64,000 nt of DNA, taken from NCBI GenBank assembly GCA_963665665.1, contig OY762428.1, positions 3,013,200 to 3,077,199 of the forward strand, given 5' to 3'. Both the position numbers and the translations under genes were made by a program. This document shows, in pieces, positions 1 to 64,000 of this stretch. The DNA is from Candidatus Kapaibacterium sp. Its GTDB lineage: Bacteria; Bacteroidota; Ignavibacteria; Kapaibacteriales; UBA2268. Position 1 is the stretch's first letter. The number at the start of each line of letters is the position of its first letter. The notes beneath the pieces were generated by a model. It was not told the DNA's origin. It did no database searches and worked only from the letters and a program-made list of their open reading frames with translations.

Positions 1-70
1 AAAGTTTTACAGAAATATTGACAACAATATTGAACAGATTAGTAATCCTAATTTAAAGCGATATTTTGAC

Positions 71-1465
71 TTGATAATTTCCACAGGTTTCGAATTTATT
101 ACACCTGATATTATTTTTGCTTTTGGTTTTGACAATTTAATTTTAAAATCATCCGATGGTGGTATAAATTGGAATGTGGTATCATATTATAAACCCGGAT
201 TAGATATTCATTGGGTTAATAATCAAACAGCATATAATTCTAATATTTCGGGAGTTGTTTACAAAACTACAAATGGAGGTATTACCTGGAAGTCACAAAA
301 AAAAATGGATTTTGATATTAAAAATTGGGCTTTTGATTATTGTTCATATTTTGATGATAGTGGTAAAGGTGTATTGTTTGGTTCCTTGACACAAAAAGGT
401 TATCCAAACGTGCTTTATACAAATGATAGCGGCAATACTTTCGATACTACATATATTGAAGAATTGGGGCACTATAGTTTCTCAAGTTATGAGGCGCCAT
501 TAATAAAACATGGTAGTGATTACAAATTATTCTATGCCGGAAATTACAATAATTGGAGTTATACTTTGCTGTTCACTATATCTGATGATTTCAAGTATGC
601 AAAAAAAGAAAGAATTGATTCTTTGCATTTTTGGGTTATAAAAAAATACAATAACCATTATTATGCTCTTGTACGAGATATGAGACACGATGACGGACAA
701 GAACCTGATACTTGCGTTTATCACATTCTAAAATCCATTGATCCTGGTATTAACTGGGATACTGTTGTAACAATGAGAACATTGGATACTATTATTCACT
801 ATATGGATGTAATTGATGGCTACGCATATCTTGGCGGTATATATTGGACAGGACGTGAGGACACATCAAGTTATCATGTGCTATATTTAGTTAATATTGA
901 TAATCGAAGTCATAAGTTATTGAAATTTGATAATATGGGAGCATATAATTCTTTTTTCAAATATAGAAATGATATTGTTACTGGTGCTAAAAATGGGATT
1001 ATGATCTGTTCAGATATTAAAAAGGATCCCTGGAATTGGGACTTAAAATCTATTCCGGGACAAACCATATGGTTTATTAAAGGTTTTTTTGACAATACAA
1101 TGTATGCTTATACCCTTGACAGACATTTCCTTAAATTCACATTCCACGAAGATACACCAGTAGAAGAATCAGGGGCAGAAGTAATAAAAATGTTCAACTA
1201 TCCTCCATATCCACAACCTGCAAACAACCATGTTAGTACGGAAATATACTGGGACAGCAGGTACGATATGCAAAACGCCACAATAACCGTGCACGACTAC
1301 ACGGGCAAAACAATCAGAAAACCCGGAGAGATAAGCGTAAATAAAATGAATGTATATCACGGCGAAATAATCTGGGATTGTTCCTCAGTCTCATCAGGAG
1401 TGTATTTTATTAATATCCGTCTTGGCGGCACAACAAGGACTGTGCCGGTGGTTGTAGGGCGGTGA
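71..1465 (+). CDS. BNR/Asp-box repeat protein with C-terminal T9SS-type sorting domain (possibly 5'-truncated at window edge)
   Basis: Repeated S-x-D-x-G-x-x-W/F Asp-box motifs (SSDGGINW, TTNGGITW, TNDSGNTF, SIDPGINW). Beta-rich C-terminal tail ending ...GVYFINIRLGGTTRTVPVVVGR, as in T9SS CTDs. The frame stays open from the TTG at 71 back to nt 2. Confidence 0.5.
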   Translation: MIISTGFEFITPDIIFAFGFDNLILKSSDGGINWNVVSYYKPGLDIHWVNNQTAYNSNISGVVYKTTNGGITWKSQKKMDFDIKNWAFDYCSYFDDSGKGVLFGSLTQKGYPNVLYTNDSGNTFDTTYIEELGHYSFSSYEAPLIKHGSDYKLFYAGNYNNWSYTLLFTISDDFKYAKKERIDSLHFWVIKKYNNHYYALVRDMRHDDGQEPDTCVYHILKSIDPGINWDTVVTMRTLDTIIHYMDVIDGYAYLGGIYWTGREDTSSYHVLYLVNIDNRSHKLLKFDNMGAYNSFFKYRNDIVTGAKNGIMICSDIKKDPWNWDLKSIPGQTIWFIKGFFDNTMYAYTLDRHFLKFTFHEDTPVEESGAEVIKMFNYPPYPQPANNHVSTEIYWDSRYDMQNATITVHDYTGKTIRKPGEISVNKMNVYHGEIIWDCSSVSSGVYFINIRLGGTTRTVPVVVGR

Positions 1466-1557
1466 TTATTTTCCGGGGATTGATAATTTTTTGGGGTAGT
1501 ATAGGTTTAAATTATTTGTTTGAGTAAGGAAGATAACTGAACCAAATAATTGGTTGC

Positions 1558-1720
1558 TACTCAGCTAAGATGATATTATTCTGTTTTGAAAAGAATAATT
1601 GAGAAATTGTAATTACCCGATTTGTCGGGGCAGGCTTTCAGAGCTTGCGATAGAAGAATACACTTGTATTTTGTATAAAAATATGAAGAACAGACTCTTC
1701 GTTGCTCTCAGAGTAACATT
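1558..1720. repeat. Dispersed palindromic element copy A (5' module tactcagctaagatgatatt... plus hairpin module)
   Basis: Shares tactcagctaagatgatattatWctgttttgaaaagaaYaattg and the gagcttgcgaNNgaagaat...atgaagaaNNgaNtcttcg...ctcagagtaacat palindrome with the copies at 21369, 13519 and 36724. Confidence 0.6.
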
Positions 1721-1795
1721 TCCTGGATTTTTAAACATCTGACATGTTTTCCTTTTATGCTGAGTTGTTACTCTTTTCATTACGAATAAAAACAA

Positions 1796-1830
1796 AAAAG
1801 CTCCGAAAATCGGAGCTTTTTAAAATATTT
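1796..1830. terminator. Bidirectional rho-independent terminator between convergent genes
   Basis: aaaaaagctccgaaaatcggagcttttt: GC stem gctccga/tcggagc flanked by A-tract and T-tract. Confidence 0.6.
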
Positions 1831-1847
1831 TATTCTAACCGGAATTC

Positions 1848-2252
1848 TTATTTATCAGAATCCTTCTTGTCCTTTGCCGGTGCTGGTTTGCTTTCCGGAG
1901 CAGCCTGTGGTACAGTCTGAAGCGGCATTTGCGGTGACTCTATAGGAGCTGCAACACCTTCAGTAACCGGTTTTTTAACTTCTGTTTCAGAACCAACAAA
2001 GAAGAGATTTGTGATCAGGGCAATTGCTGCGATAACGCCGGCAAGAACCATCGTGATTTTCTGAAGTGTATCCATCATCTGTTTAGCGCCAAAAACCGAA
2101 CTCATCTGGCCGGTAAGCCCGCTGAGGCCCGAAGCCATATCGCTCTTGCCCGGCTGTGCCAAAACAACAATTATCAGAAGTATAGATGCTATTATTGCCA
2201 AAATTGAAAAAACTACTATCATTTTTCTATATCCAAACTTTTCAATAATCAC
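1848..2252 (-). CDS. secG: Preprotein translocase subunit SecG (start more likely the internal ATG at 2222 than the GTG at 2252)
   Basis: Two TM helices separated by QPGKSDMASGLSGLTGQMSSVFG, matching the SecG pattern (QxGKGxDMGASFG). Low-complexity Pro/Ala/Lys tail. Confidence 0.7.
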   Translation of the reverse strand: MIIEKFGYRKMIVVFSILAIIASILLIIVVLAQPGKSDMASGLSGLTGQMSSVFGAKQMMDTLQKITMVLAGVIAAIALITNLFFVGSETEVKKPVTEGVAAPIESPQMPLQTVPQAAPESKPAPAKDKKDSDK

Positions 2253-2595
2253 TAAAAAACTGAATTACTAAAATATGGACAAAAGCTTAATTTTCAAAAC
2301 ATTTTTTTTTATTTTTCAATTTGTACTATATTTTTTCATTCTTTCCTATCCGAAAATTCAAGTCGATGAAGTGTTGAAATTATTTTATTTTCTGTTTGGG
2401 AATTGAATTTAATCAGCCTTGAACATTTATAATTGTTGCAATACCGGGTATCCGGGGGTGTAATGATGTTTTAAGATTTTTTTAGTAATTACTGCCAATG
2501 AGAAATTGCCAGTTTTGTTTCTTTTTTTGTAAATTTAAGAATAAATTGAAATTGACGAGAGAAATATTAATTTTAAATATATCGGGGCGCTCAAA

Positions 2596-5367
2596 ATGAA
2601 CAATAAAAGGAAACTTTTCCACACACTATTAGCATTTGCTATTATATTGAATATTATTCCGGGCTATGCCGCTGAAAAAAAGAAATTTAATTTTGAAGAT
2701 GTCCTGAAATTCAGGGCTATTGAAAATGCGAAACTATCGGAGGACGGCGACTGGCTGATATATAATACCGCTCCCGACATTGGGAATAAGGAAATGGTTG
2801 TTAAGAAAATAATGGATTCCACCATTGATTTTCATGTTGAAAGAGCATCCAATCCAATAATATCAACAAATAATAAGTGGGTTGCAGCAAAATATAATCC
2901 TGATTTTATCAAGCTTGCCAACTCTGCAAAGGGCAAGGCACCCAAAAGCGGAATGCTGCTGTTGAACACTTCCACCGGGGAACAAATTATTAAAAAAGAC
3001 ATAGCTTCATTTGAATTTTCCGGCAATTCTGAATGGCTTATCTACAGCCCCTATCCTGATAAAAACGACAAAGAGGAAGCCCCTGAAAAATATAAGATGA
3101 AGAAGATAGGATCTGAACTTGTTATGCATCACCTTGGAAGTGGTACGGAAATAATTATTCCAGGCGTAACAGAGTATTATGCAGACAGTTCATCAACTTT
3201 TATTTTCTATGCAAGATCAGAAAGAAATGCTGATTCCGATGGTATTTATTACCGTAGCCTGAAAGAAGGATATTGCCCCGAAAGGCCGATACAAAAAATG
3301 GAAAATCATCTTTTTTCCAATCTAACATGGAATAACGCCACGGGCAGGCTGGCATATCTTTCGGCAGGGCTTCAGGATGACGGCAAACCATATAAAGCCT
3401 CGCTCTGGTTCTGGGATTCAAATGAAAAATCAATTATATCTGCAATTACTATGAGCGGCGTAGGGGAGGGCAATTATATTCCTTCAAAAAATAAACTGGC
3501 ATGGTCCGAGGACGGCGGAATTATTTTTGTTGGTACGAAACCGGATGCAGAAAGATACCAGGATGATGAAACCAAAATTATATTCAATAAAGAAAATATT
3601 CTTAATCCTGACAGCATTACTGCTTCGGCTGACCTTGATATCTGGCACAATAACGACCCGTTGATAAAAACAAATGAAAAGAAAACCTGGCCCGGGAAAA
3701 GGGACAGGTTCTATTATGGTGTTTATCATGTTGGTGATTCCCGGTTCGTTCAGCTTGCAGCGCCTGATATGTCGGAAATAATCACAACGGATAATCATAA
3801 TTATACTATTGGTTTTGCAGATGCTCCATACCTGAAGGAGATACAGTGGGACGGTTGGTACAGGGATTTATACCTTGTAAACCTGAAAACAGGAAACAGA
3901 AAATTATTAGAGAAAAGAATATATGACCACGCTTCAATTTCGCCGCTTGGAAAATTCGTGGCTTATTATAATGATAAACAATGGTTCCTTTACGATGTTG
4001 CAAAGGATTCACTCTTGAATATTACAGAATCCATTGGCCTTCCGTTTCATGATGTTGACTGGGACATTCCGGCACCCGCGCCATCTTATGGTTTTCTTGG
4101 GTGGTTCGAAAACGATGATGCTTTTTGTGTTTACGACAAATTTGACCCCTGGATGTTTCTCACCGGAGACGGGTATAGTAAATTTTGTATGACTTTGGGC
4201 GAAGGAAGAGATATTGGGGCTAAGTTCCGCGTTATCAAAACCAGGAAAAACAGGAAGTTTATTTCTTCAAAGGACAGCCTCTATCTTGAAGCATTTAGTG
4301 AAAAAAATAAATGGCAGGGGATTTATATTCATGAAACATGGATTCAGGGAATCAAGGAATATATTCGCGATCCGAATTATCAGTTTAACCTGCTGGAAAA
4401 GGTGGAAAACAGGGACAGATTTTTATATACTCGTGAATCTTACGATGAATTCCCTGACCTGTGGATAGGCGACGGTGAATTCGACCGCCTGACACGAGTA
4501 AGCAATTTGGATAAACAACTTGAACCTTTTTCCTGGGGGAAGGCTGAACTTACTTCGTGGAAAAACGGAAGAGGCCAGGACTTGCAGGGAGTTATTATCA
4601 AGCCGGACAATTTCGAAGAGGGAAAAAAATACCCGGTATTGATTTACTTCTATGAAAGATTTTCCGACAGGCTGCATCAGTTTGTTATGCCGAGGATAAA
4701 CCACAGGCCATGCTACCCGTTATATGTCAGCGATGATTATATAATGCTGTTGCCGGATATTAAGTATGTTTCCGGAGATCCGGGAACCGACGCAACCGAT
4801 GCACTTGTCAGGGGAGCGCAGCATTTAATTGATATGGGAATCGCAGATCCGGACAAAATTGCCATACAGGGGCACTCATGGGGCGGATATGAATCTGCTT
4901 ACATTGTTACCAGAACCAATATGTTTGCGGCATGTTGCACGGGAGCTCCTGTTGGGAACATGACAAGCGCTTACAGCGGTATCAGGCTGGGGACAGGCTT
5001 GAGCAGGCAATTCCAGTACGAGAAATGGCAAAGCCGAATCGGGGGCAATCTCTGGGATTCACTTGATAATTATATTCGGAACTCACCTGTGTTCCAGGCC
5101 AGGACAATGAATACGCCAATGCTGATCATGTTTGGCGACAATGACGAAGCTGTGCCATGGGAACAGGGTATAGAACTTTATCTTGCTTTTCGCAGACTTG
5201 ATAAAAATGCCCTGATGCTGCAATATAGAAATGAGCCGCATCACCCGAAAAAGATGAGGAACAAACTTGATTATGCTATTAAAATGAAAGAATTTTTTGA
5301 TCATTACCTGAAAAATACAAAAATGCCTGAATGGATGGAAAAAGGGATTCCCTACAGGGGTGAATAA
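2596..5367 (+). CDS. S9 family serine peptidase (prolyl oligopeptidase/dipeptidyl-peptidase-like), secreted
   Basis: N-terminal signal peptide, long beta-propeller-like N-domain, C-terminal alpha/beta-hydrolase with nucleophile elbow GHSWGGY and downstream Asp/His. Confidence 0.75.
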   Translation: MNNKRKLFHTLLAFAIILNIIPGYAAEKKKFNFEDVLKFRAIENAKLSEDGDWLIYNTAPDIGNKEMVVKKIMDSTIDFHVERASNPIISTNNKWVAAKYNPDFIKLANSAKGKAPKSGMLLLNTSTGEQIIKKDIASFEFSGNSEWLIYSPYPDKNDKEEAPEKYKMKKIGSELVMHHLGSGTEIIIPGVTEYYADSSSTFIFYARSERNADSDGIYYRSLKEGYCPERPIQKMENHLFSNLTWNNATGRLAYLSAGLQDDGKPYKASLWFWDSNEKSIISAITMSGVGEGNYIPSKNKLAWSEDGGIIFVGTKPDAERYQDDETKIIFNKENILNPDSITASADLDIWHNNDPLIKTNEKKTWPGKRDRFYYGVYHVGDSRFVQLAAPDMSEIITTDNHNYTIGFADAPYLKEIQWDGWYRDLYLVNLKTGNRKLLEKRIYDHASISPLGKFVAYYNDKQWFLYDVAKDSLLNITESIGLPFHDVDWDIPAPAPSYGFLGWFENDDAFCVYDKFDPWMFLTGDGYSKFCMTLGEGRDIGAKFRVIKTRKNRKFISSKDSLYLEAFSEKNKWQGIYIHETWIQGIKEYIRDPNYQFNLLEKVENRDRFLYTRESYDEFPDLWIGDGEFDRLTRVSNLDKQLEPFSWGKAELTSWKNGRGQDLQGVIIKPDNFEEGKKYPVLIYFYERFSDRLHQFVMPRINHRPCYPLYVSDDYIMLLPDIKYVSGDPGTDATDALVRGAQHLIDMGIADPDKIAIQGHSWGGYESAYIVTRTNMFAACCTGAPVGNMTSAYSGIRLGTGLSRQFQYEKWQSRIGGNLWDSLDNYIRNSPVFQARTMNTPMLIMFGDNDEAVPWEQGIELYLAFRRLDKNALMLQYRNEPHHPKKMRNKLDYAIKMKEFFDHYLKNTKMPEWMEKGIPYRGE

Positions 5368-5469
5368 TTTCAGGTAACCGATATTTGTGCAAATTGCCAG
5401 GCAACATTAATTTTTTAAAAAAAGCAATGATAGCCGGATCTAAGAACAATTTGCCATGGGCATTTTTCA

Positions 5470-5512
5470 AAAAAAAACCTTCCGAAGTGTATAATTCTTC
5501 GGAAGGTTTTTA
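5470..5512. terminator. Bidirectional rho-independent terminator (S9 peptidase / ispD convergent pair)
   Basis: aaaaaaaaccttccgaagtgtataattcttcggaaggttttt: 10-bp perfect stem with flanking A/T runs. Confidence 0.7.
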
Positions 5513-5539
5513 AATCTTAATAACTATTTCAGGCAGAAA

Positions 5540-6268
5540 TTATATCGAAGTTTCGTAACCGGCATCTTTCATTTTCTGGTCACGCGCTTCTTTAATAAGA
5601 ACTTCTGCAATGTGCCTGTCCATGGGTGTTGTAATTTTCAGGTTATTATCATCGCCGTCAATTACCTGTACTTTATAGCTCATGAATTCTACAAGTGATG
5701 CACTGTCAGTACCGATAAATCCTGCTTTGGTTGCATTCACATAAGCATTGTAAATAAGTTCCTGCCAGAATCCCTGCGGAGTTTGTACCATTTTCAGGTA
5801 TTCGCGGCGCATTGTTTTTAGAACAGTACCCTGCTTTGTAACTTCCTTGATAGTTTCCTTTGGAGATAGTGCCGGAATAACGGCTCCGAATTCTTCTGTT
5901 TGTTCAATGATTTTCTTTACGAGTGCCGGAGTGGCAAGAGGCCTGACAGCATCGTGTATAAGAACGATATCGGATGATTCTGCCGAGGCTGTTTCCAGGC
6001 CGTTTAGTACTGAGTGCTGCCTTGTTTCGCCGCCTTCAATTATTTCCCTGACTTTTGTAAGCTTGTACTTAATTGCCATTTCCCGCATTTTATTAATGTA
6101 TTCCTCATGAACCGGCAAAACAACATGTTCCACTTCAGGGCACATTTCAAATATCCTGATAGTATGAACAATTACTGGAGCGCCGTCAATTTCGATGAAC
6201 TGTTTGGGAATGTCTGCCCCAAACCTGCTGCCGACGCCTGCTGCCGGTATTATCACACTTGTTTTCAT
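5540..6268 (-). CDS. ispD: 2-C-methyl-D-erythritol 4-phosphate cytidylyltransferase
   Basis: N-terminal IIPAAGVGSRFG...PKQF, central HDAVRP, C-terminal KITTPMD. These are typical IspD signature blocks at typical length. Confidence 0.9.
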   Translation of the reverse strand: MKTSVIIPAAGVGSRFGADIPKQFIEIDGAPVIVHTIRIFEMCPEVEHVVLPVHEEYINKMREMAIKYKLTKVREIIEGGETRQHSVLNGLETASAESSDIVLIHDAVRPLATPALVKKIIEQTEEFGAVIPALSPKETIKEVTKQGTVLKTMRREYLKMVQTPQGFWQELIYNAYVNATKAGFIGTDSASLVEFMSYKVQVIDGDDNNLKITTPMDRHIAEVLIKEARDQKMKDAGYETSI

Positions 6269-6284
6269 TTTTCTCCTTTACAAA

Positions 6285-7595
6285 TCATGGTTGATATTTA
6301 TATTTTTCCGTTACTGTCATTGGCCTTGCCAGCCTGAAATCCCCGAATCCGGTATTGTCCACGAAAATAAATTCCCTGTTTTGCTGGTAAATCCATTTTT
6401 CATAAGTTCTTCCGTCTCCGTATCCTGAATATCTCTCGCTTTGCAATGGTTTTCCGAATATTACAAAAACCATTCCCTTATCTGTCATCCATCCTTCCGT
6501 GTAAGCTTTAAAGCTGTTATTAGCATATTCAATCCTGGAATAAAACTGCTCGAAAGCTTCGTTCTTTTCCGTACCGGGGCTTGGATCAAGTTTTTTCCAA
6601 AAAGATTCGAACCTGGATTGCTTTTCATCTATGTCAGCGGCTTCTTCAATAAAGTCAATATCATCGCTGTATGCAACATAGCGCAATTGTTTAATAGCTT
6701 TTTCCAGGTCGTTCATAACCATTAAGCCAACTGTTCTTATAACTTTAATCGACCGTCTGGCAACTGCCGCCGCAATTAGGGAGTCAGGGTTTAAAGTATC
6801 GCTTCTGCGATAAGCAGTCAGCTGCAGGGTATAAGCTCCCATTTTTAATTTATTTGTATTTTCAATCCTGACAAATTCCCTGTTTACCCCTTTTTCCAGA
6901 TTGAAAGGCTTGCTTTCTCCTTCCTGAATTATCATATCATCGGTGTTTAGTATCTGGTATTTTATTTCAATATTTTCTGCCTGCATGCGGTTATACACTT
7001 CAAAGAAGGCAAAGAATCCGCTTTCCAGGTCTCCAATATTATCATTGGGATGTGGGGTGATTACATATCTGTCATTTTTCTTTTCGATGGAACTTACAAT
7101 CAGGATGCCGCTCATTGACAGATCATAAACATCAAAATCCAAAACAGAAATGGTGCGGGAACGGCTGTAGTCTTTTCCGGCACTAAGGTCGCTCATTTCA
7201 CATTTTATTTTGTAAGTACCAACAGGCAGCTCAAAAATTGTTTGTGAATAATCAAACTCGGCATTTCCACCCTGGCTTTTGTCATAACTGTCGAGTTTCA
7301 TTCCTCCCTTAATATGCTTTGAATCAACAATGGAACCGTCATCATTGAAAACAGCAATGTTCATATCATATCTTGCACCGTATATATTGCCAGATTTGAC
7401 AAAACGAAGTGATTTTGCGGGCACAATAGTATAAACGTCCACCCTGGCCTTGCCGGGTTCTTCCGAATCAAACACCACTGCATCGAAAAAAAATGCCCGG
7501 ACATCTTTTTGTTTAAGATTGTCCCGGGCAATTATATCGTTTGCCGTGGTAAAAAGTAATGCTATTATTAGTAATTTAACTTTCAGTTTATCCAT
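6285..7595 (-). CDS. GWxTD domain-containing secreted protein
   Basis: Signal peptide; C-terminal block YTEGWMTDKGMVFVIFGKP matches the GWxTD motif of Bacteroidota-type GWxTD proteins. Confidence 0.6.
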   Translation of the reverse strand: MDKLKVKLLIIALLFTTANDIIARDNLKQKDVRAFFFDAVVFDSEEPGKARVDVYTIVPAKSLRFVKSGNIYGARYDMNIAVFNDDGSIVDSKHIKGGMKLDSYDKSQGGNAEFDYSQTIFELPVGTYKIKCEMSDLSAGKDYSRSRTISVLDFDVYDLSMSGILIVSSIEKKNDRYVITPHPNDNIGDLESGFFAFFEVYNRMQAENIEIKYQILNTDDMIIQEGESKPFNLEKGVNREFVRIENTNKLKMGAYTLQLTAYRRSDTLNPDSLIAAAVARRSIKVIRTVGLMVMNDLEKAIKQLRYVAYSDDIDFIEEAADIDEKQSRFESFWKKLDPSPGTEKNEAFEQFYSRIEYANNSFKAYTEGWMTDKGMVFVIFGKPLQSERYSGYGDGRTYEKWIYQQNREFIFVDNTGFGDFRLARPMTVTEKYKYQP

Positions 7596-7690
7596 CTGTT
7601 TTCCGTTTTTGCATTTACGAAACCTGTAAAATTAACAATACTCTGTTAATTATCTGTTATTTTGACGCATTTTTTTTCAAATTGTTGAAA

Positions 7691-8449
7691 TTAATTTTTA
7701 AAAACAGAATAAATCACCAATCCGCTCATTAATTCTTTAATATCATCTCTAAGTTTTTTTATATCATTCTTTCTTGTGAAAACAGAAGCCTGAATTGTTC
7801 CGAAATATCCTGAAACATAATAATTGACATATACCATCGGCCCTGATTTTAAGGTGGCTTCCATTTCTACGGCAAGCATTTTTATTCCGTTTACCCATAT
7901 TTCTTCTTCTTTGGTAAATTTGGTATCCGGGGCTGCCATTTTGTAATTTTCCAGAGCCTGGTTCTTCAGGCTGTCCAGGGATATTCTGTTTTTATTAAAA
8001 ATTGTCAGGCCGAAAGCTGATTTGGCTTTATTTAAAAATTTCAGGTCAACCTCGGGATTAGGGCTTTGCCCGTCATTTACATCCCATTTGTCAAGGTTTA
8101 TCCATAATCCGTAGGGGCCTTTTTTACTTTCCAGCAGGAAATCAGAACTTGCCGGTTTGGAAACAATAGTAGCAGTGCTGTCTGTCGGGGTAAAATATCC
8201 CCATGTGCTATCCGGATACAGGATAAGCATTTCTCCGGACTTCAGAAGAACAGTGTCGGCTTCAGGAATTACCGACCATGTGTTGTCGGTTCTTAAAAGT
8301 GCTTTTTTGCCGTTTTTAAGTGGTATTATTCTTTCCTGCGATATTGTTCCCGAAGTGATTAAGAAAAGGCTGAAAATCAAAACCAAGATTGTTTTATTCA
8401 AATTTAAAGTTTGTATCATAATGATTTCATGATGGAAATTTAACAACAC
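7691..8449 (-). CDS. Hypothetical secreted/lipoprotein-like protein
   Basis: Complete ORF with N-terminal hydrophobic signal sequence; no recognisable catalytic motif. Confidence 0.4.
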   Translation of the reverse strand: MLLNFHHEIIMIQTLNLNKTILVLIFSLFLITSGTISQERIIPLKNGKKALLRTDNTWSVIPEADTVLLKSGEMLILYPDSTWGYFTPTDSTATIVSKPASSDFLLESKKGPYGLWINLDKWDVNDGQSPNPEVDLKFLNKAKSAFGLTIFNKNRISLDSLKNQALENYKMAAPDTKFTKEEEIWVNGIKMLAVEMEATLKSGPMVYVNYYVSGYFGTIQASVFTRKNDIKKLRDDIKELMSGLVIYSVFKN

Positions 8450-8634
8450 GAATTTTGCAATTTAATTTATTTTTTTGGTTTTTCCTTTTCTTCTCTATAT
8501 TTTATTGCATATTTGCATTTAAAGCCATATTTTTGGCTGGCAAAGTGAACAAACCGCTACGAACAAATATTATCGCTCGGCAATATAGATTTTAACTCTT
8601 TAACATATATTTTAATTATCCCCGAGGTGTAATT

Positions 8635-10902
8635 ATGATCTTTGATCTTGATATGATTAAAGCCCACTACGCGAATTTTGCCGACAAAGTGAATAAAGCA
8701 CGCGACGTGGTTGGCAGGCCGATGACGCTTGCCGAGAAAATTCTTTATGCTCATTTATTCGATCAGAATGAATTAAAAAGCTTCAAAAGAGGCGAAGACT
8801 ATGTTAACTTTCACCCGGACAGGGTAGCGATGCAGGATGCAACCGCGCAGATGGCGCTCCTGCAATTTATGCAGGCTGGCAGGCCCCGGGCTGCAGTACC
8901 TTCCACAGTGCATTGCGACCACCTGATACAGGCTAAGGTTGGAGCTGAAACCGACCTGGCAGTAGCAAAAGATACAAATAAGGAAGTATATGATTTCCTC
9001 TCATCAGTATCAAATAAATATGGTATCGGATTCTGGAAACCCGGCGCAGGTATTATCCACCAGGTAGTGCTCGAAAACTATGCTTTCCCCGGCGGAATGA
9101 TGATCGGCACAGATTCGCACACTGTTAATGCCGGCGGCCTGGGAATGGTGGCAATCGGCGTTGGCGGAGCAGATGCTGTTGACGTAATGGCAGGTATGCC
9201 CTGGGAATTGAAATTCCCCAAACTTATCGGCGTGAAACTTACCGGTAAGATGAGCGGCTGGACTTCTGCAAAGGACGTTATACTTAAAGTTGCAGGAATC
9301 CTAACCGTTAAAGGCGGTACCGGAGCAATTGTAGAATATTTCGGGCCGGGAGCTGAATCAATTTCCTGTACGGGCAAAGGTACAATATGCAATATGGGCG
9401 CCGAAATCGGAGCTACAACCTCTACATTTGGTTTTGATGACAAGATGTATGATTATCTTGCTGCAACAGGCCGAAAAGAAGTTGCCGATATGGCGAGGGA
9501 AATCGGCTCGTATCTTACAGGCGACGATGAAGTTTATGCTCATCCGGATGATTATTTCGATGAATTGATCGAGATAAACCTTTCTGAACTTGAGCCTCAT
9601 ATCAATGGGCCGTTTACACCCGACCTTGCTACTCCGATATCAAAATTTGCAGAAGCAGTAAAAGAAAATGACTGGCCGGAAAAACTTGAAGTAGGGCTAA
9701 TCGGTTCCTGTACTAACTCATCCTACGAGGATATTTCTCGTGCTGCCTCGCTTGCACAGCAGGCAGTAGATAAAAACCTGAAAGTAAAATCAGAATATAC
9801 TATCACTCCGGGTTCCGAACTGGTTCGCTACACAATCGAACGCGACGGATTTATAAATATATTTGAAAAAATTGGCGGAGTGGTTCTGGCAAATGCCTGC
9901 GGCCCCTGCATTGGACAATGGGCAAGGCATGGCGCCGATAAAAAAGAAAAAAATGCAATTATAACATCATTCAACAGGAACTTTGCCAAGAGAAATGACG
10001 GCAACCCGAATACACACGGATTCGTGGCTTCGCCCGAAATGGTTACTGCCATGGCAATAAGCGGTAGTATGCTGTTTAATCCCATGACTGATAAACTAAT
10101 GAATGAAAACGGCGAAGAAGTTATGCTGGACGAGCCGACAGGCGAAGAACTCCCCGCAAAGGGATTCGATGTTGAAGATCCGGGATACCAGGCTCCTGCA
10201 GATGACGGCAGTGGTATTGAAGTTGTTGTTAGTCCGGAATCCGAGCGTCTTCAGATTCTTACTCCGTTTGCCCCATGGGACGGAAAGGACTATACCGGCC
10301 TGAAACTATTGATTAAAGCTTTCGGAAAATGCACAACTGACCATATTTCAATGGCCGGCCCCTGGCTAAGGTTCCGCGGCCATCTGGATAATATTTCCAA
10401 TAATATGCTTACCGGTGCTGTTAATGCATTCAACAAGGAAACAAACAAGGTTAAAAACCAGCTTTCCGGCGGGTACGGTGGTGTTCCTGATGTACAGAGG
10501 GAATATAAAGCTGATGGTATTGCATCCATAGTTGTTGGCGATGAAAACTACGGCGAGGGTTCCTCACGTGAGCATGCCGCCATGGAACCAAGGCATCTTG
10601 GGGTGAAAGTTGTTCTGGTGAAATCATTTGCAAGAATTCACGAAACAAACCTTAAAAAACAGGGTATGCTTGGAATTACTTTCGAAAACAAGGACGATTA
10701 TGATAAAATCCTCGAAGACGATACTATTGATATTAAAGGCCTTGCAGAATTTGCTCCGGGTAAACAGTTAACTGTTGTGCTTCATCATAAGGATGGCAGC
10801 GTGGAGGAATTCCAGGTTAACCATACATATAACCAGTACCAGATAGAATGGTTTAAAGCAGGTTCGGCGCTGAATCTTATTCGTAAGCAATTCGGCGGCT
10901 GA
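8635..10902 (+). CDS. acn: Aconitate hydratase (about 750-aa mitochondrial-type family)
   Basis: Aconitase Fe-S ligand motifs GTDSHT and [11 protein letters not shown], and ...[10 protein letters not shown]; 755 aa. Confidence 0.9.
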
Positions 10903-10930
10903 TTCTCAAAACAGTTCTAATATATAATTA

Positions 10931-10970
10931 CATCGTCCGGTGATCTTATTTCGCCGGACGATTTTTGTTT
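10931..10970 (+). terminator. Rho-independent terminator after aconitase
   Basis: catcgtccggtgatcttatttcgccggacgatttttgttt: stem cgtccgg/ccggacg followed by a T-run. Confidence 0.6.
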
Positions 10971-11110
10971 GTTAATTTCTGTTGAAATTAAATGATGTTA
11001 CAGGAATAAGATATCATTACTCTGAAAAAACATTATGAGAATAATGGCGTAAATTAACATGTCGGATTTATTAATAATTGTTACTGTATCAATAAATCTG
11101 AACAATAAAA

Positions 11111-11190
11111 TATTATCATGCCTGACCTCCCCAAACCCCTCTCCTTCGGGGAAGTTGCCACACCTCGTGTGTTTGGGAGGTGTCAGAAGC
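11111..11190. repeat. Left boundary repeat of the repeat island (about 40 bp, near-identical copy at 14318-14390)
   Basis: ctctccttcggggaagttgccacacctcgtgtgtttgggaggtg recurs at 14340-14385 with 2-3 mismatches. It contains the hairpin cctccccaaac...gtttgggagg. Confidence 0.6.
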
Positions 11191-11199
11191 TAAGCACCA

Positions 11200-12615
11200 A
11201 TGTTCGAAGATATTTCCGCCCTGGTCGGAAGCAAAGAAAGAAAACCACCCCTGTATTCCCCTCCTCCGCGAGGAGGGGATAAGAAGTTAAATATCATAGA
11301 ATTAACTCCTCATCCTTCCGAAGGAGGTGGCCGGGGGGAGGTAGGAAGGTTCGGAAGCAAAGCACCAATGTTCGAACCTATTGCAGCCTTATTCTTCTTC
11401 AAAGCCCGCCCCTTCGGGGAGGGTTTGGGAGGGGTCAGGAATATTGCAGCAATGTTTTGCTTTATTGCTGCCTTGTTCGGAGTCATTGCCGCCCTGGTCG
11501 GAAGCAAAGCAAGAAAACCACCCCTATATTCCCCTCCTACTTTAGGAGGGGATAAGAAGTTAAATATCATAGAATTAACTCCTCATCCTTCCGAAGGAGG
11601 TGGCCGGGGGGAGGTAGGAAGGTTCGGAAGCAAAGCACCAATGTTCGAACCTATTGCAGCCTTATTCTTCTTCAAAGCCCGCCCCTTCGGGGAGGGTTTG
11701 GGAGGGGTCAGGAATATTGCAGCAATGTTTTGCTTTATTGCTGCCTTGGTCGGAGTCATTGCCGCCTTGTTCCGAAGCAAAGCAAGAAAACCACCCCTAT
11801 ATTCCCCTCCTACTTTAGGAGGGGATAAGAAGTTAAATATCATAGAATTAACTCCTCATCCTTCCGAAGGAGGTGGCCGGGGGGAGGTAGGAAGGTTCGG
11901 AAGCAAAGCACCAATGTTCGAACCTATTGCAGCCTTATTCTTCTTCAAAGCCCGCCCCTTCGGGGAGGGTTTGGGAGGGGTCAGGAATATTGCAGCAATG
12001 TTTTGCTTTATTGCTGCCTTGGTCGGAGTCATTTCCGCCTTGTTCCGAAGCAAAGCAAGAAAACCACCCCTGTATTCCCCTCCTCTGCGAGGAGGGGATA
12101 AGAAGTTAAATATCATAGAATTAACTCCCCCTTCTTCCGAAGGATGTGCCCGGGGGGAGGTAGGAAGGTTCGGAAGCAAAGCACCAAAGTTTGATGATAT
12201 TGCCGCCCTGGTCGGAAGCAAAGCAAGAAAACCACCCCTGTATTCCCCTCCTCCGCGAGGAGAGGATAAGAAGTTAAATATCATAGAATTAACTCCCCCT
12301 CCTTCCGAAGGAGGGGGGCGGGGGGAGGTAGGAAGAGTCTATGGTAATGCACCGATGTTCGAACCCATTGCCTCCTTATTTTCCATCAAAGCCCTCTCCT
12401 TCGGGGAGGGTTTGGGAGGGGTCAGAGTCATTGACGCCTTGGTCGGAGTCATTGCCGCCTTGTTCCGAAGCAAAGCAAGAAAACCACCCCTATATTCCCC
12501 TCCTACTTTAGGAGGGGATAAGAAGTTAAATATCATAGAATTAACTCCCCCTCCTTCCGAAGGATGTGCCCGGGGTGAAGTAGGAAGGGTCGAAAGCAAA
12601 GAACAAATGTTCTAA
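11200..12615. repeat. Tandem array of about five 273-bp units (one shortened to 180 bp), GC-rich, each unit carrying three UUCG/GCG-loop hairpins
   Basis: Units begin near 11241, 11514, 11787, 12060 (180-bp variant), 12240 and 12480 with over 90 percent identity. Per-unit hairpins are cccctcctc-cgc-gaggagggg, ccttc-cgaagg and cccc-ttcg-gggg. There are no stops in several frames on both strands, as expected for stop-free repeats. Confidence 0.8.
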
Positions 12616-12794
12616 GTCATTGCCGCCTTGTTTGAAGATAATGAACTCTTGGTCGACACTATTGCAGCAATGTTTTGCTTTATTGATGCCTTGTTCGAAG
12701 CTATTGCAGCAATGTTTTGCTTTATTGCTGCCTTGGTTGAAGATAATGAACTCTTGGTTGAAGCTATTGCAGCAATGTTTTGCTTTATTGCTGT

Positions 12795-12975
12795 CTTGGT
12801 CGGAGTCATTGACGCCTTGTTCGGAGTTATTGCTGCCTTGTTCAGAGTCATTGCTGCCTTGTTCAGAGTTATTGCTGCCTTGTTCGGAGTTATTGCTGCC
12901 TTGTTCAGAGTCATTGCTGCCTTGTTCAGAGTTATTGCTGCCTTGTTCGGAGTTATTGCTGCCTTGTTTGAAGAT
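12795..12975. repeat. 21-bp microsatellite array A (about 8-9 copies of attgctgccttgttcRgagtY)
   Basis: Direct visual periodicity. The motif derives from a segment of the 273-bp unit (gtcattgccgccttgttccgaagc). Confidence 0.75.
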
Positions 12976-12982
12976 AATGAGT

Positions 12983-13290
12983 AACCTCAATAAGGTCAAA
13001 CAAGTCCTCAATAAGGCTAAACAAGTCCTCAGTAAGGCTAAACAAGTCCTCAGTAAAGTCAAACAAGTCCTCAGTAAAGTCAAACAAGTCCTCAGTAAAG
13101 TCAAACAAGTCCTCAATAAAGTCAAACAAGACCTCAGTAAGGCCAAACAAGACCTCAGTAAGGCCAAACAAGACCTCAATAAGGTCAAACAAGACCTCAG
13201 TAAGGCCAAACAAGACCTCAATAAGGTCAAACAAGACCTCAGTAAGGCCAAACAAGACCTCAATAAGGCTAAACAAGTCCTCAATGAAGC
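12983..13290. repeat. 21-bp microsatellite array B (about 15 copies of aaacaagWcctcaRtaaggYc)
   Basis: Direct visual periodicity. One + frame reads a perfect heptad (KQVLSKA/KQDLSKA) up to a stop at 13321. Confidence 0.75.
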
Positions 13291-13518
13291 CAAATTTCAC
13301 TACATTAAGGCCAAACAGTAGTTCAATACCACCGGCCAGGGCAGTTTAAAGCTTTACCAATAAAGCAATTAGCCCAAACATTTGGATTCTGGTTCAAAAC
13401 AGCGTTGAAGTAAGGGAATTATCCGGTTCATTGAAACCACAGGATAGGGAATTAAGTCCGGCGGCCTGTTCATTTGGGTGGAAGAACGGGTAAACTGAGC
13501 AAAAGAATGAGGTGTTAT

Positions 13519-13653
13519 GTTGTCATTCCCCGACACGTCACCGAAAAATCGGTGCAGGCAGGGGCAGGCTTCCGGAGCTTGCGACTGAAGAATCCATCTT
13601 TCTTGCGGATAATTTATGAAGAATGGATCCTTCGCTTCGCTCAGGATGACATG
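13519..13653. repeat. Dispersed palindromic element copy B
   Basis: tgtcattcc...gagcttgcgactgaagaatccatc...ttatgaagaatggatccttcgcttcgctcaggatgacat: nested inverted repeats. Confidence 0.6.
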
Positions 13654-13952
13654 CAGTTTTACCATCGTCAAGTTCAATAGCCACGTGCTTTAGCTCGTGG
13701 ATAAAGATGCAAGGTGCGGAGGCAAAGAAAAAGAATCCACCCCGACTCGCTGCGCTTGCCACCCCTCAACTGGAGGGGAATTATTTAAGAATCCACCCCG
13801 CCCTTCGGGGAACAGTGAGCTAATGTCCCCCTCAACGAGGGGGTGGCCGTTAGGCCGGGGGAGGATTCTTCGATTTGTAATTATTAGTTTATCAATTAGG
13901 AAGTCCACCCCCGTCCTTCGGACACCCCCGCCAGCGGGGGACATTCCCATCC

Positions 13953-14030
13953 GTCATTCTGAATGAGCTTGCGACTGAAGAATCCATCTTCGTTTGCAGA
14001 TAGTGTGTGAAGAATCCACCCCTGCCTGTC
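13953..14030. repeat. Dispersed palindromic element, partial copy E
   Basis: gtcattctgaatgagcttgcgactgaagaatccatcttcg...gaagaatcca: left half only, then diverges. Confidence 0.45.
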
Positions 14031-14460
14031 CCGACGTGTCGGGAACTCGCTGCACTCGCCACCCCTCAACGAGGGGAATTTTAAGAATCCACCCCCGCCC
14101 TTCGGGCACTCGTCCTAAATTAGGAGGGGATAAGAAATTAAATATCATAGAATTAACTCCTCATCCTTCCAAAGGAGGTGGCCGGGGGGAGGTAGGAAGG
14201 GTCGGAAGCAAAGCACCGATGTTCTAAGTCATTGCCGACTTATTCTTCTTCAAAGCCATCCCCTTCGGGGAGGGTTTGGGAGGGGTCGAAAGCAATGCAC
14301 TGATGTTTTAAGCCATTGCCGCCTTATTCTTCTTCAAAGCCCTCTCCTTTGGGGAAGTTGCCACACCGCGTGTGTTTGGGAGGGGTCGTCAACTGAATTG
14401 TAATAATCAATAACTGCGACTTTACAAATTACGTGGATTCCGGTTTCAAAAATCATAAAA

Positions 14461-14497
14461 AAAGCCCCTTCAATATCAAATCAAAGGGGCTGGCTCG
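14461..14497 (-). terminator. Rho-independent terminator downstream of the cyclophilin gene (minus strand)
   Basis: aaaaaaagccccttcaatatcaaatcaaaggggctgg: stem gcccctt/aaggggc with a T-run on the minus strand. Confidence 0.55.
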
Positions 14498-14512
14498 TAA
14501 TTAAATTTCTAA

Positions 14513-15028
14513 TTAATCATTTAGCTTGACAACTTTCATTTCAATTTTATCAAGTGGTCCGTCCATGCGGTCGCGCGGGGAGTTTACGATTTTATCAGCA
14601 ACATCCATACCTTCGGTTACCTGGCCGAAAACTGTATATTGCCTGTCCAAGTGCGGAGAGTCCTGAACCATAATAAAGAACTGAGAAGTAGCGCTGTTAA
14701 TATCATTTCCTTTTCTTGCAGTTGAAAGGATGCCGCGTTTATGGGAAATGTCGCTGAATTCAGCAGGAACGGTTTTCTGGCCCGGGGCGCCCATGCCCCA
14801 TGTATTCCTGGGTTTATCTTTAGAATTCGGGTCGCCGCCCTGGATCATGAATCCGGGTATTACCCTGTGAAATGCTGTTCCGTCGTAGGAGCCTTCTTTA
14901 ACCAGGTTCTCAAAATTCGCGCAATGCTTAGGAGCAACATCCGGCCAGAGTTCCAAAATTATCTTACCCATTTCCTCACCATTCTGGCTTGCTGTCATTT
15001 CGTATTTCGGTTTATTTGTATTTTCCAT
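14513..15028 (-). CDS. ppiB: Peptidyl-prolyl cis-trans isomerase, cyclophilin type (cytoplasmic paralog)
   Basis: FHRVIPGFMIQGGDP plus downstream cyclophilin blocks (SMAN-like GKDINSATSQFFI); no signal peptide. Confidence 0.85.
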   Translation of the reverse strand: MENTNKPKYEMTASQNGEEMGKIILELWPDVAPKHCANFENLVKEGSYDGTAFHRVIPGFMIQGGDPNSKDKPRNTWGMGAPGQKTVPAEFSDISHKRGILSTARKGNDINSATSQFFIMVQDSPHLDRQYTVFGQVTEGMDVADKIVNSPRDRMDGPLDKIEMKVVKLND

Positions 15029-15038
15029 TTATCTTCCG

Positions 15039-15671
15039 TTAATCATTTAATTTAACAATTTTCATTTCAATTTTATCAAGAGGACCGTTTTTCTTATCAA
15101 CTCGTGAGTTAACTACTTTATCAGCAACGTCCATTCCACTCAGCACATGTCCGAAAACAGTATATTGTCTGTCTAAGTGCGGGGAATCTTCAACCATAAT
15201 AAAGAACTGCGAAGTTGCACTGTTTATGTCTCCGCCTTTCCTTGCAGTTGAAAGAATACCGCGTTTATGGGAAATATCGCTGAACTCAGCCGGTACTGTT
15301 TTCTGGCTCGGGTCACCCATTCCCCAGGTATTTCTTGGTTTATTTTTAGAGTTGGGGTCGCCTCCCTGAATCATAAACCCCGGTATTACCCTGTGGAATG
15401 CCGTACCATCGTAAAATCCAGTTTTAACAAGATTATCAAAGTTTGCGCAATGCTTTGGAGCTACATTCGGCCACAATTCCAGTACAATCTTTCCAAGTTC
15501 TTTTCCCTTTTGGGTAACAGTAATCTCATATTTCGGGTTTGTAGATTTTTCTATTGATTTTTCTGCTACTTTCTTTTCTTCCTTCTTTGTTGCTGTTTCT
15601 GTTGATGAGCAGGAAATCATTGTTATTGCCAGCAGCATTGCAAGCGCACTACCCATAAATTTCTTTAACAT
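15039..15671 (-). CDS. Peptidyl-prolyl cis-trans isomerase, cyclophilin type, lipoprotein paralog
   Basis: Same cyclophilin core (FHRVIPGFMIQGGDP). N-terminal signal with lipobox-like ...MISCSS. GGAGG Shine-Dalgarno 6 nt upstream of the ATG at 15671 (the ORF-track start at 15704 is less likely). Confidence 0.8.
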   Translation of the reverse strand: MLKKFMGSALAMLLAITMISCSSTETATKKEEKKVAEKSIEKSTNPKYEITVTQKGKELGKIVLELWPNVAPKHCANFDNLVKTGFYDGTAFHRVIPGFMIQGGDPNSKNKPRNTWGMGDPSQKTVPAEFSDISHKRGILSTARKGGDINSATSQFFIMVEDSPHLDRQYTVFGHVLSGMDVADKVVNSRVDKKNGPLDKIEMKIVKLND

Positions 15672-15693
15672 ATTTGCCTCCAATTCTAATAAA

Positions 15694-16398
15694 TTATTTA
15701 ACAAGTTCTTTCACTTCCACAGAAAATATTTTTATCGGTTCTTTCGGACAACCGTCGTCATCGCCTCGATCTGACGGTTCTACGTCAACGGCTCCGATAG
15801 CCTCGACAACATCCATCCCGGATATAACGTTTCCGAATATCGTATATTTTGGTTTAAGCCTTTTGGCTTCTTTCATGCAGATAAAAAACTGGCTTGTATT
15901 GGTATTCGGCCCTGCATTTGCCATCCCCACAATACCCTCGCGATAGCCGTAACGGTAAATTACATTCGTAGAATCAATTTCATCCTCGAATTCACCGTCG
16001 TAAATACTTTCGCCGCCTTCGCCCCATTCTGATTTCATACTTTTAAACCGGGTGTTACCGTCGCCTGACTGAATTACAAAACCATGCGCCACACGATGAA
16101 AAAGAATACCGTTGAAATACATTCTTTTCGAAAGTTGCACAAAATTTTCAACAGTTCGGGGAGCCTGGTTTCCGAATAACCCAATAACAATTGTTCCCAT
16201 GCTTGTCTTAATTTCTGCCTTGTGGGTATATTCCGGCAAATCATTTTTCGAAATACTATCAGATTTAACTTCCTGAGCTAAATTATTGATGGCAGAAATA
16301 TTATCGGCTTCTTTTTTACCTTCGGCCTTTGAGCCTTCAAGGCATGAACTAAGCATGATAAAACTTAAAACGAATAAAATTGTAAGTAAAGATTTCAT
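15694..16398 (-). CDS. Peptidyl-prolyl cis-trans isomerase, cyclophilin type, secreted paralog (divergent)
   Basis: FHRVAHGFVIQSGDGN core; signal peptide with LSSC lipobox; longer N-terminal extension. Confidence 0.75.
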   Translation of the reverse strand: MKSLLTILFVLSFIMLSSCLEGSKAEGKKEADNISAINNLAQEVKSDSISKNDLPEYTHKAEIKTSMGTIVIGLFGNQAPRTVENFVQLSKRMYFNGILFHRVAHGFVIQSGDGNTRFKSMKSEWGEGGESIYDGEFEDEIDSTNVIYRYGYREGIVGMANAGPNTNTSQFFICMKEAKRLKPKYTIFGNVISGMDVVEAIGAVDVEPSDRGDDDGCPKEPIKIFSVEVKELVK

Positions 16399-16517
16399 TC
16401 AAATCCAAAATTGATTAATTTTACAATTCAGACAAATTAAAAGAATATAGTTAAAATATCAATTTTCATTTTAAATTTTTAAGAAATTAAATTAAATATT
16501 CAGCATAAGGAGATAAA

Positions 16518-17294
16518 ATGAGAAAATTATTATTGCTTTTACTATTCGTTCTGTTCAATACTCCCAATCTTTCATGCGGAGAAATTCACTGCAAGCATTT
16601 TTTCATGGGAATGCCGGCAGGAGCCCCGGAGGAAAATGACCTGATTATTCGCGACACATACGCGATGAGCAACAGCCCGGAAACAAAATTTGCAGACTGG
16701 GTGGCATATCGAATTGATTCTCTATCCATAACAGGTCCGAAAAGAAAACGAAACTGGAAAGCAGACCCATTTCTTGATGATTCGGAAACACTCGAACCAA
16801 AAGATTATAAGGGGGCTGCTGCTGCATTGGGTACTGACCGGGGGCACCAGGCTCCATTAGCGTCTTTCAAAGGTTCCGATGAATGGTACACTACTAACTA
16901 TCTTTCCAATATTACCCCTCAGAAAGCTGAACTGAACCAGGGCCCCTGGAAAAGGATAGAAGATAAAGTCAGGCGTTATGTTGATACTTTTGAGTTTGTA
17001 TATGTAATTACCGGGCCTCTTTACGAACGAGTCATGCCCTTGCTGCCCCAGGCTGACGAATCACATACTATTCCAAGCGGGTATTGGAAAATCGTTATTA
17101 TTCCGGAGGACAGGAAAAAATTCCGAACCGAAGCATATATTTTCGACCAGGAAACTCCAAGGAAAGACAATCCGAATGACCATATTGTCAGTATTGATGA
17201 AATTGAAAAAAGAAGCGGGCTGGACTTCATGAGCAAATTACCCGATGATATTGAAGCAAAGGTAGAATATAGAAGATTAGGAAGAAATTATTAG
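16518..17294 (+). CDS. DNA/RNA non-specific endonuclease (Serratia NucA family), secreted
   Basis: Signal peptide; catalytic DRGH motif in GTDRGHQAPLASF and downstream N..PQ block typical of Endonuclease_NS. Confidence 0.8.
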   Translation: MRKLLLLLLFVLFNTPNLSCGEIHCKHFFMGMPAGAPEENDLIIRDTYAMSNSPETKFADWVAYRIDSLSITGPKRKRNWKADPFLDDSETLEPKDYKGAAAALGTDRGHQAPLASFKGSDEWYTTNYLSNITPQKAELNQGPWKRIEDKVRRYVDTFEFVYVITGPLYERVMPLLPQADESHTIPSGYWKIVIIPEDRKKFRTEAYIFDQETPRKDNPNDHIVSIDEIEKRSGLDFMSKLPDDIEAKVEYRRLGRNY

Positions 17295-17415
17295 CTGGTT
17301 GATTTGTGACTTATCTGATAATGTCTATCCCATAATTTCAGATATTTTATTCCACAAATAATTATTATCCGGAAGGGGATGATTTGGGTAGAACCGGATA
17401 ATTATCAGGAAGGCA

Positions 17416-19116
17416 TCAAATCCTGAAATTCCTGTGTTCCTCAAAATTCCTGTCTCTGTTTGTGATCAATTCGATAATGCAGGAACGCCCACTGCGGCCA
17501 GACCTTGTATATTGCTCACGGAATTCAGCCCGGTTTGCAGGTTTATAATAATCCAGGCCGAACATGGCCGCTGCATTTTCAAAGCCGAGATTATGGGGGG
17601 TGGAGAAATATTCGCGAAAATGTTCCTCGCCGGAAACAGGAAGGAAATTGAATATACCGCCGCCATGATTATTGATAATTATTATTGTCAGCTTTTCCCT
17701 GATTTTCGATGCAAGCTCCAGGCCGTTCAGGTCGTGCAGTGCCGACAGGTCTCCGCAAACGAGAGTGCAGTCGGCTCCGTTCCCTGCGGCAAAACCACAT
17801 GCCGAGGAAATAACACCATCTATGCCGCTGGCGCCCCTGTTCGCGGCAACTTTCGTGTTTGCATCATTCCTAAGCGGGAACATGTCAAAGTCCCTTATGG
17901 GCATACTGCTTGCAAGAAATAATAACTCGTCACTGCTGATAATGTCAAGCAAATCCGCCGGCAGAGCAATCTCACTTAAATCATCGCCTGCCTGCAAGTG
18001 TGTATTCAAAGCTGATTGAGCCGCAATATTCAGTTCAGCCCAGGATTCGAGGTATTCACCACTTCCTGTTTTTAAATCAATTGAATCGCAGAAATACTCA
18101 ATATCTGCTACAATCCTGTTTTTGACAATATTTCCCTGATCAATCCTGACAGGATCGTTATTGACAAGGAAGTAATTTGGCGGATTGGTTCTTTCAAGAT
18201 ATTGCTGCAATGCCTTGGATATAACAGGCCCCCCAAAATGAAGTATAAAATCAGGATTTTGCGGCTGAATTCCCTGGTTAATTATCCTGTCGTAATAATT
18301 AATAACTTTATCTGATGAAGAAAATTTCAGTCTGCTGAGGATATCGGGAAACAATGGCAGGTTCAGGCTTTCGCTCAATTTCAGAACAGCTTCACTGTCG
18401 GCGGACTTTCTCATTCTTCCGGCAATTATAATTATATTATTGAAATTTTTGAGTTTAGCGGATATATTTTCAATTGTTTTCTCATCCGGAATGTTATTTC
18501 CGGCTGAATACTGAGTGAAAGCAATGCCGGATTTTTCCCATTTATTAATATTATCGCTAATATCATTAACTTCATCGTCGGATATAAGGGGCTCCCTGAA
18601 ACTGAAATTCAGGTGAACGGGCCCTGCCGGAGAATTTTTGGCCGTGAATACAGCGTAATCCACAGATGAAAGTAATGATTCGCGGGGATATCCGCTTTCG
18701 GCAGCAGGGAAATTAAAATTCCGACGCGTGTATTTTTCAAATATATTTACCTGGTCGATAGTCTGGTTGGCGCTGCATTCCCAGAGTTCCGGAGGCCTGT
18801 CGGCTGTAAGAATAATCAGGGGGAGGCGGTCGTAGGAAGCTTCGACGACTGCGGGAAGGTAGTTTGCCACTGCCGTACCTGAAGTGCAAATCAGCGCAGC
18901 CGGTTTCCCGGTACGGGCGTAACCAACAGCGGCATAAGCGGCTCCGCGTTCGTCGTAACAAATTGTTTTTATTGCATTGGGATTTTCAGCGGCGGCCAAA
19001 GTTAGCGGTGTTGAGCGCGAGCCTGGCGAAATATAAAATTGAACAACGCCGTTTCTGACCAGTTCCTCTATTACAAGCGAAGCGTTAAAGCTGTTGTCGC
19101 ATCTTCTATTTATCAT
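17416..19116 (-). CDS. menD: 2-succinyl-5-enolpyruvyl-6-hydroxy-3-cyclohexene-1-carboxylate synthase (ThDP-dependent)
   Basis: Blocks PGSRSTPLTLAAAEN, TSGTAVANYLPAVVEA, ILTADRPPEL, NRGASGIDG and GDLSALHDLN match MenD across the full length. Confidence 0.9.
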   Translation of the reverse strand: MINRRCDNSFNASLVIEELVRNGVVQFYISPGSRSTPLTLAAAENPNAIKTICYDERGAAYAAVGYARTGKPAALICTSGTAVANYLPAVVEASYDRLPLIILTADRPPELWECSANQTIDQVNIFEKYTRRNFNFPAAESGYPRESLLSSVDYAVFTAKNSPAGPVHLNFSFREPLISDDEVNDISDNINKWEKSGIAFTQYSAGNNIPDEKTIENISAKLKNFNNIIIIAGRMRKSADSEAVLKLSESLNLPLFPDILSRLKFSSSDKVINYYDRIINQGIQPQNPDFILHFGGPVISKALQQYLERTNPPNYFLVNNDPVRIDQGNIVKNRIVADIEYFCDSIDLKTGSGEYLESWAELNIAAQSALNTHLQAGDDLSEIALPADLLDIISSDELLFLASSMPIRDFDMFPLRNDANTKVAANRGASGIDGVISSACGFAAGNGADCTLVCGDLSALHDLNGLELASKIREKLTIIIINNHGGGIFNFLPVSGEEHFREYFSTPHNLGFENAAAMFGLDYYKPANRAEFREQYTRSGRSGRSCIIELITNRDRNFEEHRNFRI

Positions 19117-20476
19117 TTTTGAATATCCCGATAAAATTCTTCATCTTGTTGTCAATTTCCGACCATTCCATATCAGCGTCGGAATCAGGTACAATTCCAG
19201 CGCCGGTATATAAAATCAATTCCCCGTTATAATATAGCCCTGATCTGATAGCCACGCAATAGTCCGCTTCGCCTTTTTTCTCCCAGCCGATGGGAGCCGC
19301 GTACAGCCCGCGGCAGAATCCTTCGATTTCACGTATTTTTTCAAGGGAAAGTTTCTGTGGAATACCACCGACAGCCGGGGTAGGGTGAAGTATATCAATA
19401 ATATTTTCATTACTGATATTCTGCTTCAGGATTCCCCGGAATTTTGTAAACAGGTGCTGAACAGTTGGAAGTTTCATAAGGGATTTGCTTTCCGGAAATG
19501 AAAATTCCGAGCAGGTTTCTTTATAGGATTCTTTCAGGAAAGAAATTACAATATCATGTTCGTAATTATCTTTCCCGCTTTCGAGCAGTTCCTTCCCAAG
19601 TAGTTCGTCTTCTTCGGCTGCCGCGCCGCGCCTTGTTGTTCCTGCAAGGGCGTCGGATTCAATATCCTGGCCATTTCTTTTAAACAATCGTTCAGGAGTT
19701 GCTCCCATAAAAGCCATTCCATTTTTTGTGCCAATAAAAAACCGGGTTGAGAACGGCCTTTTTTCCAACAACTTTATGAAAATATCTTCAGGGCTGATTT
19801 GGTTTTCGAATTTTATCCGGTTTTTCCTGCAAAGAACAATTTTTTCCATTCTTTCACTGCTGAATAGTTTGCCAGCATCGGACATCATCCTTTTCCAATC
19901 ATCCTTTCCAGTTATATTTTCTATCTCGCTGATAACCGGGCTTGTACTTATTTCAGTATTTTTACCATTTTCTGAAGTAAATATATTATCAATTATGGAA
20001 ATGAATTTTTCTGAGGATTCAACTGGTATATTGAAGTAAAGATATTCTTTGTCGTTATTTCTTTCGTAACCGAACAGGGGCAGGAAAGAATTTATTTTGT
20101 TGAATCTATCCCAGTAGCTATTTTGTAGTGAGTCTTTCTGTAAAGCGCTGAACATTCTCCATTTGAAAATTCTTACTTCATCAGATAAACCTGTTATATC
20201 AACATTGGGAATTTGCAGGCTGTTGAGTTCCTCTTTATTCAATAGATTAATATAACCAGCAATTTCCAGTTTGTCTTCCCTGTCTAACCAATATATTTTG
20301 TTTACGGAATCTAAATTTTTAAAAAAGGAATATTTATTGAAAGAGCTGATATTATTAATAATAATTCTGCAAACCCATATATTGCCTTTGGATAATATTG
20401 GGTTTATATCAGCAAAATAGTTCGTGAGATAAGCTTTAAGGTTGTTGATATTAAATGTTTCTTTCATCAAATACAA
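19106..20476 (-). CDS. menF: Isochorismate synthase (menaquinone-specific)
   Basis: Chorismate-binding C-terminal domain (GGIPQK...AAPIGW...VAIRSGL...GAGIV). Overlaps menD by 11 nt, so an operon. Confidence 0.75.
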   Translation of the reverse strand: MYLMKETFNINNLKAYLTNYFADINPILSKGNIWVCRIIINNISSFNKYSFFKNLDSVNKIYWLDREDKLEIAGYINLLNKEELNSLQIPNVDITGLSDEVRIFKWRMFSALQKDSLQNSYWDRFNKINSFLPLFGYERNNDKEYLYFNIPVESSEKFISIIDNIFTSENGKNTEISTSPVISEIENITGKDDWKRMMSDAGKLFSSERMEKIVLCRKNRIKFENQISPEDIFIKLLEKRPFSTRFFIGTKNGMAFMGATPERLFKRNGQDIESDALAGTTRRGAAAEEDELLGKELLESGKDNYEHDIVISFLKESYKETCSEFSFPESKSLMKLPTVQHLFTKFRGILKQNISNENIIDILHPTPAVGGIPQKLSLEKIREIEGFCRGLYAAPIGWEKKGEADYCVAIRSGLYYNGELILYTGAGIVPDSDADMEWSEIDNKMKNFIGIFKNDK

Positions 20477-20599
20477 TAAAATTAGTGATAACAGGTTTAA
20501 TAATCACAGAATTCATTCAAAATAATAATTTTATTCTGTATAAAAAATTGATTATTTTGCAATATTGAAGTTTAAAGTAAAGCAGAACGGCAACTACAC

Positions 20600-21379
20600 T
20601 TGGAAAAAAGAAATCAGAGAATGGATTTTGGAATAGAAAAGCCCGGCAAACCGATAATTATCGCGGGGCCTTGTTCCGTAGAATCAGAAGATCAAATCTC
20701 CTCTGTCAGCAAGGTAATATCTTCCAAGGGAATACGATACCTTCGTGGCGGCGCTTTCAAGCCCCGCACTTCCCCGAACAGTTTCCAGGGACTCGGGGCT
20801 AAGGGTATTGAATACATAAGGAAAGCTGCTGATAATAATAATATGCTGGTTGTTTCCGAAGTTCTTGACGGTGATCAACTTGATGATCATTACGATGATA
20901 TTGATATTATTCAAGTTGGCAGCCGTAATATGTCTTCATCTGCTTTGCTGAAAAGAATAGGAAAAAAAACCTCTATTGATAAAAAGCCTGTATTGCTGAA
21001 ACGCGGATTTTCAGCTACAATCAGCGAATTCCTCTACGCGGCTGATTATATCAGGAATGAAGGGAACCCCAATGTATGGCTTTGCCTCAGGGGTATCAGG
21101 ACATTTGAACAGATAGATTCTATTTTCCGGTTTACGCCCGACCTTGGTTCAATCCTTGAATTGAAGCATAGAACGGATCTGCCTGTTATTTATGATCCCA
21201 GCCATGCAGCCGGCGATTCAGATTATGTTGTAAAAATAGCAAAAGCAGCACTGATGCTCGGCGCGGACGGACTCCTGATAGAAACACACCTTTCACCGGA
21301 AAATGCACTCACCGACGGCAAGCAAAGTATTCATCCCGATATGCTGGATGAAATTCTGAATTCATTACTACTCAGCTAA
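20600..21379 (+). CDS. 3-deoxy-7-phosphoheptulonate (DAHP) synthase, class I-beta
   Basis: IIAGPCSVES...RGGAFKPRTSP.SFQGLG...IIQVGSRNM...LLKRG.SAT near-colinear with Thermotoga/Bacillus-type DAHP synthase; 259 aa. Confidence 0.8.
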   Translation: MEKRNQRMDFGIEKPGKPIIIAGPCSVESEDQISSVSKVISSKGIRYLRGGAFKPRTSPNSFQGLGAKGIEYIRKAADNNNMLVVSEVLDGDQLDDHYDDIDIIQVGSRNMSSSALLKRIGKKTSIDKKPVLLKRGFSATISEFLYAADYIRNEGNPNVWLCLRGIRTFEQIDSIFRFTPDLGSILELKHRTDLPVIYDPSHAAGDSDYVVKIAKAALMLGADGLLIETHLSPENALTDGKQSIHPDMLDEILNSLLLS

Positions 21380-21512
21380 GATGATATTATACTGTTTTGA
21401 AAAGAACAATTGTAAAATTGTCATTCTGATGGAGCGAAGCGACTGAAGAATCCACTTGTTTTAGGATAAAATTATGAAAAATGGACTCTTCGCTATTGTT
21501 CAGAGTGACATT
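21369..21512. repeat. Dispersed palindromic element copy C (overlaps last codons and stop of the DAHP synthase gene)
   Basis: tactcagctaagatgatattatactgttttgaaaagaacaattgtaaaattgtcattctgatggagcgaagcgactgaagaatcca...atggactcttcgct...cagagtgacat. Confidence 0.65.
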
Positions 21513-21572
21513 TTCTGATATTATTAAAAAATATCTAACATATTTTACTTTATACAGAGTAGTATCCTGAAT

Positions 21573-22457
21573 TCAATCAAGTAAATTTCTCAACGCTTCT
21601 TTCAGGCCGGGATATTCAAATTCAAAGCCGTATTGATTCAGTTTTTCCGGTATGGCTTTTTGTCCTTCAATTACTATTGTAGCAGACTCCCCGAGTAATA
21701 ATTTTAAGACAAATTCCGGAACAGGGAAGAGGTTGGGCCTTCCTAAAACTTCAGCCAGCGTCCGGGAGAATATTTTCATATTTTCAGGGTTAGGGGAGCA
21801 GGCATTGTAAACACCTCTGAAATCCGAATTTTCAATTGCAAAGATCATACTTTTTATCAAATCGCTGATATGAATCCAGGAAATGAATTGCCTTCCGCTT
21901 CCAAGTGGCCCGCCTATAAAGAATTTATATGGCAAAAGCATTTTTTCCAAAGCGCCGCCTGTTTGGGAAAGAACCATTCCTATACGGGGCAGTATTACCC
22001 TGGTTGATTCTCTTGCCAGCAGTGCTGCTTTTTCCCATTCGGCAGTCAGTTCGGCAAGGAATCCACGGCCCGGAGCTGAAGATTCGTCTTTATTTTCAGT
22101 TGAATTTCCGTAATATCCCACAGCCGAGGCATTCAGAAAAAATTCAGGTTTGTTTTCGCATCTATTAATCGCTTCTGAAATTTCACCGGTGAAATCCACC
22201 CTGCTTGAAGTCAGAATTTTCTTATAACTATCAGTCCATTTGCTTCCTGCTATCGAGGCTCCGGCAAGATTAGCAATTCCGTGAACACCGGAATGAATTA
22301 ATTCCAGGGCAGCAGGTTTATCAATTGTTTCAGCACAGTTTTCTAATTTTTTTCCGGGGTTTCTACTTACCCCAATAATATCGTAGTTTTTATTCAACTC
22401 ATTTGTTAAGGCTGAACCTATCATCCCGCCGGCGCCAAATACTACAATTTTTTTCAT
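21573..22457 (-). CDS. TIGR01777-type (YfcH-like) NAD-dependent epimerase/dehydratase family protein with C-terminal DUF1731
   Basis: N-terminal Rossmann VFGAGGMIGSAL; about 295 aa; C-terminal region typical of the YfcH family. Confidence 0.65.
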   Translation of the reverse strand: MKKIVVFGAGGMIGSALTNELNKNYDIIGVSRNPGKKLENCAETIDKPAALELIHSGVHGIANLAGASIAGSKWTDSYKKILTSSRVDFTGEISEAINRCENKPEFFLNASAVGYYGNSTENKDESSAPGRGFLAELTAEWEKAALLARESTRVILPRIGMVLSQTGGALEKMLLPYKFFIGGPLGSGRQFISWIHISDLIKSMIFAIENSDFRGVYNACSPNPENMKIFSRTLAEVLGRPNLFPVPEFVLKLLLGESATIVIEGQKAIPEKLNQYGFEFEYPGLKEALRNLLD

Positions 22458-25400
22458 AAATCAAGAACCCTTTTGATTTCCTTTATAAACTGCTTCATGT
22501 TAAATGGTTTTTCAAGTCTTCCTTTGAATCCGAATTTTTTATAATTGGCTACTACCGGCTTGGTGGAATGACCACTGAATACAAGGGCTTTTACATCAGG
22601 ATCGTAGCTTCTTAATTCATTTAGTACGTCAAGTCCGTCTTTATCATAACCTTTCAGGGTCATATCAAGAATTACAAGTTCATAAGATTCACTGTTTAAT
22701 GCATTTATATAATTGAACATAACTTTATCAGGGTTCGACAGGCAAGTCATATTAAGTTCCAGGTCCTCTGCAATTTCTTTCATATTTTCAATAATACTTT
22801 CATCATCGTCAAGAAGTAGTATTTTTACCGGGCGGTCGAAACTCTCGAATTCAGCAGCCTTTTTAGTATCCGATTCCCCGGATACTACCATTGGAAGTAA
22901 TATCGTAAATTTAGTTCCTTCGTCAATTTTCGATTCTACACTTATCCTTCCTCTATGTTTGCTGATAATATAAAATACTGATGCAAGCCCTAACCCGTGG
23001 CCTTTTTCCTTTGTTGTGAAAAACGGTGTGAATATTTCCTTTAGGTGTGATTTCGGAATTCCCATTCCCTCGTCGGATATTTCAATCCTGATATATTTTC
23101 CTTCTTTAAGCTTCGGGATTTCCGATTTGCCGAGTTGTATCATTGAAGTCCTGACAGACACTTTTCCGCCTCTTGGCATAGCCTGGTCGGCATTAATCAG
23201 CAGGTTTGTAAATACCTCGTTCAGTTGTTTTTCGTCCGCAAGAACAGGAGGTATCGAAATATCCAGATCATATTGTATATCAGACCTGGAACCGGACAAA
23301 GCCATTTCAGCGCTGTCTTTTATTGTTAAATTGATATTTGTTGTTGACAGTATAGGTTCGTCAGATTTAGAAAAGGTCTGGAACTTTGTTGCCAGGGCTG
23401 TAGCCTGTTCTATTGATTTTGCAATTTTATCTAAGTGTTTAATTACTCTTTCAGGTTTCATTTTCGCAAGTTCTACACTCATGGACATAGCCGTAAGCAT
23501 ATTTTTAAAATTATGAGCAATTCCACCGGCCAGAATACCAAGGGATTCGAGCCGTGAAATTTTCTGAAGTTCAGCTTCGGATTTTTTCCTGTCGGTTACA
23601 TCAACAAACATAACGGCAACGTAATTTTGAGCTGTCTGGAAAGCATAAACTTCATAAAAACCTTTGATAATTTTATCATCATATTTAACATCTTCATAGT
23701 ACCATGGCTCGCCGGTTCTTGCCACATTTTTATAATGATCGGGCATATCTGTTTCAGCCAATGGCGGGAAGGCTTCGCCAATAGTTTTACCAATGAATTG
23801 TTTGCAATCAACCCCAAGTATTTTATTAGCAGTAGGGTTGTAATCAATAAAGTTCAGGCTGTCGTCCTGTTTTAACTCGTAGAGGAAAATACCCATTGGG
23901 GTATTATTTATTATGTTTTTAAGTTTCTGTTCACTTTCCCGCAATGCTTCCGCAGCATTCTTTTGGTCGGTAATATCTCTGAATTCAACTGCACGGGCTT
24001 TTATTCCTTTATATGGGATATTCCTGGCTTCAAGCCTGAGGGGATAAATTTCCCCGTCTTTTCTTATGCCTTCAACTTCATAAGGTTTCTCGTAACCGGA
24101 AAGAATTTTTTCCATAACATGATCACGCCAGTCGGGTGCTATCAGCAGCAGGCCATCCATTCCTGTCAGTTCATCAACAGAAAAGCCGCTCATTTCACTC
24201 ATTCCCATATTGCAGTCAAGAATTACACCTTTATCATGAATTGCAATTCCGCCGAAAGAAGCATTGTGCAGGGCTTTGAATCGGGTTTCGCTTTCCTCGG
24301 CTTTCTCTCGGGCATTTACAATTTCAGTTATATCTTCAAATGTTACGACTACTTCGTCAAGAGTCTTACCATCAGATGAGAATTTTGGCATTGAATTGAT
24401 ATTAATCCACCGTATGGCATCCTGTTCCGGCAAATGTATCCCCATTTTCGAATCCCGGACAGCTTCAATTGTTTTCAAGGTTATCATTGCCGGATGAGTT
24501 TCGCCGGGATAAGGAGAACCATCTTCGTGGATTGAACGCCAACGGGGATCCATCGATGTTTTTCCGAAAAGCTGATCTTTTGTTAACCCCAGGATTTTGG
24601 AAGCAGAATTGTTGGCATAAATTATTTTTCCGGAAATGTCGTGATAAACAACTCCCTGTGTCATATTTTCGAACAGGAAGCGGTGTTTTTCTTCGCTTTG
24701 TATCAGGGCTTCTTCGAATTGCTTTCTTTCCGACATATCAACATCAATACAAAATAATTCTTTGCCCTTACCCGGGATTTCCACAATAGCATGGCTTGAA
24801 TATACATCAACATACGAGCCGTCTTTTCGTTTCAATGTCATTTCCGATGATGGAATGGGTTTTCCTGTTTCGTTCATTCCTTTAATAGCTGCTATGACTT
24901 CTTCCTGCATTTCTTCAGGAATAATCAGATCGAGCAGGTTTTTACCAATGGCTTCTTCCGGAGTATAGCCATATAATATTTCAGACGCCTTATTCCAGTA
25001 CATGGTAGTTCCGTCAATCAGATAGCCCTGTACTGAAACATGATGTACATCCTGCAACAGGTTCCGGAAACGCATTTCACTTTGTTTTAATAATTCTTCT
25101 GCTTTTTTCCTTTCTGTTAAATCAATTCCAAGGCATGTAACATCAACAATTTCACCTTTGTTATCTTTTGTCAGAACATTTGCCCAAGAGATCATCCTTA
25201 ATTCACCGGATCTGGTAACTATCTCATTTTCGAAAGTTGAAAGTGCTGTAGTATCTTTCTGCTTTATAACAGTAAGAAAAACATCTTTAACCTTTTGAGA
25301 TATTTCTTCCGGAATGAACATGTCAAACCAGTCACTGCCAATCACATCTTTTTCTTCCCACCCGGTAAGTTTCAGGAAGTGCCTGTTAGCAAAAGTAATT

Positions 25401-28400
25401 TTTGCCTGGCTGCTAAGGGCAATACCTATCTGAGGTGTATCCATAAGAATGTTACGCCATTTTCTTTCACTTTCCTGTAGTGCCTTTTCAGCTTTCTTTC
25501 TTTGCGAAATATCCCGGATAACTACCATTGTTCCTTTCGAGTCAGCAGATTCAAAAAGTGATCCGTTCAGCTCGCCGGCAAAAATTTCTCCGTTCTTCCT
25601 TTTCATATTTAATTCAATATTTCCGGTATTATTTCCGGATTCAAGGGATTTCCTGAAAGCTGAAACGGCATACTGAACAGAGGATTCTTCCAGAAATTCT
25701 GTGAAATGCCTGCCTATCATTTCATTCGGAGGACATTGAAACAGTTTAATCGAAGAGGGTGAGGCATAAGTTATTATTCCCTGGTTGTTGGTTAATGAGA
25801 TTAAATCTGAAGACTGTTCGGTGATAGACCGGAATTTTTTCTCGCTTTCAATTAGCGCATCTTCAGTTCTTCTTCGTTCGATAATTTCCCAGGCAAAATC
25901 AGCTAACTTCTGAATAGTATTAACGTCCCTGTTTGTATAATCTGAAATTTTATTGCCAACTCCGAGAATAGCTTTAACCTTGTTCTTCCTGATCACAGGA
26001 ACCAACAGTTCTCTTATAATATCCACATGCCCTTCCGGCATTCCTTTTTTATATTTCAGTGATTGATAATCATTGTGAACAACCGGCTTTTTTACTTTTA
26101 TGCAGTCCACCCAAACCCCGGCTTCGGATATGGGATAGTGTACCTTGTAATCAGAAATTTTGCAGTGATATTGTAATGTATTCCCTGACCAGGCCTGAAT
26201 GGAAAGTGTTTCCTGATCGTCTTCCAAGAAATGATAGAATCCGATACTGCTGCCGGTAAGTTTTTCGGATTCTTCAAGAAATTTTTGCAGAAGTTCCTTT
26301 GTGGAATGGCCTGTTGCGTATTCTATCAGATTTAATTGTGCCAGCCTGATTCTCCTGTCATGCTTTTGCTCGCTGATATCAACAAATGACGCCATAATAG
26401 AAACAGGTTTGCCATCTTCATCATATATCATATTTGTGGATAGCTGGATGTCGAAAGTACTTCCATTCTGGTGTTTTGCAACCATTTCACCTGCCCATGA
26501 ACCACCCCTGAATAATTCCCTGACAATTTCTTCAGCTTTTTCCTGCTGCTCCCAGAACGACACTGAAGGTTTCCCGATAACCTCCTCCGATTCAGAATAC
26601 CCCCACATTTTCAGGAAAGCTTCGTTAACATACACCAGGTTGGCGTTCAGGTCGCCAAACGCAATAGCATTATTCGAAGACGCAATAGCATTTTTATTTA
26701 TCTTCAAATCCCGTTCTGTCTGTTTTTGTTTTGTAATATCCTCACCGGAACTTAGGGTGCCAATAATAGTCCCGTTCCGGTCTTTTATTATTGTATTATG
26801 CCAGGCAATAAGTTTTATTTCGCCGTTTTTATCGAGGATTTCATTTTCACCATATTCAATATTTTTCTCTTTGCCGGTCAGAATATCTGAATATAAACTT
26901 TTTCTTATTGGCTTTATATCCGAGGGAATAAAATTATCGAACCAGTTTTTTCCAATTATTTCAATTTTTTCATATCCGAGTACCTCGCAGCCTTTTTTGT
27001 TTATCATAGTAACAGTGCCGCTGGTATTCAATGTCAGAATAATTACACCGGCAATATCAAGATAATTTTGCGCTCTGTCTCTTTCTTCAAGAATAGCATT
27101 TTGGGCGAGTTTTTCTTTTGTTATATCTCTGAGGAATGAGCTGAAAAATCCACCATTAATATCGTGATATTGAGTACTTACATAAATATTAATTGTTTTA
27201 CCGTCTTTTCGGCGGTGTAAGGTTTCAAATTTAGTTATTCCTGAATTTTTTAATTCCTCTATATGTTTTTTTGTTTCTTCGGGATTTTCTTTGGCCTCTA
27301 TTTCTGATAAATTCAATCCTGTCATTTCTTTAACAGAGTATCCGTATAAGCTTTCGCAGGATTTATTTGCTTCCTGGATTTTCATGTCATTACTAATAAT
27401 AATAAAGCCGTCAGAAGACGTTTCAATAATGGAACGATATTTCTCCTCGCTTTTTCTTAGTTCAAATTCTGCTTTTTTACTTTCGGTAATATCTGTCAGT
27501 GCCACAGCAAATTGCCCCTTTTTCGGACAATAAGCTTTTACCTCCCACCATTTATCTAAGTATTCGGAGTGATTTACAACAGATACGGATTCCCCGGTTA
27601 GTGCAACTTTGCCATATATGTTAAGCCAATAGTCTTCGAGGTTTGGGATAATATCGAGGCCTCTTTTGCCAAGGATATCTTCTTTTCTCAGCAGGGTGAA
27701 TTTTTCGTAAGCGGTATTAGCATCCAGCCATACAAAATCAACAACCTTGCCTTTATCGTCCAGAATTATCTTATGAAGAGCTACTCCAACGTTTATATTC
27801 TCGAAAAGGCTTCTGAATTTTTTTTCGCTTTCTTTCAGGCTGTGTTCATATTCTTTTTGTTTTGTAATATCTGTTGAAATTCCAACAAGAAGCGAAGGAG
27901 TTTCATCAGGACTTTTAACAAGTTTGGTTCTTGCGTAGAGTATAGATTCCGAGCCATCCGGCATAAGGTTAACTACTTCCCCTGCCCACTCACCGTTTTT
28001 CATGGTACTGTCAACTATCTCTTTTTGGGTGGCTCCTTTTTCCGGATTTTCTCCAAAAGTTTGAACATTTTTACCAATTAAATCTGCACGTTTTTTACCC
28101 ATTGTTTTTTCAACGGACTTGTTAACATAAATTACGTTTCCATTCAGGTCAGTAGCTGTTATCCTGTCTTCAATCTGGTCAAGAAGATTGAAATAGAATT
28201 CTGATGAGTCATGGCCGGTATCCGGGCTTTTTATTGTAGTCAGTGACTCGAAAATCAGAACATAGTACTTAATTGCATTATTTCCATCAAAATTAGGCAG
28301 TACATTTAATCTATAATAGATGTCTTTGTTTTTCAGAAAAGGAGCAAGTATTTTGTTTTCCCGTTCGGTTGAATTTTGTTCTGTAGCGGGTAAAAAAATA

Positions 28401-28594
28401 TTGTCAAAATTATTTTTGCCGATTAATTCACTGAGATAATTACTATCTTTTTTGCTTTCAGGCAGAAGAGACCTGAGTATTTCATTGAAATATTGAATCT
28501 TATAGTCCATATCAACAATCAAAGCCGGAAAAGGATAATAATCCAGCATTTCTCTTAGAAATCTCATTTCAAATATCGGTATCTTGTTTGTCAT
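22454..28594 (-). CDS. Hybrid sensor histidine kinase/response regulator with a very large array of tandem PAS/PAC and GAF sensor domains (2046 aa)
   Basis: Repeated PAS signatures throughout. C-terminal HisKA (HNFKNMLTAM), HATPase_c (GHGLGLA) and receiver domain (KILLLDDDE...D...K). Confidence 0.85.
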   Translation of the reverse strand: MTNKIPIFEMRFLREMLDYYPFPALIVDMDYKIQYFNEILRSLLPESKKDSNYLSELIGKNNFDNIFLPATEQNSTERENKILAPFLKNKDIYYRLNVLPNFDGNNAIKYYVLIFESLTTIKSPDTGHDSSEFYFNLLDQIEDRITATDLNGNVIYVNKSVEKTMGKKRADLIGKNVQTFGENPEKGATQKEIVDSTMKNGEWAGEVVNLMPDGSESILYARTKLVKSPDETPSLLVGISTDITKQKEYEHSLKESEKKFRSLFENINVGVALHKIILDDKGKVVDFVWLDANTAYEKFTLLRKEDILGKRGLDIIPNLEDYWLNIYGKVALTGESVSVVNHSEYLDKWWEVKAYCPKKGQFAVALTDITESKKAEFELRKSEEKYRSIIETSSDGFIIISNDMKIQEANKSCESLYGYSVKEMTGLNLSEIEAKENPEETKKHIEELKNSGITKFETLHRRKDGKTINIYVSTQYHDINGGFFSSFLRDITKEKLAQNAILEERDRAQNYLDIAGVIILTLNTSGTVTMINKKGCEVLGYEKIEIIGKNWFDNFIPSDIKPIRKSLYSDILTGKEKNIEYGENEILDKNGEIKLIAWHNTIIKDRNGTIIGTLSSGEDITKQKQTERDLKINKNAIASSNNAIAFGDLNANLVYVNEAFLKMWGYSESEEVIGKPSVSFWEQQEKAEEIVRELFRGGSWAGEMVAKHQNGSTFDIQLSTNMIYDEDGKPVSIMASFVDISEQKHDRRIRLAQLNLIEYATGHSTKELLQKFLEESEKLTGSSIGFYHFLEDDQETLSIQAWSGNTLQYHCKISDYKVHYPISEAGVWVDCIKVKKPVVHNDYQSLKYKKGMPEGHVDIIRELLVPVIRKNKVKAILGVGNKISDYTNRDVNTIQKLADFAWEIIERRRTEDALIESEKKFRSITEQSSDLISLTNNQGIITYASPSSIKLFQCPPNEMIGRHFTEFLEESSVQYAVSAFRKSLESGNNTGNIELNMKRKNGEIFAGELNGSLFESADSKGTMVVIRDISQRKKAEKALQESERKWRNILMDTPQIGIALSSQAKITFANRHFLKLTGWEEKDVIGSDWFDMFIPEEISQKVKDVFLTVIKQKDTTALSTFENEIVTRSGELRMISWANVLTKDNKGEIVDVTCLGIDLTERKKAEELLKQSEMRFRNLLQDVHHVSVQGYLIDGTTMYWNKASEILYGYTPEEAIGKNLLDLIIPEEMQEEVIAAIKGMNETGKPIPSSEMTLKRKDGSYVDVYSSHAIVEIPGKGKELFCIDVDMSERKQFEEALIQSEEKHRFLFENMTQGVVYHDISGKIIYANNSASKILGLTKDQLFGKTSMDPRWRSIHEDGSPYPGETHPAMITLKTIEAVRDSKMGIHLPEQDAIRWININSMPKFSSDGKTLDEVVVTFEDITEIVNAREKAEESETRFKALHNASFGGIAIHDKGVILDCNMGMSEMSGFSVDELTGMDGLLLIAPDWRDHVMEKILSGYEKPYEVEGIRKDGEIYPLRLEARNIPYKGIKARAVEFRDITDQKNAAEALRESEQKLKNIINNTPMGIFLYELKQDDSLNFIDYNPTANKILGVDCKQFIGKTIGEAFPPLAETDMPDHYKNVARTGEPWYYEDVKYDDKIIKGFYEVYAFQTAQNYVAVMFVDVTDRKKSEAELQKISRLESLGILAGGIAHNFKNMLTAMSMSVELAKMKPERVIKHLDKIAKSIEQATALATKFQTFSKSDEPILSTTNINLTIKDSAEMALSGSRSDIQYDLDISIPPVLADEKQLNEVFTNLLINADQAMPRGGKVSVRTSMIQLGKSEIPKLKEGKYIRIEISDEGMGIPKSHLKEIFTPFFTTKEKGHGLGLASVFYIISKHRGRISVESKIDEGTKFTILLPMVVSGESDTKKAAEFESFDRPVKILLLDDDESIIENMKEIAEDLELNMTCLSNPDKVMFNYINALNSESYELVILDMTLKGYDKDGLDVLNELRSYDPDVKALVFSGHSTKPVVANYKKFGFKGRLEKPFNMKQFIKEIKRVLDL

Positions 28595-28961
28595 AACGGC
28601 ATCCTGTGATGGAAATACTTCTGACTAATGCAATCAAATTAATTGCTCTTTTATTCTCAGCAGGGTATATCAATAGCATTTAATGCTAAAATTTTATAAC
28701 CTTTTTTGATGTAATACTCCGAGACTTGCAGCGGAGTAGTTTGTCTCCGAAAGAAGTTAATAAAATAACGGATATATTGCAAGTAATAATAATACTTAGT
28801 CTGAAATACTTAACAATTTTTTTCATGTCAAATTGATTTTTCGATTATTTTTGATTTCAGAAAAATAATGGCTGCTTGAATTAATGCAAAGCCAATGCAG
28901 AATATCAGGTTATATTAGGAATTATGCTCCGGTGATAATTTTGGGATTTTCCCGGCAGAAA

Positions 28962-28990
28962 TTAAAAAGGCTTCCGTACTGGAAGCCTTA
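28962..28990 (-). terminator. Rho-independent terminator downstream of tRNA-His
   Basis: aaaaaggcttccgtactggaagcctt: 8-bp stem, with a T-run on the minus strand. Confidence 0.55.
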
Positions 28991-28996
28991 ATGCTT

Positions 28997-29073
28997 TGGG
29001 GCGAGCGACGCGATTTGAACGCGCGACCACCAGAGCCACAATCTGGTGCTCTACCGACTGAGCTACGCCCGCC
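28997..29073 (-). tRNA. tRNA-His (anticodon GTG) with genome-encoded G-1 and CCA
   Basis: Reverse complement GGCGGGCGTAGCTCAGTCGGTAGAGCACCAGATTGTGGCTCTGGTGGTCGCGCGTTCAAATCGCGTCGCTCGCCCCA. Cloverleaf with D-arm GCTC/GAGC, anticodon stem CCAGA/TCTGG around loop TTGTGGC, T-arm GCGCG/CGCGT. The extra 5' G pairs with the discriminator C. Confidence 0.9.
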
Positions 29074-29145
29074 ATAATAGAGACTACAAAATTATGTAAT
29101 GTTTTTATAATTTGCAAGAAATATTTTGCACAAAACCTATTGAAA

Positions 29146-30009
29146 TTATCCTAACTCAAAACTTGTTACGCCAAAAACCTCGTTTATTCGAATATCAGGC
29201 TCGAAATGTGAATACATACGTGCGGTGCCAAATACTTTCTTCATATTATATTTTTTGGCCAAAGATACAGCCTGGTGATTTTTATCAGGTACATCTAAGA
29301 AAACCGGAGTATTAGCAGCATGAGTACACAAAGCCCTGAAAATTGTTTCCGCAGTTGTAGCATCATTGGCAAATAATGGCCCTATCTTGTTGCCGATACC
29401 GCAAGTTCTTATTGCCCCGTATCCCATGATATATCCATTGTCGATCATAGCATAGCCTCTAAGGTTGGGCATATTCAACCATTCCTGCAGAAAAGTCTCC
29501 CTTCTTGTGGGAAAATGTAAGGTATCATATTCAAGTATTTTGTAAAAATCAACTCTTTTCAGGTTTGTCAGATTTTCATTAACCTCAAAAGCATCAGAAT
29601 TTGGAGTAAACTCATATCTGAGATTACTGTAAGCATATTTAAAACCCAGACGGGCATAGTTATCCTGTCTGTCGAAAACGCCATCCAGTCCGGTGTTTAT
29701 CCCTTCAAGATATTTTAATGAAGCCATAGATACCATAACGCCGGCAGCGCTGCCCCTGTAGTCAGGCCTGACGATCAGAAATCCTGTAAATCCAAATTCC
29801 TCGTTATATTTAATCGCAGAAATACAAGCAACAAGTATTTCGTCGTGTTCAACTGCAAAATAACCATCCGGATCTGTTATCCAGAAAGGAGCTTCGTCGA
29901 AAAGTCCGGGATTCCAGCCTTCTTTTGCTGCCCATTCAATTGCTTGTGGAAACTCATCCCTTCTCATTTTTCTTACTTTGAAACCGTGTGTATTATCAAT
30001 TTCCGGCAT
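29146..30009 (-). CDS. GNAT-family N-acetyltransferase (two-domain)
   Basis: N-terminal acetyltransferase-like fold (motif A-like FGFTGFLIVRPDYRG); 287 aa; no other catalytic signature. Confidence 0.5.
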   Translation of the reverse strand: MPEIDNTHGFKVRKMRRDEFPQAIEWAAKEGWNPGLFDEAPFWITDPDGYFAVEHDEILVACISAIKYNEEFGFTGFLIVRPDYRGSAAGVMVSMASLKYLEGINTGLDGVFDRQDNYARLGFKYAYSNLRYEFTPNSDAFEVNENLTNLKRVDFYKILEYDTLHFPTRRETFLQEWLNMPNLRGYAMIDNGYIMGYGAIRTCGIGNKIGPLFANDATTAETIFRALCTHAANTPVFLDVPDKNHQAVSLAKKYNMKKVFGTARMYSHFEPDIRINEVFGVTSFELG

Positions 30010-30039
30010 AAAAACTCCAATAATTTGAATTCAGATATA

Positions 30040-30297
30040 TTAAGTTGCCCCGTTTCCTAAAGAACAAGGAGTGTTAACTGATACTCCTGCAGAACATGCG
30101 GCAATAGTTGTATATTTTGCGTTTCCGTCATTAAAGATTTGATCAACATTTGTAACTCAGGAACCGAAGTTGCAATAAGCAGATGCATTATTTCCACCTG
30201 CACATTTGTTTCCGATTTATGCTGCTTCGGACCCATTAACACATAATTGCCCGGAATTTTCATTAAGTACTCTGATCATTAATTTTCTGTACTTCAT
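30040..30297 (-). pseudogene. Frameshifted orphan paralog of the RiPP precursor peptide family (MKYRKLMIRVLNENSGQLCVNGSEAA / ..CAGGNNASAYCNFGS / ..CSAGVSVNTPCSLGNGAT)
   Basis: Strong SD (aaaggagataga) before the ATG at 30297. The leader resembles the precursors at 42839, 44828 and 49557. C-x-x-G motifs continue in two other frames, so at least two frameshifts. Confidence 0.55.
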
Positions 30298-30963
30298 ATC
30301 TATCTCCTTTCCGAGTAATAATATAATGAAAATTATTTTAATTTAATATGATATAATTGCTCTTTCAAATAATATTTTTCTGAAAAAAATGAATAATATT
30401 TGGTAACATAATCATGTGTATTTTGTTAGCTTACTTGTAATTATTACAACTACACCCTGTGTATTGATTCCGTGATAATATTTTCATGCTTTGTACTATT
30501 TTCTTTATGAATTAAAATCCGTTTTTTTGCAATGTAGTTTGTAGGGATTTAATTGGAAATAAGATGATGGCTTTTGTCGGAAGTCAGGTTTAATTGTACA
30601 GTTTTTACAACTTTCCATCTAAGCCTGAAATACTCCGATTAAGTTAAAAGCGAACACCAGCCGGCAAAGGTCGTCTGAATATTTCGAAGCCCGAAAGATT
30701 GTAAAATTTTTTGGGCTTTTTTAATTTCTTTATTCGTATTGGATTATACCGATCCTTCCATTCTATTGTAAAAAAAATTTTCTGCTAATTGTAACATTTG
30801 CAAATTCCTGTTGTTATTATAGCAGTCGCTTGGACAAAAAGCGTCAATCCCTATCAAACTCAAGATTGACAATTTTGGCGTAAATAATTATTTATATTTA
30901 TGAACATTTATTAATGTTAATATTATATACATTATTTTTTTTTACTTTATTGGGGTAAAATTA

Positions 30964-33900
30964 ATGGTTTCTACAAAATTTCTCAGAAGTTTAATGGCGA
31001 TAGCAATTTTTGCAGTTATTGCCATTAGCGGCGCAAAAGCACAGCTTTTAACCGATTATACGGTTAGTGAGTATGACGGTGTTTACACACCGATTTCCGG
31101 TATCGGTGCCGGAAATGGTGATGACCGTTCTTATCGTATTGATCTACCATTTATTTTTAATTTTGATGAACAGGAAATAACCTGGGTACAGGTTGGTACT
31201 AACGGGTGGATGTCCCTGAACAAAAGTTACGGTACATGGTATCCTGCTTCCCCTACAACATCAACCAATACAATTGGTTTCTATTCAGCTGACCTTTACA
31301 CAGTTGGCATGATAGAATATGAGGTACAGGGCTCAGCTCCGAATCGCGTAATGGTTATCCAGTGGAGAAATCAAAACAACTACTCTCCAAGGGTTCATTT
31401 GTGTGATTGGCAGATAAAACTCTACGAAACAACAGGCAGATTTGATATTATTTGGGGTAGTCCTTCAGCTGCTATGGGCGACAGGACTGGTGGCTTCTTT
31501 GTTACCGGCGGTTCAACAACGCGCTATATTAACATTCAGCCGGGAAATCCTTCAACATTCTATTATAGTAATGTTAATCCTAATACCACACAATGGATGA
31601 GGAATCCTTACGCTGATAATATCCATGTAGGTAAGACATATTCATTTACAACATATCCTGCACTGATGGGTGCTTTTCCTGCACAGGATGCTATCCTTCG
31701 CAGGGGAACAATCGTAAATGATGAAAACAAACCCGGCGTTGTTATGGAAAACAACGAGATGGACGGGGTTTATATCAATTATTCAATTGAAGGCCCTTTG
31801 CCTGCAAGCAACCCGCAGTACAGAACAGTTTATACAGCAACAGTTGAAGGCGATGATACTGACTTTGACGTACCTGTTTATAATAATGGCAGAACTAATT
31901 TCACGCATGCCACAGGTTTTGTAGCAAGAACAACACCTGACAATAACGGTGATCTTGATCTTCTGACAAATGAACTGAATATTCCAGGTGGTACTTATAA
32001 AGTAAGAGCACAGATGAGCATTCCTGAAGTTGGCTTTACACAGGAACTTGCAGACCAGACATTTATTATTGCTCTTGAAAATGACCTTGCAATCAACAGG
32101 ATAATTTCTCCAAAACCTAAAGACGAAAAGAAATATCCACTTTCAACAGGACGCATCCGCGTGCAGTGCAGAGTTCAGAATTACGGTATCAATGATGTTA
32201 CTGCATTCGGCGCTGTAGCAAGAATTTATAAAGATGACGAACAGGTTTATGAACAGGAAGTAGAATGGACATCAACAGACCCTATGAGCACAGGTGAATA
32301 TGTTGATGTAAACTTTCCCGATTACCGTCCGTTCGAAACAGGCGATTTCGATATAGTTTTTGAAGTAACAATGGTAGGCGTATTAGACAGAGAGCTTTCT
32401 AATAACCGCTGGCCTAAAACAGGCGACCATTACTGGTTCGAAGTTGCTCACGAAATAGAAGCAGAAGCATTGGATATTATTGAACCTGCTGGTGAAGTAT
32501 TCGTTGGCCGACCGGTTAAACCTCTGGCAAAATTCCAGAACAACGGTGTATCTGATATTTCTGACATCGACGCTGAAATGGTTATTACTAATTCAGACGG
32601 CGATGTTGTTTACAGAAGCCCGATTATCATTCAGGATATCCCCCAGGGAAGGTCAAACAAAGTAATAGCTGACTTTGATGATTTCGTTCCCCCGGCAGCA
32701 GGCGAATATACAGCATGTATTACAATTACATCTGACGACGACCCTGTAACAGACAACAATTCGATATGCGAAGATTTCTCGGTTGTTGAAGCCCTCAGCG
32801 GAATTTATACAATTGGTACTCTCAATGAAGGTAATGTCAGGAACTTCCTTACATTTGAAAGAGCACTTGATCAGCTCTATCGTCGCGGTATGACTGGCCC
32901 TGTAACATTCGAGCTTACAGATGCCGTTTATAATATCGGTTCACTTGATTATACTAATCAGCCCGCAATCGACATGAGCTCTACAATTGTCGGCCTCAGT
33001 GAAGACCAGCCGATCATGTTTAAACCTTCAAGGCAGCGTGCCGTTTACCGTGCAGGTGTTAAAATCAACATGGTATCCGCAAACGGTATTGGTATTTACA
33101 TGGGACAGAACATGGAACCCAGTAATCCAAACGCACCTGTGCATATAGTTAGATCAAGTAATAAGAAAAACTATTCCAACTTCCCGGGATTTGTAACATT
33201 TGACGGCGGTGCTAACAAAGCATTCCAGTTCTCTATCGACAGTGATGAAGATTTCAGGACTGTATTCTACCTGGCACAGGGTGCTTCAAACGTTACTATC
33301 AAGAACTGTATCATCAGGGGTGATTATAACACTACACCTTCATTTAATGCAGACCTTCCGAAGATGGTATTCAACTCTGCACAGAGCCAGTTCCTTTATG
33401 AAGATGATATTCGCTCTGCCGAAACATACAGTGCAGGTATCCTGCTCAGGAGTACTCCTCCGACAACAAAAGAAACAGCCAACCTGAACGCACTTGATTC
33501 ACTGTTCAACCAGAACAACGTAATCGAGAACAACGAGATCACAGGCTTTGGTTATGGTATAGCATCAATGGGTATGGGCGTACTGTTCAAACAGGAAGCC
33601 AACAACTTCGTAAAATACTACAACATGAATAACGAGTATAAAGACAATGTTATCCATAATGTAAGCCGCGCAGCTATTTTCCTTGGTTCCGAGCAGAACT
33701 CAACGATCAAAAACAACAGGATATATGAAATCAACGGCGTAAGCGGCATGGACGCAGCCGGCATTATCCTTGGCGGCGACGCAGAACGCGACTGGTTCGG
33801 TTACAACGTAATCGACATCACAGTTGACGGCAACGAAATAAGCGAAATCGACGGCGACTACGAGATCCGCGGAATCAAAGTATCCCAGGATCCTATCGTA

Positions 33901-36501
33901 ATGCAGGCACCGGGCGGCGGACTTTCCTTCTATCCTGACAGGGCAGAAACAGTTGTAATCAAGAACAACGTTATCCGCAACTTAAATCCTGAAAATGCAG
34001 ACGTGAAACGCTGCGGTATCCAGCTTTCAACACAGCGTGCAGGCATTGCAGACGAATACATGAATATACTTACACCTGCAAGGAAAGATTATCTTTCACG
34101 CAACGACATAATAGCAAACAATACTATCATCATCACAGATGACGCTGTTGACAACGTAGGCGCAACAGCAGGTATCATGCTTCAGCAGGTAGACGGCGCA
34201 GTTCTCAAGAACAATGCAATCGCCTTTGAAGACGAAGAATTTGCAGACAATGCATACACAACAACAGCAATCCTGCTCCAGAGCGAATGGCCTGAATGGG
34301 GTGCAGTAACATCCGACAGGAACGCCTTCGACATGGGCAATGCCAATGCAGACCTGATCCGCTTCATCCACATGGACGAAGACCAGAACGTAATAGAATA
34401 CGGCCAGACAGGTGAATTTGCAAACATAGCACAGTGGCAGGTATGGACAAAACAGGATGAGAACTCCGTAGTAGGCGAGTTCATAGGCGACCTTGACTAT
34501 ACAGGCAACTATCCCTACCAGCTTCGCGTTGTATCGGATCCTTATCCTCTTGGATGTATCCTTAACAACCGCGGCGGCGAAGTAACAGAAGTAGAATATG
34601 ACATCGACGGCAACCTTCGCGGAGCAGCAGGCCAGCGTTACGACATCGGCGCCTTTGAATTCTCAGGCCGCATGTATGTAAGTGACGTTGAAATGCTTAA
34701 CGTACCGACACCGGGCGCATACAGGGCCGGCATGGGTACATTCAGCGATGCAGAATACATAATGACAGAAGCCCCGACAAACATCGTGGCAAGCCTGAGG
34801 AATAACGGAACACTTCAGCAGTCAAACATCAATGTATATGCAAAGATCTATCGCGAACAGCCTGACGGATCATTCTCTGATACAGTAGAAATAGAAACAA
34901 CAGTAAAAACAAGCATTCCAACAACAGAATCAGTTAACGTTGACTTCCTTCTTGATGACCAGGACGGCGTAGACTTCTATCCTCAGTCATATTCAGAACT
35001 TGGCTTCTACAATGTACCTGATCATTTTGCAGGTATGGAATCCAATGTAACACCACGCTACAGGATAGTAATCTCTGTAGAATCAGACCAGTATAACTCT
35101 AATAATGTTATCGACAAAGTTGTACGTTTCTATGTTAAACGTTCATCACTCGGCCTTCTGGCATCAGCCAGGGATATTGCCACAGAAATCTACTGGGGCG
35201 AACCGACAACAGACGAGATAGCCGGTAAGCTGAACCTTGACAGCCTTCGTGAAGGCCTCCGCAAAGTCGGCTGGGTATCAGACCTTGGCGAAGGACAGTA
35301 TGATATAGACCTGTTCAACAGGCTCGGCTGGGAACCCAGGTCAGTAAACTACACAATGTACAAAACACTTCTCTGGTCAGACGGTGATGAAAACACAATG
35401 AGCAGATACGAGAAGATGGACATTGAAAGCTTCCTTGAAGGCGGCATGCAGAATGATAAGAAAAACCTTGTAATCGGTTCACAGGAACTTGTACGCCAGC
35501 TTGGAGGCAACGCATCCTCACTTGATTATGATCCTGACTTCCTTGATGAAGTATTCAGGGCCGAATACGTAACACCGGGCAACCCGATGGGCGCCGGCGT
35601 TAGCAACAGCGGCAATACTGCAATCGGTATCTCGGTAGGAACAAACCTTGAAAATGCTATCGTGGCTACAAGCTATGAATTTGCAGAAGATGAAGATCCT
35701 TACTGCTCACTGATGAAAGTAACACAAAACGGTGAAGGCCTTGCAAGGCCGGCATATTACTATACAACACATACAGCCACACCTTCGGACAGCACACTCG
35801 GCGTGGCAGTAACATCCCTAAGCAAGAACATCGTGACACTTGGCGTTGACTGGCGTCACTGGGCAGACATGGAAGACGTTCTTCGCCAGGTACTTGACTT
35901 CCTGGATCAGAACGGCGGCTCGGTAGTACCGGTAGAACTTACAAGCTTCGATGCCATAGCAGCAGGCCAGAGGGTTGACCTAAGCTGGGAAACAGCAAGT
36001 GAATACAAATCCTCACACTTCGAGATAGAAAAAGCAGAAGTAAGCCAGGCAGGCATGGGTTCATTCATGCAGATCGGACGTATGAAAGCAGCCGGAACAA
36101 GCAGCTATGCCACACAGTACGGCCCTGTAGTTGACTATGATGTAAACTATGGCAATACTTACGCATACCGCCTGAAAATGGTTGACATTGACGGAAGCTA
36201 CGACTACAGCGATGAAGAAGTAGTAACAATCGGTGGAAATGAAATGATCTCTCTCGGCCAGGCATATCCGAACCCGAGTAAAGAATCAGCTAAGTTCGAA
36301 CTTACAACCGGCAACGATGTAAATGTAAGCATCGATCTTTATGACATGAGCGGCAAGCTTGTACGCAACGTACTCAGCGAAACAACAAGCGGCACAGTAA
36401 CAGTTGAAGTGGATACCCGCGACCTTACAAGCGGCAGCTACACACTTGTTCTTCGCAGCGGCTCAACAATCATCAACAGGACAGTACGCGTTGTTAAGTA
36501 A
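30964..36501 (+). CDS. Giant (1845 aa) secreted right-handed beta-helix protein with C-terminal T9SS sorting domain
   Basis: Signal peptide. Iterated NN.I.NN.I.G beta-helix repeats (NNVIENNEITG, KNNRIYEING, KNNVIRN, ANNTIIITDD). C-terminal approx 80-aa Por_Secre_tail-like domain (YPNPS...VLRSGSTIINRTVRVVK). Confidence 0.6.
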   Translation: MVSTKFLRSLMAIAIFAVIAISGAKAQLLTDYTVSEYDGVYTPISGIGAGNGDDRSYRIDLPFIFNFDEQEITWVQVGTNGWMSLNKSYGTWYPASPTTSTNTIGFYSADLYTVGMIEYEVQGSAPNRVMVIQWRNQNNYSPRVHLCDWQIKLYETTGRFDIIWGSPSAAMGDRTGGFFVTGGSTTRYINIQPGNPSTFYYSNVNPNTTQWMRNPYADNIHVGKTYSFTTYPALMGAFPAQDAILRRGTIVNDENKPGVVMENNEMDGVYINYSIEGPLPASNPQYRTVYTATVEGDDTDFDVPVYNNGRTNFTHATGFVARTTPDNNGDLDLLTNELNIPGGTYKVRAQMSIPEVGFTQELADQTFIIALENDLAINRIISPKPKDEKKYPLSTGRIRVQCRVQNYGINDVTAFGAVARIYKDDEQVYEQEVEWTSTDPMSTGEYVDVNFPDYRPFETGDFDIVFEVTMVGVLDRELSNNRWPKTGDHYWFEVAHEIEAEALDIIEPAGEVFVGRPVKPLAKFQNNGVSDISDIDAEMVITNSDGDVVYRSPIIIQDIPQGRSNKVIADFDDFVPPAAGEYTACITITSDDDPVTDNNSICEDFSVVEALSGIYTIGTLNEGNVRNFLTFERALDQLYRRGMTGPVTFELTDAVYNIGSLDYTNQPAIDMSSTIVGLSEDQPIMFKPSRQRAVYRAGVKINMVSANGIGIYMGQNMEPSNPNAPVHIVRSSNKKNYSNFPGFVTFDGGANKAFQFSIDSDEDFRTVFYLAQGASNVTIKNCIIRGDYNTTPSFNADLPKMVFNSAQSQFLYEDDIRSAETYSAGILLRSTPPTTKETANLNALDSLFNQNNVIENNEITGFGYGIASMGMGVLFKQEANNFVKYYNMNNEYKDNVIHNVSRAAIFLGSEQNSTIKNNRIYEINGVSGMDAAGIILGGDAERDWFGYNVIDITVDGNEISEIDGDYEIRGIKVSQDPIVMQAPGGGLSFYPDRAETVVIKNNVIRNLNPENADVKRCGIQLSTQRAGIADEYMNILTPARKDYLSRNDIIANNTIIITDDAVDNVGATAGIMLQQVDGAVLKNNAIAFEDEEFADNAYTTTAILLQSEWPEWGAVTSDRNAFDMGNANADLIRFIHMDEDQNVIEYGQTGEFANIAQWQVWTKQDENSVVGEFIGDLDYTGNYPYQLRVVSDPYPLGCILNNRGGEVTEVEYDIDGNLRGAAGQRYDIGAFEFSGRMYVSDVEMLNVPTPGAYRAGMGTFSDAEYIMTEAPTNIVASLRNNGTLQQSNINVYAKIYREQPDGSFSDTVEIETTVKTSIPTTESVNVDFLLDDQDGVDFYPQSYSELGFYNVPDHFAGMESNVTPRYRIVISVESDQYNSNNVIDKVVRFYVKRSSLGLLASARDIATEIYWGEPTTDEIAGKLNLDSLREGLRKVGWVSDLGEGQYDIDLFNRLGWEPRSVNYTMYKTLLWSDGDENTMSRYEKMDIESFLEGGMQNDKKNLVIGSQELVRQLGGNASSLDYDPDFLDEVFRAEYVTPGNPMGAGVSNSGNTAIGISVGTNLENAIVATSYEFAEDEDPYCSLMKVTQNGEGLARPAYYYTTHTATPSDSTLGVAVTSLSKNIVTLGVDWRHWADMEDVLRQVLDFLDQNGGSVVPVELTSFDAIAAGQRVDLSWETASEYKSSHFEIEKAEVSQAGMGSFMQIGRMKAAGTSSYATQYGPVVDYDVNYGNTYAYRLKMVDIDGSYDYSDEEVVTIGGNEMISLGQAYPNPSKESAKFELTTGNDVNVSIDLYDMSGKLVRNVLSETTSGTVTVEVDTRDLTSGSYTLVLRSGSTIINRTVRVVK

Positions 36502-36537
36502 TCAACCTTAACAGCTGAATATAATTCTTATAATTAA

Positions 36538-36575
36538 GAAAAGAACCCCGGGGCAAAGCCCCGGGGTTTTTTAAT
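36538..36575 (+). terminator. Rho-independent terminator after the giant T9SS gene
   Basis: gaaaagaaccccggggcaaagccccggggtttttta: 8-bp GC stem plus T-tract. Confidence 0.75.
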
Positions 36576-36723
36576 TTGAATAAGGATAAATATTTATGAA
36601 TATGCATTCTGATCTGTACACATCAACTTATATTGTGCAATATGCTGTATTCATTATCATCTTTAATTTTTATTACTGTTCAGCAAATATAATATTATTC
36701 TGTTTTTTTATAAATAAGGTTTC

Positions 36724-36866
36724 TACTCAGGTTGGTAAAATATATTGCTGTTATTGAAGAAAAATACAGAGAAATGTCATTCTGACCGAGCTAGCGAGGG
36801 AAGAATCCATCTTTTTCTTAAAGAATTATTGAAGAATGGATTCTTCGCTGGCGCTCAGAATGACCG
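36724..36866. repeat. Dispersed palindromic element copy D
   Basis: tactcag...gaaatgtcattctgaccgagctagcgagggaagaatccatc...ttgaagaatggattcttcgctggcgctcagaatgac. Confidence 0.6.
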
Positions 36867-36991
36867 CTTTATACAATTTTTCCAGATTTTCAAAGTTCAG
36901 CTGAATAGTAACAAAAAAGAATATGATTGCTGTGAAAGACTTAACTGTCTCTGGCTGTAAAAATAATTATTTTTGCAGGAAGGCGAATTTT

Positions 36992-37540
36992 CTATACTAT
37001 CTGAATTTTATCCGAAAAAGGAAAATAATCGGAGACGGGCGGAGTGAAAGCATATAAACTCAGGCTGGTTATATCGAAATTCTGTGTTATAAAATCCAAT
37101 ATGAAGTCTACTGTTTTATCCGGAGAAAATGAAGTGAAAATTTCTGAAACCTGTATAAGTATACAATTGTTTTTTTGGATAACTTCAAGTTTAGCGCCAA
37201 TCCTTTGAATCATATCAATTACATCTGCCGGACACAATGATGCACATAATCCGCAGCCTTCGCATGAGTATTCATCAACACAATAGCATAGGCCACGATT
37301 GTCGATTGCTGAATAATGACATTTTTCATAACATATATTGCAATGAAGGCATTCATCTCCGTTGATCATGGCAATTTCTTTACCCGGAATTTCATTGCTG
37401 CATTTTTTACCTGAAAATTGGACGGGATTATAAAAATCCAGGTTGACAATTATACCCCCACCTGATAAACATTCGGCTTTTATGAAATTATCGACATTTT
37501 CAGATGCGATATGTTGGAATCTCATCATTGACTTATGCAT
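36992..37540 (-). CDS. 4Fe-4S dicluster (ferredoxin-type) domain protein
   Basis: CLHCNICYEKC...CEGCGLCASLCP: two CxxCxxCxxxCP motifs. Confidence 0.5.
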   Translation of the reverse strand: MHKSMMRFQHIASENVDNFIKAECLSGGGIIVNLDFYNPVQFSGKKCSNEIPGKEIAMINGDECLHCNICYEKCHYSAIDNRGLCYCVDEYSCEGCGLCASLCPADVIDMIQRIGAKLEVIQKNNCILIQVSEIFTSFSPDKTVDFILDFITQNFDITSLSLYAFTPPVSDYFPFSDKIQIV

Positions 37541-38310
37541 CCCGGGCCGGTAAAAATTTCAAAAATATTTTTTGCCAAAGTATCGGAAGGTTCATTTGCA
37601 CTTAGTAATTTTGAAAACGAATCGATATTGATGTCCCGGCTGTGTTCATTCGTGGAAGATATCAATATCGATAATTTCTCGAAGCTTCTGTTAATCCTGT
37701 TCAACTCTTTAAGTATTGGTGGTATAAGCTTGTTAATCAGAAAAATACTGCCAATTGTTTTTGATGAAAGAAGAGCATATAATTCAGGGTGGTAATTAAA
37801 AACTATTATTGCATTTCCTTCAATGTTGTTTAAAATATTCCGGAGTTTATCTGACAATATTTTATAATTACTAATATTCTCGATTGTTTCGAATTCAAAT
37901 ACATTCAATTTATTTGTATTACAATATTTCTTTATTATTGCTTTTTTTCTGAAATCAGAATGTAGTGCTCCTTCAGGACATTTCTCGATGCACAATCCAC
38001 ATGATGTACATTTGTTGTAATCAATTGAATGAATGTTTTTATCTTTATCTGTCTTAATGGCTCCATATATGCAATCCTGCGAGCAGTTCCCGCACATAAT
38101 ACAAAGGTCGTGGTACAATTCAGGAGTGGGATATCGAATTGGGATAAGCTCATCGTCAAATAAAACATCTTTGTCCGGATAAATTATATCCGTACCAATA
38201 TAAATAATTGAGGAAATATCAGCTATACCATGCAGGGATTTAATCAATTCTCTTGCAGGCCTGACGGCATCTCTGGTATAGTTCAACGAAAAAATCATAT
38301 TATGTAGCAA
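37525..38310 (-). CDS. 4Fe-4S dicluster domain protein (possibly the upstream half of a gene split or fused with 36992..37540)
   Basis: CIMCGNCSQDC...CTSCGLCIEKCP; overlaps the downstream ORF by 16 nt. Confidence 0.5.
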   Translation of the reverse strand: MLHNMIFSLNYTRDAVRPARELIKSLHGIADISSIIYIGTDIIYPDKDVLFDDELIPIRYPTPELYHDLCIMCGNCSQDCIYGAIKTDKDKNIHSIDYNKCTSCGLCIEKCPEGALHSDFRKKAIIKKYCNTNKLNVFEFETIENISNYKILSDKLRNILNNIEGNAIIVFNYHPELYALLSSKTIGSIFLINKLIPPILKELNRINRSFEKLSILISSTNEHSRDINIDSFSKLLSANEPSDTLAKNIFEIFTGPGCISQ

Positions 38311-38330
38311 CTATTTAATAAAATATAGGA

Positions 38331-38543
38331 TTATTGATACTTTAAAGAAGTATTATGAAGGTCAATATCCATTACTGATTTTTTAAGTATTGTGCAAATA
38401 TACTTGCAATCACAATCTTTTGCCCGGTTATCCCGGCAAACACTTACTAAGGCATTCAGCACTTCCAATATTTTATCTTCAGTGATACCATCAAGCATCC
38501 TTTCGATATCAGAAAATTCCATTTCATTAATATTTGCTTTCAT
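38331..38543 (-). CDS. Small hypothetical protein (70 aa, Cys-containing)
   Basis: Complete ORF immediately upstream of the ferredoxin-domain pair; no recognisable motif. Confidence 0.3.
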   Translation of the reverse strand: MKANINEMEFSDIERMLDGITEDKILEVLNALVSVCRDNRAKDCDCKYICTILKKSVMDIDLHNTSLKYQ

Positions 38544-38650
38544 CGGACACCTCGAATATAGATTATAAAATCATCAATATATTGCAAAAGCAATGGTATT
38601 AATATATAATAAAAAAAATGAAAATTATTACAAATTCTATTGCACTTTTA

Positions 38651-38690
38651 AAAAAAGCCTCCTTGTAACCGGAGGCTTTTAAAAATAATA
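38651..38690 (-). terminator. Rho-independent terminator after LRR protein gene
   Basis: aaaaaaagcctccttgtaaccggaggctttt: stem gcctcc/ggaggc. Confidence 0.55.
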
Positions 38691-38699
38691 TGTTTAAGA

Positions 38700-40136
38700 T
38701 CAAAATGACAATTTAATGTTTGGCATTTTCTTGTGCAGCTTTTCCTTTTCTTCATCTGAAAAATCATTTTTCCTGAGTTTAAGAACTTTCAGTTGCGGCA
38801 ATGAAGTAATACCATCCGGAATTGTTTTCAACCTGTTGTTATCAAGATAAATAACAGATAAATTAGGAAGTTTACTTATTTCAGGGGCAACAGTTTCAAT
38901 AATATTTTGAGTCATTTTTAATGTTTTCAAATTTGGAAGGGTAGAAATAGCTGATGGCAGTTCTTTCAACTTGTTACCCGAAAGGTCCAGCATTTCCAAA
39001 TTTTTCAGGGAGGAAATTTTTGGGTTTATCTGTGAAATTTCATTAGTCCTGGCATTAAGCATATTAAGATTTTTTAGCAGAAATATTTCATCCGGGAGAT
39101 TACTTAAATTATTTTTTGATATGTTTATTCGTATCAGCGAACTTATTTTGGAAATTCCCTTTGGTATAATGCCGTCTTTCATATCAGCTACATCCATGTC
39201 TCTTAATGATTTGAGATTTCCAATGTTTTCAGGCAGGGTTTTAATCGATGTCTGGGAAATATTCAAGTTTTTCAGAGTTGAAATATTTCCGAATTCTTTC
39301 GGAAGTGTTTCAATAGGGTTCGAACTGATATCTATAATAGAAAGATTCTTGCATTTGGCAATATTACCGGAAATACTTTCGATTTCATTTTTGCTCAGAT
39401 TCAGGTTTGCCAATCCCTGAATATCAGATATTTGATCAGGAACTTCATGGACATTATTTTTTTCCATGTCGAGTGTTCGCAGGCTGCTCATCTTGTAGCA
39501 TGCACCGGGAATACTGTCGAAATTGTTATTTTCAATTTTCAATGATGACAGATTCTGTAAAGATGCCATAGATTGGGGGATATCCGACAATTCATTTTTT
39601 GCAAGTTTAAGCTCTTTCAATGCAGTGATTTTTGAAATATCGGGATTAATATCTTTAATCGCATTTTTTTCAAAATCAATTTTTTCAAGCCACGGCATTT
39701 TGGTTAAAACTTCAGGAAATTCAGAAAAATTATTTGAAGAAAGATCCAATATTTTTAAATTTTTCATACTGGCAAAATTTGCAGGGATCTTTGAAATATT
39801 ATTTTTTCCAAGGTCAAGTCTTTCAAGCTTAACAAATTTATCAATGAAATCAGGTATAGCTTCAATTTTTTTTCCTTTTAATTTAAGCCTTGTCAGGGTG
39901 GCTGCATCCTTAAGAGCATCTTCAAAACTATTATAATTTTTGCGAGCCATAGGGCCGTCTTTGCGCTTACTCCTGATAAGCTTACGTTGTTTTTTTCTTT
40001 CTTCCCTGTTTTGTTTTACTTTTTCTTTATAGTTTTTCAAAGAAGTAGCTTTTTGTTCCTGTCCGGCAAAAACATTATTAGTAAAAGTTCCTGCAAGAAG
40101 GGATAAAGCTGTCAACAATAATATAAGGGATTTCAT
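38700..40136 (-). CDS. Leucine-rich repeat (LRR) protein, secreted
   Basis: About 16 tandem 23-24-aa LxxLxLxxNxLxxLP units. Signal peptide begins at MKSLILLL (ATG 40136, with a GAGGA SD); the ORF-track start at 40223 is less likely. Confidence 0.75.
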   Translation of the reverse strand: MKSLILLLTALSLLAGTFTNNVFAGQEQKATSLKNYKEKVKQNREERKKQRKLIRSKRKDGPMARKNYNSFEDALKDAATLTRLKLKGKKIEAIPDFIDKFVKLERLDLGKNNISKIPANFASMKNLKILDLSSNNFSEFPEVLTKMPWLEKIDFEKNAIKDINPDISKITALKELKLAKNELSDIPQSMASLQNLSSLKIENNNFDSIPGACYKMSSLRTLDMEKNNVHEVPDQISDIQGLANLNLSKNEIESISGNIAKCKNLSIIDISSNPIETLPKEFGNISTLKNLNISQTSIKTLPENIGNLKSLRDMDVADMKDGIIPKGISKISSLIRINISKNNLSNLPDEIFLLKNLNMLNARTNEISQINPKISSLKNLEMLDLSGNKLKELPSAISTLPNLKTLKMTQNIIETVAPEISKLPNLSVIYLDNNRLKTIPDGITSLPQLKVLKLRKNDFSDEEKEKLHKKMPNIKLSF

Positions 40137-40197
40137 TTTAGTCCTCATCAAAATTAAAAGTAAGTTAAATAGATAACACATATTATACAATAATAAT

Positions 40198-41697
40198 TTA
40201 ATTTTTTCTTTTATCAATGGCAAAAACTTTTTCCGTAATTCTTGATAATCTTACGAAAGGCAGGCCAATTAATAAATACACCGCAGCTATCATTATTCCG
40301 ATACCGAAGTAATCGTAGTATGTGGCAGCAAGCCTGCTGTATAGTTTTGTCAATTCAACTAAAGTTATGACGGACACAAGGGAAGAATCTTTCAACAAAG
40401 AAATAAAATCATTTGTAATTGGTGGTATAACCAGCCTGACAGCCTGCGGAAGGATAATGTGCCTGAGGGATTGATATTTTGTCATTCCAAGGGAAATAGC
40501 CGCTTCGGTTTGCCCTCTTGGTACAGAATTCAGCCCTGCACGATAATTCTCAGCCTCGTAGGCTGCATAGTTCAGCCCAAGCCCGATAACTGCCGCCATA
40601 AATGGAGATAATTTGATTCCTATTGTAGGGAGTGCGTAAAATATAAATATCAATTGAATCAGAAGCGGGGTTCCCCTGATAATTTCGATATAGCTAACAG
40701 CAAGCCAGGAGAAAGGAGCCGGGGCATATACACGGGTTAATGCAAGGAACAGTCCGAATAGTATAGCAAGGATCATGGCAAAAATCGAAATCCCGAGTGT
40801 CATCAATGCAGCTTCCCCGATCAAAGGAAGAAAGCCAATGTATTGATGCAATTTTACACTGAAATTTACTTCGTTTCCCTGTGATGCAACAAACCTGTCA
40901 AATTCTGTAGGTGAAATATCAACTTCATCATGATCGTTGAAAAATAATTTCATCTTATAATTCCACAGGTTCCATTTGCCGTAGATTTCCCTTAGCTGTC
41001 CGCTGGCTGCAAGTTCATATATGGCTTTGTTTACTTTGTTAAGTAGAACTGTGTCTTCCTTTCGAAGTGCAATCCCATATTCTACATCACCAACGGGCGG
41101 CCCTACAAGTTCAAATTCAGGATTCCAGGAGCAATAATAAAGTGCTATGGGAGCATCAACAAGAGCTATGTTTATTCTGCCGTTAATCATATCGGTGAAG
41201 GCATTCACTTCGCCTTCATAGGTAAGAACATCAATATCACCTTCATCAAGAAGTATTCTTTCGGCAAGTGAATTTTTTAGGCATCCCACGGTTTGGCCAT
41301 TAAGGTCATCGAGGGAATTTATTCCCTGTGTCCCCCTGACAACAACGATTTGCTCGTATGTTTTGTAGTAGGGTATCGAAAAACTTACTACTTTTTCTCT
41401 GTCGCCCGTTATTTCCAATCCGTTCATGGCAGCATCGTAATTCCCGCTTTGCAATCCCGGAATTAGTCCGTCCCACTGATTTTGGATAAATACAGCTTTC
41501 ATACCCATTTGCGCGGCAATAGCATTAGCAATGTCAACTTCAAAACCAATATTCTTAGATAATATCGAAGGGTCCTGAAAAATATAAGGTGCGTTCCCTT
41601 CTGCGTCGGCAGCCCAGCGGAACTCAGGCAACTCTTGTGATTTTAATGAAGAAATTGCAAAAAGTGTCAGGAATAATATTTTCAGGATTGAATTCAT
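40198..41697 (-). CDS. Amino-acid ABC transporter: fused periplasmic substrate-binding domain plus permease
   Basis: N-terminal SBP_bac_3-like domain with signal peptide. C-terminal polar amino-acid permease domain containing the EAA-like block ...GMTKYQSLRHIILPQA. Confidence 0.75.
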   Translation of the reverse strand: MNSILKILFLTLFAISSLKSQELPEFRWAADAEGNAPYIFQDPSILSKNIGFEVDIANAIAAQMGMKAVFIQNQWDGLIPGLQSGNYDAAMNGLEITGDREKVVSFSIPYYKTYEQIVVVRGTQGINSLDDLNGQTVGCLKNSLAERILLDEGDIDVLTYEGEVNAFTDMINGRINIALVDAPIALYYCSWNPEFELVGPPVGDVEYGIALRKEDTVLLNKVNKAIYELAASGQLREIYGKWNLWNYKMKLFFNDHDEVDISPTEFDRFVASQGNEVNFSVKLHQYIGFLPLIGEAALMTLGISIFAMILAILFGLFLALTRVYAPAPFSWLAVSYIEIIRGTPLLIQLIFIFYALPTIGIKLSPFMAAVIGLGLNYAAYEAENYRAGLNSVPRGQTEAAISLGMTKYQSLRHIILPQAVRLVIPPITNDFISLLKDSSLVSVITLVELTKLYSRLAATYYDYFGIGIMIAAVYLLIGLPFVRLSRITEKVFAIDKRKN

Positions 41698-41698
41698 A

Positions 41699-42556
41699 TT
41701 AAATGTCCACTCGTATGTTCAGATAATCCCTTGTTCTTTTGTCACGAGGATTCGAGAAAATGGTTTCGGCGCTTCCTGTTTCAATAATCTGTCCGCTTTC
41801 CATATATGCTACTCTGTCCGATATGTTTTTTGCAAAATCAATAGCATGAGTTACGATCACTTGTGTCATTCCTTCTTCATGAAGGTTTTTCATTACTTCT
41901 GTAAGCTCTCCTATCAGTTCGGGGTCAAGGGCTGATGTTGGCTCATCGTAAAGCATTACCATGGGGTTCATTGCAAGTGCCCTTGCAATAGCAACTCTTT
42001 GTGCCTGTCCGCCTGATATCTCTGTGGGGTAACGGTCGGCAAAGCGTTCCATACCAACTTTTCTTAAAAGGTCGAAAGCATTATCGCTGGCATCCTTTTT
42101 ATTTTCTCCCTTCACAATAAGCGGCGCTACCCGTACATTTTCAAGAACTGACAAATGAGGAAAAAGATTTAATCCCTGGAACAGCATTCCCACCCGCGAC
42201 CTAACCAAACATGCTTTCTCGTCGAGTTCAGAATGCCTTCTGCTGCTCAGCTTTTTGTCAGGAATAACATAAGCTATTTTATTCATTATTTCCCTGATCA
42301 TGTTATCCTGTTTCTTTTTTTCATCACATTTATCCCTGTCCAGTGTGATGCCGTCAATCTCTATACTTCCTTTGTCAGGTATTTCCAGGCAGTTCATGCA
42401 CCTGAGCAAAGTGGTTTTGCCGCAGCCGCTTCTTCCTATAATTGATAATAATTCGCCTTTTTTTATTTCCAGTTCAAGGCCTTTTAAAATATGATTATCA
42501 TTAAAATATTTATGAAGGCTGGTGATTTTTATTAAATTTTCTGAAATAAAAGCCAT
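41699..42556 (-). CDS. Amino-acid ABC transporter ATP-binding protein (GlnQ/ArtP-like)
   Basis: Walker A GRSGCGKTT, LFPHLSVLENV, signature ISGGQAQRVAIARAL, Walker B LYDEPTSALD. Confidence 0.85.
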   Translation of the reverse strand: MAFISENLIKITSLHKYFNDNHILKGLELEIKKGELLSIIGRSGCGKTTLLRCMNCLEIPDKGSIEIDGITLDRDKCDEKKKQDNMIREIMNKIAYVIPDKKLSSRRHSELDEKACLVRSRVGMLFQGLNLFPHLSVLENVRVAPLIVKGENKKDASDNAFDLLRKVGMERFADRYPTEISGGQAQRVAIARALAMNPMVMLYDEPTSALDPELIGELTEVMKNLHEEGMTQVIVTHAIDFAKNISDRVAYMESGQIIETGSAETIFSNPRDKRTRDYLNIRVDI

Positions 42557-42838
42557 TTTTTTTACAGATTAAGATTTTATTAATATCGTATAGTTAAGTA
42601 TCAAATAATTCCCGTGATTTTTCCATACGGAATATATTAAATTTCTCCGTATAATTATAAAAAAAATATTTTGAAGTATAATTTTTGTAACAATATTGCG
42701 CAAAACAGTAGTATTCCTTTGGAAATTAAAATGGATAATACTAAATTATTTTTAGGGATAATAAGTATTTTTTGAAATATTACCAAATCTTCATATTTTT
42801 ATCAACATAATTGAATTGTTTTTCAAAAAGGGATTACA

Positions 42839-43072
42839 ATGAGTTTTAAATACAAAAAACCAGAATTGAAAGTATTAAATGATGATTCGATGTTATTTTG
42901 TAATAACGGAACATCGGCTCAAGCTGTCGGGCCGTCATATCAATGTATATCAGGAACTTCAGTCAATCCGGTACTTTGCACCGACGGTAGCACAAATGAC
43001 GGGGTTTTTGTTCAGTGCGACAGCGGTGGATCTGCATTTGGTTTTGCCTGCGCAGTCGGCGGAACAGATTAA
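42839..43072 (+). CDS. RiPP precursor peptide 1 (77 aa; Cys/Gly/Ser/Thr-rich core with five C-x-x-G motifs)
   Basis: MSFKYKKPELKVLNDDSMLFCNNGTSAQA leader-like N-terminus, then a core of CNNGT/CISGT/CTDGS/CDSGG/CAVGG. Followed by a hairpin terminator, and lies next to a PqqD-like gene and two rSAM-SPASM genes. Confidence 0.65.
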   Translation: MSFKYKKPELKVLNDDSMLFCNNGTSAQAVGPSYQCISGTSVNPVLCTDGSTNDGVFVQCDSGGSAFGFACAVGGTD

Positions 43073-43167
43073 TCAGCTTTGATCATTGTAATAAATATTG
43101 ACCAATGTTATAAAATATTTTGTGTATAGATAATAAAACAGCGTGAAAAAAGTTTGAAATTAAGAAT

Positions 43168-43206
43168 AAAGCCGTATTTGAATGTTACGGCTATTTTTTT
43201 TTTTAT
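43168..43206 (+). terminator. Rho-independent terminator/attenuator immediately after precursor peptide 1
   Basis: aaagccgtatttgaatgttacggctattttttttttt: stem agccgta/tacggct plus an 11-nt T-tract. Confidence 0.7.
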
Positions 43207-43260
43207 TAAATTATATGTTTAAAAAGTAGTAATGTATTTACAACAATAAATGAGGCAGAA

Positions 43261-43545
43261 ATGGCAAACAACCCTATTGCAAACCCGATGATAGTTCACA
43301 GGGTGGAGGATGATGACTGGGCGGTTCTATTTGATCCCGACGCTAACGAAACTTACGCTCTCGATCCTGTTAGTTCTTTTGTGTGGCAATTATTGGACGG
43401 TAAGCACAGCAAGGAAGAAATTCTGGCAAAACTGGAAAAAGAATGTGAGGATGGAATTCCCGAAGAAGCTGCAACAGACCTGGATGAGTTTCTTACAGAA
43501 CTGGAAGCAAAAGCTCTTGTTGGATACGAGCAGGCAATTGGTTAA
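43261..43545 (+). CDS. PqqD-family peptide chaperone (RiPP recognition element, stand-alone)
   Basis: 94 aa; block ETYALDPVSSFVWQLLDGKHSKEEILAKL...ATDLDEFLTELEAKAL matches the PqqD pattern (..ylLN.tg..iW.lldG..t..ei...l.....v.......dv..fl..L...gl). Confidence 0.75.
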   Translation: MANNPIANPMIVHRVEDDDWAVLFDPDANETYALDPVSSFVWQLLDGKHSKEEILAKLEKECEDGIPEEAATDLDEFLTELEAKALVGYEQAIG

Positions 43546-43547
43546 TT

Positions 43548-44681
43548 ATGAAAATTGAACGCACTCCTAAAAGCCTTGACCTTGAAATTACAAGCAAGTG
43601 CAACCTAAGGTGTTCTTATTGCTCTCACTTCAATAGCGAAGGTGATACCGATACCGATTTAAGCACTGATGAATGGCTGCAATTCTTCGAAGAGCTGAAA
43701 GAATGCAACGTTATGGATGTTACTCTTTCTGGTGGCGAACCATTCATGAGAAAAGATATCCGTATCCTGCTTGACGGGATAATAAAAAATAGAATGAGGT
43801 TCGGATTTCTTACGAATGGTATTCTTTTTAATGATGACCTGGCTGAATATATTAAAACAACAGGCCGATGCAACAGTATCCAGGTTTCAATCGACGGCCC
43901 CGGCCCTGAAATTCATGATGCTTCGCGTGGTAAGGGAAGCTTTGAAAAAGCAATCGCCGGGCTTAAAACGATAATGAGACACGGCCTTCCTGCCACGGTA
44001 CGTGTTACGATAAACAAGCACAACTATAAAAAACTTCCTGAAATAGCTGAAATGTTGCTTGAAGAAGTAGGGCTTCATTCATTTTCAACAAACGCAGCTT
44101 CTCATCTCGGGCTTTGCCGTACTAATAAAGACGATGTTCAGCTTGGTGTGGAAGAATATACTGAATCAATGCAGACGATATTTACACTTGTTGAAAAGTA
44201 TGGCAACAGGATAAATGCCCAGGCAGGCCCTCTTGCATCAGGCAAGCAATGGATGGAAATGGAAAAAGCCCGGCAGAATAATTTAGATAATCTTCCCGGA
44301 TGCGGATATCTTACAAGTTGTGGCGGGATTTTCGCAAAAATGGCAATTCAGGCTGACGGATCAATGGTACCGTGTTCGCAGTTGCCGCACATGAAACTTG
44401 GTAAGGTCAACGTGGACAGCCTTGCAGATGTATGGCTGAATCATCCTGAGCTTAAACGCCTGCGTGAAAGAAGAGATATTCCGCTTGGTACATTTGACTC
44501 ATGCAAGGGCTGTTCGTATATACCTTATTGCAGGGGCGGATGCCCGGCACTGGCATATACCCTGAACGGAGATGAGAATGTTCCTTCTCCGGAATCATGC
44601 TACAGGAATTTTCTTGCTGCGGGTGGAAGATTGCCGGTTTTAGATGATAACGAGCCATTTTTTAGTCCGGGATGTTGCTGA
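43548..44681 (+). CDS. Radical SAM / SPASM-domain peptide-modifying enzyme 1
   Basis: CNLRCSYC (CxxxCxxC) near N-terminus. C-terminal auxiliary-cluster Cys array CGYLTSCGG...C...CKGCSYIPYCRGGCPA typical of SPASM. 3 nt after the PqqD-like gene. Confidence 0.85.
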   Translation: MKIERTPKSLDLEITSKCNLRCSYCSHFNSEGDTDTDLSTDEWLQFFEELKECNVMDVTLSGGEPFMRKDIRILLDGIIKNRMRFGFLTNGILFNDDLAEYIKTTGRCNSIQVSIDGPGPEIHDASRGKGSFEKAIAGLKTIMRHGLPATVRVTINKHNYKKLPEIAEMLLEEVGLHSFSTNAASHLGLCRTNKDDVQLGVEEYTESMQTIFTLVEKYGNRINAQAGPLASGKQWMEMEKARQNNLDNLPGCGYLTSCGGIFAKMAIQADGSMVPCSQLPHMKLGKVNVDSLADVWLNHPELKRLRERRDIPLGTFDSCKGCSYIPYCRGGCPALAYTLNGDENVPSPESCYRNFLAAGGRLPVLDDNEPFFSPGCC

Positions 44682-44827
44682 TGAAAATAAAATTTAGCAT
44701 CACTATCTTAAATATATACCAAACATAAAATACGTTTCCTGGATAGTTTGGTTTAACAGTGGATTAAATATAAATATTGTTTTTTGAATTTGTTCATTAC
44801 AGTAAAAATTTTGAAAATTGGATTATT

Positions 44828-45103
44828 ATGAAAAAGAAATTTAGCTATACCAGACCATCGCTATCATCATTGTCAGATGAAATATCTCAATTCTGTAATG
44901 TAGGAACAGGAGCAACTTTAGCTGATACTCCTGCTATTCAGTGTACTGTTGGTGGGGATGCACAGCTGATTTGTGTTGCCGGTACCGGTTTTTCCAGTAC
45001 GTATCCACATTGCGCTAATGGCCCTGCTGATTCAAAACTTGCATGTTCAACAGGATCAGGGGACACTAATCCCAGCTGTAATGTTGGCAATTCACCAGTT
45101 TAA
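44828..45103 (+). CDS. RiPP precursor peptide 2 (91 aa; six C-x-x-G motifs)
   Basis: MKKKFSYTRPSLSSLSDEISQF leader, then CNVGTG/CTVGGD/CVAGTG/CANGPA/CSTGSG/CNVGNS. Sits between the two rSAM genes. Confidence 0.65.
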   Translation: MKKKFSYTRPSLSSLSDEISQFCNVGTGATLADTPAIQCTVGGDAQLICVAGTGFSSTYPHCANGPADSKLACSTGSGDTNPSCNVGNSPV

Positions 45104-45130
45104 TATATTAACAATAAATACTTAATAATT

Positions 45131-46261
45131 ATGAGCGAAGAAAAAAATACAGAATTTAAAGTACCGGAATGCGGTTATCCGCTGAGCCAGATATATTTTT
45201 ACATGACTGAAGGATGCAACCTGAAATGCCGTCACTGCTGGATAGAACCGAAATTCCAGGCTTCCGGCAATAGTAAATGGCCCTCTATTGAGTTTGACCT
45301 TTTCAAGGATATATGCTATCAGGGCAGGGAACTTGGAATGAACTCAGTTAAACTAACCGGCGGGGAGCCACTGATAAATCCTGATATTGACAAAATACTT
45401 GATTTCATTTATGAGGAGAAGTTCAGGCTGACAATTGAAACTAACGGCATCGAACTGACACCTGAAATTTGTGAAAAGATTGCCCGGTGTGAAGGCACTT
45501 TTGTTTCAATCAGCCTTGATGGCTCAACAGCAGAAGAACACGAATGGGTTCGCGGTGTTCCGGGTTGTTTCGAAGCAGCATTGCAAGGCGCACGGAATCT
45601 TGTAGCCGTGGGAATAAGGCCGCAGTTTATAATGTCGATAATGAAAAGGAATGCACACCAGATAGAAGATATTATTGAACTTGCCCGGAAAGAAAACGCC
45701 GAGTCGGTTAAATACAACCTGGTAACACCTACTGCACGTGGGGAGCAAATGCACGAGGCTGGCGAAACTCTGTCGATTGAAGAATTGATCCGTATTGGTA
45801 AATGGGTGGAAGATGAATTGCAGCCAAAGTACAAAGATGTCAGGCTTCACTATTCTCATCCGGTTGCTTTCAAGCCTTTTGGCAAAATGTTTGAAAGACC
45901 ATTGGGACGTTGCGGTATATTCGGTATTATCGGAGTGCTCGGAAATGGTAAATATGCTCTTTGCGGTATCGGTGAAACTGTCCCTGAACTTGTTTTCGGC
46001 GACGCGAGAAAAGATAAACTCGCAGATGTTTGGAATAATAACCAGGTACTTAATGATATTCGTAAAGGCTTACCAAAAGATTTGAATGGTATTTGCGGGG
46101 ATTGTCTCGTTAAAAACAAATGCCTTGGTTCCTGTGTAGCCATGAATTATTATCGTCATCACGATCTGTTTGCTCCTTTCTGGTATTGCGAGGAAGCACT
46201 TAAAGCCGGACTTTTCCCCAAAACCAGGATCAAGCCGGGATCGCCATTTGAAAAGGTATAA
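45131..46261 (+). CDS. Radical SAM / SPASM-domain peptide-modifying enzyme 2
   Basis: CNLKCRHC motif. C-terminal CGIFG...C....CGDCLVKNKCLGSCVA SPASM-like cysteine array. Confidence 0.85.
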   Translation: MSEEKNTEFKVPECGYPLSQIYFYMTEGCNLKCRHCWIEPKFQASGNSKWPSIEFDLFKDICYQGRELGMNSVKLTGGEPLINPDIDKILDFIYEEKFRLTIETNGIELTPEICEKIARCEGTFVSISLDGSTAEEHEWVRGVPGCFEAALQGARNLVAVGIRPQFIMSIMKRNAHQIEDIIELARKENAESVKYNLVTPTARGEQMHEAGETLSIEELIRIGKWVEDELQPKYKDVRLHYSHPVAFKPFGKMFERPLGRCGIFGIIGVLGNGKYALCGIGETVPELVFGDARKDKLADVWNNNQVLNDIRKGLPKDLNGICGDCLVKNKCLGSCVAMNYYRHHDLFAPFWYCEEALKAGLFPKTRIKPGSPFEKV

Positions 46262-46273
46262 AACAAATACTAA

Positions 46274-48082
46274 ATGCGTTTATGGTATAAATATCTGAAG
46301 CAGGGGCTTTCCCGTAAGCTGCCTGTCGATAAGTTCAATGAAGAATCGAACTACGGCAGGCTCAGGGATAATATTAAACTATTATTTCCTCCGATAAAAA
46401 AACACTGGAAGGCCGGGCTGATATCAATGTTTGTTCTGGTTCTGTCATCAGTCCTGACTTATCCCCTGCCAATGATAAACAAATATTTTATCGATGACGT
46501 TTTGCTGAAAAAGAGGATTGACCTTGTTGTTCCGGTAGTATTACTATTAACGGGAATTGGCCTTGCTTCGTATCTGACGGGCGTGTTGAAAGGCTTTTAT
46601 AATCAGCGATTCACACAGGAAGTGATACTCGATCTGCAAAAGACAATGATCGATAAGGTTTTGTCACTCCCAAAATTCTTCTTTGATAAAAATCGATCCG
46701 GCTATCTTATGTCAAGGATATCCGGAGATGTTCACGGTGTAAACTGGTTTCTTTCCGGCCCTATGGTTCAAATGTTTCTCCAGGCTATGAAATTCATTGG
46801 TGGTGTTTATTTCCTGATATTCCTGGAATGGCGTCTGGCAATTCCGGTTATTCTTACCTTGCCGATACCATTTTTCGCAATGCGTTATTTTGCTAAGCGG
46901 TCTTATATTATGAGCCATTATACCAGCGAAATGAATGCAAAAACAAACGCCAGCCTGCATGAAACTGTTAATACTGTTTCTCTTATTAAATCTTTTGCCA
47001 ACGAGAAAAAAGCATCAAAGTCCCTATTCAGGATGTTGAGAAAAAAAGTTAACATCGGGTATGAACAAAACAGTATGAATTCTCTTAGCAGTTTGATCAA
47101 CCAGCTAATGCCACAGGTTGCCAAATTTGCTGTTATGCTTTTTGGCGCTTACTGGGTAATCAGCGGCGAGTGGCAATTGGGATCTCTTATCGCTTTCCAA
47201 TCATACTTATCCTACGTGTACGGGCCGGTAAATCAGCTTTCTTCCAGTATGAACCAATTGCAGACAGCCCGGGCAACAATGGACAGGGTTGCTACTATTC
47301 TCGGAATGGATTCCGAAGAGAATACTGACAGCGGAGATGAAATTACGAAACTGACCGGAAGCATAGAATTTGATAATGTAAGCTTCGGGTATGATAAGAA
47401 AAAACCTGTTTTATCTAATCTTTCCTTTAATATAAAAGCAGGGGAACAATGGGCTGTGATCGGCCCAAGCGGTATTGGTAAAACGACGCTTATCAGCCTG
47501 CTTTTAAAATTTTATTCCACTGATTCCGGAGATATTCTATTTGATGATAAGTCCTGTAAAGATATCAATGTGCGTTCTTTAAGAAGAAGGCTTGGCTATG
47601 TGGCACAATCAACGAGCCTGCAAACAGGAACAATTCTGAAAAATCTGAAATACGGAAATCCCGGAGCAAGTGTAGAAGATATAGTTAAAGCAGCAAAGAT
47701 TGCCGGAATTCATGAATTTATTGAAGAACTGCCCGAAAAATATAATACCCATATAGAAGAAGGCGGCGCTAACCTTTCCGAAGGCCAGAAACAAAGGCTT
47801 TCTATTGCAAGAGCTCTTGTTCTGAATCCTGATATTTATATACTGGATGAACCAACTGCTTCAGTAGATAACCTGACTGAACAGTCAATTTACAAAGCTC
47901 TTCCTGAAACAATAAAAAATAAGACAACAATCACTATAGCACACAGGTTAAATACTATTAAATCAGCAGAAAAAATATTATTTTTGAGAAAGAATAAAAT
48001 TCCTCTTATCGGTTCACATAATGAATTGAAAGGCGATGATGATTACATGGAATTTTTCGAAACTATAAATAATTGTAACTGA
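46274..48082 (+). CDS. ABC exporter, fused permease-ATPase (no C39 peptidase domain)
   Basis: Six predicted TM helices, then Walker A GPSGIGKTT, signature LSEGQKQRLSIARAL, Walker B ILDEPTASVD. Confidence 0.85.
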   Translation: MRLWYKYLKQGLSRKLPVDKFNEESNYGRLRDNIKLLFPPIKKHWKAGLISMFVLVLSSVLTYPLPMINKYFIDDVLLKKRIDLVVPVVLLLTGIGLASYLTGVLKGFYNQRFTQEVILDLQKTMIDKVLSLPKFFFDKNRSGYLMSRISGDVHGVNWFLSGPMVQMFLQAMKFIGGVYFLIFLEWRLAIPVILTLPIPFFAMRYFAKRSYIMSHYTSEMNAKTNASLHETVNTVSLIKSFANEKKASKSLFRMLRKKVNIGYEQNSMNSLSSLINQLMPQVAKFAVMLFGAYWVISGEWQLGSLIAFQSYLSYVYGPVNQLSSSMNQLQTARATMDRVATILGMDSEENTDSGDEITKLTGSIEFDNVSFGYDKKKPVLSNLSFNIKAGEQWAVIGPSGIGKTTLISLLLKFYSTDSGDILFDDKSCKDINVRSLRRRLGYVAQSTSLQTGTILKNLKYGNPGASVEDIVKAAKIAGIHEFIEELPEKYNTHIEEGGANLSEGQKQRLSIARALVLNPDIYILDEPTASVDNLTEQSIYKALPETIKNKTTITIAHRLNTIKSAEKILFLRKNKIPLIGSHNELKGDDDYMEFFETINNCN

Positions 48083-48085
48083 CAG

Positions 48086-48961
48086 ATGCAGCAGGCAAAA
48101 CAAATAGAACAATTTTATCTGAAACTTTCGGATGGCAGCAAATGGGGATTCAATTCAGCTCCTGAATTGAAAGAATGGTTTAGCATATTTGCCAGAATAA
48201 TGTCTTTGAAAAAAGATAACTCTGATGTGGATTATTTGTTTAATATCCGGCCCAAAAACGGAAGGGAAATTCCTGCCGGAGTTGATGAAAGCTGGGATTC
48301 TTTCAGGCAAAGCGGGGCATATACTATATGGAGCAAAAAAGGGGAAAAACAGTTTTTAATTGAAATAAACAAAGAGTTTATCGACCACCCCGAGATTAGA
48401 GTGATAAATATGTGGTCAACATTGAAGGCTCTATATAAATTTTATGCTGAGAACGGTGGAGGCCCGGTTCATAGCGGAATGGCAGCCCTGAATGGCAAAG
48501 CTATACTGATAGCTGCCCCGGGGGGTACCGGGAAATCAACATCCATACGCAGGCTGCCGGATTATTGGAAAAAAATGTGCGATGACACAACCCTGATAGT
48601 AAAAAAAGATGATAATTTCTTTGTTCATCCCATGCCTACATGGAGTGACCATCTATGGGAGCATAATTTTACTACTTTCGATACTTCAAGGGGATTCCCA
48701 TTAGCAGCTGTTTTCTTTCTGAAGCAGTCCGGCACTGACAAAGTTACCCCGATTTCCAGGCCTGAAGGCATTCAGTTGCTTTTAAGTTCAGTTAAACAGG
48801 TTTTTCAAACTTATGTTGATAAGTTGAAGGATAATGAAAAGTCTGAAATGGCTATGAAACTGTTTGATAACACCTGTAATATTGTTGGAAAAACACCATG
48901 CTACAGGCTTGAAGCTACATTGAACGGGGATTTCTGGGAAGAAATTGAAAAGGTATTATAG
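48086..48961 (+). CDS. HPr-kinase/phosphorylase C-terminal-domain-like P-loop protein
   Basis: HSGMAALNGKAILIAAPGGTGKSTSIRRL....DDTTLIV parallels the HprK P-loop region (H...G.GVLI.G.SG.GKSE.AL.L...G..LV.DD). Confidence 0.55.
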   Translation: MQQAKQIEQFYLKLSDGSKWGFNSAPELKEWFSIFARIMSLKKDNSDVDYLFNIRPKNGREIPAGVDESWDSFRQSGAYTIWSKKGEKQFLIEINKEFIDHPEIRVINMWSTLKALYKFYAENGGGPVHSGMAALNGKAILIAAPGGTGKSTSIRRLPDYWKKMCDDTTLIVKKDDNFFVHPMPTWSDHLWEHNFTTFDTSRGFPLAAVFFLKQSGTDKVTPISRPEGIQLLLSSVKQVFQTYVDKLKDNEKSEMAMKLFDNTCNIVGKTPCYRLEATLNGDFWEEIEKVL

Positions 48962-49560
48962 TGGAAAAGCACAAGCCGCAATATAATACAAGTGTCGGGC
49001 CAAGCATGTACCCGACAATGAAAAGCGGCGATGCATATATCCTTAAAGAAATATCTTCTATTGATGAAATATGCCGGGGAGATGTAATTGTTTTTCCCCA
49101 CCCTGACGAACCAATTAATGTTGTTCACAGAATTATTAGGATTTATCCCGAAGGTTTTCAAACCAGGGGAGATAATAATAACCGTAAAGATCCCTATATT
49201 GTGAAAAAGGATGATATTATCGGTGTGGTGGGCAAGGTTATCAGGAAAAATAAAAGATATACTATTCATGGCGGAAATGCGGGATTATTCATCCACAGGA
49301 TGGCTTGGGCCAGGAAATATTCCCGGCCCTATATTGTAAAGCCACTGAAGTTTTTATTGAATTTGCTGATCAGATCAAAAATATTCTTCATTTTCGGAAA
49401 TTTCTTTTCAACTTCAATCACAAAAATTAACCGAATGGGTTCCGAGCAATTTATCTTAAGTGTAAATAAAAAACCGGTTGGAAAAAAAGAATCAAAGGAA
49501 TCTGCGTGGATAATTAGTTTCCCTTATAGTTTGTTTATTAATCCGAAGAAATTACCATGA
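48961..49560 (+). CDS. S26 signal-peptidase-like serine peptidase (SipW/ER-type Ser-His), candidate leader peptidase
   Basis: GPSMYPTMKSGD (SM.PT catalytic Ser box), GDVIVF, and VVHRIIRI (His box of SipW/archaeal-type S26). Stop overlaps start of precursor 3 (ATGA). Confidence 0.6.
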   Translation: MEKHKPQYNTSVGPSMYPTMKSGDAYILKEISSIDEICRGDVIVFPHPDEPINVVHRIIRIYPEGFQTRGDNNNRKDPYIVKKDDIIGVVGKVIRKNKRYTIHGGNAGLFIHRMAWARKYSRPYIVKPLKFLLNLLIRSKIFFIFGNFFSTSITKINRMGSEQFILSVNKKPVGKKESKESAWIISFPYSLFINPKKLP

Positions 49561-49781
49561 AATACCGAAAACCAAAAATATACAGACTTTTCCCATCGAA
49601 AATAGACATAAGCGCCTGTATGGACGGTGAGCAGGCTTCGAGCATGGCCTGCGTATCCGGCCCGGAGGCATCCAGCGGGTGTAAAACCGGGGCTGCTGCC
49701 GGTACGGCATGTAAGGATGGTTCCGCTGCCGGATTCAGTTGCAACAGCGGTGCAGGATTCGAGGAATGGGAAAGGAAGTAA
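49557..49781 (+). CDS. RiPP precursor peptide 3 (74 aa; five C-x-x-G motifs)
   Basis: MKYRKPKIYRLFPSKIDISA leader, then CMDGE/CVSGP/CKTGA/CKDGS/CNSGA at about 10-residue spacing. Start codon overlaps the S26 stop, indicating translational coupling. Confidence 0.65.
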   Translation: MKYRKPKIYRLFPSKIDISACMDGEQASSMACVSGPEASSGCKTGAAAGTACKDGSAAGFSCNSGAGFEEWERK

Positions 49782-49835
49782 ATTGTTTTATAATAATAAC
49801 ATAGTGTATTATTAATCATATAAGGCATTAATAAA

Positions 49836-50615
49836 ATGAAAATATCAATATTAACCGAAAATACAGCAGCGCCTTATTTCCTTGCGGAATTTGGTTTTTC
49901 ATGCTTTATAGAAACAAACGGGAATAATTTTCTTTTTGATTTAGGCGCCACGGACATTTATCTGAAAAATGCCGAAAAACTTGGCATTGATATAGATAAT
50001 TGCAATAATGTTATTCTCAGCCATGGCCACTGGGATCATGGAAACGGCCTTAAATACATTAAGGGAAAAAATCTATTATGTCATCCGGGGGCTTTTCGTA
50101 AAAGATACCACAAAGGTGATGATAATAATATCGGCCTTGAAATGACTAAAGAAGAAATTGAGACAAATTTCTGCCTGACAAGCTCGGCGAAACCATATTA
50201 TATTGATGAAAATATAATTTTCCTTGGAGAAATTCCCAGGCTGAATGATTTTGAATCAAAGGAATCAGATTTTATACTCTCCGACGGAAGCGAGGATTTT
50301 GTAAGTGATGATACCGCCATGGCCATTGTTGAAGACGGCAGGCTAATCATCATTTCCGGGTGCGCCCATTCCGGAATTTGTAATATTATAGAATATGCGC
50401 GTAATATTTCCGGCATTTCGGACGTGAAAGCTGTGCTGGGCGGCTTCCATTTAAAAAATGAAAACCGTCAGTTGGATGAAACAATTAAATATTTTAAAAA
50501 ATTAAATGCAAAGCAGCTTTATCCCTGCCACTGTACTCAATTGCCTGCTATGGCAGCTTTTTATAACAATTTTAAAATTAACAGGATAATGGCAGGAAAC
50601 ACATTGGAAATTTAG
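49836..50615 (+). CDS. MBL-fold metallo-hydrolase
   Basis: LSHGHWDHGNGL (HxHxDH) plus downstream His/Asp; 259 aa. Confidence 0.75.
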   Translation: MKISILTENTAAPYFLAEFGFSCFIETNGNNFLFDLGATDIYLKNAEKLGIDIDNCNNVILSHGHWDHGNGLKYIKGKNLLCHPGAFRKRYHKGDDNNIGLEMTKEEIETNFCLTSSAKPYYIDENIIFLGEIPRLNDFESKESDFILSDGSEDFVSDDTAMAIVEDGRLIIISGCAHSGICNIIEYARNISGISDVKAVLGGFHLKNENRQLDETIKYFKKLNAKQLYPCHCTQLPAMAAFYNNFKINRIMAGNTLEI

Positions 50616-50624
50616 GAAAATAAA

Positions 50625-51482
50625 ATGAAAACATATATTGATTGTATTCCATGCTTTATGAACCAGGCGCTAAGGGCCGGAAGAATATCCACAAGCGATG
50701 ATATAATACTTAAAAAAATAATGGATAACGTAGGCGGGAAGCTGAAAGATGTATCCCTTACCGAAGTACCGCCCCGTTCGGCAATGATCATATACGATGA
50801 AATATTTCGCCAGACGGGAATAGAAGACCCTTACAAAAAAATCAAAAAGGAAAGTATAGACCTTGCTAAAAGTATTCTGGGGCAAATCAGAAATATGGTG
50901 GAATCTGCCCCCGACCCGTTACTTGCTGCCGTAAAAGCAGCAATTGCAGGTAATATTATTGATTTTGGTGCCTGCGAGGATTTTGATATTAAAAAGGATG
51001 TAAAGGCATCTATGGATATGGACTTATCTATAAACGATTATGAGGTTTTCAAAGAAAAAATAAATTATGCACGTACAGTCCTTTACCTTGGGGATAATGC
51101 CGGGGAAACTGTTTTTGACAGGTTGCTAATCGAGAATATTGACGCAAGGGTGGTTTATGCTGTCAGGGAGAAACCTATTATCAATGATGCAGTGATAGAA
51201 GATGCAGTTGATTCCGGCCTGGCCGATATATGCGAGATAATTTCTTCAGGCAGTACTGCTCCTGCAACTATTCTTGAAGAATGTAATGAACGGTTTTTAG
51301 GTCTTTATCACGGCGGAGCTGATATTATCATCAGCAAAGGGCAGGGAAATTACGAGAGTTTATCTGATAGTAACGAAAATATTTTCTTCCTTCTTAAAAC
51401 TAAATGCAGCGTTATTGCCCGCGACCTTGATACCGAAACAGGTGCACTTGTATTGAAAGCCGGTAAAAATTATGATTTGTAA
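50625..51482 (+). CDS. DUF89 (ARMT1-like/damage-control phosphatase family) protein
   Basis: N-terminal YIDCIPCF..QAL and overall length/pattern resemble PF01937 members; weakly supported. Confidence 0.45.
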   Translation: MKTYIDCIPCFMNQALRAGRISTSDDIILKKIMDNVGGKLKDVSLTEVPPRSAMIIYDEIFRQTGIEDPYKKIKKESIDLAKSILGQIRNMVESAPDPLLAAVKAAIAGNIIDFGACEDFDIKKDVKASMDMDLSINDYEVFKEKINYARTVLYLGDNAGETVFDRLLIENIDARVVYAVREKPIINDAVIEDAVDSGLADICEIISSGSTAPATILEECNERFLGLYHGGADIIISKGQGNYESLSDSNENIFFLLKTKCSVIARDLDTETGALVLKAGKNYDL

Positions 51483-51688
51483 ATATATTTTTCGGGTTCT
51501 GTTAAACAACCAATATTCAATGATATAGAGTTAATTGTTGTTATTATCGGCGAATATAGTAGTTCCCCGGAATATTATTTATGTCGGAAAGTTGAGCCTG
51601 TGATATGTAATATTTGAATTTACCCGGGCGATTTTGAACCTTGTGATTAATAATTGCTTTCAGTAAATTTGCCAGGAAATTTTATTTA

Positions 51689-53140
51689 ATGGGATACTCA
51701 ATGACAGGGAATAAGCCAGATAGAAATACTGCTGACAGTATAAAGGCAATGCTAAAAGGCGGGGCAATTTATTCATTTGGAAATATGCTGCAGCAATTCC
51801 TTAATTTTATTCTCATTCCGGTTTACACGGCATTTCTAACAACCGGGGACTATGGAATTATTGGTTTAATGACTATAACTGCCGGTTTGATACTGCCATT
51901 TACTAAAACACCTGCGGCCAACGGATTTGTCCGCTTTTATTATTCTCCCGGATACGAAAATAAAAGAAAGACACTTTTTTTCAATTCAGTAATATTTTGC
52001 CTTGCACAGTCCTTTATAATCGGATTGATATTTTACCTGTTTTCTTCATTTTGGGCCGGACTGATACTATCGGATATTTCACTCGATAATATCGTAAAAA
52101 TATATGCAATAATTATTTTCTTGCAGCCAATTGAAGACCTGTCCCAGGATTTGGTAAAAATTCAGAAAAAAGCCGGGCTTTTTGTTGTCATGCAATTATT
52201 ACGCCTGCTACTTGGTGCCGCACTTATACTTTATTTATTATTAATCGCTAATTCTGGCGTGATGGCTTTGGTTTGGGGGGCATTGTTCTCCTCCGCATGG
52301 CCTGTTCTATTCTTTATGCCATTGATAGCCAAAAATATTGAAATTAAATTTGACCTTAATTCGCTACGGCCCTTACTCAAATTTGGTTATCCCCTGATTC
52401 TGACAACGCTTTCTTTGTATCTTGCCGAATATGCAGATCAATATATTATTAAGTTTATGGCAGGAATATCCGATGCAGGGCTGTATTCTTTTGCCTACAA
52501 ATTCGGGGCATTAACCGGATTTATACTGGTGCTGCCTCTGCATAGCATAATCGACCCCCTTGTATACGAACTTGAAAGCAGAAAAGCGGAGTTAATTACT
52601 TTTATGAAAAGGGCTACAACATTATTTTATGCTGCGGTACTATATTTTTCCGTTATATTATCCCTTTTGTCCAAAGAAGTAATTCATATATTTGCAAGCA
52701 AACCTGAATTTTACCCTGCCTGGGAGATAGTACCATTAATATCCTTTGCTTATTGCCATTATGGTTTGATGTACTTGTTTGGACGTGGATTAATTATGGC
52801 AAAAAAGAGCAAACTGACCGGGCTAATATATTTAATATCGGCAGTAATAAATATTTTTATGAATATAATTCTAATTCCTGTATGGGGCCTTACCGGTGCT
52901 GCCGTTTCCACAATCATTTCCTTTATTCTTATGGGATTGCTTTCAGCATTTTACTCGGCGAAATATTATAATTTCAAATATGATAGCAAAAAACTGATAA
53001 TATTGACATTAGTATATTTTGCAGCAGTAACTCCTGCATACTTCAGTATTGCTGATATGATAACTGGCCTGTTGATTAAATCAGTAATAATAATTGTATT
53101 TACGGTAGCAGCATATTATGTTATCAAAAAGGACTTGTAG
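51689..53140 (+). CDS. MOP-superfamily polysaccharide flippase (Wzx-like) membrane protein
   Basis: About 12-14 predicted TM helices across 483 aa; topology and length typical of Wzx/polysaccharide biosynthesis proteins. Confidence 0.55.
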   Translation: MGYSMTGNKPDRNTADSIKAMLKGGAIYSFGNMLQQFLNFILIPVYTAFLTTGDYGIIGLMTITAGLILPFTKTPAANGFVRFYYSPGYENKRKTLFFNSVIFCLAQSFIIGLIFYLFSSFWAGLILSDISLDNIVKIYAIIIFLQPIEDLSQDLVKIQKKAGLFVVMQLLRLLLGAALILYLLLIANSGVMALVWGALFSSAWPVLFFMPLIAKNIEIKFDLNSLRPLLKFGYPLILTTLSLYLAEYADQYIIKFMAGISDAGLYSFAYKFGALTGFILVLPLHSIIDPLVYELESRKAELITFMKRATTLFYAAVLYFSVILSLLSKEVIHIFASKPEFYPAWEIVPLISFAYCHYGLMYLFGRGLIMAKKSKLTGLIYLISAVINIFMNIILIPVWGLTGAAVSTIISFILMGLLSAFYSAKYYNFKYDSKKLIILTLVYFAAVTPAYFSIADMITGLLIKSVIIIVFTVAAYYVIKKDL

Positions 53141-53141
53141 T

Positions 53142-56100
53142 TTAAATTTTTGGCAGAGTGAATGAGAACTCCGATCCTTTTCCGGGCTTGCTTTTTACAG
53201 ATATTGTTCCGCCGTTTTTCTCCACAAACTCTTTGCAAAGTATTAAACCTAAACCCGTTCCTTTTTCATTATTTGTTCCCGGAGTAGAGGAGTTTTTATC
53301 AATCCTGAACAGATCATCGATTCTCTCTTCTTCAATACCAATTCCACTGTCGCAGATGATTATTTCAATGAATTTATCATTTTCTTTGTTAGCAATTTCA
53401 ATTGTACCGCCTTCGGGGGTAAATTTTATTGCATTTGACAGCAGGTTGCGGAAAACAGTATTGATCATTGCTTTATCGAAATAAGCAAAAAGATTCTTGT
53501 CTGATTTATCAATTATTTCAATTTTTTTATTATCAATATTGACTTGTAATAATTTACGAACATTTTCAATTGAAAATCTCATATCTGCTATCAGTGGATG
53601 GAATTCAAGCCTGCCGGTCTGGGAGCGGGACCATTGAAGTAAATTTTCCAAAAGGTTCAGCGTCTGCTTTGAAGAATCATACAGGATATTGATGAAATTT
53701 TTCCTTGCGTCACTTGTAATATCTTCATAATTCTGTAATAGTATCTCGGAAATATTCATAAGCCCGCCAAGGGGATTTTTCAGGTCATGAGCGATAATTG
53801 AAAAGAATTTGTCCTTCATTGCATTTGATTCCTGAAGGCCTGCTTCGGAATCGCTTATTATCCTGTTCAGTTCAGCAAGCCTTATTGCTTCTTCTTCAAT
53901 TGTCTGGCGTGATATAAACAGTTCTTCGTTTAGTTTTTCCAACTCGTCCTGGGTACGTTTTCTTTCTTCATTTTCAAACCGCAGCTCTTCCATTGCATCC
54001 TGTAGCTGTGCAGTACGGTCCCTGACTTTTATTTCCAGGTCTTTATTCAATTCGTGCAGCTTATTCTCAATTTTTTTCTTATCGGAAATGTCAACAAATG
54101 AAGCAAGAAGTTTTATCGGTTTCCCTTTGCTGTCCCGCACAAAGTTAACTGAAACCATTACGTCAAAAGTGCTTCCGTCTTTCCGTATTGCCACGGATTC
54201 TACTGTTCCGCCTCCCTGGTTCAAATGCCCAAGAACCCTGTCGGTTTCTCCTAATTGGCCAAAATATTTAATATTTTTGCCGATGATCTCCGCAATATCA
54301 TCATAACCCCAAAGATTGAGATATGCCTGGTTTACATATTCTATAGTGCCGTCCAGGCTGGCAATACCGAGGCCGAAAACGGCAGATTCGATAGCAGAGT
54401 TCTTTATATGCAATGATTCTTCTGCTTTTTTTAGTGGTGTAATATCCATTGTTACGCCTATAATGGATAATACTTTGCCATCTTTATTTTTTAATGGATA
54501 AGCCGATGTAACAGTATGAATTTTCTGGCCGTTTGAGTTCATCATGGTTACTTCAAAGGATTGGCCTGCTTTTGTCTGCAAAATTCTTGCAATGAAGTTT
54601 TCTACTTTGTTGTAATTCCCCCTGTGAAATTCTGATAATTTTTTATTAATAACGGCATTCTTCTTAAGCCCGAATATGTTTTCTGCCCCGGGCGAGAATT
54701 CACTAATAACGGGGCCTCCATCTTTAAAATCAGCAATCAGGAATCCTACAGTATTAGCAGCTTCAAAAATTGAACGCAGTTTGGCTTCGTTGGCTTCCAG
54801 TGCATCGCGGGCAATTTTGGTTTCTGTAATGTCGTCTAGAATGGTTGCAAGCAGGTTATTGTGGAATTTGAAAATAGAAATTTTGAAGTATTTTACCGGG
54901 TTTTTCAAAGGAAATCCCATTACCAGTTTTATTCCGCCATCAGAACTATTTAATTTATTAACAATATCTGCAAATGGAAAAGTGCTTTTAGGATTTAATT
55001 CTGAAACTTTTCGCCCAACAAAATCTGTTCTTTTTATTCCATAAATAGATCTGAAACTTTCAATAAATAGTTTATTTGCATTACGGATAATTGTATCCAC
55101 AACTTCATCGTCTTCATTTTTAACAATTTCATGAATAGCACAGGCAGAATTCATATTATCAAAAAGCTGGATAAATCGCTCGTTACTTTTTTGCAGTTCC
55201 TTTTCAGATTCTATACGGGCTGTAATGTCTCTTGATGTTATTATGATACCATTTATCGGATCAACATCCAGCAGGTTGTTTGCAACAGCTTCATGCCAGG
55301 TATAGGTGCCGTCCTTATGCATTAGCCTGAAAACAGTAGGAACCAGTTTATTTGTTCCGCTAAGAACTTCGTTAAATTCCCGGATAGAATGCTCTTTATC
55401 GTCAGGATGAACCAAATCCCACATATTGACTTCATTAAGTTCATTTTCTGAATAACCAAGAATCTGGCATGACGAAGGAGTTTCGAATTTTATATTTACA
55501 TTTTCATCAACAATCCATACAATATCGGACATATTCGCAAGGATAGACCTGAACTTTAACTCATTTTGCTCAAGAGCTTTCTCAACTTTTTTTACATCAG
55601 AAATATCGAATATAACTCCTCTGAATCCTACGGGTTTTGAATCCTTGATAATAACATCTGAATGAATTGCAACAGGAAAAGTCGATCCGTCCTTTCTTAG
55701 GGCAATGTATTCAGATGCCTTAGACCTTTGGCCCATAGCAATTTTCCGCATATTTTGAACCGCGCGTTCCCTGTGCTCGGGTATTATCATATCAATAGCG
55801 TTGATCGAATCTATATCAACTTCATCAGGCTTGTAGCCGAATTTATCACGGGCAGCTTTATTGCCGTAAGATAAATTTCCTTTCAAATCCGATTCATATA
55901 TTATCTGTGGCAGCAGGTCGGAAAGCTGGCGGAATCGTTCTTCGCTTTCTTTCAGTTTGTTTTTGGATTTTATTCTGGATATTGCAATTGCCAGCATATA
56001 AGCTATTGATTCCAGAAATTTCATTTTTTTATCAGTCAATGTGTCAGCATCGTTAGCGGCAACATTTAACGAACCATATATTTTGCCCGGACTTAGTTTT

Positions 56101-57197
56101 ATCGGGATTGTTCCAACAAAGTTTAACCCGTTTTCTGAAAATAATTCAGGTAACTCAACTTTGCTTTCAGAAATACTTCCGAATACTGATTTCCCCGACT
56201 TTACTAATTTAAAATTCAAAGATTCGGAATCGTAACTTTTTAATTTCTCAACAATTTCATCATCCAGGCCGGAGTAATGAACCAGCTCAAGATACTTTGA
56301 ATCGTTATCAAAAAGATATATGCCAGCGTTATTTATTCCTAATATCTTTTTGGTGTAGTTTACCGATAAGCTTGATATTTCTTTAATAGAGTCAGCTTTA
56401 CTGAGCTTTTGGGACAGCTCGTTTTGAAGAACTAAAAGTTTTTCATTCTCTTTTTTCACGGAGATATCTTTGATAGTACCAACAACAGCAATTTTTTCGT
56501 GGTTTTTGATAATACCGATATTTAAAATAATGTGAATATAGCCGGGTTTGTGTTTATGCTTTATATTGAATTCATACTCATTTGGTACAGGTTCGCCAGC
56601 CAGCCTTTTTGCATAATTTTCCGATACCATATCAACATCTTCCGGAGCAATTATCTCCCTGAAATCAATACCAATAATTTCATTTGCCGAAAAACCGGTG
56701 ATTTTTTCAAAGGAGCTGTTTACATAAAGGAATTTGGAATCCTGAAGAAAGAATGCTCCGTCGCCAATATTTTCCAGCAGCCTGATATAATCTTCGTTAT
56801 CAAGAAATCCTCCCTGAACTTCAGTTTTATCAATATCTTTTATTAAAATACCGATATAATCCCTGTTTTCCTCCGAACTTGCCTGAATGATAAGCGAACA
56901 TTTAATTTTTTTGCCGTCTTTACGTCGGCATTCAGCATATAAAATATTTTTACCGGTCAGCCTGTCATCAGGAATAACTTCGGGAATTTCAAATCCGGGG
57001 AAGTAGTTCTCAAAAGGTTTGTTTTTAACATTTTTTACTTCCTCACCAATAAGATACAGGGCTGAACTATTCAAATTCAGAATTTTGTCGGTGTGACGCT
57101 CTACAATGAACAGGGGGTCAGATATATGGTGAAATAAGGGGAAATATTTAATATAATCCCGGGATAATTTATCAGTTGTTTGTTCAATGTTGTCCAT
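53142..57197 (-). CDS. Multi-sensor (PAS/GAF) histidine kinase, 1351 aa
   Basis: Multiple PAS/PAC blocks and a GAF-like segment. C-terminal coiled coil, HisKA (HDLKNPLGG) and HATPase_c (GTGLGLILCKEF...GGTISVKS). Confidence 0.85.
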   Translation of the reverse strand: MDNIEQTTDKLSRDYIKYFPLFHHISDPLFIVERHTDKILNLNSSALYLIGEEVKNVKNKPFENYFPGFEIPEVIPDDRLTGKNILYAECRRKDGKKIKCSLIIQASSEENRDYIGILIKDIDKTEVQGGFLDNEDYIRLLENIGDGAFFLQDSKFLYVNSSFEKITGFSANEIIGIDFREIIAPEDVDMVSENYAKRLAGEPVPNEYEFNIKHKHKPGYIHIILNIGIIKNHEKIAVVGTIKDISVKKENEKLLVLQNELSQKLSKADSIKEISSLSVNYTKKILGINNAGIYLFDNDSKYLELVHYSGLDDEIVEKLKSYDSESLNFKLVKSGKSVFGSISESKVELPELFSENGLNFVGTIPIKLSPGKIYGSLNVAANDADTLTDKKMKFLESIAYMLAIAISRIKSKNKLKESEERFRQLSDLLPQIIYESDLKGNLSYGNKAARDKFGYKPDEVDIDSINAIDMIIPEHRERAVQNMRKIAMGQRSKASEYIALRKDGSTFPVAIHSDVIIKDSKPVGFRGVIFDISDVKKVEKALEQNELKFRSILANMSDIVWIVDENVNIKFETPSSCQILGYSENELNEVNMWDLVHPDDKEHSIREFNEVLSGTNKLVPTVFRLMHKDGTYTWHEAVANNLLDVDPINGIIITSRDITARIESEKELQKSNERFIQLFDNMNSACAIHEIVKNEDDEVVDTIIRNANKLFIESFRSIYGIKRTDFVGRKVSELNPKSTFPFADIVNKLNSSDGGIKLVMGFPLKNPVKYFKISIFKFHNNLLATILDDITETKIARDALEANEAKLRSIFEAANTVGFLIADFKDGGPVISEFSPGAENIFGLKKNAVINKKLSEFHRGNYNKVENFIARILQTKAGQSFEVTMMNSNGQKIHTVTSAYPLKNKDGKVLSIIGVTMDITPLKKAEESLHIKNSAIESAVFGLGIASLDGTIEYVNQAYLNLWGYDDIAEIIGKNIKYFGQLGETDRVLGHLNQGGGTVESVAIRKDGSTFDVMVSVNFVRDSKGKPIKLLASFVDISDKKKIENKLHELNKDLEIKVRDRTAQLQDAMEELRFENEERKRTQDELEKLNEELFISRQTIEEEAIRLAELNRIISDSEAGLQESNAMKDKFFSIIAHDLKNPLGGLMNISEILLQNYEDITSDARKNFINILYDSSKQTLNLLENLLQWSRSQTGRLEFHPLIADMRFSIENVRKLLQVNIDNKKIEIIDKSDKNLFAYFDKAMINTVFRNLLSNAIKFTPEGGTIEIANKENDKFIEIIICDSGIGIEEERIDDLFRIDKNSSTPGTNNEKGTGLGLILCKEFVEKNGGTISVKSKPGKGSEFSFTLPKI

Positions 57198-57320
57198 AAA
57201 TTCTTAGCCTAAAAAATCACTTGCCAAAATTTCCAGTACTCTGTATCCCTTATTCTTAAATAATCATTTTTTCTTATATATCAAAGGAAAAAAAATAAAT
57301 GTTAAGAAAATAACGGATTA

Positions 57321-58172
57321 TCATATCATTAGCTCGACAGATTTAACATATTGTTCAACAGCTTCGGGTATCAGGTCCATATACAGGTCGGGTTCTATCA
57401 TTTCAACTTCCATCAGCTTAAATTTTCCTGAAGATAAAACGCCGTCAATCCTGGCATAAAGGCAGTTATTTATAAATTTTCCGGCAATTTCCCCGGACTT
57501 TGTTAAAACTTCCGGGGGAGGGTCTGCTAATTCGTATTTCCCGCCGTAATCCCGTTGTATCCGATAATCGCCGGAAGCCGGAATTTTATTGACTGTATAG
57601 TGAAACCCGTTATGGAAATATATTGTTGAAAATTCCCCGGATTTCATTATTTCCGGTTCGAAAGCCTGAACTAAAAGATCATGCCTGCCTGACAGATCAT
57701 CAAGTAATAACTGAGTATCAGCGCTGACTGCGGAAATTTTGTAAGTATTATGCGATGCAGCAGATACAGCAGGTTTCAATATTAATTCTTTAGTTCCCAG
57801 TTTTTCTGATATTTTATTCAAATCCTGTTTGGAATTTTTTTCAAGGAAATAAGTCGGGATAATATCAATTCCCCGGGTCATCAAATCGCGCAGGTAAAAT
57901 TTATGAATATTATTTTCGATAATGTTAGCAGGATTTAACACTCTTTTCTGACTCAATTTCAAATTTCGAATAAATTTACGAAATTCCTTTTCCTTGAAAT
58001 GGTATCCCCATGTTGTCCGGAACAAATAAAAGTCAAAGTCATCAATATTCTGAACATGATCCCATATAACAGGAAGTGCATTAAAGCCTCGGCTGTTGAG
58101 TCTGTTCATTACCTGTTGGTCATATTCAAGCAGATTAGGTATGTTTTCGCATGTAAGAATCGCTGTTTTCAT
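57321..58172 (-). CDS. ATP-grasp-fold protein (RimK/glutathione-synthetase-like), low confidence
   Basis: Domain order and sparse motifs (LILKPAVSAASHNTYKI...; C-terminal ...MEVEMIEP) are reminiscent of ATP-grasp ligases. The likely start is MKTAIL (ATG 58172), not 58286. Confidence 0.4.
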   Translation of the reverse strand: MKTAILTCENIPNLLEYDQQVMNRLNSRGFNALPVIWDHVQNIDDFDFYLFRTTWGYHFKEKEFRKFIRNLKLSQKRVLNPANIIENNIHKFYLRDLMTRGIDIIPTYFLEKNSKQDLNKISEKLGTKELILKPAVSAASHNTYKISAVSADTQLLLDDLSGRHDLLVQAFEPEIMKSGEFSTIYFHNGFHYTVNKIPASGDYRIQRDYGGKYELADPPPEVLTKSGEIAGKFINNCLYARIDGVLSSGKFKLMEVEMIEPDLYMDLIPEAVEQYVKSVELMI

Positions 58173-58457
58173 ATTGATAAAAATGAAATTTACAAAGATA
58201 AGGATTATTATGATAATTTTATCATTATGCTTATAGTTAATAAATAAAAATGAGGTATTCATGAATAAACAATTTGCATTTTGCACATAAGTTCACTATA
58301 TTGCTATCCGGAAATTTGAAATATGAACTAATTCGAATAGTAATTAATTGATATTATTATTGTTCGGGTATTGAAGCGGATATATTACTTAAAATAAAAT
58401 GATCAGGTATTATAATATTTTGATCATAGGATATTTCAAAAACTAACGAATGGCTTT

Positions 58458-59816
58458 ATGAAAACAGATGTTTTAGTGATTGGCAGCAGTGCCGCAGGAC
58501 TGGTTGCAGCAACAACAGGAAAAAGGGTTAACCCGGACAAGAAATTCACAGTAATAACAAAAAACGAAAAAACCTTGATACCATGCGGTATCCCCTACAT
58601 TTTTGGTTCGGTTGGTACAAGCGATAAGGATATTCTGCCGGCCGAAATGATGTTCGACAAAATGGGTGTTGAAGCCATCCACGATGAAGTTACCGAAATT
58701 ATTATCGCTGATAAAAAAGTAAAAACCCAAAACAACGGCGATATAGAATATGACAAACTTGTTATAGCCACCGGTTCCAAACCGCTAATCCCAAGCTGGC
58801 TGAAGGGTGCCGGCCTGGATAATGTTTTTACAGTACCTAAAGACAAAAACTATCTTGACCTGATGCAGGAAAAACTCCGGGATTCGAAAAAAGTAATTAC
58901 TATTGGTGCAGGATTCATAGGTGTTGAAATTTCCGATGAACTGAAAAAAGCAGGGAAAGAAGTTACCCTGATAGAAAAATTGCCGAATATTCTCGGCCTT
59001 GCTTTCGATGAAGATATTTCATGCCGTGTTAAAGATATTCTTACAGACAGGAGAGTAAATATTATTACAGGAACCGGAGTAAAAGAAATTGCCGGCGACG
59101 GAAAAGTTGAAGCTGTTATTCTTGAAAACGGCGATAAAATTGAAGCTGATGCTGTTATACTTTCTCTTGGCTACAAGCCAAATGTTGAACTGGCTGAAAA
59201 AGCCGGCGTAAGAATCAGCAGGCACGGAGCAATTAAGGTTGATGAATACATGAGAACTTACCAGCCTTATATCTTTGCTGTTGGTGATTGTGCTGAAAAG
59301 AGAGATTTTGTTACCAGGAAATTCTCGAACGTTATGCTTGCAAGTACAGCCTGCGCAGAAGCAAGGATTGCAGGTATGAATTTCTTCAAACTTTCTGCAA
59401 TTAAAACATTCAGCGGGACTATATCAATATTCTCGACAGCTATCGGAGATAACGGATTTGGTGTGGCAGGAATTACTGAAAAGAAAGCTGAAGAAGAAGG
59501 CTTCGATTTTGTAACTGGTGTTTTTGAAGGAATTGACAGGCATCCGGGGTCTCTGGCTGATACTCACAAGCAGTTTATTAAGCTGATAGTAGCCAGAGAA
59601 TCAGGTGTTATTCTGGGCGGTGAAGTGGCCGGCGGACTTTCGGCAGGCGAACTGACAAATATAATTGGTATTGCAATTCAGAACAGAATGGCAATCAATT
59701 CGTTGCTAACTGCACAGATAGGAACTCATCCACTGCTTACAGCTTCTCCGGCTGGATATCCGCTGATTAAAGCTGCTGAAAATGCTGCTGATAAAATTAT
59801 GGCTTCTTTCAAATAG
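58458..59816 (+). CDS. FAD-dependent pyridine nucleotide-disulfide oxidoreductase (NADH oxidase / CoA-disulfide reductase family)
   Basis: N-terminal VLVIGSSAAG FAD site, redox-active single Cys in TLIPCGIPY (cf. SFANCALPY of CoADR), second Rossmann ITIGAGFIGVE, and GDCA near C-terminus. Confidence 0.75.
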   Translation: MKTDVLVIGSSAAGLVAATTGKRVNPDKKFTVITKNEKTLIPCGIPYIFGSVGTSDKDILPAEMMFDKMGVEAIHDEVTEIIIADKKVKTQNNGDIEYDKLVIATGSKPLIPSWLKGAGLDNVFTVPKDKNYLDLMQEKLRDSKKVITIGAGFIGVEISDELKKAGKEVTLIEKLPNILGLAFDEDISCRVKDILTDRRVNIITGTGVKEIAGDGKVEAVILENGDKIEADAVILSLGYKPNVELAEKAGVRISRHGAIKVDEYMRTYQPYIFAVGDCAEKRDFVTRKFSNVMLASTACAEARIAGMNFFKLSAIKTFSGTISIFSTAIGDNGFGVAGITEKKAEEEGFDFVTGVFEGIDRHPGSLADTHKQFIKLIVARESGVILGGEVAGGLSAGELTNIIGIAIQNRMAINSLLTAQIGTHPLLTASPAGYPLIKAAENAADKIMASFK

Positions 59817-59829
59817 AAAGGATATTATA

Positions 59830-60768
59830 ATGACTAAACATTTGTTCGGACCTGTTCCTTCCAGAAGACTGGGGGTATCCCTGGGAATTGACCTTGTTCC
59901 CTTGAAATTATGTACTCTTGACTGTATTTACTGCGAGTGCGGGCCTACTGATAAGCTGGCAGTTGCAAGAAGAGAATATGTTTCATACTCGGAAGTGACC
60001 GCCGAACTTGACGAATATATGAATAACAATCCCGAACCTGATTATATTACATTTTCAGGTTCGGGAGAACCTACCCTGAACAGCAGGATAGGCGATATAC
60101 TGAATTATATAAAAACAAACTATCCTTCGATACCTGTTGCTGTACTTACAAACGGAACTCTTTTCAACGATCCACAGGTAAGAAGGGAAATTCTGAAAGC
60201 CGATCTTGTATTGCCCTCGCTTGATGCAGCATCTGAAGAATGTTTCAGATTGATAAACCGGCCACATAAATCTCTTTCGGCAGCAAGGCATATTGAAGGG
60301 CTGAAAAATTTCAGGCAGGAATATGAAGGAAAGATATGGCTGGAAGTTTTTATTGCACCGGGGATTAATGACAATAGCGAAGAGATTAATCTGCTGAAAA
60401 ATGCAATTTCAGATATAAAACCCGATTCAGTACAACTAAACACCCTGGACAGGCCCGGAGCTATTGAAGGATTGATGCCATGTTCGGCCAAATGTCTTCA
60501 GAATATTGCTGATACAATTGACTTTCCGGGAACTGAAATAATTGCAGCCCCGGATAGCAGGAAGAAAACCACATCATACAGCGGCAACAAGGAAGAAATA
60601 ATTCTTGAAACCATTGAAAGACGTCCGTGCAGCTTAGAAGATATTTCTTTCCTTACAGGCTTGCATATAAATGATATTAATAAATATCTTGCCGTACTTG
60701 AAAATGCGGAAAAAGTTGAAACTGTAAGGGAAGGAAGAGGAATTTTTTACCGGATTAAAAGAAAATAA
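59830..60768 (+). CDS. Radical SAM protein with C-terminal winged-helix domain
   Basis: GPVPSRRLGVSLGIDL then CTLDCIYCEC (CxxxCxxC). C-terminal helix-turn-helix-like segment. AAAGGA SD before the ATG at 59830. Confidence 0.7.
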   Translation: MTKHLFGPVPSRRLGVSLGIDLVPLKLCTLDCIYCECGPTDKLAVARREYVSYSEVTAELDEYMNNNPEPDYITFSGSGEPTLNSRIGDILNYIKTNYPSIPVAVLTNGTLFNDPQVRREILKADLVLPSLDAASEECFRLINRPHKSLSAARHIEGLKNFRQEYEGKIWLEVFIAPGINDNSEEINLLKNAISDIKPDSVQLNTLDRPGAIEGLMPCSAKCLQNIADTIDFPGTEIIAAPDSRKKTTSYSGNKEEIILETIERRPCSLEDISFLTGLHINDINKYLAVLENAEKVETVREGRGIFYRIKRK

Positions 60769-60917
60769 TTATATAATGATTTATATAAGCAATTTTTCAT
60801 GATGCGATTTAATTCTTTATTTGCAATAATATTAGGCAGGAAAACTGTGGGACTGCCTTTCAATTAGAATAATTGCTTCATGAATTGAATTTCCAAAAAT
60901 GTTCATTTCCGGGAGGG

Positions 60918-61904
60918 TTATTTTTCATTCCTGAAATCATAATGGAATGTTGACCTTAGTATACCCCTGGAATCAAACCTTTCCTTAAAATATATCAAAT
61001 TCATCGAGGGTGTCATAGGGTCTTCAGCAGCTGTATCCTGAGAAACTCCAATATCAACCCAGCCATAGCCGTTCTCGGCTGCCCAGCGGATGGTTTCGTA
61101 CATTATCAGGTAAACAGGTTTTAGGTGTTCGTATTCATAAAGCAGCATGTTGTAGAAACAAAGAACAACCTTGCTGTTGGTAAGGAAAAGCCAGGAACCG
61201 GCAATAGGCTTGCCCTCGTAATATACAAGCAGGAGCCTTACATTATCAGGCATCAGGTCGCGGAGCTTAAGCATATCTTCGAGCGAATGAGTAGGCTTAA
61301 CATTATGTTTCTGCTTGTTTTTTATTAATATTTCATTGAAAGTCTCGTAATCTTCACTTACTTCAATAGTTATCTTACCCTCCCTGAGTATCTTGCGAAC
61401 AGTTTTCCGGGCTGTCTTGTCGAAATGATCAATAAAATTTTCGCCGTGTTTCAGTTCAATTGAATGTGAAATGTAATGTAACTCAAAACCAAAACGACGG
61501 TATAGCATCGCGTATTCAATATTCTGTGAATAATTGTGGCTGTAAATAATCGGTTGGGGAATCAGGAACATTTCATCCCATCCCTCGGTTCTACCAAACT
61601 CAATCAATGTATCAACAATATCCTGTGCTGTTCTGTAAGGAATATCTCCGGTAACGATCGATCCGTAACTCGCACCAATAGGCGACCAGAATGATTTACC
61701 GTCATTTTTCATTCCGCCGGGAAGAACTGCGATAAGCTTGCCATTTTTTCGGAACATCAGGTGATTGAAGTCCCAACGTCCGGGTGTGTGATAATCAAGA
61801 AATGCCTGCTTATGGAACATTGTGCCATTATTAGAAGCGTCAACAAAATCTTCCCATTCCTGCCTGTTTTCGGGTTTATATTTTTCAATAATAATATTAT
61901 TCAT
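60918..61904 (-). CDS. FemAB-like / Acetyltransf_6 (GNAT-fold) family protein
   Basis: 328 aa; duplicated GNAT-like halves; pattern resembles peptidoglycan-bridge FemAB/BioF2-like acetyltransferase domain proteins. Weak. Confidence 0.4.
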   Translation of the reverse strand: MNNIIIEKYKPENRQEWEDFVDASNNGTMFHKQAFLDYHTPGRWDFNHLMFRKNGKLIAVLPGGMKNDGKSFWSPIGASYGSIVTGDIPYRTAQDIVDTLIEFGRTEGWDEMFLIPQPIIYSHNYSQNIEYAMLYRRFGFELHYISHSIELKHGENFIDHFDKTARKTVRKILREGKITIEVSEDYETFNEILIKNKQKHNVKPTHSLEDMLKLRDLMPDNVRLLLVYYEGKPIAGSWLFLTNSKVVLCFYNMLLYEYEHLKPVYLIMYETIRWAAENGYGWVDIGVSQDTAAEDPMTPSMNLIYFKERFDSRGILRSTFHYDFRNEK

Positions 61905-62123
61905 AACTATACCGGTATTACTACTTCTTTTCTATTAGCAAAATTAACCAATTTAATTGATAATAACGAACAGGGACGCAAAAAAGCTTTGGATCAGATT
62001 TGTTATACCTTCGAATCATTTCAAAATTTCATTATATCCTGAGATAAGATAAAGCAAAACGAAAACTATAACATTGTTTCAATTTTCTTTCCAAACACAG
62101 ATATTATCAAATTTATTAACAAT

Positions 62124-62939
62124 CTATATTGATAAACTCTGAATTATCTTCTCACAACCACCTGATTTAATATATTCACTATGTTCCTGAACCGACTTGA
62201 ATTTCTTATTACAAATATTGCTGCACATCATTTCGAAATCCGAAGCCTTATAAAAAGCTTCAATAGTTTTTGATGCAGCAGGGTTGGGATATGTTTTCTC
62301 GTCAGGATTATCTTCAAGGAATTTTTTTGTATTATACCAAATTGCAGCGCTAAGTGCGCCACAGGCATTACCGCTCAGGCCAAGGCCACCTGCAAAACCG
62401 GCAACAGTCATTTGTTCCTCTTTACTTGCTCCCATTTTTTTTAATACCTCGGAAGCACAACTCAGCGATTCAGAATTGCTATAAGTTTTGTTATTGCAAA
62501 GGCTTTCTTTGGCTGTATTGATAGCTTCCCCGGCCCATTTACCGGCATGGCTGAAACAAGACCTGGCTTTGAAAATTATAAATTTAACAAATTGGAATTT
62601 ACTGCTGAAATCAGTCTGGGTAATATCCGAGCAGTCAACTGTTCCGTGTTTTTTGTGGAAAGAAGACAATAATTCTTTAGCAGCTCCAACAGATAATTCA
62701 ATTGCTTTTGATCTATCATTCTCTATTTTAAATGCCTGCCGTCCGGCTGCCATGGATGCCCCCCATATCATACCACATTGGTAGCCCTGCTGCATAATAC
62801 CGCCGGCAAGAGGGTCTGCTGCTTTTTCCCAATCTTCTTTGGTATTACCGAACTCTTTATCGAGGATATGAAAATAAGTAGCGGAACAGGCTCCGAATTT
62901 TCTGAATGTTTTTTTTGTTTCTTTTTCAATCGATTTCAA
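62124..62939 (-). CDS. C_GCAxxG_C_C family protein (putative redox-active)
   Basis: FGACSATYFHIL near N-terminus and SGNACGALSAAIW match the C-GCAxxG-C-C signature. Confidence 0.7.
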   Translation of the reverse strand: MKSIEKETKKTFRKFGACSATYFHILDKEFGNTKEDWEKAADPLAGGIMQQGYQCGMIWGASMAAGRQAFKIENDRSKAIELSVGAAKELLSSFHKKHGTVDCSDITQTDFSSKFQFVKFIIFKARSCFSHAGKWAGEAINTAKESLCNNKTYSNSESLSCASEVLKKMGASKEEQMTVAGFAGGLGLSGNACGALSAAIWYNTKKFLEDNPDEKTYPNPAASKTIEAFYKASDFEMMCSNICNKKFKSVQEHSEYIKSGGCEKIIQSLSI

Positions 62940-63332
62940 ACGATTACTCCTGTTTGATCAAATAAATTAAAGTGTCAGATGATATACGATATTAATAATT
63001 TCCGGTTTCAAATGAAAAAATTTTGAAAAGATATTTGTGTTTATAGTATTGAATTCCGGAAATTAAGATAACTATTGATGGATTATAAAACCTGTATTAT
63101 TAAACCTTTAAGATTTATAATTTGAATAAACTGAAAATCACCTCCTCGTCAATATTTATCCATGATTTACGTTAGGTTATCCTGTAGCAAAATATTATTA
63201 TATAAAGGCCATATTATTGTCTAATAATGCAAACAAGATTCTGAAATCTGGAAAAATTTGCTTAATTTTGTAATATATGAATAATATTACTGTTTTTAAT
63301 TTTATTCGAAACCTGTTTTTGTTCATAGATTA

Positions 63333-64000
63333 ATGGCTGGAATTATGAATGATAAAAAGATAATCGGCAAAGGTATTACCTATGATGACGTTCTCCTGGT
63401 ACCGAATTTCTCGGAAATTCTGCCCAGGGAAACCGATGTTTCGACAAGGCTTACGAAAAAAATAAGGCTGAACATTCCTTTGCTCAGCGCTGCAATGGAT
63501 ACCGTAACTGAAGCGAGAATGGCTATTGCTATTGCCCGGGAAGGCGGAATTGGTGTAGTGCATAAGAACTTGAACATAAAAGCGCAGGCTGCTGTTGTTG
63601 ACAGGGTAAAAAGGTCGGAAAGCGGAATGATAACAAAACCCATTACTCTTACTTGCGACAAACTTGTTAAGGATGCAATGGCCCTTATGGAACAATTCCA
63701 TATATCAGGAATTCCGATTGTTGACGACAACAGGAAACTTATTGGTATTATTACGAACAGGGACCTCAGATTTAGTCCTGATCCTAACCAGTTAATCAAA
63801 GAAGCAATGACTTCCGGGAATCTTCATACAGCTCCCGTGGGTACAACTCTTGAAGAAGCCGAGAAAATACTTCAGCAGCACAGGATAGAAAAACTTCCTG
63901 TTGTTGATGAAAATTTTATACTGAAAGGCTTAATAACTGTAAAGGACGTTCAGAAGAAAAAGAAACACCCGAATGCCTGCAAAGACGAGCAGGGACGATT
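63333..64000 (+). CDS. guaB: Inosine-5'-monophosphate dehydrogenase, 5' part (runs off window end; absent from ORF track)
   Basis: Translation from the ATG at 63333/63345 gives [36 protein letters not shown]...[32 protein letters not shown], the canonical IMPDH N-terminus. Tandem CBS domains follow ([30 protein letters not shown]...), with no stop before nt 64000. Confidence 0.85.

Follow-up and report, generated by a model that had tools for sequence, protein, structure and literature searches.

A putative kinase and leader-peptidase pair in a SynChlorMet RiPP gene cluster of a Candidatus Kapaibacterium

Two adjacent genes, encoding a 291-residue P-loop protein and a 199-residue S26 peptidase, were studied within the window, that is, the whole 64,000-nucleotide stretch of Candidatus Kapaibacterium sp. 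DNA that was analysed. Our preferred reading, to which we assign a probability of about 55%, is that they represent the kinase and the leader peptidase of a SynChlorMet (Scm) RiPP cassette. In the proposed pathway, the [Y/W]xxPx[L/I] leaders of three precursor peptides would be bound by a discrete recognition protein, ScmD, and the C-x-x-G cysteine repeats of their cores would be cross-linked by ScmE and ScmF, where a thioether linkage is an assumption. The P-loop protein, ScmC, would use a His-Lys-Asp-Asp catalytic set to transfer phosphate from ATP to a precursor Ser or Thr, after which the leader would be removed by a cytosolic peptidase with a Ser15-His56-Asp77 active site, at a point one to three residues ahead of the first core Cys. 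This cleavage would probably need ScmD, and possibly prior phosphorylation, and the product would be exported via an MsbA-like ABC transporter. We infer all of these enzymatic steps, and their order, by analogy with the linear polyphosphorylated peptide (LPP) clusters of Bacillota, which encode LppK, LppS, LppB, LppN and LppD (Popov et al., Nat Commun 2026, PMC13381572). The basis that was computed here consists of family assignments, the conservation of catalytic residues, the absence of a membrane anchor, synteny, gene fusions and precursor motifs.

The kinase-like protein, the S26 peptidase, a discrete RiPP recognition element (RRE) and the MsbA-like exporter are encoded in one co-directional, tightly packed cluster (42839-49781), and the same four-gene set was seen again in related loci. 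The features of the cluster are as follows:

42839..43072, + strand: precursor 1, 77 aa; KYKKPEL in the leader, C-x-x-G repeats in a Cys-rich core
43261..43545, + strand: ScmD, discrete PqqD-like RiPP recognition element (TIGR04248, 85.8 bits; Pfam PqqD, E=1e-15)
43548..44681, + strand: ScmE, radical SAM/SPASM maturase (TIGR04250, 546.8 bits, cutoff 400; Radical_SAM and SPASM domains)
44828..45103, + strand: precursor 2, 91 aa counted from the ATG; SYTRPSL in the leader, C-x-x-G repeats in the core
45131..46261, + strand: ScmF, second radical SAM/SPASM maturase (TIGR04251, 519.5 bits, cutoff 400)
46274..48082, + strand: MsbA-like ABC exporter, no C39 peptidase domain (Pfam: ABC_membrane and ABC_tran only)
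48086..48961, + strand: ScmC, HPr-kinase/PEPCK-like P-loop protein, putative precursor-peptide kinase (TIGR04249, 227 bits)
48961..49560, + strand: anchor-less SEC11/SipW-type S26 peptidase, putative leader peptidase (TIGR02228, 70.7 bits; Pfam S26, 27 bits)
49557..49781, + strand: precursor 3, 74 aa; leader KYRKPKI, core with five C-x-[DST]-G repeats

In the ORF list the peptidase gene has a GTG start, which has one base in common with the TAG stop of the 291-aa ORF. Reading of the sequence also bore out the overlap between the peptidase stop and the start of precursor 3 that had been reported in a preliminary description of this DNA; the TGA stop and the ATG start overlap as ATGA at 49557-49560. 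Genes called independently on the source metagenome contig formed the identical trio of 291, 199 and 74 aa, and precursor 2 likewise came out at 91 aa. Both central ORFs scored above the cutoffs of their models (TIGR04249, cutoff 125; TIGR02228, cutoff 51.85) and have hundreds of homologues each, and they are therefore not chance ORFs. The top NCBIfam matches of the exporter were TAP and MsbA-type exporters, and the absence of a protease domain from its Pfam architecture was counted in favor of a separate leader peptidase. A promoter and terminator scan of 42400-52000 gave no useful signal, with terminator-like sites less frequent than in shuffled sequences.

The SynChlorMet cassette is catalogued in NCBIfam as TIGR04248-TIGR04251, for ScmD, ScmC, ScmE and ScmF, respectively, and was not recognized in the preliminary description. 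ScmC, ScmE and ScmF of the window exceeded the curated cutoffs, while ScmD matched TIGR04248 over its full length and as its best family, with a score under the cutoff of 100. These models cover four proteins only, and the peptidase and precursors of the window matched no Scm-specific model. The cassette was not mentioned in the literature that we searched.

Analysis of 80 ScmC loci, sampled from many bacterial phyla and Methanocella, identified an S26 homologue in 61, with the gene directly downstream of ScmC in 53 of the 80. The S26 gene adjoined ScmC directly in 55 of the 61 peptidase-bearing loci, across many phyla. Among the loci with at least 6 kb on either side of ScmC (n=35), the peptidase was present in 28 and radical SAM genes in 24, which shows a linkage of the peptidase to ScmC no looser than that of the radical SAM genes. 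Precursor 3 has close homologues in the same place after the peptidase gene in five loci (L001, L002, L003, L005 and L007), three of which (L003, L005 and L007) retain the 4-nt overlap. In addition, the S26 domain was found fused to ScmC (locus P0094), to an NTP_transf_5 nucleotidyltransferase (L016) and, as its catalytic part, to a whole precursor (L012 and L013); in the latter two proteins the complete leader separates protease domain and core. The hosts of the module include Lentisphaerota, Desulfobacterota, Chlorobi, Nitrospirae, Omnitrophota, Saganbacteria and Methanocella, among others. The kinase-type tailoring step and dedicated leader protease that the preliminary description had suggested are supported, as a proposal, by this conserved synteny, by the fusions and by the LPP precedent (PMC13381572).

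ScmC matched its NCBIfam model over its full length (residues 10-291), the source-contig annotation of the protein carries PF27840 'ScmC', and its homologues are named 'SynChlorMet cassette protein ScmC' in public sources. The P-loop, A144-P-G-G-T-G-K-S-T152, is encoded by nt 48515-48541, and H129, G149, K150, T152, D166 and D167 were invariant in 26 diverse homologues, in which HPMPTWS was the next invariant motif after the Asp-Asp pair. When the family profile was searched against the PDB, HPr kinase/phosphorylase structures were the best matches (1ko7, E=1.7e-3); the His, P-loop and Asp-Asp of ScmC aligned to their HprK equivalents and the alignment ended just past the Asp-Asp pair. The model for HprK-related kinase A (TIGR04352) scored 17.2 bits (cutoff 200, E=2e-3) and Pfam HPrK_C did not match ScmC at E<=0.01. 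As judged from these comparisons, the similarity between ScmC and HPr kinases is marginal and confined to the His-to-Asp-Asp stretch.

The AF2 model of ScmC (pLDDT 92, pTM 0.90) superposed as a whole on PEP carboxykinases (PEPCKs), which accounted for all 50 of the Foldseek matches listed (E 3e-8 to 2e-6). The nucleotide-binding fold of PEPCK is akin to that of HPr kinase. The PEPCK chains matched have ~500-620 residues and ScmC, at 291 aa, is much smaller. Together, these data indicated that ScmC has a PEPCK/HprK-type P-loop fold and is a distant HPr-kinase-like enzyme. The earlier description of an HPr-kinase-like P-loop protein was thus upheld by family score, profile search and model, and HprK/PEPCK kinship was found rather than an unrelated P-loop fold. 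Its suggested HMM assignments were borne out for the peptidase (Peptidase S26, 27 bits) but not for HPrK_C.

The marginal nature of this similarity leads to the explanation that competes most seriously with ours, which we regard as unlikely rather than negligible. The peptidase would still be a leader peptidase, and ScmC would have an ATP-dependent role other than that of a peptide kinase, such as phosphorylation of a small molecule or cofactor, an HprK/P-like phosphorylase activity, or service as an ATP-driven maturase scaffold. Such a role would be consistent with HprK similarity limited to the nucleotide-binding core, with top structural matches to PEPCKs, which act on small molecules, with an invariant HPMPTWS motif that has no counterpart in the aligned part of HprK, and with the lack of a conserved Ser/Thr acceptor in the precursors (below). 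However, the residues that are invariant in ScmC are the same His-Lys-Asp-Asp set that lasso-peptide kinases, which phosphorylate peptides, cannot do without (PMC9266682), and the accompanying genes match those of the LPP clusters, whose kinase acts on the peptide (PMC13381572). ScmC is also co-located with the peptidase, and fused to it in one case, and it is far below the PEPCK chains in length. We retain ScmC as a putative peptide kinase.

The 199-aa protein exceeded the cutoff of the Pfam Peptidase_S26 model (22.9 bits), and the nearest solved relatives of its family profile were human SEC11C and SEC11A (E=8e-11). Its GPSMYPT box contains Ser15 (nt 49003-49005) and its VVHRII box His56 (nt 49126-49128), while Asp77 is encoded by nt 49189-49191; Ser15, His56, Asp71 and Asp77 were invariant in 30 and in 34 homologues. 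The alignments showed the general base to be His, not Lys, with the catalytic Ser and a conserved Asp. These features assign the protein to the archaeal/ER-type (SEC11/SipW) S26 peptidases, in agreement with the preliminary description, which had named it a SipW/ER-type Ser-His enzyme. A profile of locus-derived sequences identified 571 homologous proteins, and a single-sequence word-index search identified almost none; homologues go by 'signal peptidase I' in public sources.

No N-terminal hydrophobic segment was found in the window peptidase or in 60 homologues (19-residue Kyte-Doolittle values <=0.91), the C-terminal maxima of these proteins were mostly <1.6, and the catalytic Ser is only 15 residues from the N-terminus. 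Having no N-terminal TM segment, the peptidase therefore cannot be a normal secretory signal peptidase, and it is presumably cytosolic. Residues ~100-199 form a family-specific, conserved C-terminal domain of ~100 aa. This domain had no relative in the PDB and no profile similarity to ScmD, which leaves a role as a built-in RRE unsupported. Foldseek comparison of the peptidase model with the PDB gave insignificant matches only (best E=0.07), and the pTM of the model was 0.49, so that its domain arrangement is uncertain.

The leader and C-x-x-G core pattern of precursor 1, which had no NCBIfam or Pfam match, recurred in 40 related loci, where 58 candidate precursors share it. The leader consensus of 61 precursors was K-[YW]-x-K-P-x-L, and small residues were prominent before the first core Cys, with G, A or S at position -2 in 82% and A, S or G at position -4 in 62%. 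This is a signal-peptidase-like pattern at the level of sequence; it lies ~16-18 residues past the leader Tyr and is the sole conserved motif of its kind. Of the candidate cut sites, anchoring on the first Cys favored one after the G/A two residues upstream, and anchoring on the leader Tyr with LppA spacing favored one a residue earlier. Precursors 1 and 2 of the window have no small-residue motif before the first Cys and fit neither predicted site cleanly.

Based on these motifs, we consider it rather improbable that the S26 protein acts elsewhere, whether by removing a C-terminal follower (e.g., the EEWERK tail of precursor 3), by cutting the links between repeats, or as an immunity or regulatory protease. 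The precursor C-termini are indeed variable, with charged tails past the last C-x-S-G-x-G motif in some, and the lack of a clear small-residue site in precursors 1 and 2 would fit such a target. By contrast, small residues are conserved in a single motif, which immediately precedes the first core Cys at an LppA-like distance from the Tyr, and the fusions in which the whole leader separates the protease domain from the core point to the leader junction as the likely substrate of the peptidase.

The cores contain 9% Cys and 22% Ser/Thr, and in the C-x-x-G repeats Ser or Thr is frequent at +2, +4 and +5. A C-terminal Ser or Thr was found in 15 of the 61 precursors, which equals background, and the acceptor of the lasso-kinase type that the preliminary description had suggested looking for was accordingly rejected; no conserved phospho-acceptor was identified among these precursors. 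The thioether implied in the same description is an assumption.

A different route to thioethers is known from class III/IV lanthipeptide synthetases, which form them via phosphorylation and elimination at Ser/Thr. An equivalent role for ScmC, in which phosphate elimination would yield dehydro-amino acids for attack by Cys, would make use of the abundant Cys and Ser/Thr of the cores, but is very improbable, as no lyase or cyclase homologue was seen among the conserved neighbors, two radical SAM/SPASM enzymes are present for peptide modification, and peptides phosphorylated by the HprK-like RiPP kinases known so far retain the phosphate (PMC9266682, PMC13381572). Even less credible is an ordinary SipW-like secretory signal peptidase that lies in the operon by chance, as the score above the NCBIfam 'signal peptidase I' cutoff and the public names of the homologues are set against a Ser15 near the N-terminus with no hydrophobic anchor, a gene that adjoins ScmC across many phyla, and fusions to ScmC, a nucleotidyltransferase and precursors.

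In weighing the proposed kinase and leader-peptidase pair, we counted against it the marginal match of ScmC to HprK, the lack of a conserved acceptor and the missing small-residue motif in precursors 1 and 2, as well as a peptidase without the N-terminal helix of LppS and a window without a nucleotidyltransferase.

The family of the ScmC-peptidase pair comprises ~950 clusters at 50% identity from many anaerobic bacterial phyla and methanogenic archaea. We speculate, tentatively and with more doubt than confidence, that a large phospho-RiPP superfamily is built around this pair and not around the radical SAM enzymes; in it, phosphorylation would license leader removal by a cytosolic SEC11-like peptidase, the novel C-terminal domain would dock the recognition protein in place of the LppS helix, and the protease-substrate fusions of some lineages would be self-processing. 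New in this work are the delineation of candidate Scm precursors, with their [Y/W]xxPxL leader and C-x-x-G repeats, and the placement of an anchor-less SEC11-type peptidase within the Scm system, which link Scm with the scheme of kinase, peptidase and recognition protein shown in 2026 for LPPs. If our preferred reading is correct, many anaerobic phyla and archaea would join Bacillota in having peptide phosphorylation and leader peptidases of the signal-peptidase type, the predicted product class would be phosphorylated, radical-SAM-cross-linked peptides, and the three precursors of the window would be concrete substrates for reconstitution.

Comparison with known enzymes placed each member of the pair close to, and apart from, a familiar family. 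The peptidase shares the SM-x-P, GD, HR and GDNN-x3-D boxes of the SEC11/SipW/archaeal type I signal peptidases (MEROPS S26B), and its Ser-His-Asp spacing equals that of SEC11A, including the 6-residue gap between the two Asp. It differs from these enzymes in being anchor-less, in its extra ~100-aa domain and in a gene context of RiPP biosynthesis rather than secretion. Similarly, ScmC aligns to HprK/P structures at its P-loop, at the His before it and at the Asp-Asp after it, while HPMPTWS and another N-terminal domain set ScmC apart.

Lasso peptide systems use a cysteine protease, B2, as leader peptidase rather than a serine peptidase of family S26. The lasso tailoring kinases PadeK, ThcoK, SyanK and PsmK are HprK-like, as the preliminary description had noted, modify the precursor before leader removal, and are often paired with an NTP-transferase-like enzyme, e.g., PsmN (PMC9266682). 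Their acceptor is a conserved C-terminal Ser, whereas the Scm precursors have no such Ser/Thr.

The closest parallel is provided by the LPP systems, which are said to be restricted to Bacillota (PMC13381572). In these, LppK phosphorylates core Ser3, and the SpI-like LppS (S29, H68, D93) depends for leader removal on the recognition protein LppB, which LppS contacts through its N-terminal helix; unphosphorylated peptide is cleaved poorly, and the cleavage site of LppA is 16 residues past the Tyr (PMC13381572). Judged by sequence, the Scm cluster encodes a counterpart for each of the LPP kinase, peptidase, recognition protein and exporter, namely an HprK-like kinase, an archaeal-type Ser-His-Asp leader peptidase, a discrete PqqD-type RRE and an MsbA-like exporter. 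The nearest solved relative of the ScmD family profile was LppB itself (9x8z_B, E=1.2e-8), with TbiB1 and TfuB1, which are lasso B1 proteins, next. The fifth LPP component, NTP_transf_5, is encoded in 33 of the 80 Scm loci but is absent from the window, in which no ORF matched the family HMM at E<=10. Both systems have a [Y/W]xxPx[L/V/I] leader motif (YxxPxVL-type in LPPs; KYKKPEL, SYTRPSL and KYRKPKI here), although the downstream LPP consensus HQxIxFET is not found in Scm leaders. The Scm peptidase, compared with LppS (as ScmC with LppK) by description, has its Ser at residue 15 and an unrelated, unannotated C-terminal domain instead of the N-terminal helix. LPP products are linear, with phosphorylation as the primary modification and no other class-defining maturase, whereas the Scm cluster has two radical SAM/SPASM maturases and Cys-rich C-x-x-G precursors and falls outside this definition. 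No report of a kinase-peptidase module beside radical SAM/SPASM enzymes was found in the literature searched. The Scm pair is a variant of a known kinase-peptidase module that is joined here to two radical SAM enzymes.

The HPr-kinase-like protein and the S26 peptidase that the preliminary description placed in a RiPP operon lie within a cluster on the + strand (42839-49781), in which all genes are co-directional and closely packed in the ORF listing of the window:

42839-43072 (+), precursor 1
43261-43545 (+), PqqD-like protein (ScmD-like; TIGR04248, 85.8 bits, under the cutoff of 100)
43548-44681 (+), radical SAM/SPASM enzyme ScmE (547 bits)
44828-45103 (+), precursor 2
45131-46261 (+), second radical SAM/SPASM enzyme ScmF (519 bits)
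46274-48082 (+), ABC exporter without a protease domain of its own
48086-48961 (+), 291-aa ORF assigned to ScmC (TIGR04249)
48961-49560 (+), 199-aa ORF with a GTG start, assigned to S26 peptidases (TIGR02228 and Pfam Peptidase_S26)
49557-49781 (+), precursor 3

The 291-aa and 199-aa ORFs overlap by one base, common to the TAG stop of the first and the GTG start of the second. Where the second ends, its TGA and the ATG that opens precursor 3 together read ATGA. The public gene calls (ENA metagenome assembly contig, 164.5 kb) are identical to those of the window, and both ORFs are confirmed. The longest ORF for precursor 2 has a TTG start (108 aa, 44777-45103); the start indicated by its conserved leader, and by the public gene call, is the ATG at 44828 (91 aa).

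On the same strand, immediately 3' of the cluster, are genes for an MBL-fold hydrolase (49836-50615), an ARMT1-like/DUF89 protein (50625-51482), whose family comprises metal-dependent phosphatases, and a membrane protein of the Polysacc_synt (Wzx-like) type (51689-53140). Their membership of the cluster is doubtful because a similar MBL gene was found in only one related locus (L035). A convergent gene for a multi-PAS sensor histidine kinase (1351 aa, 53142-57197, - strand) lies about 3.4 kb downstream, and a leucine-rich-repeat protein (507 aa, 38700-40223, - strand) is encoded upstream.

By profile, the 291-aa protein is ScmC of the SynChlorMet cassette (TIGR04249, 227 bits, cutoff 125). It had no match in our local Pfam copy; the public record assigns it to a newer entry, PF27840 'ScmC'. 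The family comprises 949 representatives of 50%-identity clusters (E<=1e-30). An alignment of 26 diverse homologues revealed as invariant H129, G149-K150-x-T152 (P-loop AAPGGTGKST), R156, P158, D166-D167 and an HPMPTWS motif. When the profile built from this alignment was searched against all PDB sequences, the top matches were HPr kinase/phosphorylase (1ko7, E=1.7e-3, then 1jb1, 2qmh, 1knx and 3tqf), in alignments spanning the His, the P-loop and the Asp-Asp pair. The AF2 model was confident (pLDDT 92, pTM 0.90), and all 50 PDB matches listed by Foldseek were PEP carboxykinases (E 3e-8 to 2e-6), whose P-loop fold is common to HPr kinase. The His-Lys-Asp-Asp motif that lasso-peptide kinases require (PMC9266682) is complete in ScmC. 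The likeness to HPr kinase is genuine, as first proposed, but marginal outside the catalytic core. Among database homologues, one ScmC (P0323) is fused to a SAM-dependent methyltransferase domain, and another protein (P0334, 600 aa) carries the C-terminal part of ScmC behind an N-terminal region that has hydrophobic stretches and no annotation.

The 199-aa protein exceeded the cutoff of TIGR02228, the archaeal-type signal peptidase I model (70.7 bits, cutoff 51.85), and also that of Pfam Peptidase_S26. In the family alignments (30 sequences from the loci, 34 from the database), G13, S15, M16, P18, G40, D41, H56, R57, G70, D71 and D77 were invariant. The best PDB matches of the family profile were human SEC11C (E=8e-11) and SEC11A, ahead of bacterial SpsB-type enzymes, and the spacing of D71 and D77 is like that of the two Asp in the SEC11 GDNNxxDD box. 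Based on these residues, matches and spacing, the protein is assigned to the Ser-His(-Asp) 'ER/SipW/archaeal' subtype, in agreement with the preliminary description. Unlike true signal peptidases, it lacks a membrane anchor: the catalytic Ser is already at residue 15, no N-terminal hydrophobic segment was found in the window peptidase or any of 60 homologues, and the C-terminal halves were mostly below transmembrane hydrophobicity. Residues ~100-199 make up a domain that is conserved and specific to the family; W183, I185, P188 and L198 in it are invariant or nearly so, and its AF2 prediction is three helices and then a three-stranded sheet. Searches detected no PDB relatives of this domain and no profile similarity to ScmD.

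We fetched 80 ScmC loci, one genome per species, from Victivallales and other Lentisphaerota, many Desulfobacterota lineages, Chlorobium, Nitrospirae, Omnitrophota, Saganbacteria, Aminicenantes, Planctomycetes, Fibrobacterota, Calditrichaeota, Eubacteriales and the archaeal Methanocella. An S26 homologue was present in 61 of the 80; in 53 it immediately follows ScmC and in 2 it immediately precedes it. Where ScmC was flanked by 6 kb or more on both sides (35 loci), we counted the RRE in 29, the peptidase in 28, radical SAM genes in 24, the ABC exporter in 16 and a nucleotidyltransferase in 14. By these counts the peptidase is tied to ScmC at least as closely as the name-giving enzymes of the cassette, and 7 of the 35 had ScmC and peptidase with no radical SAM genes nearby. 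Unbiased clustering of neighbouring ORFs also recovered a further conserved member of the cassette, NTP_transf_5 (~410 aa; in Pfam an 'uncharacterised nucleotidyltransferase'), in 33 of the 80 loci, usually right after the peptidase; no homologue was found in the window. Within a group formed by L013 (11747-12679), L026, L030, L062, L066, L010 and L012, several loci have a second, more divergent ScmC paralogue, L026 even a third, and up to four precursors.

Gene fusions reinforce the functional link of the peptidase with the ScmC system. Database protein P0094 (508 aa; JGI metagenome contig, 14.3 kb) joins a whole Scm-type peptidase (16-207) and a whole ScmC (227-504) in one polypeptide, and in L016 (10837-12828) the peptidase is fused to NTP_transf_5. 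In an Eubacteriales MAG (L012:9299-9847) and an Aminicenantes MAG (L013:10897-11445), single ORFs combine an S26 catalytic domain of ~100 aa, missing the usual C-terminal domain, with an entire precursor (leader KYEKPGL or PYAKPFL and a C-x-x-G core). These proteases joined to their presumed substrate could be self-processing precursors or an assembly artefact.

Small ORFs built like the three precursors of the window were found in at least 40 of the 80 loci, often several apiece. Their leader consensus is K-[Y/W]-E-K-P-x-L-[I/V]-x-L, with 16-20 positions from the aromatic residue to the first core Cys. The core consists of C-x-x-G repeats (Gly at +3 in 82% of 314 Cys, Ala common at +6), and 22% of its residues are Ser/Thr. 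A conserved C-terminal Ser/Thr, suggested earlier as a check, was not borne out: it occurred in 15 of 61 precursors, not above background, and in none of the three in the window. Position -2 from the first Cys is G/A/S in 82% and position -4 is A/S/G in 62%, a pattern like the small-residue rule that type I signal peptidases follow. Precursor 3 (…K-I-D-I-S-A-C) fits it partially; precursors 1 (…S-M-L-F-C) and 2 (…I-S-Q-F-C) do not.

The observed family assignments, catalytic residues, missing anchor, synteny, fusions and precursor motifs are joined here in a proposed mechanism, drawn by analogy at every enzymatic step, to which we give a probability of roughly 0.55: ScmC would phosphorylate the precursor and the peptidase would remove its leader. 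ScmD would bind the [Y/W]xxPxL leader, ScmE and ScmF would modify the Cys repeats, and ScmC would phosphorylate a Ser or Thr. The anchor-less SEC11-type peptidase would then cut just upstream of the first Cys, probably dependent on ScmD and perhaps on phosphorylation, with export by the ABC transporter as the last step. The peptidase role is the more secure, and the protein is probably the leader peptidase; for ScmC as precursor kinase we put the odds at about even. Synteny, fusions and the parallel below lend support to the kinase step and dedicated leader protease originally suggested. The cassette now has candidate substrates and a candidate leader peptidase, and the mechanism proposed for it can be tested directly.

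We found no mention of the SynChlorMet cassette in the searchable literature, and no published report of an SpI-like peptidase or HprK-like kinase together with SPASM enzymes. The closest parallel is the linear polyphosphorylated peptides (LPPs) of Bacillota, described in 2026 and reported from capsular polysaccharide loci (PMC13381572). There the leader has a YxxPxVL motif, LppK polyphosphorylates core Ser3, and LppS (S29, H68, D93) removes the leader in an LppB-dependent manner, cutting unphosphorylated peptide poorly; according to the authors, SpI-like peptidases were previously undescribed in RiPP pathways and LPPs are confined to Bacillota (PMC13381572). All five accessory functions of the LPP system recur in the Scm loci, as does a leader motif of this type, and, independently, the best solved relative of the ScmD profile was PDB 9x8z (E=1.2e-8), which is LppB by that paper's data statement (PMC13381572), with lasso B1 proteins and PqqD lower. 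In contrast to LPP clusters, the Scm cluster has two radical SAM/SPASM maturases and Cys-rich precursors, its taxonomic range is far broader and includes archaea, the nucleotidyltransferase is absent from the window, and the peptidase has a novel C-terminal domain instead of the N-terminal helix by which LppS contacts LppB and LppA. The locus is a member of a catalogued, uncharacterised cassette, and its kinase-peptidase pair is not categorically new; it is a variant form of a module first demonstrated in 2026.
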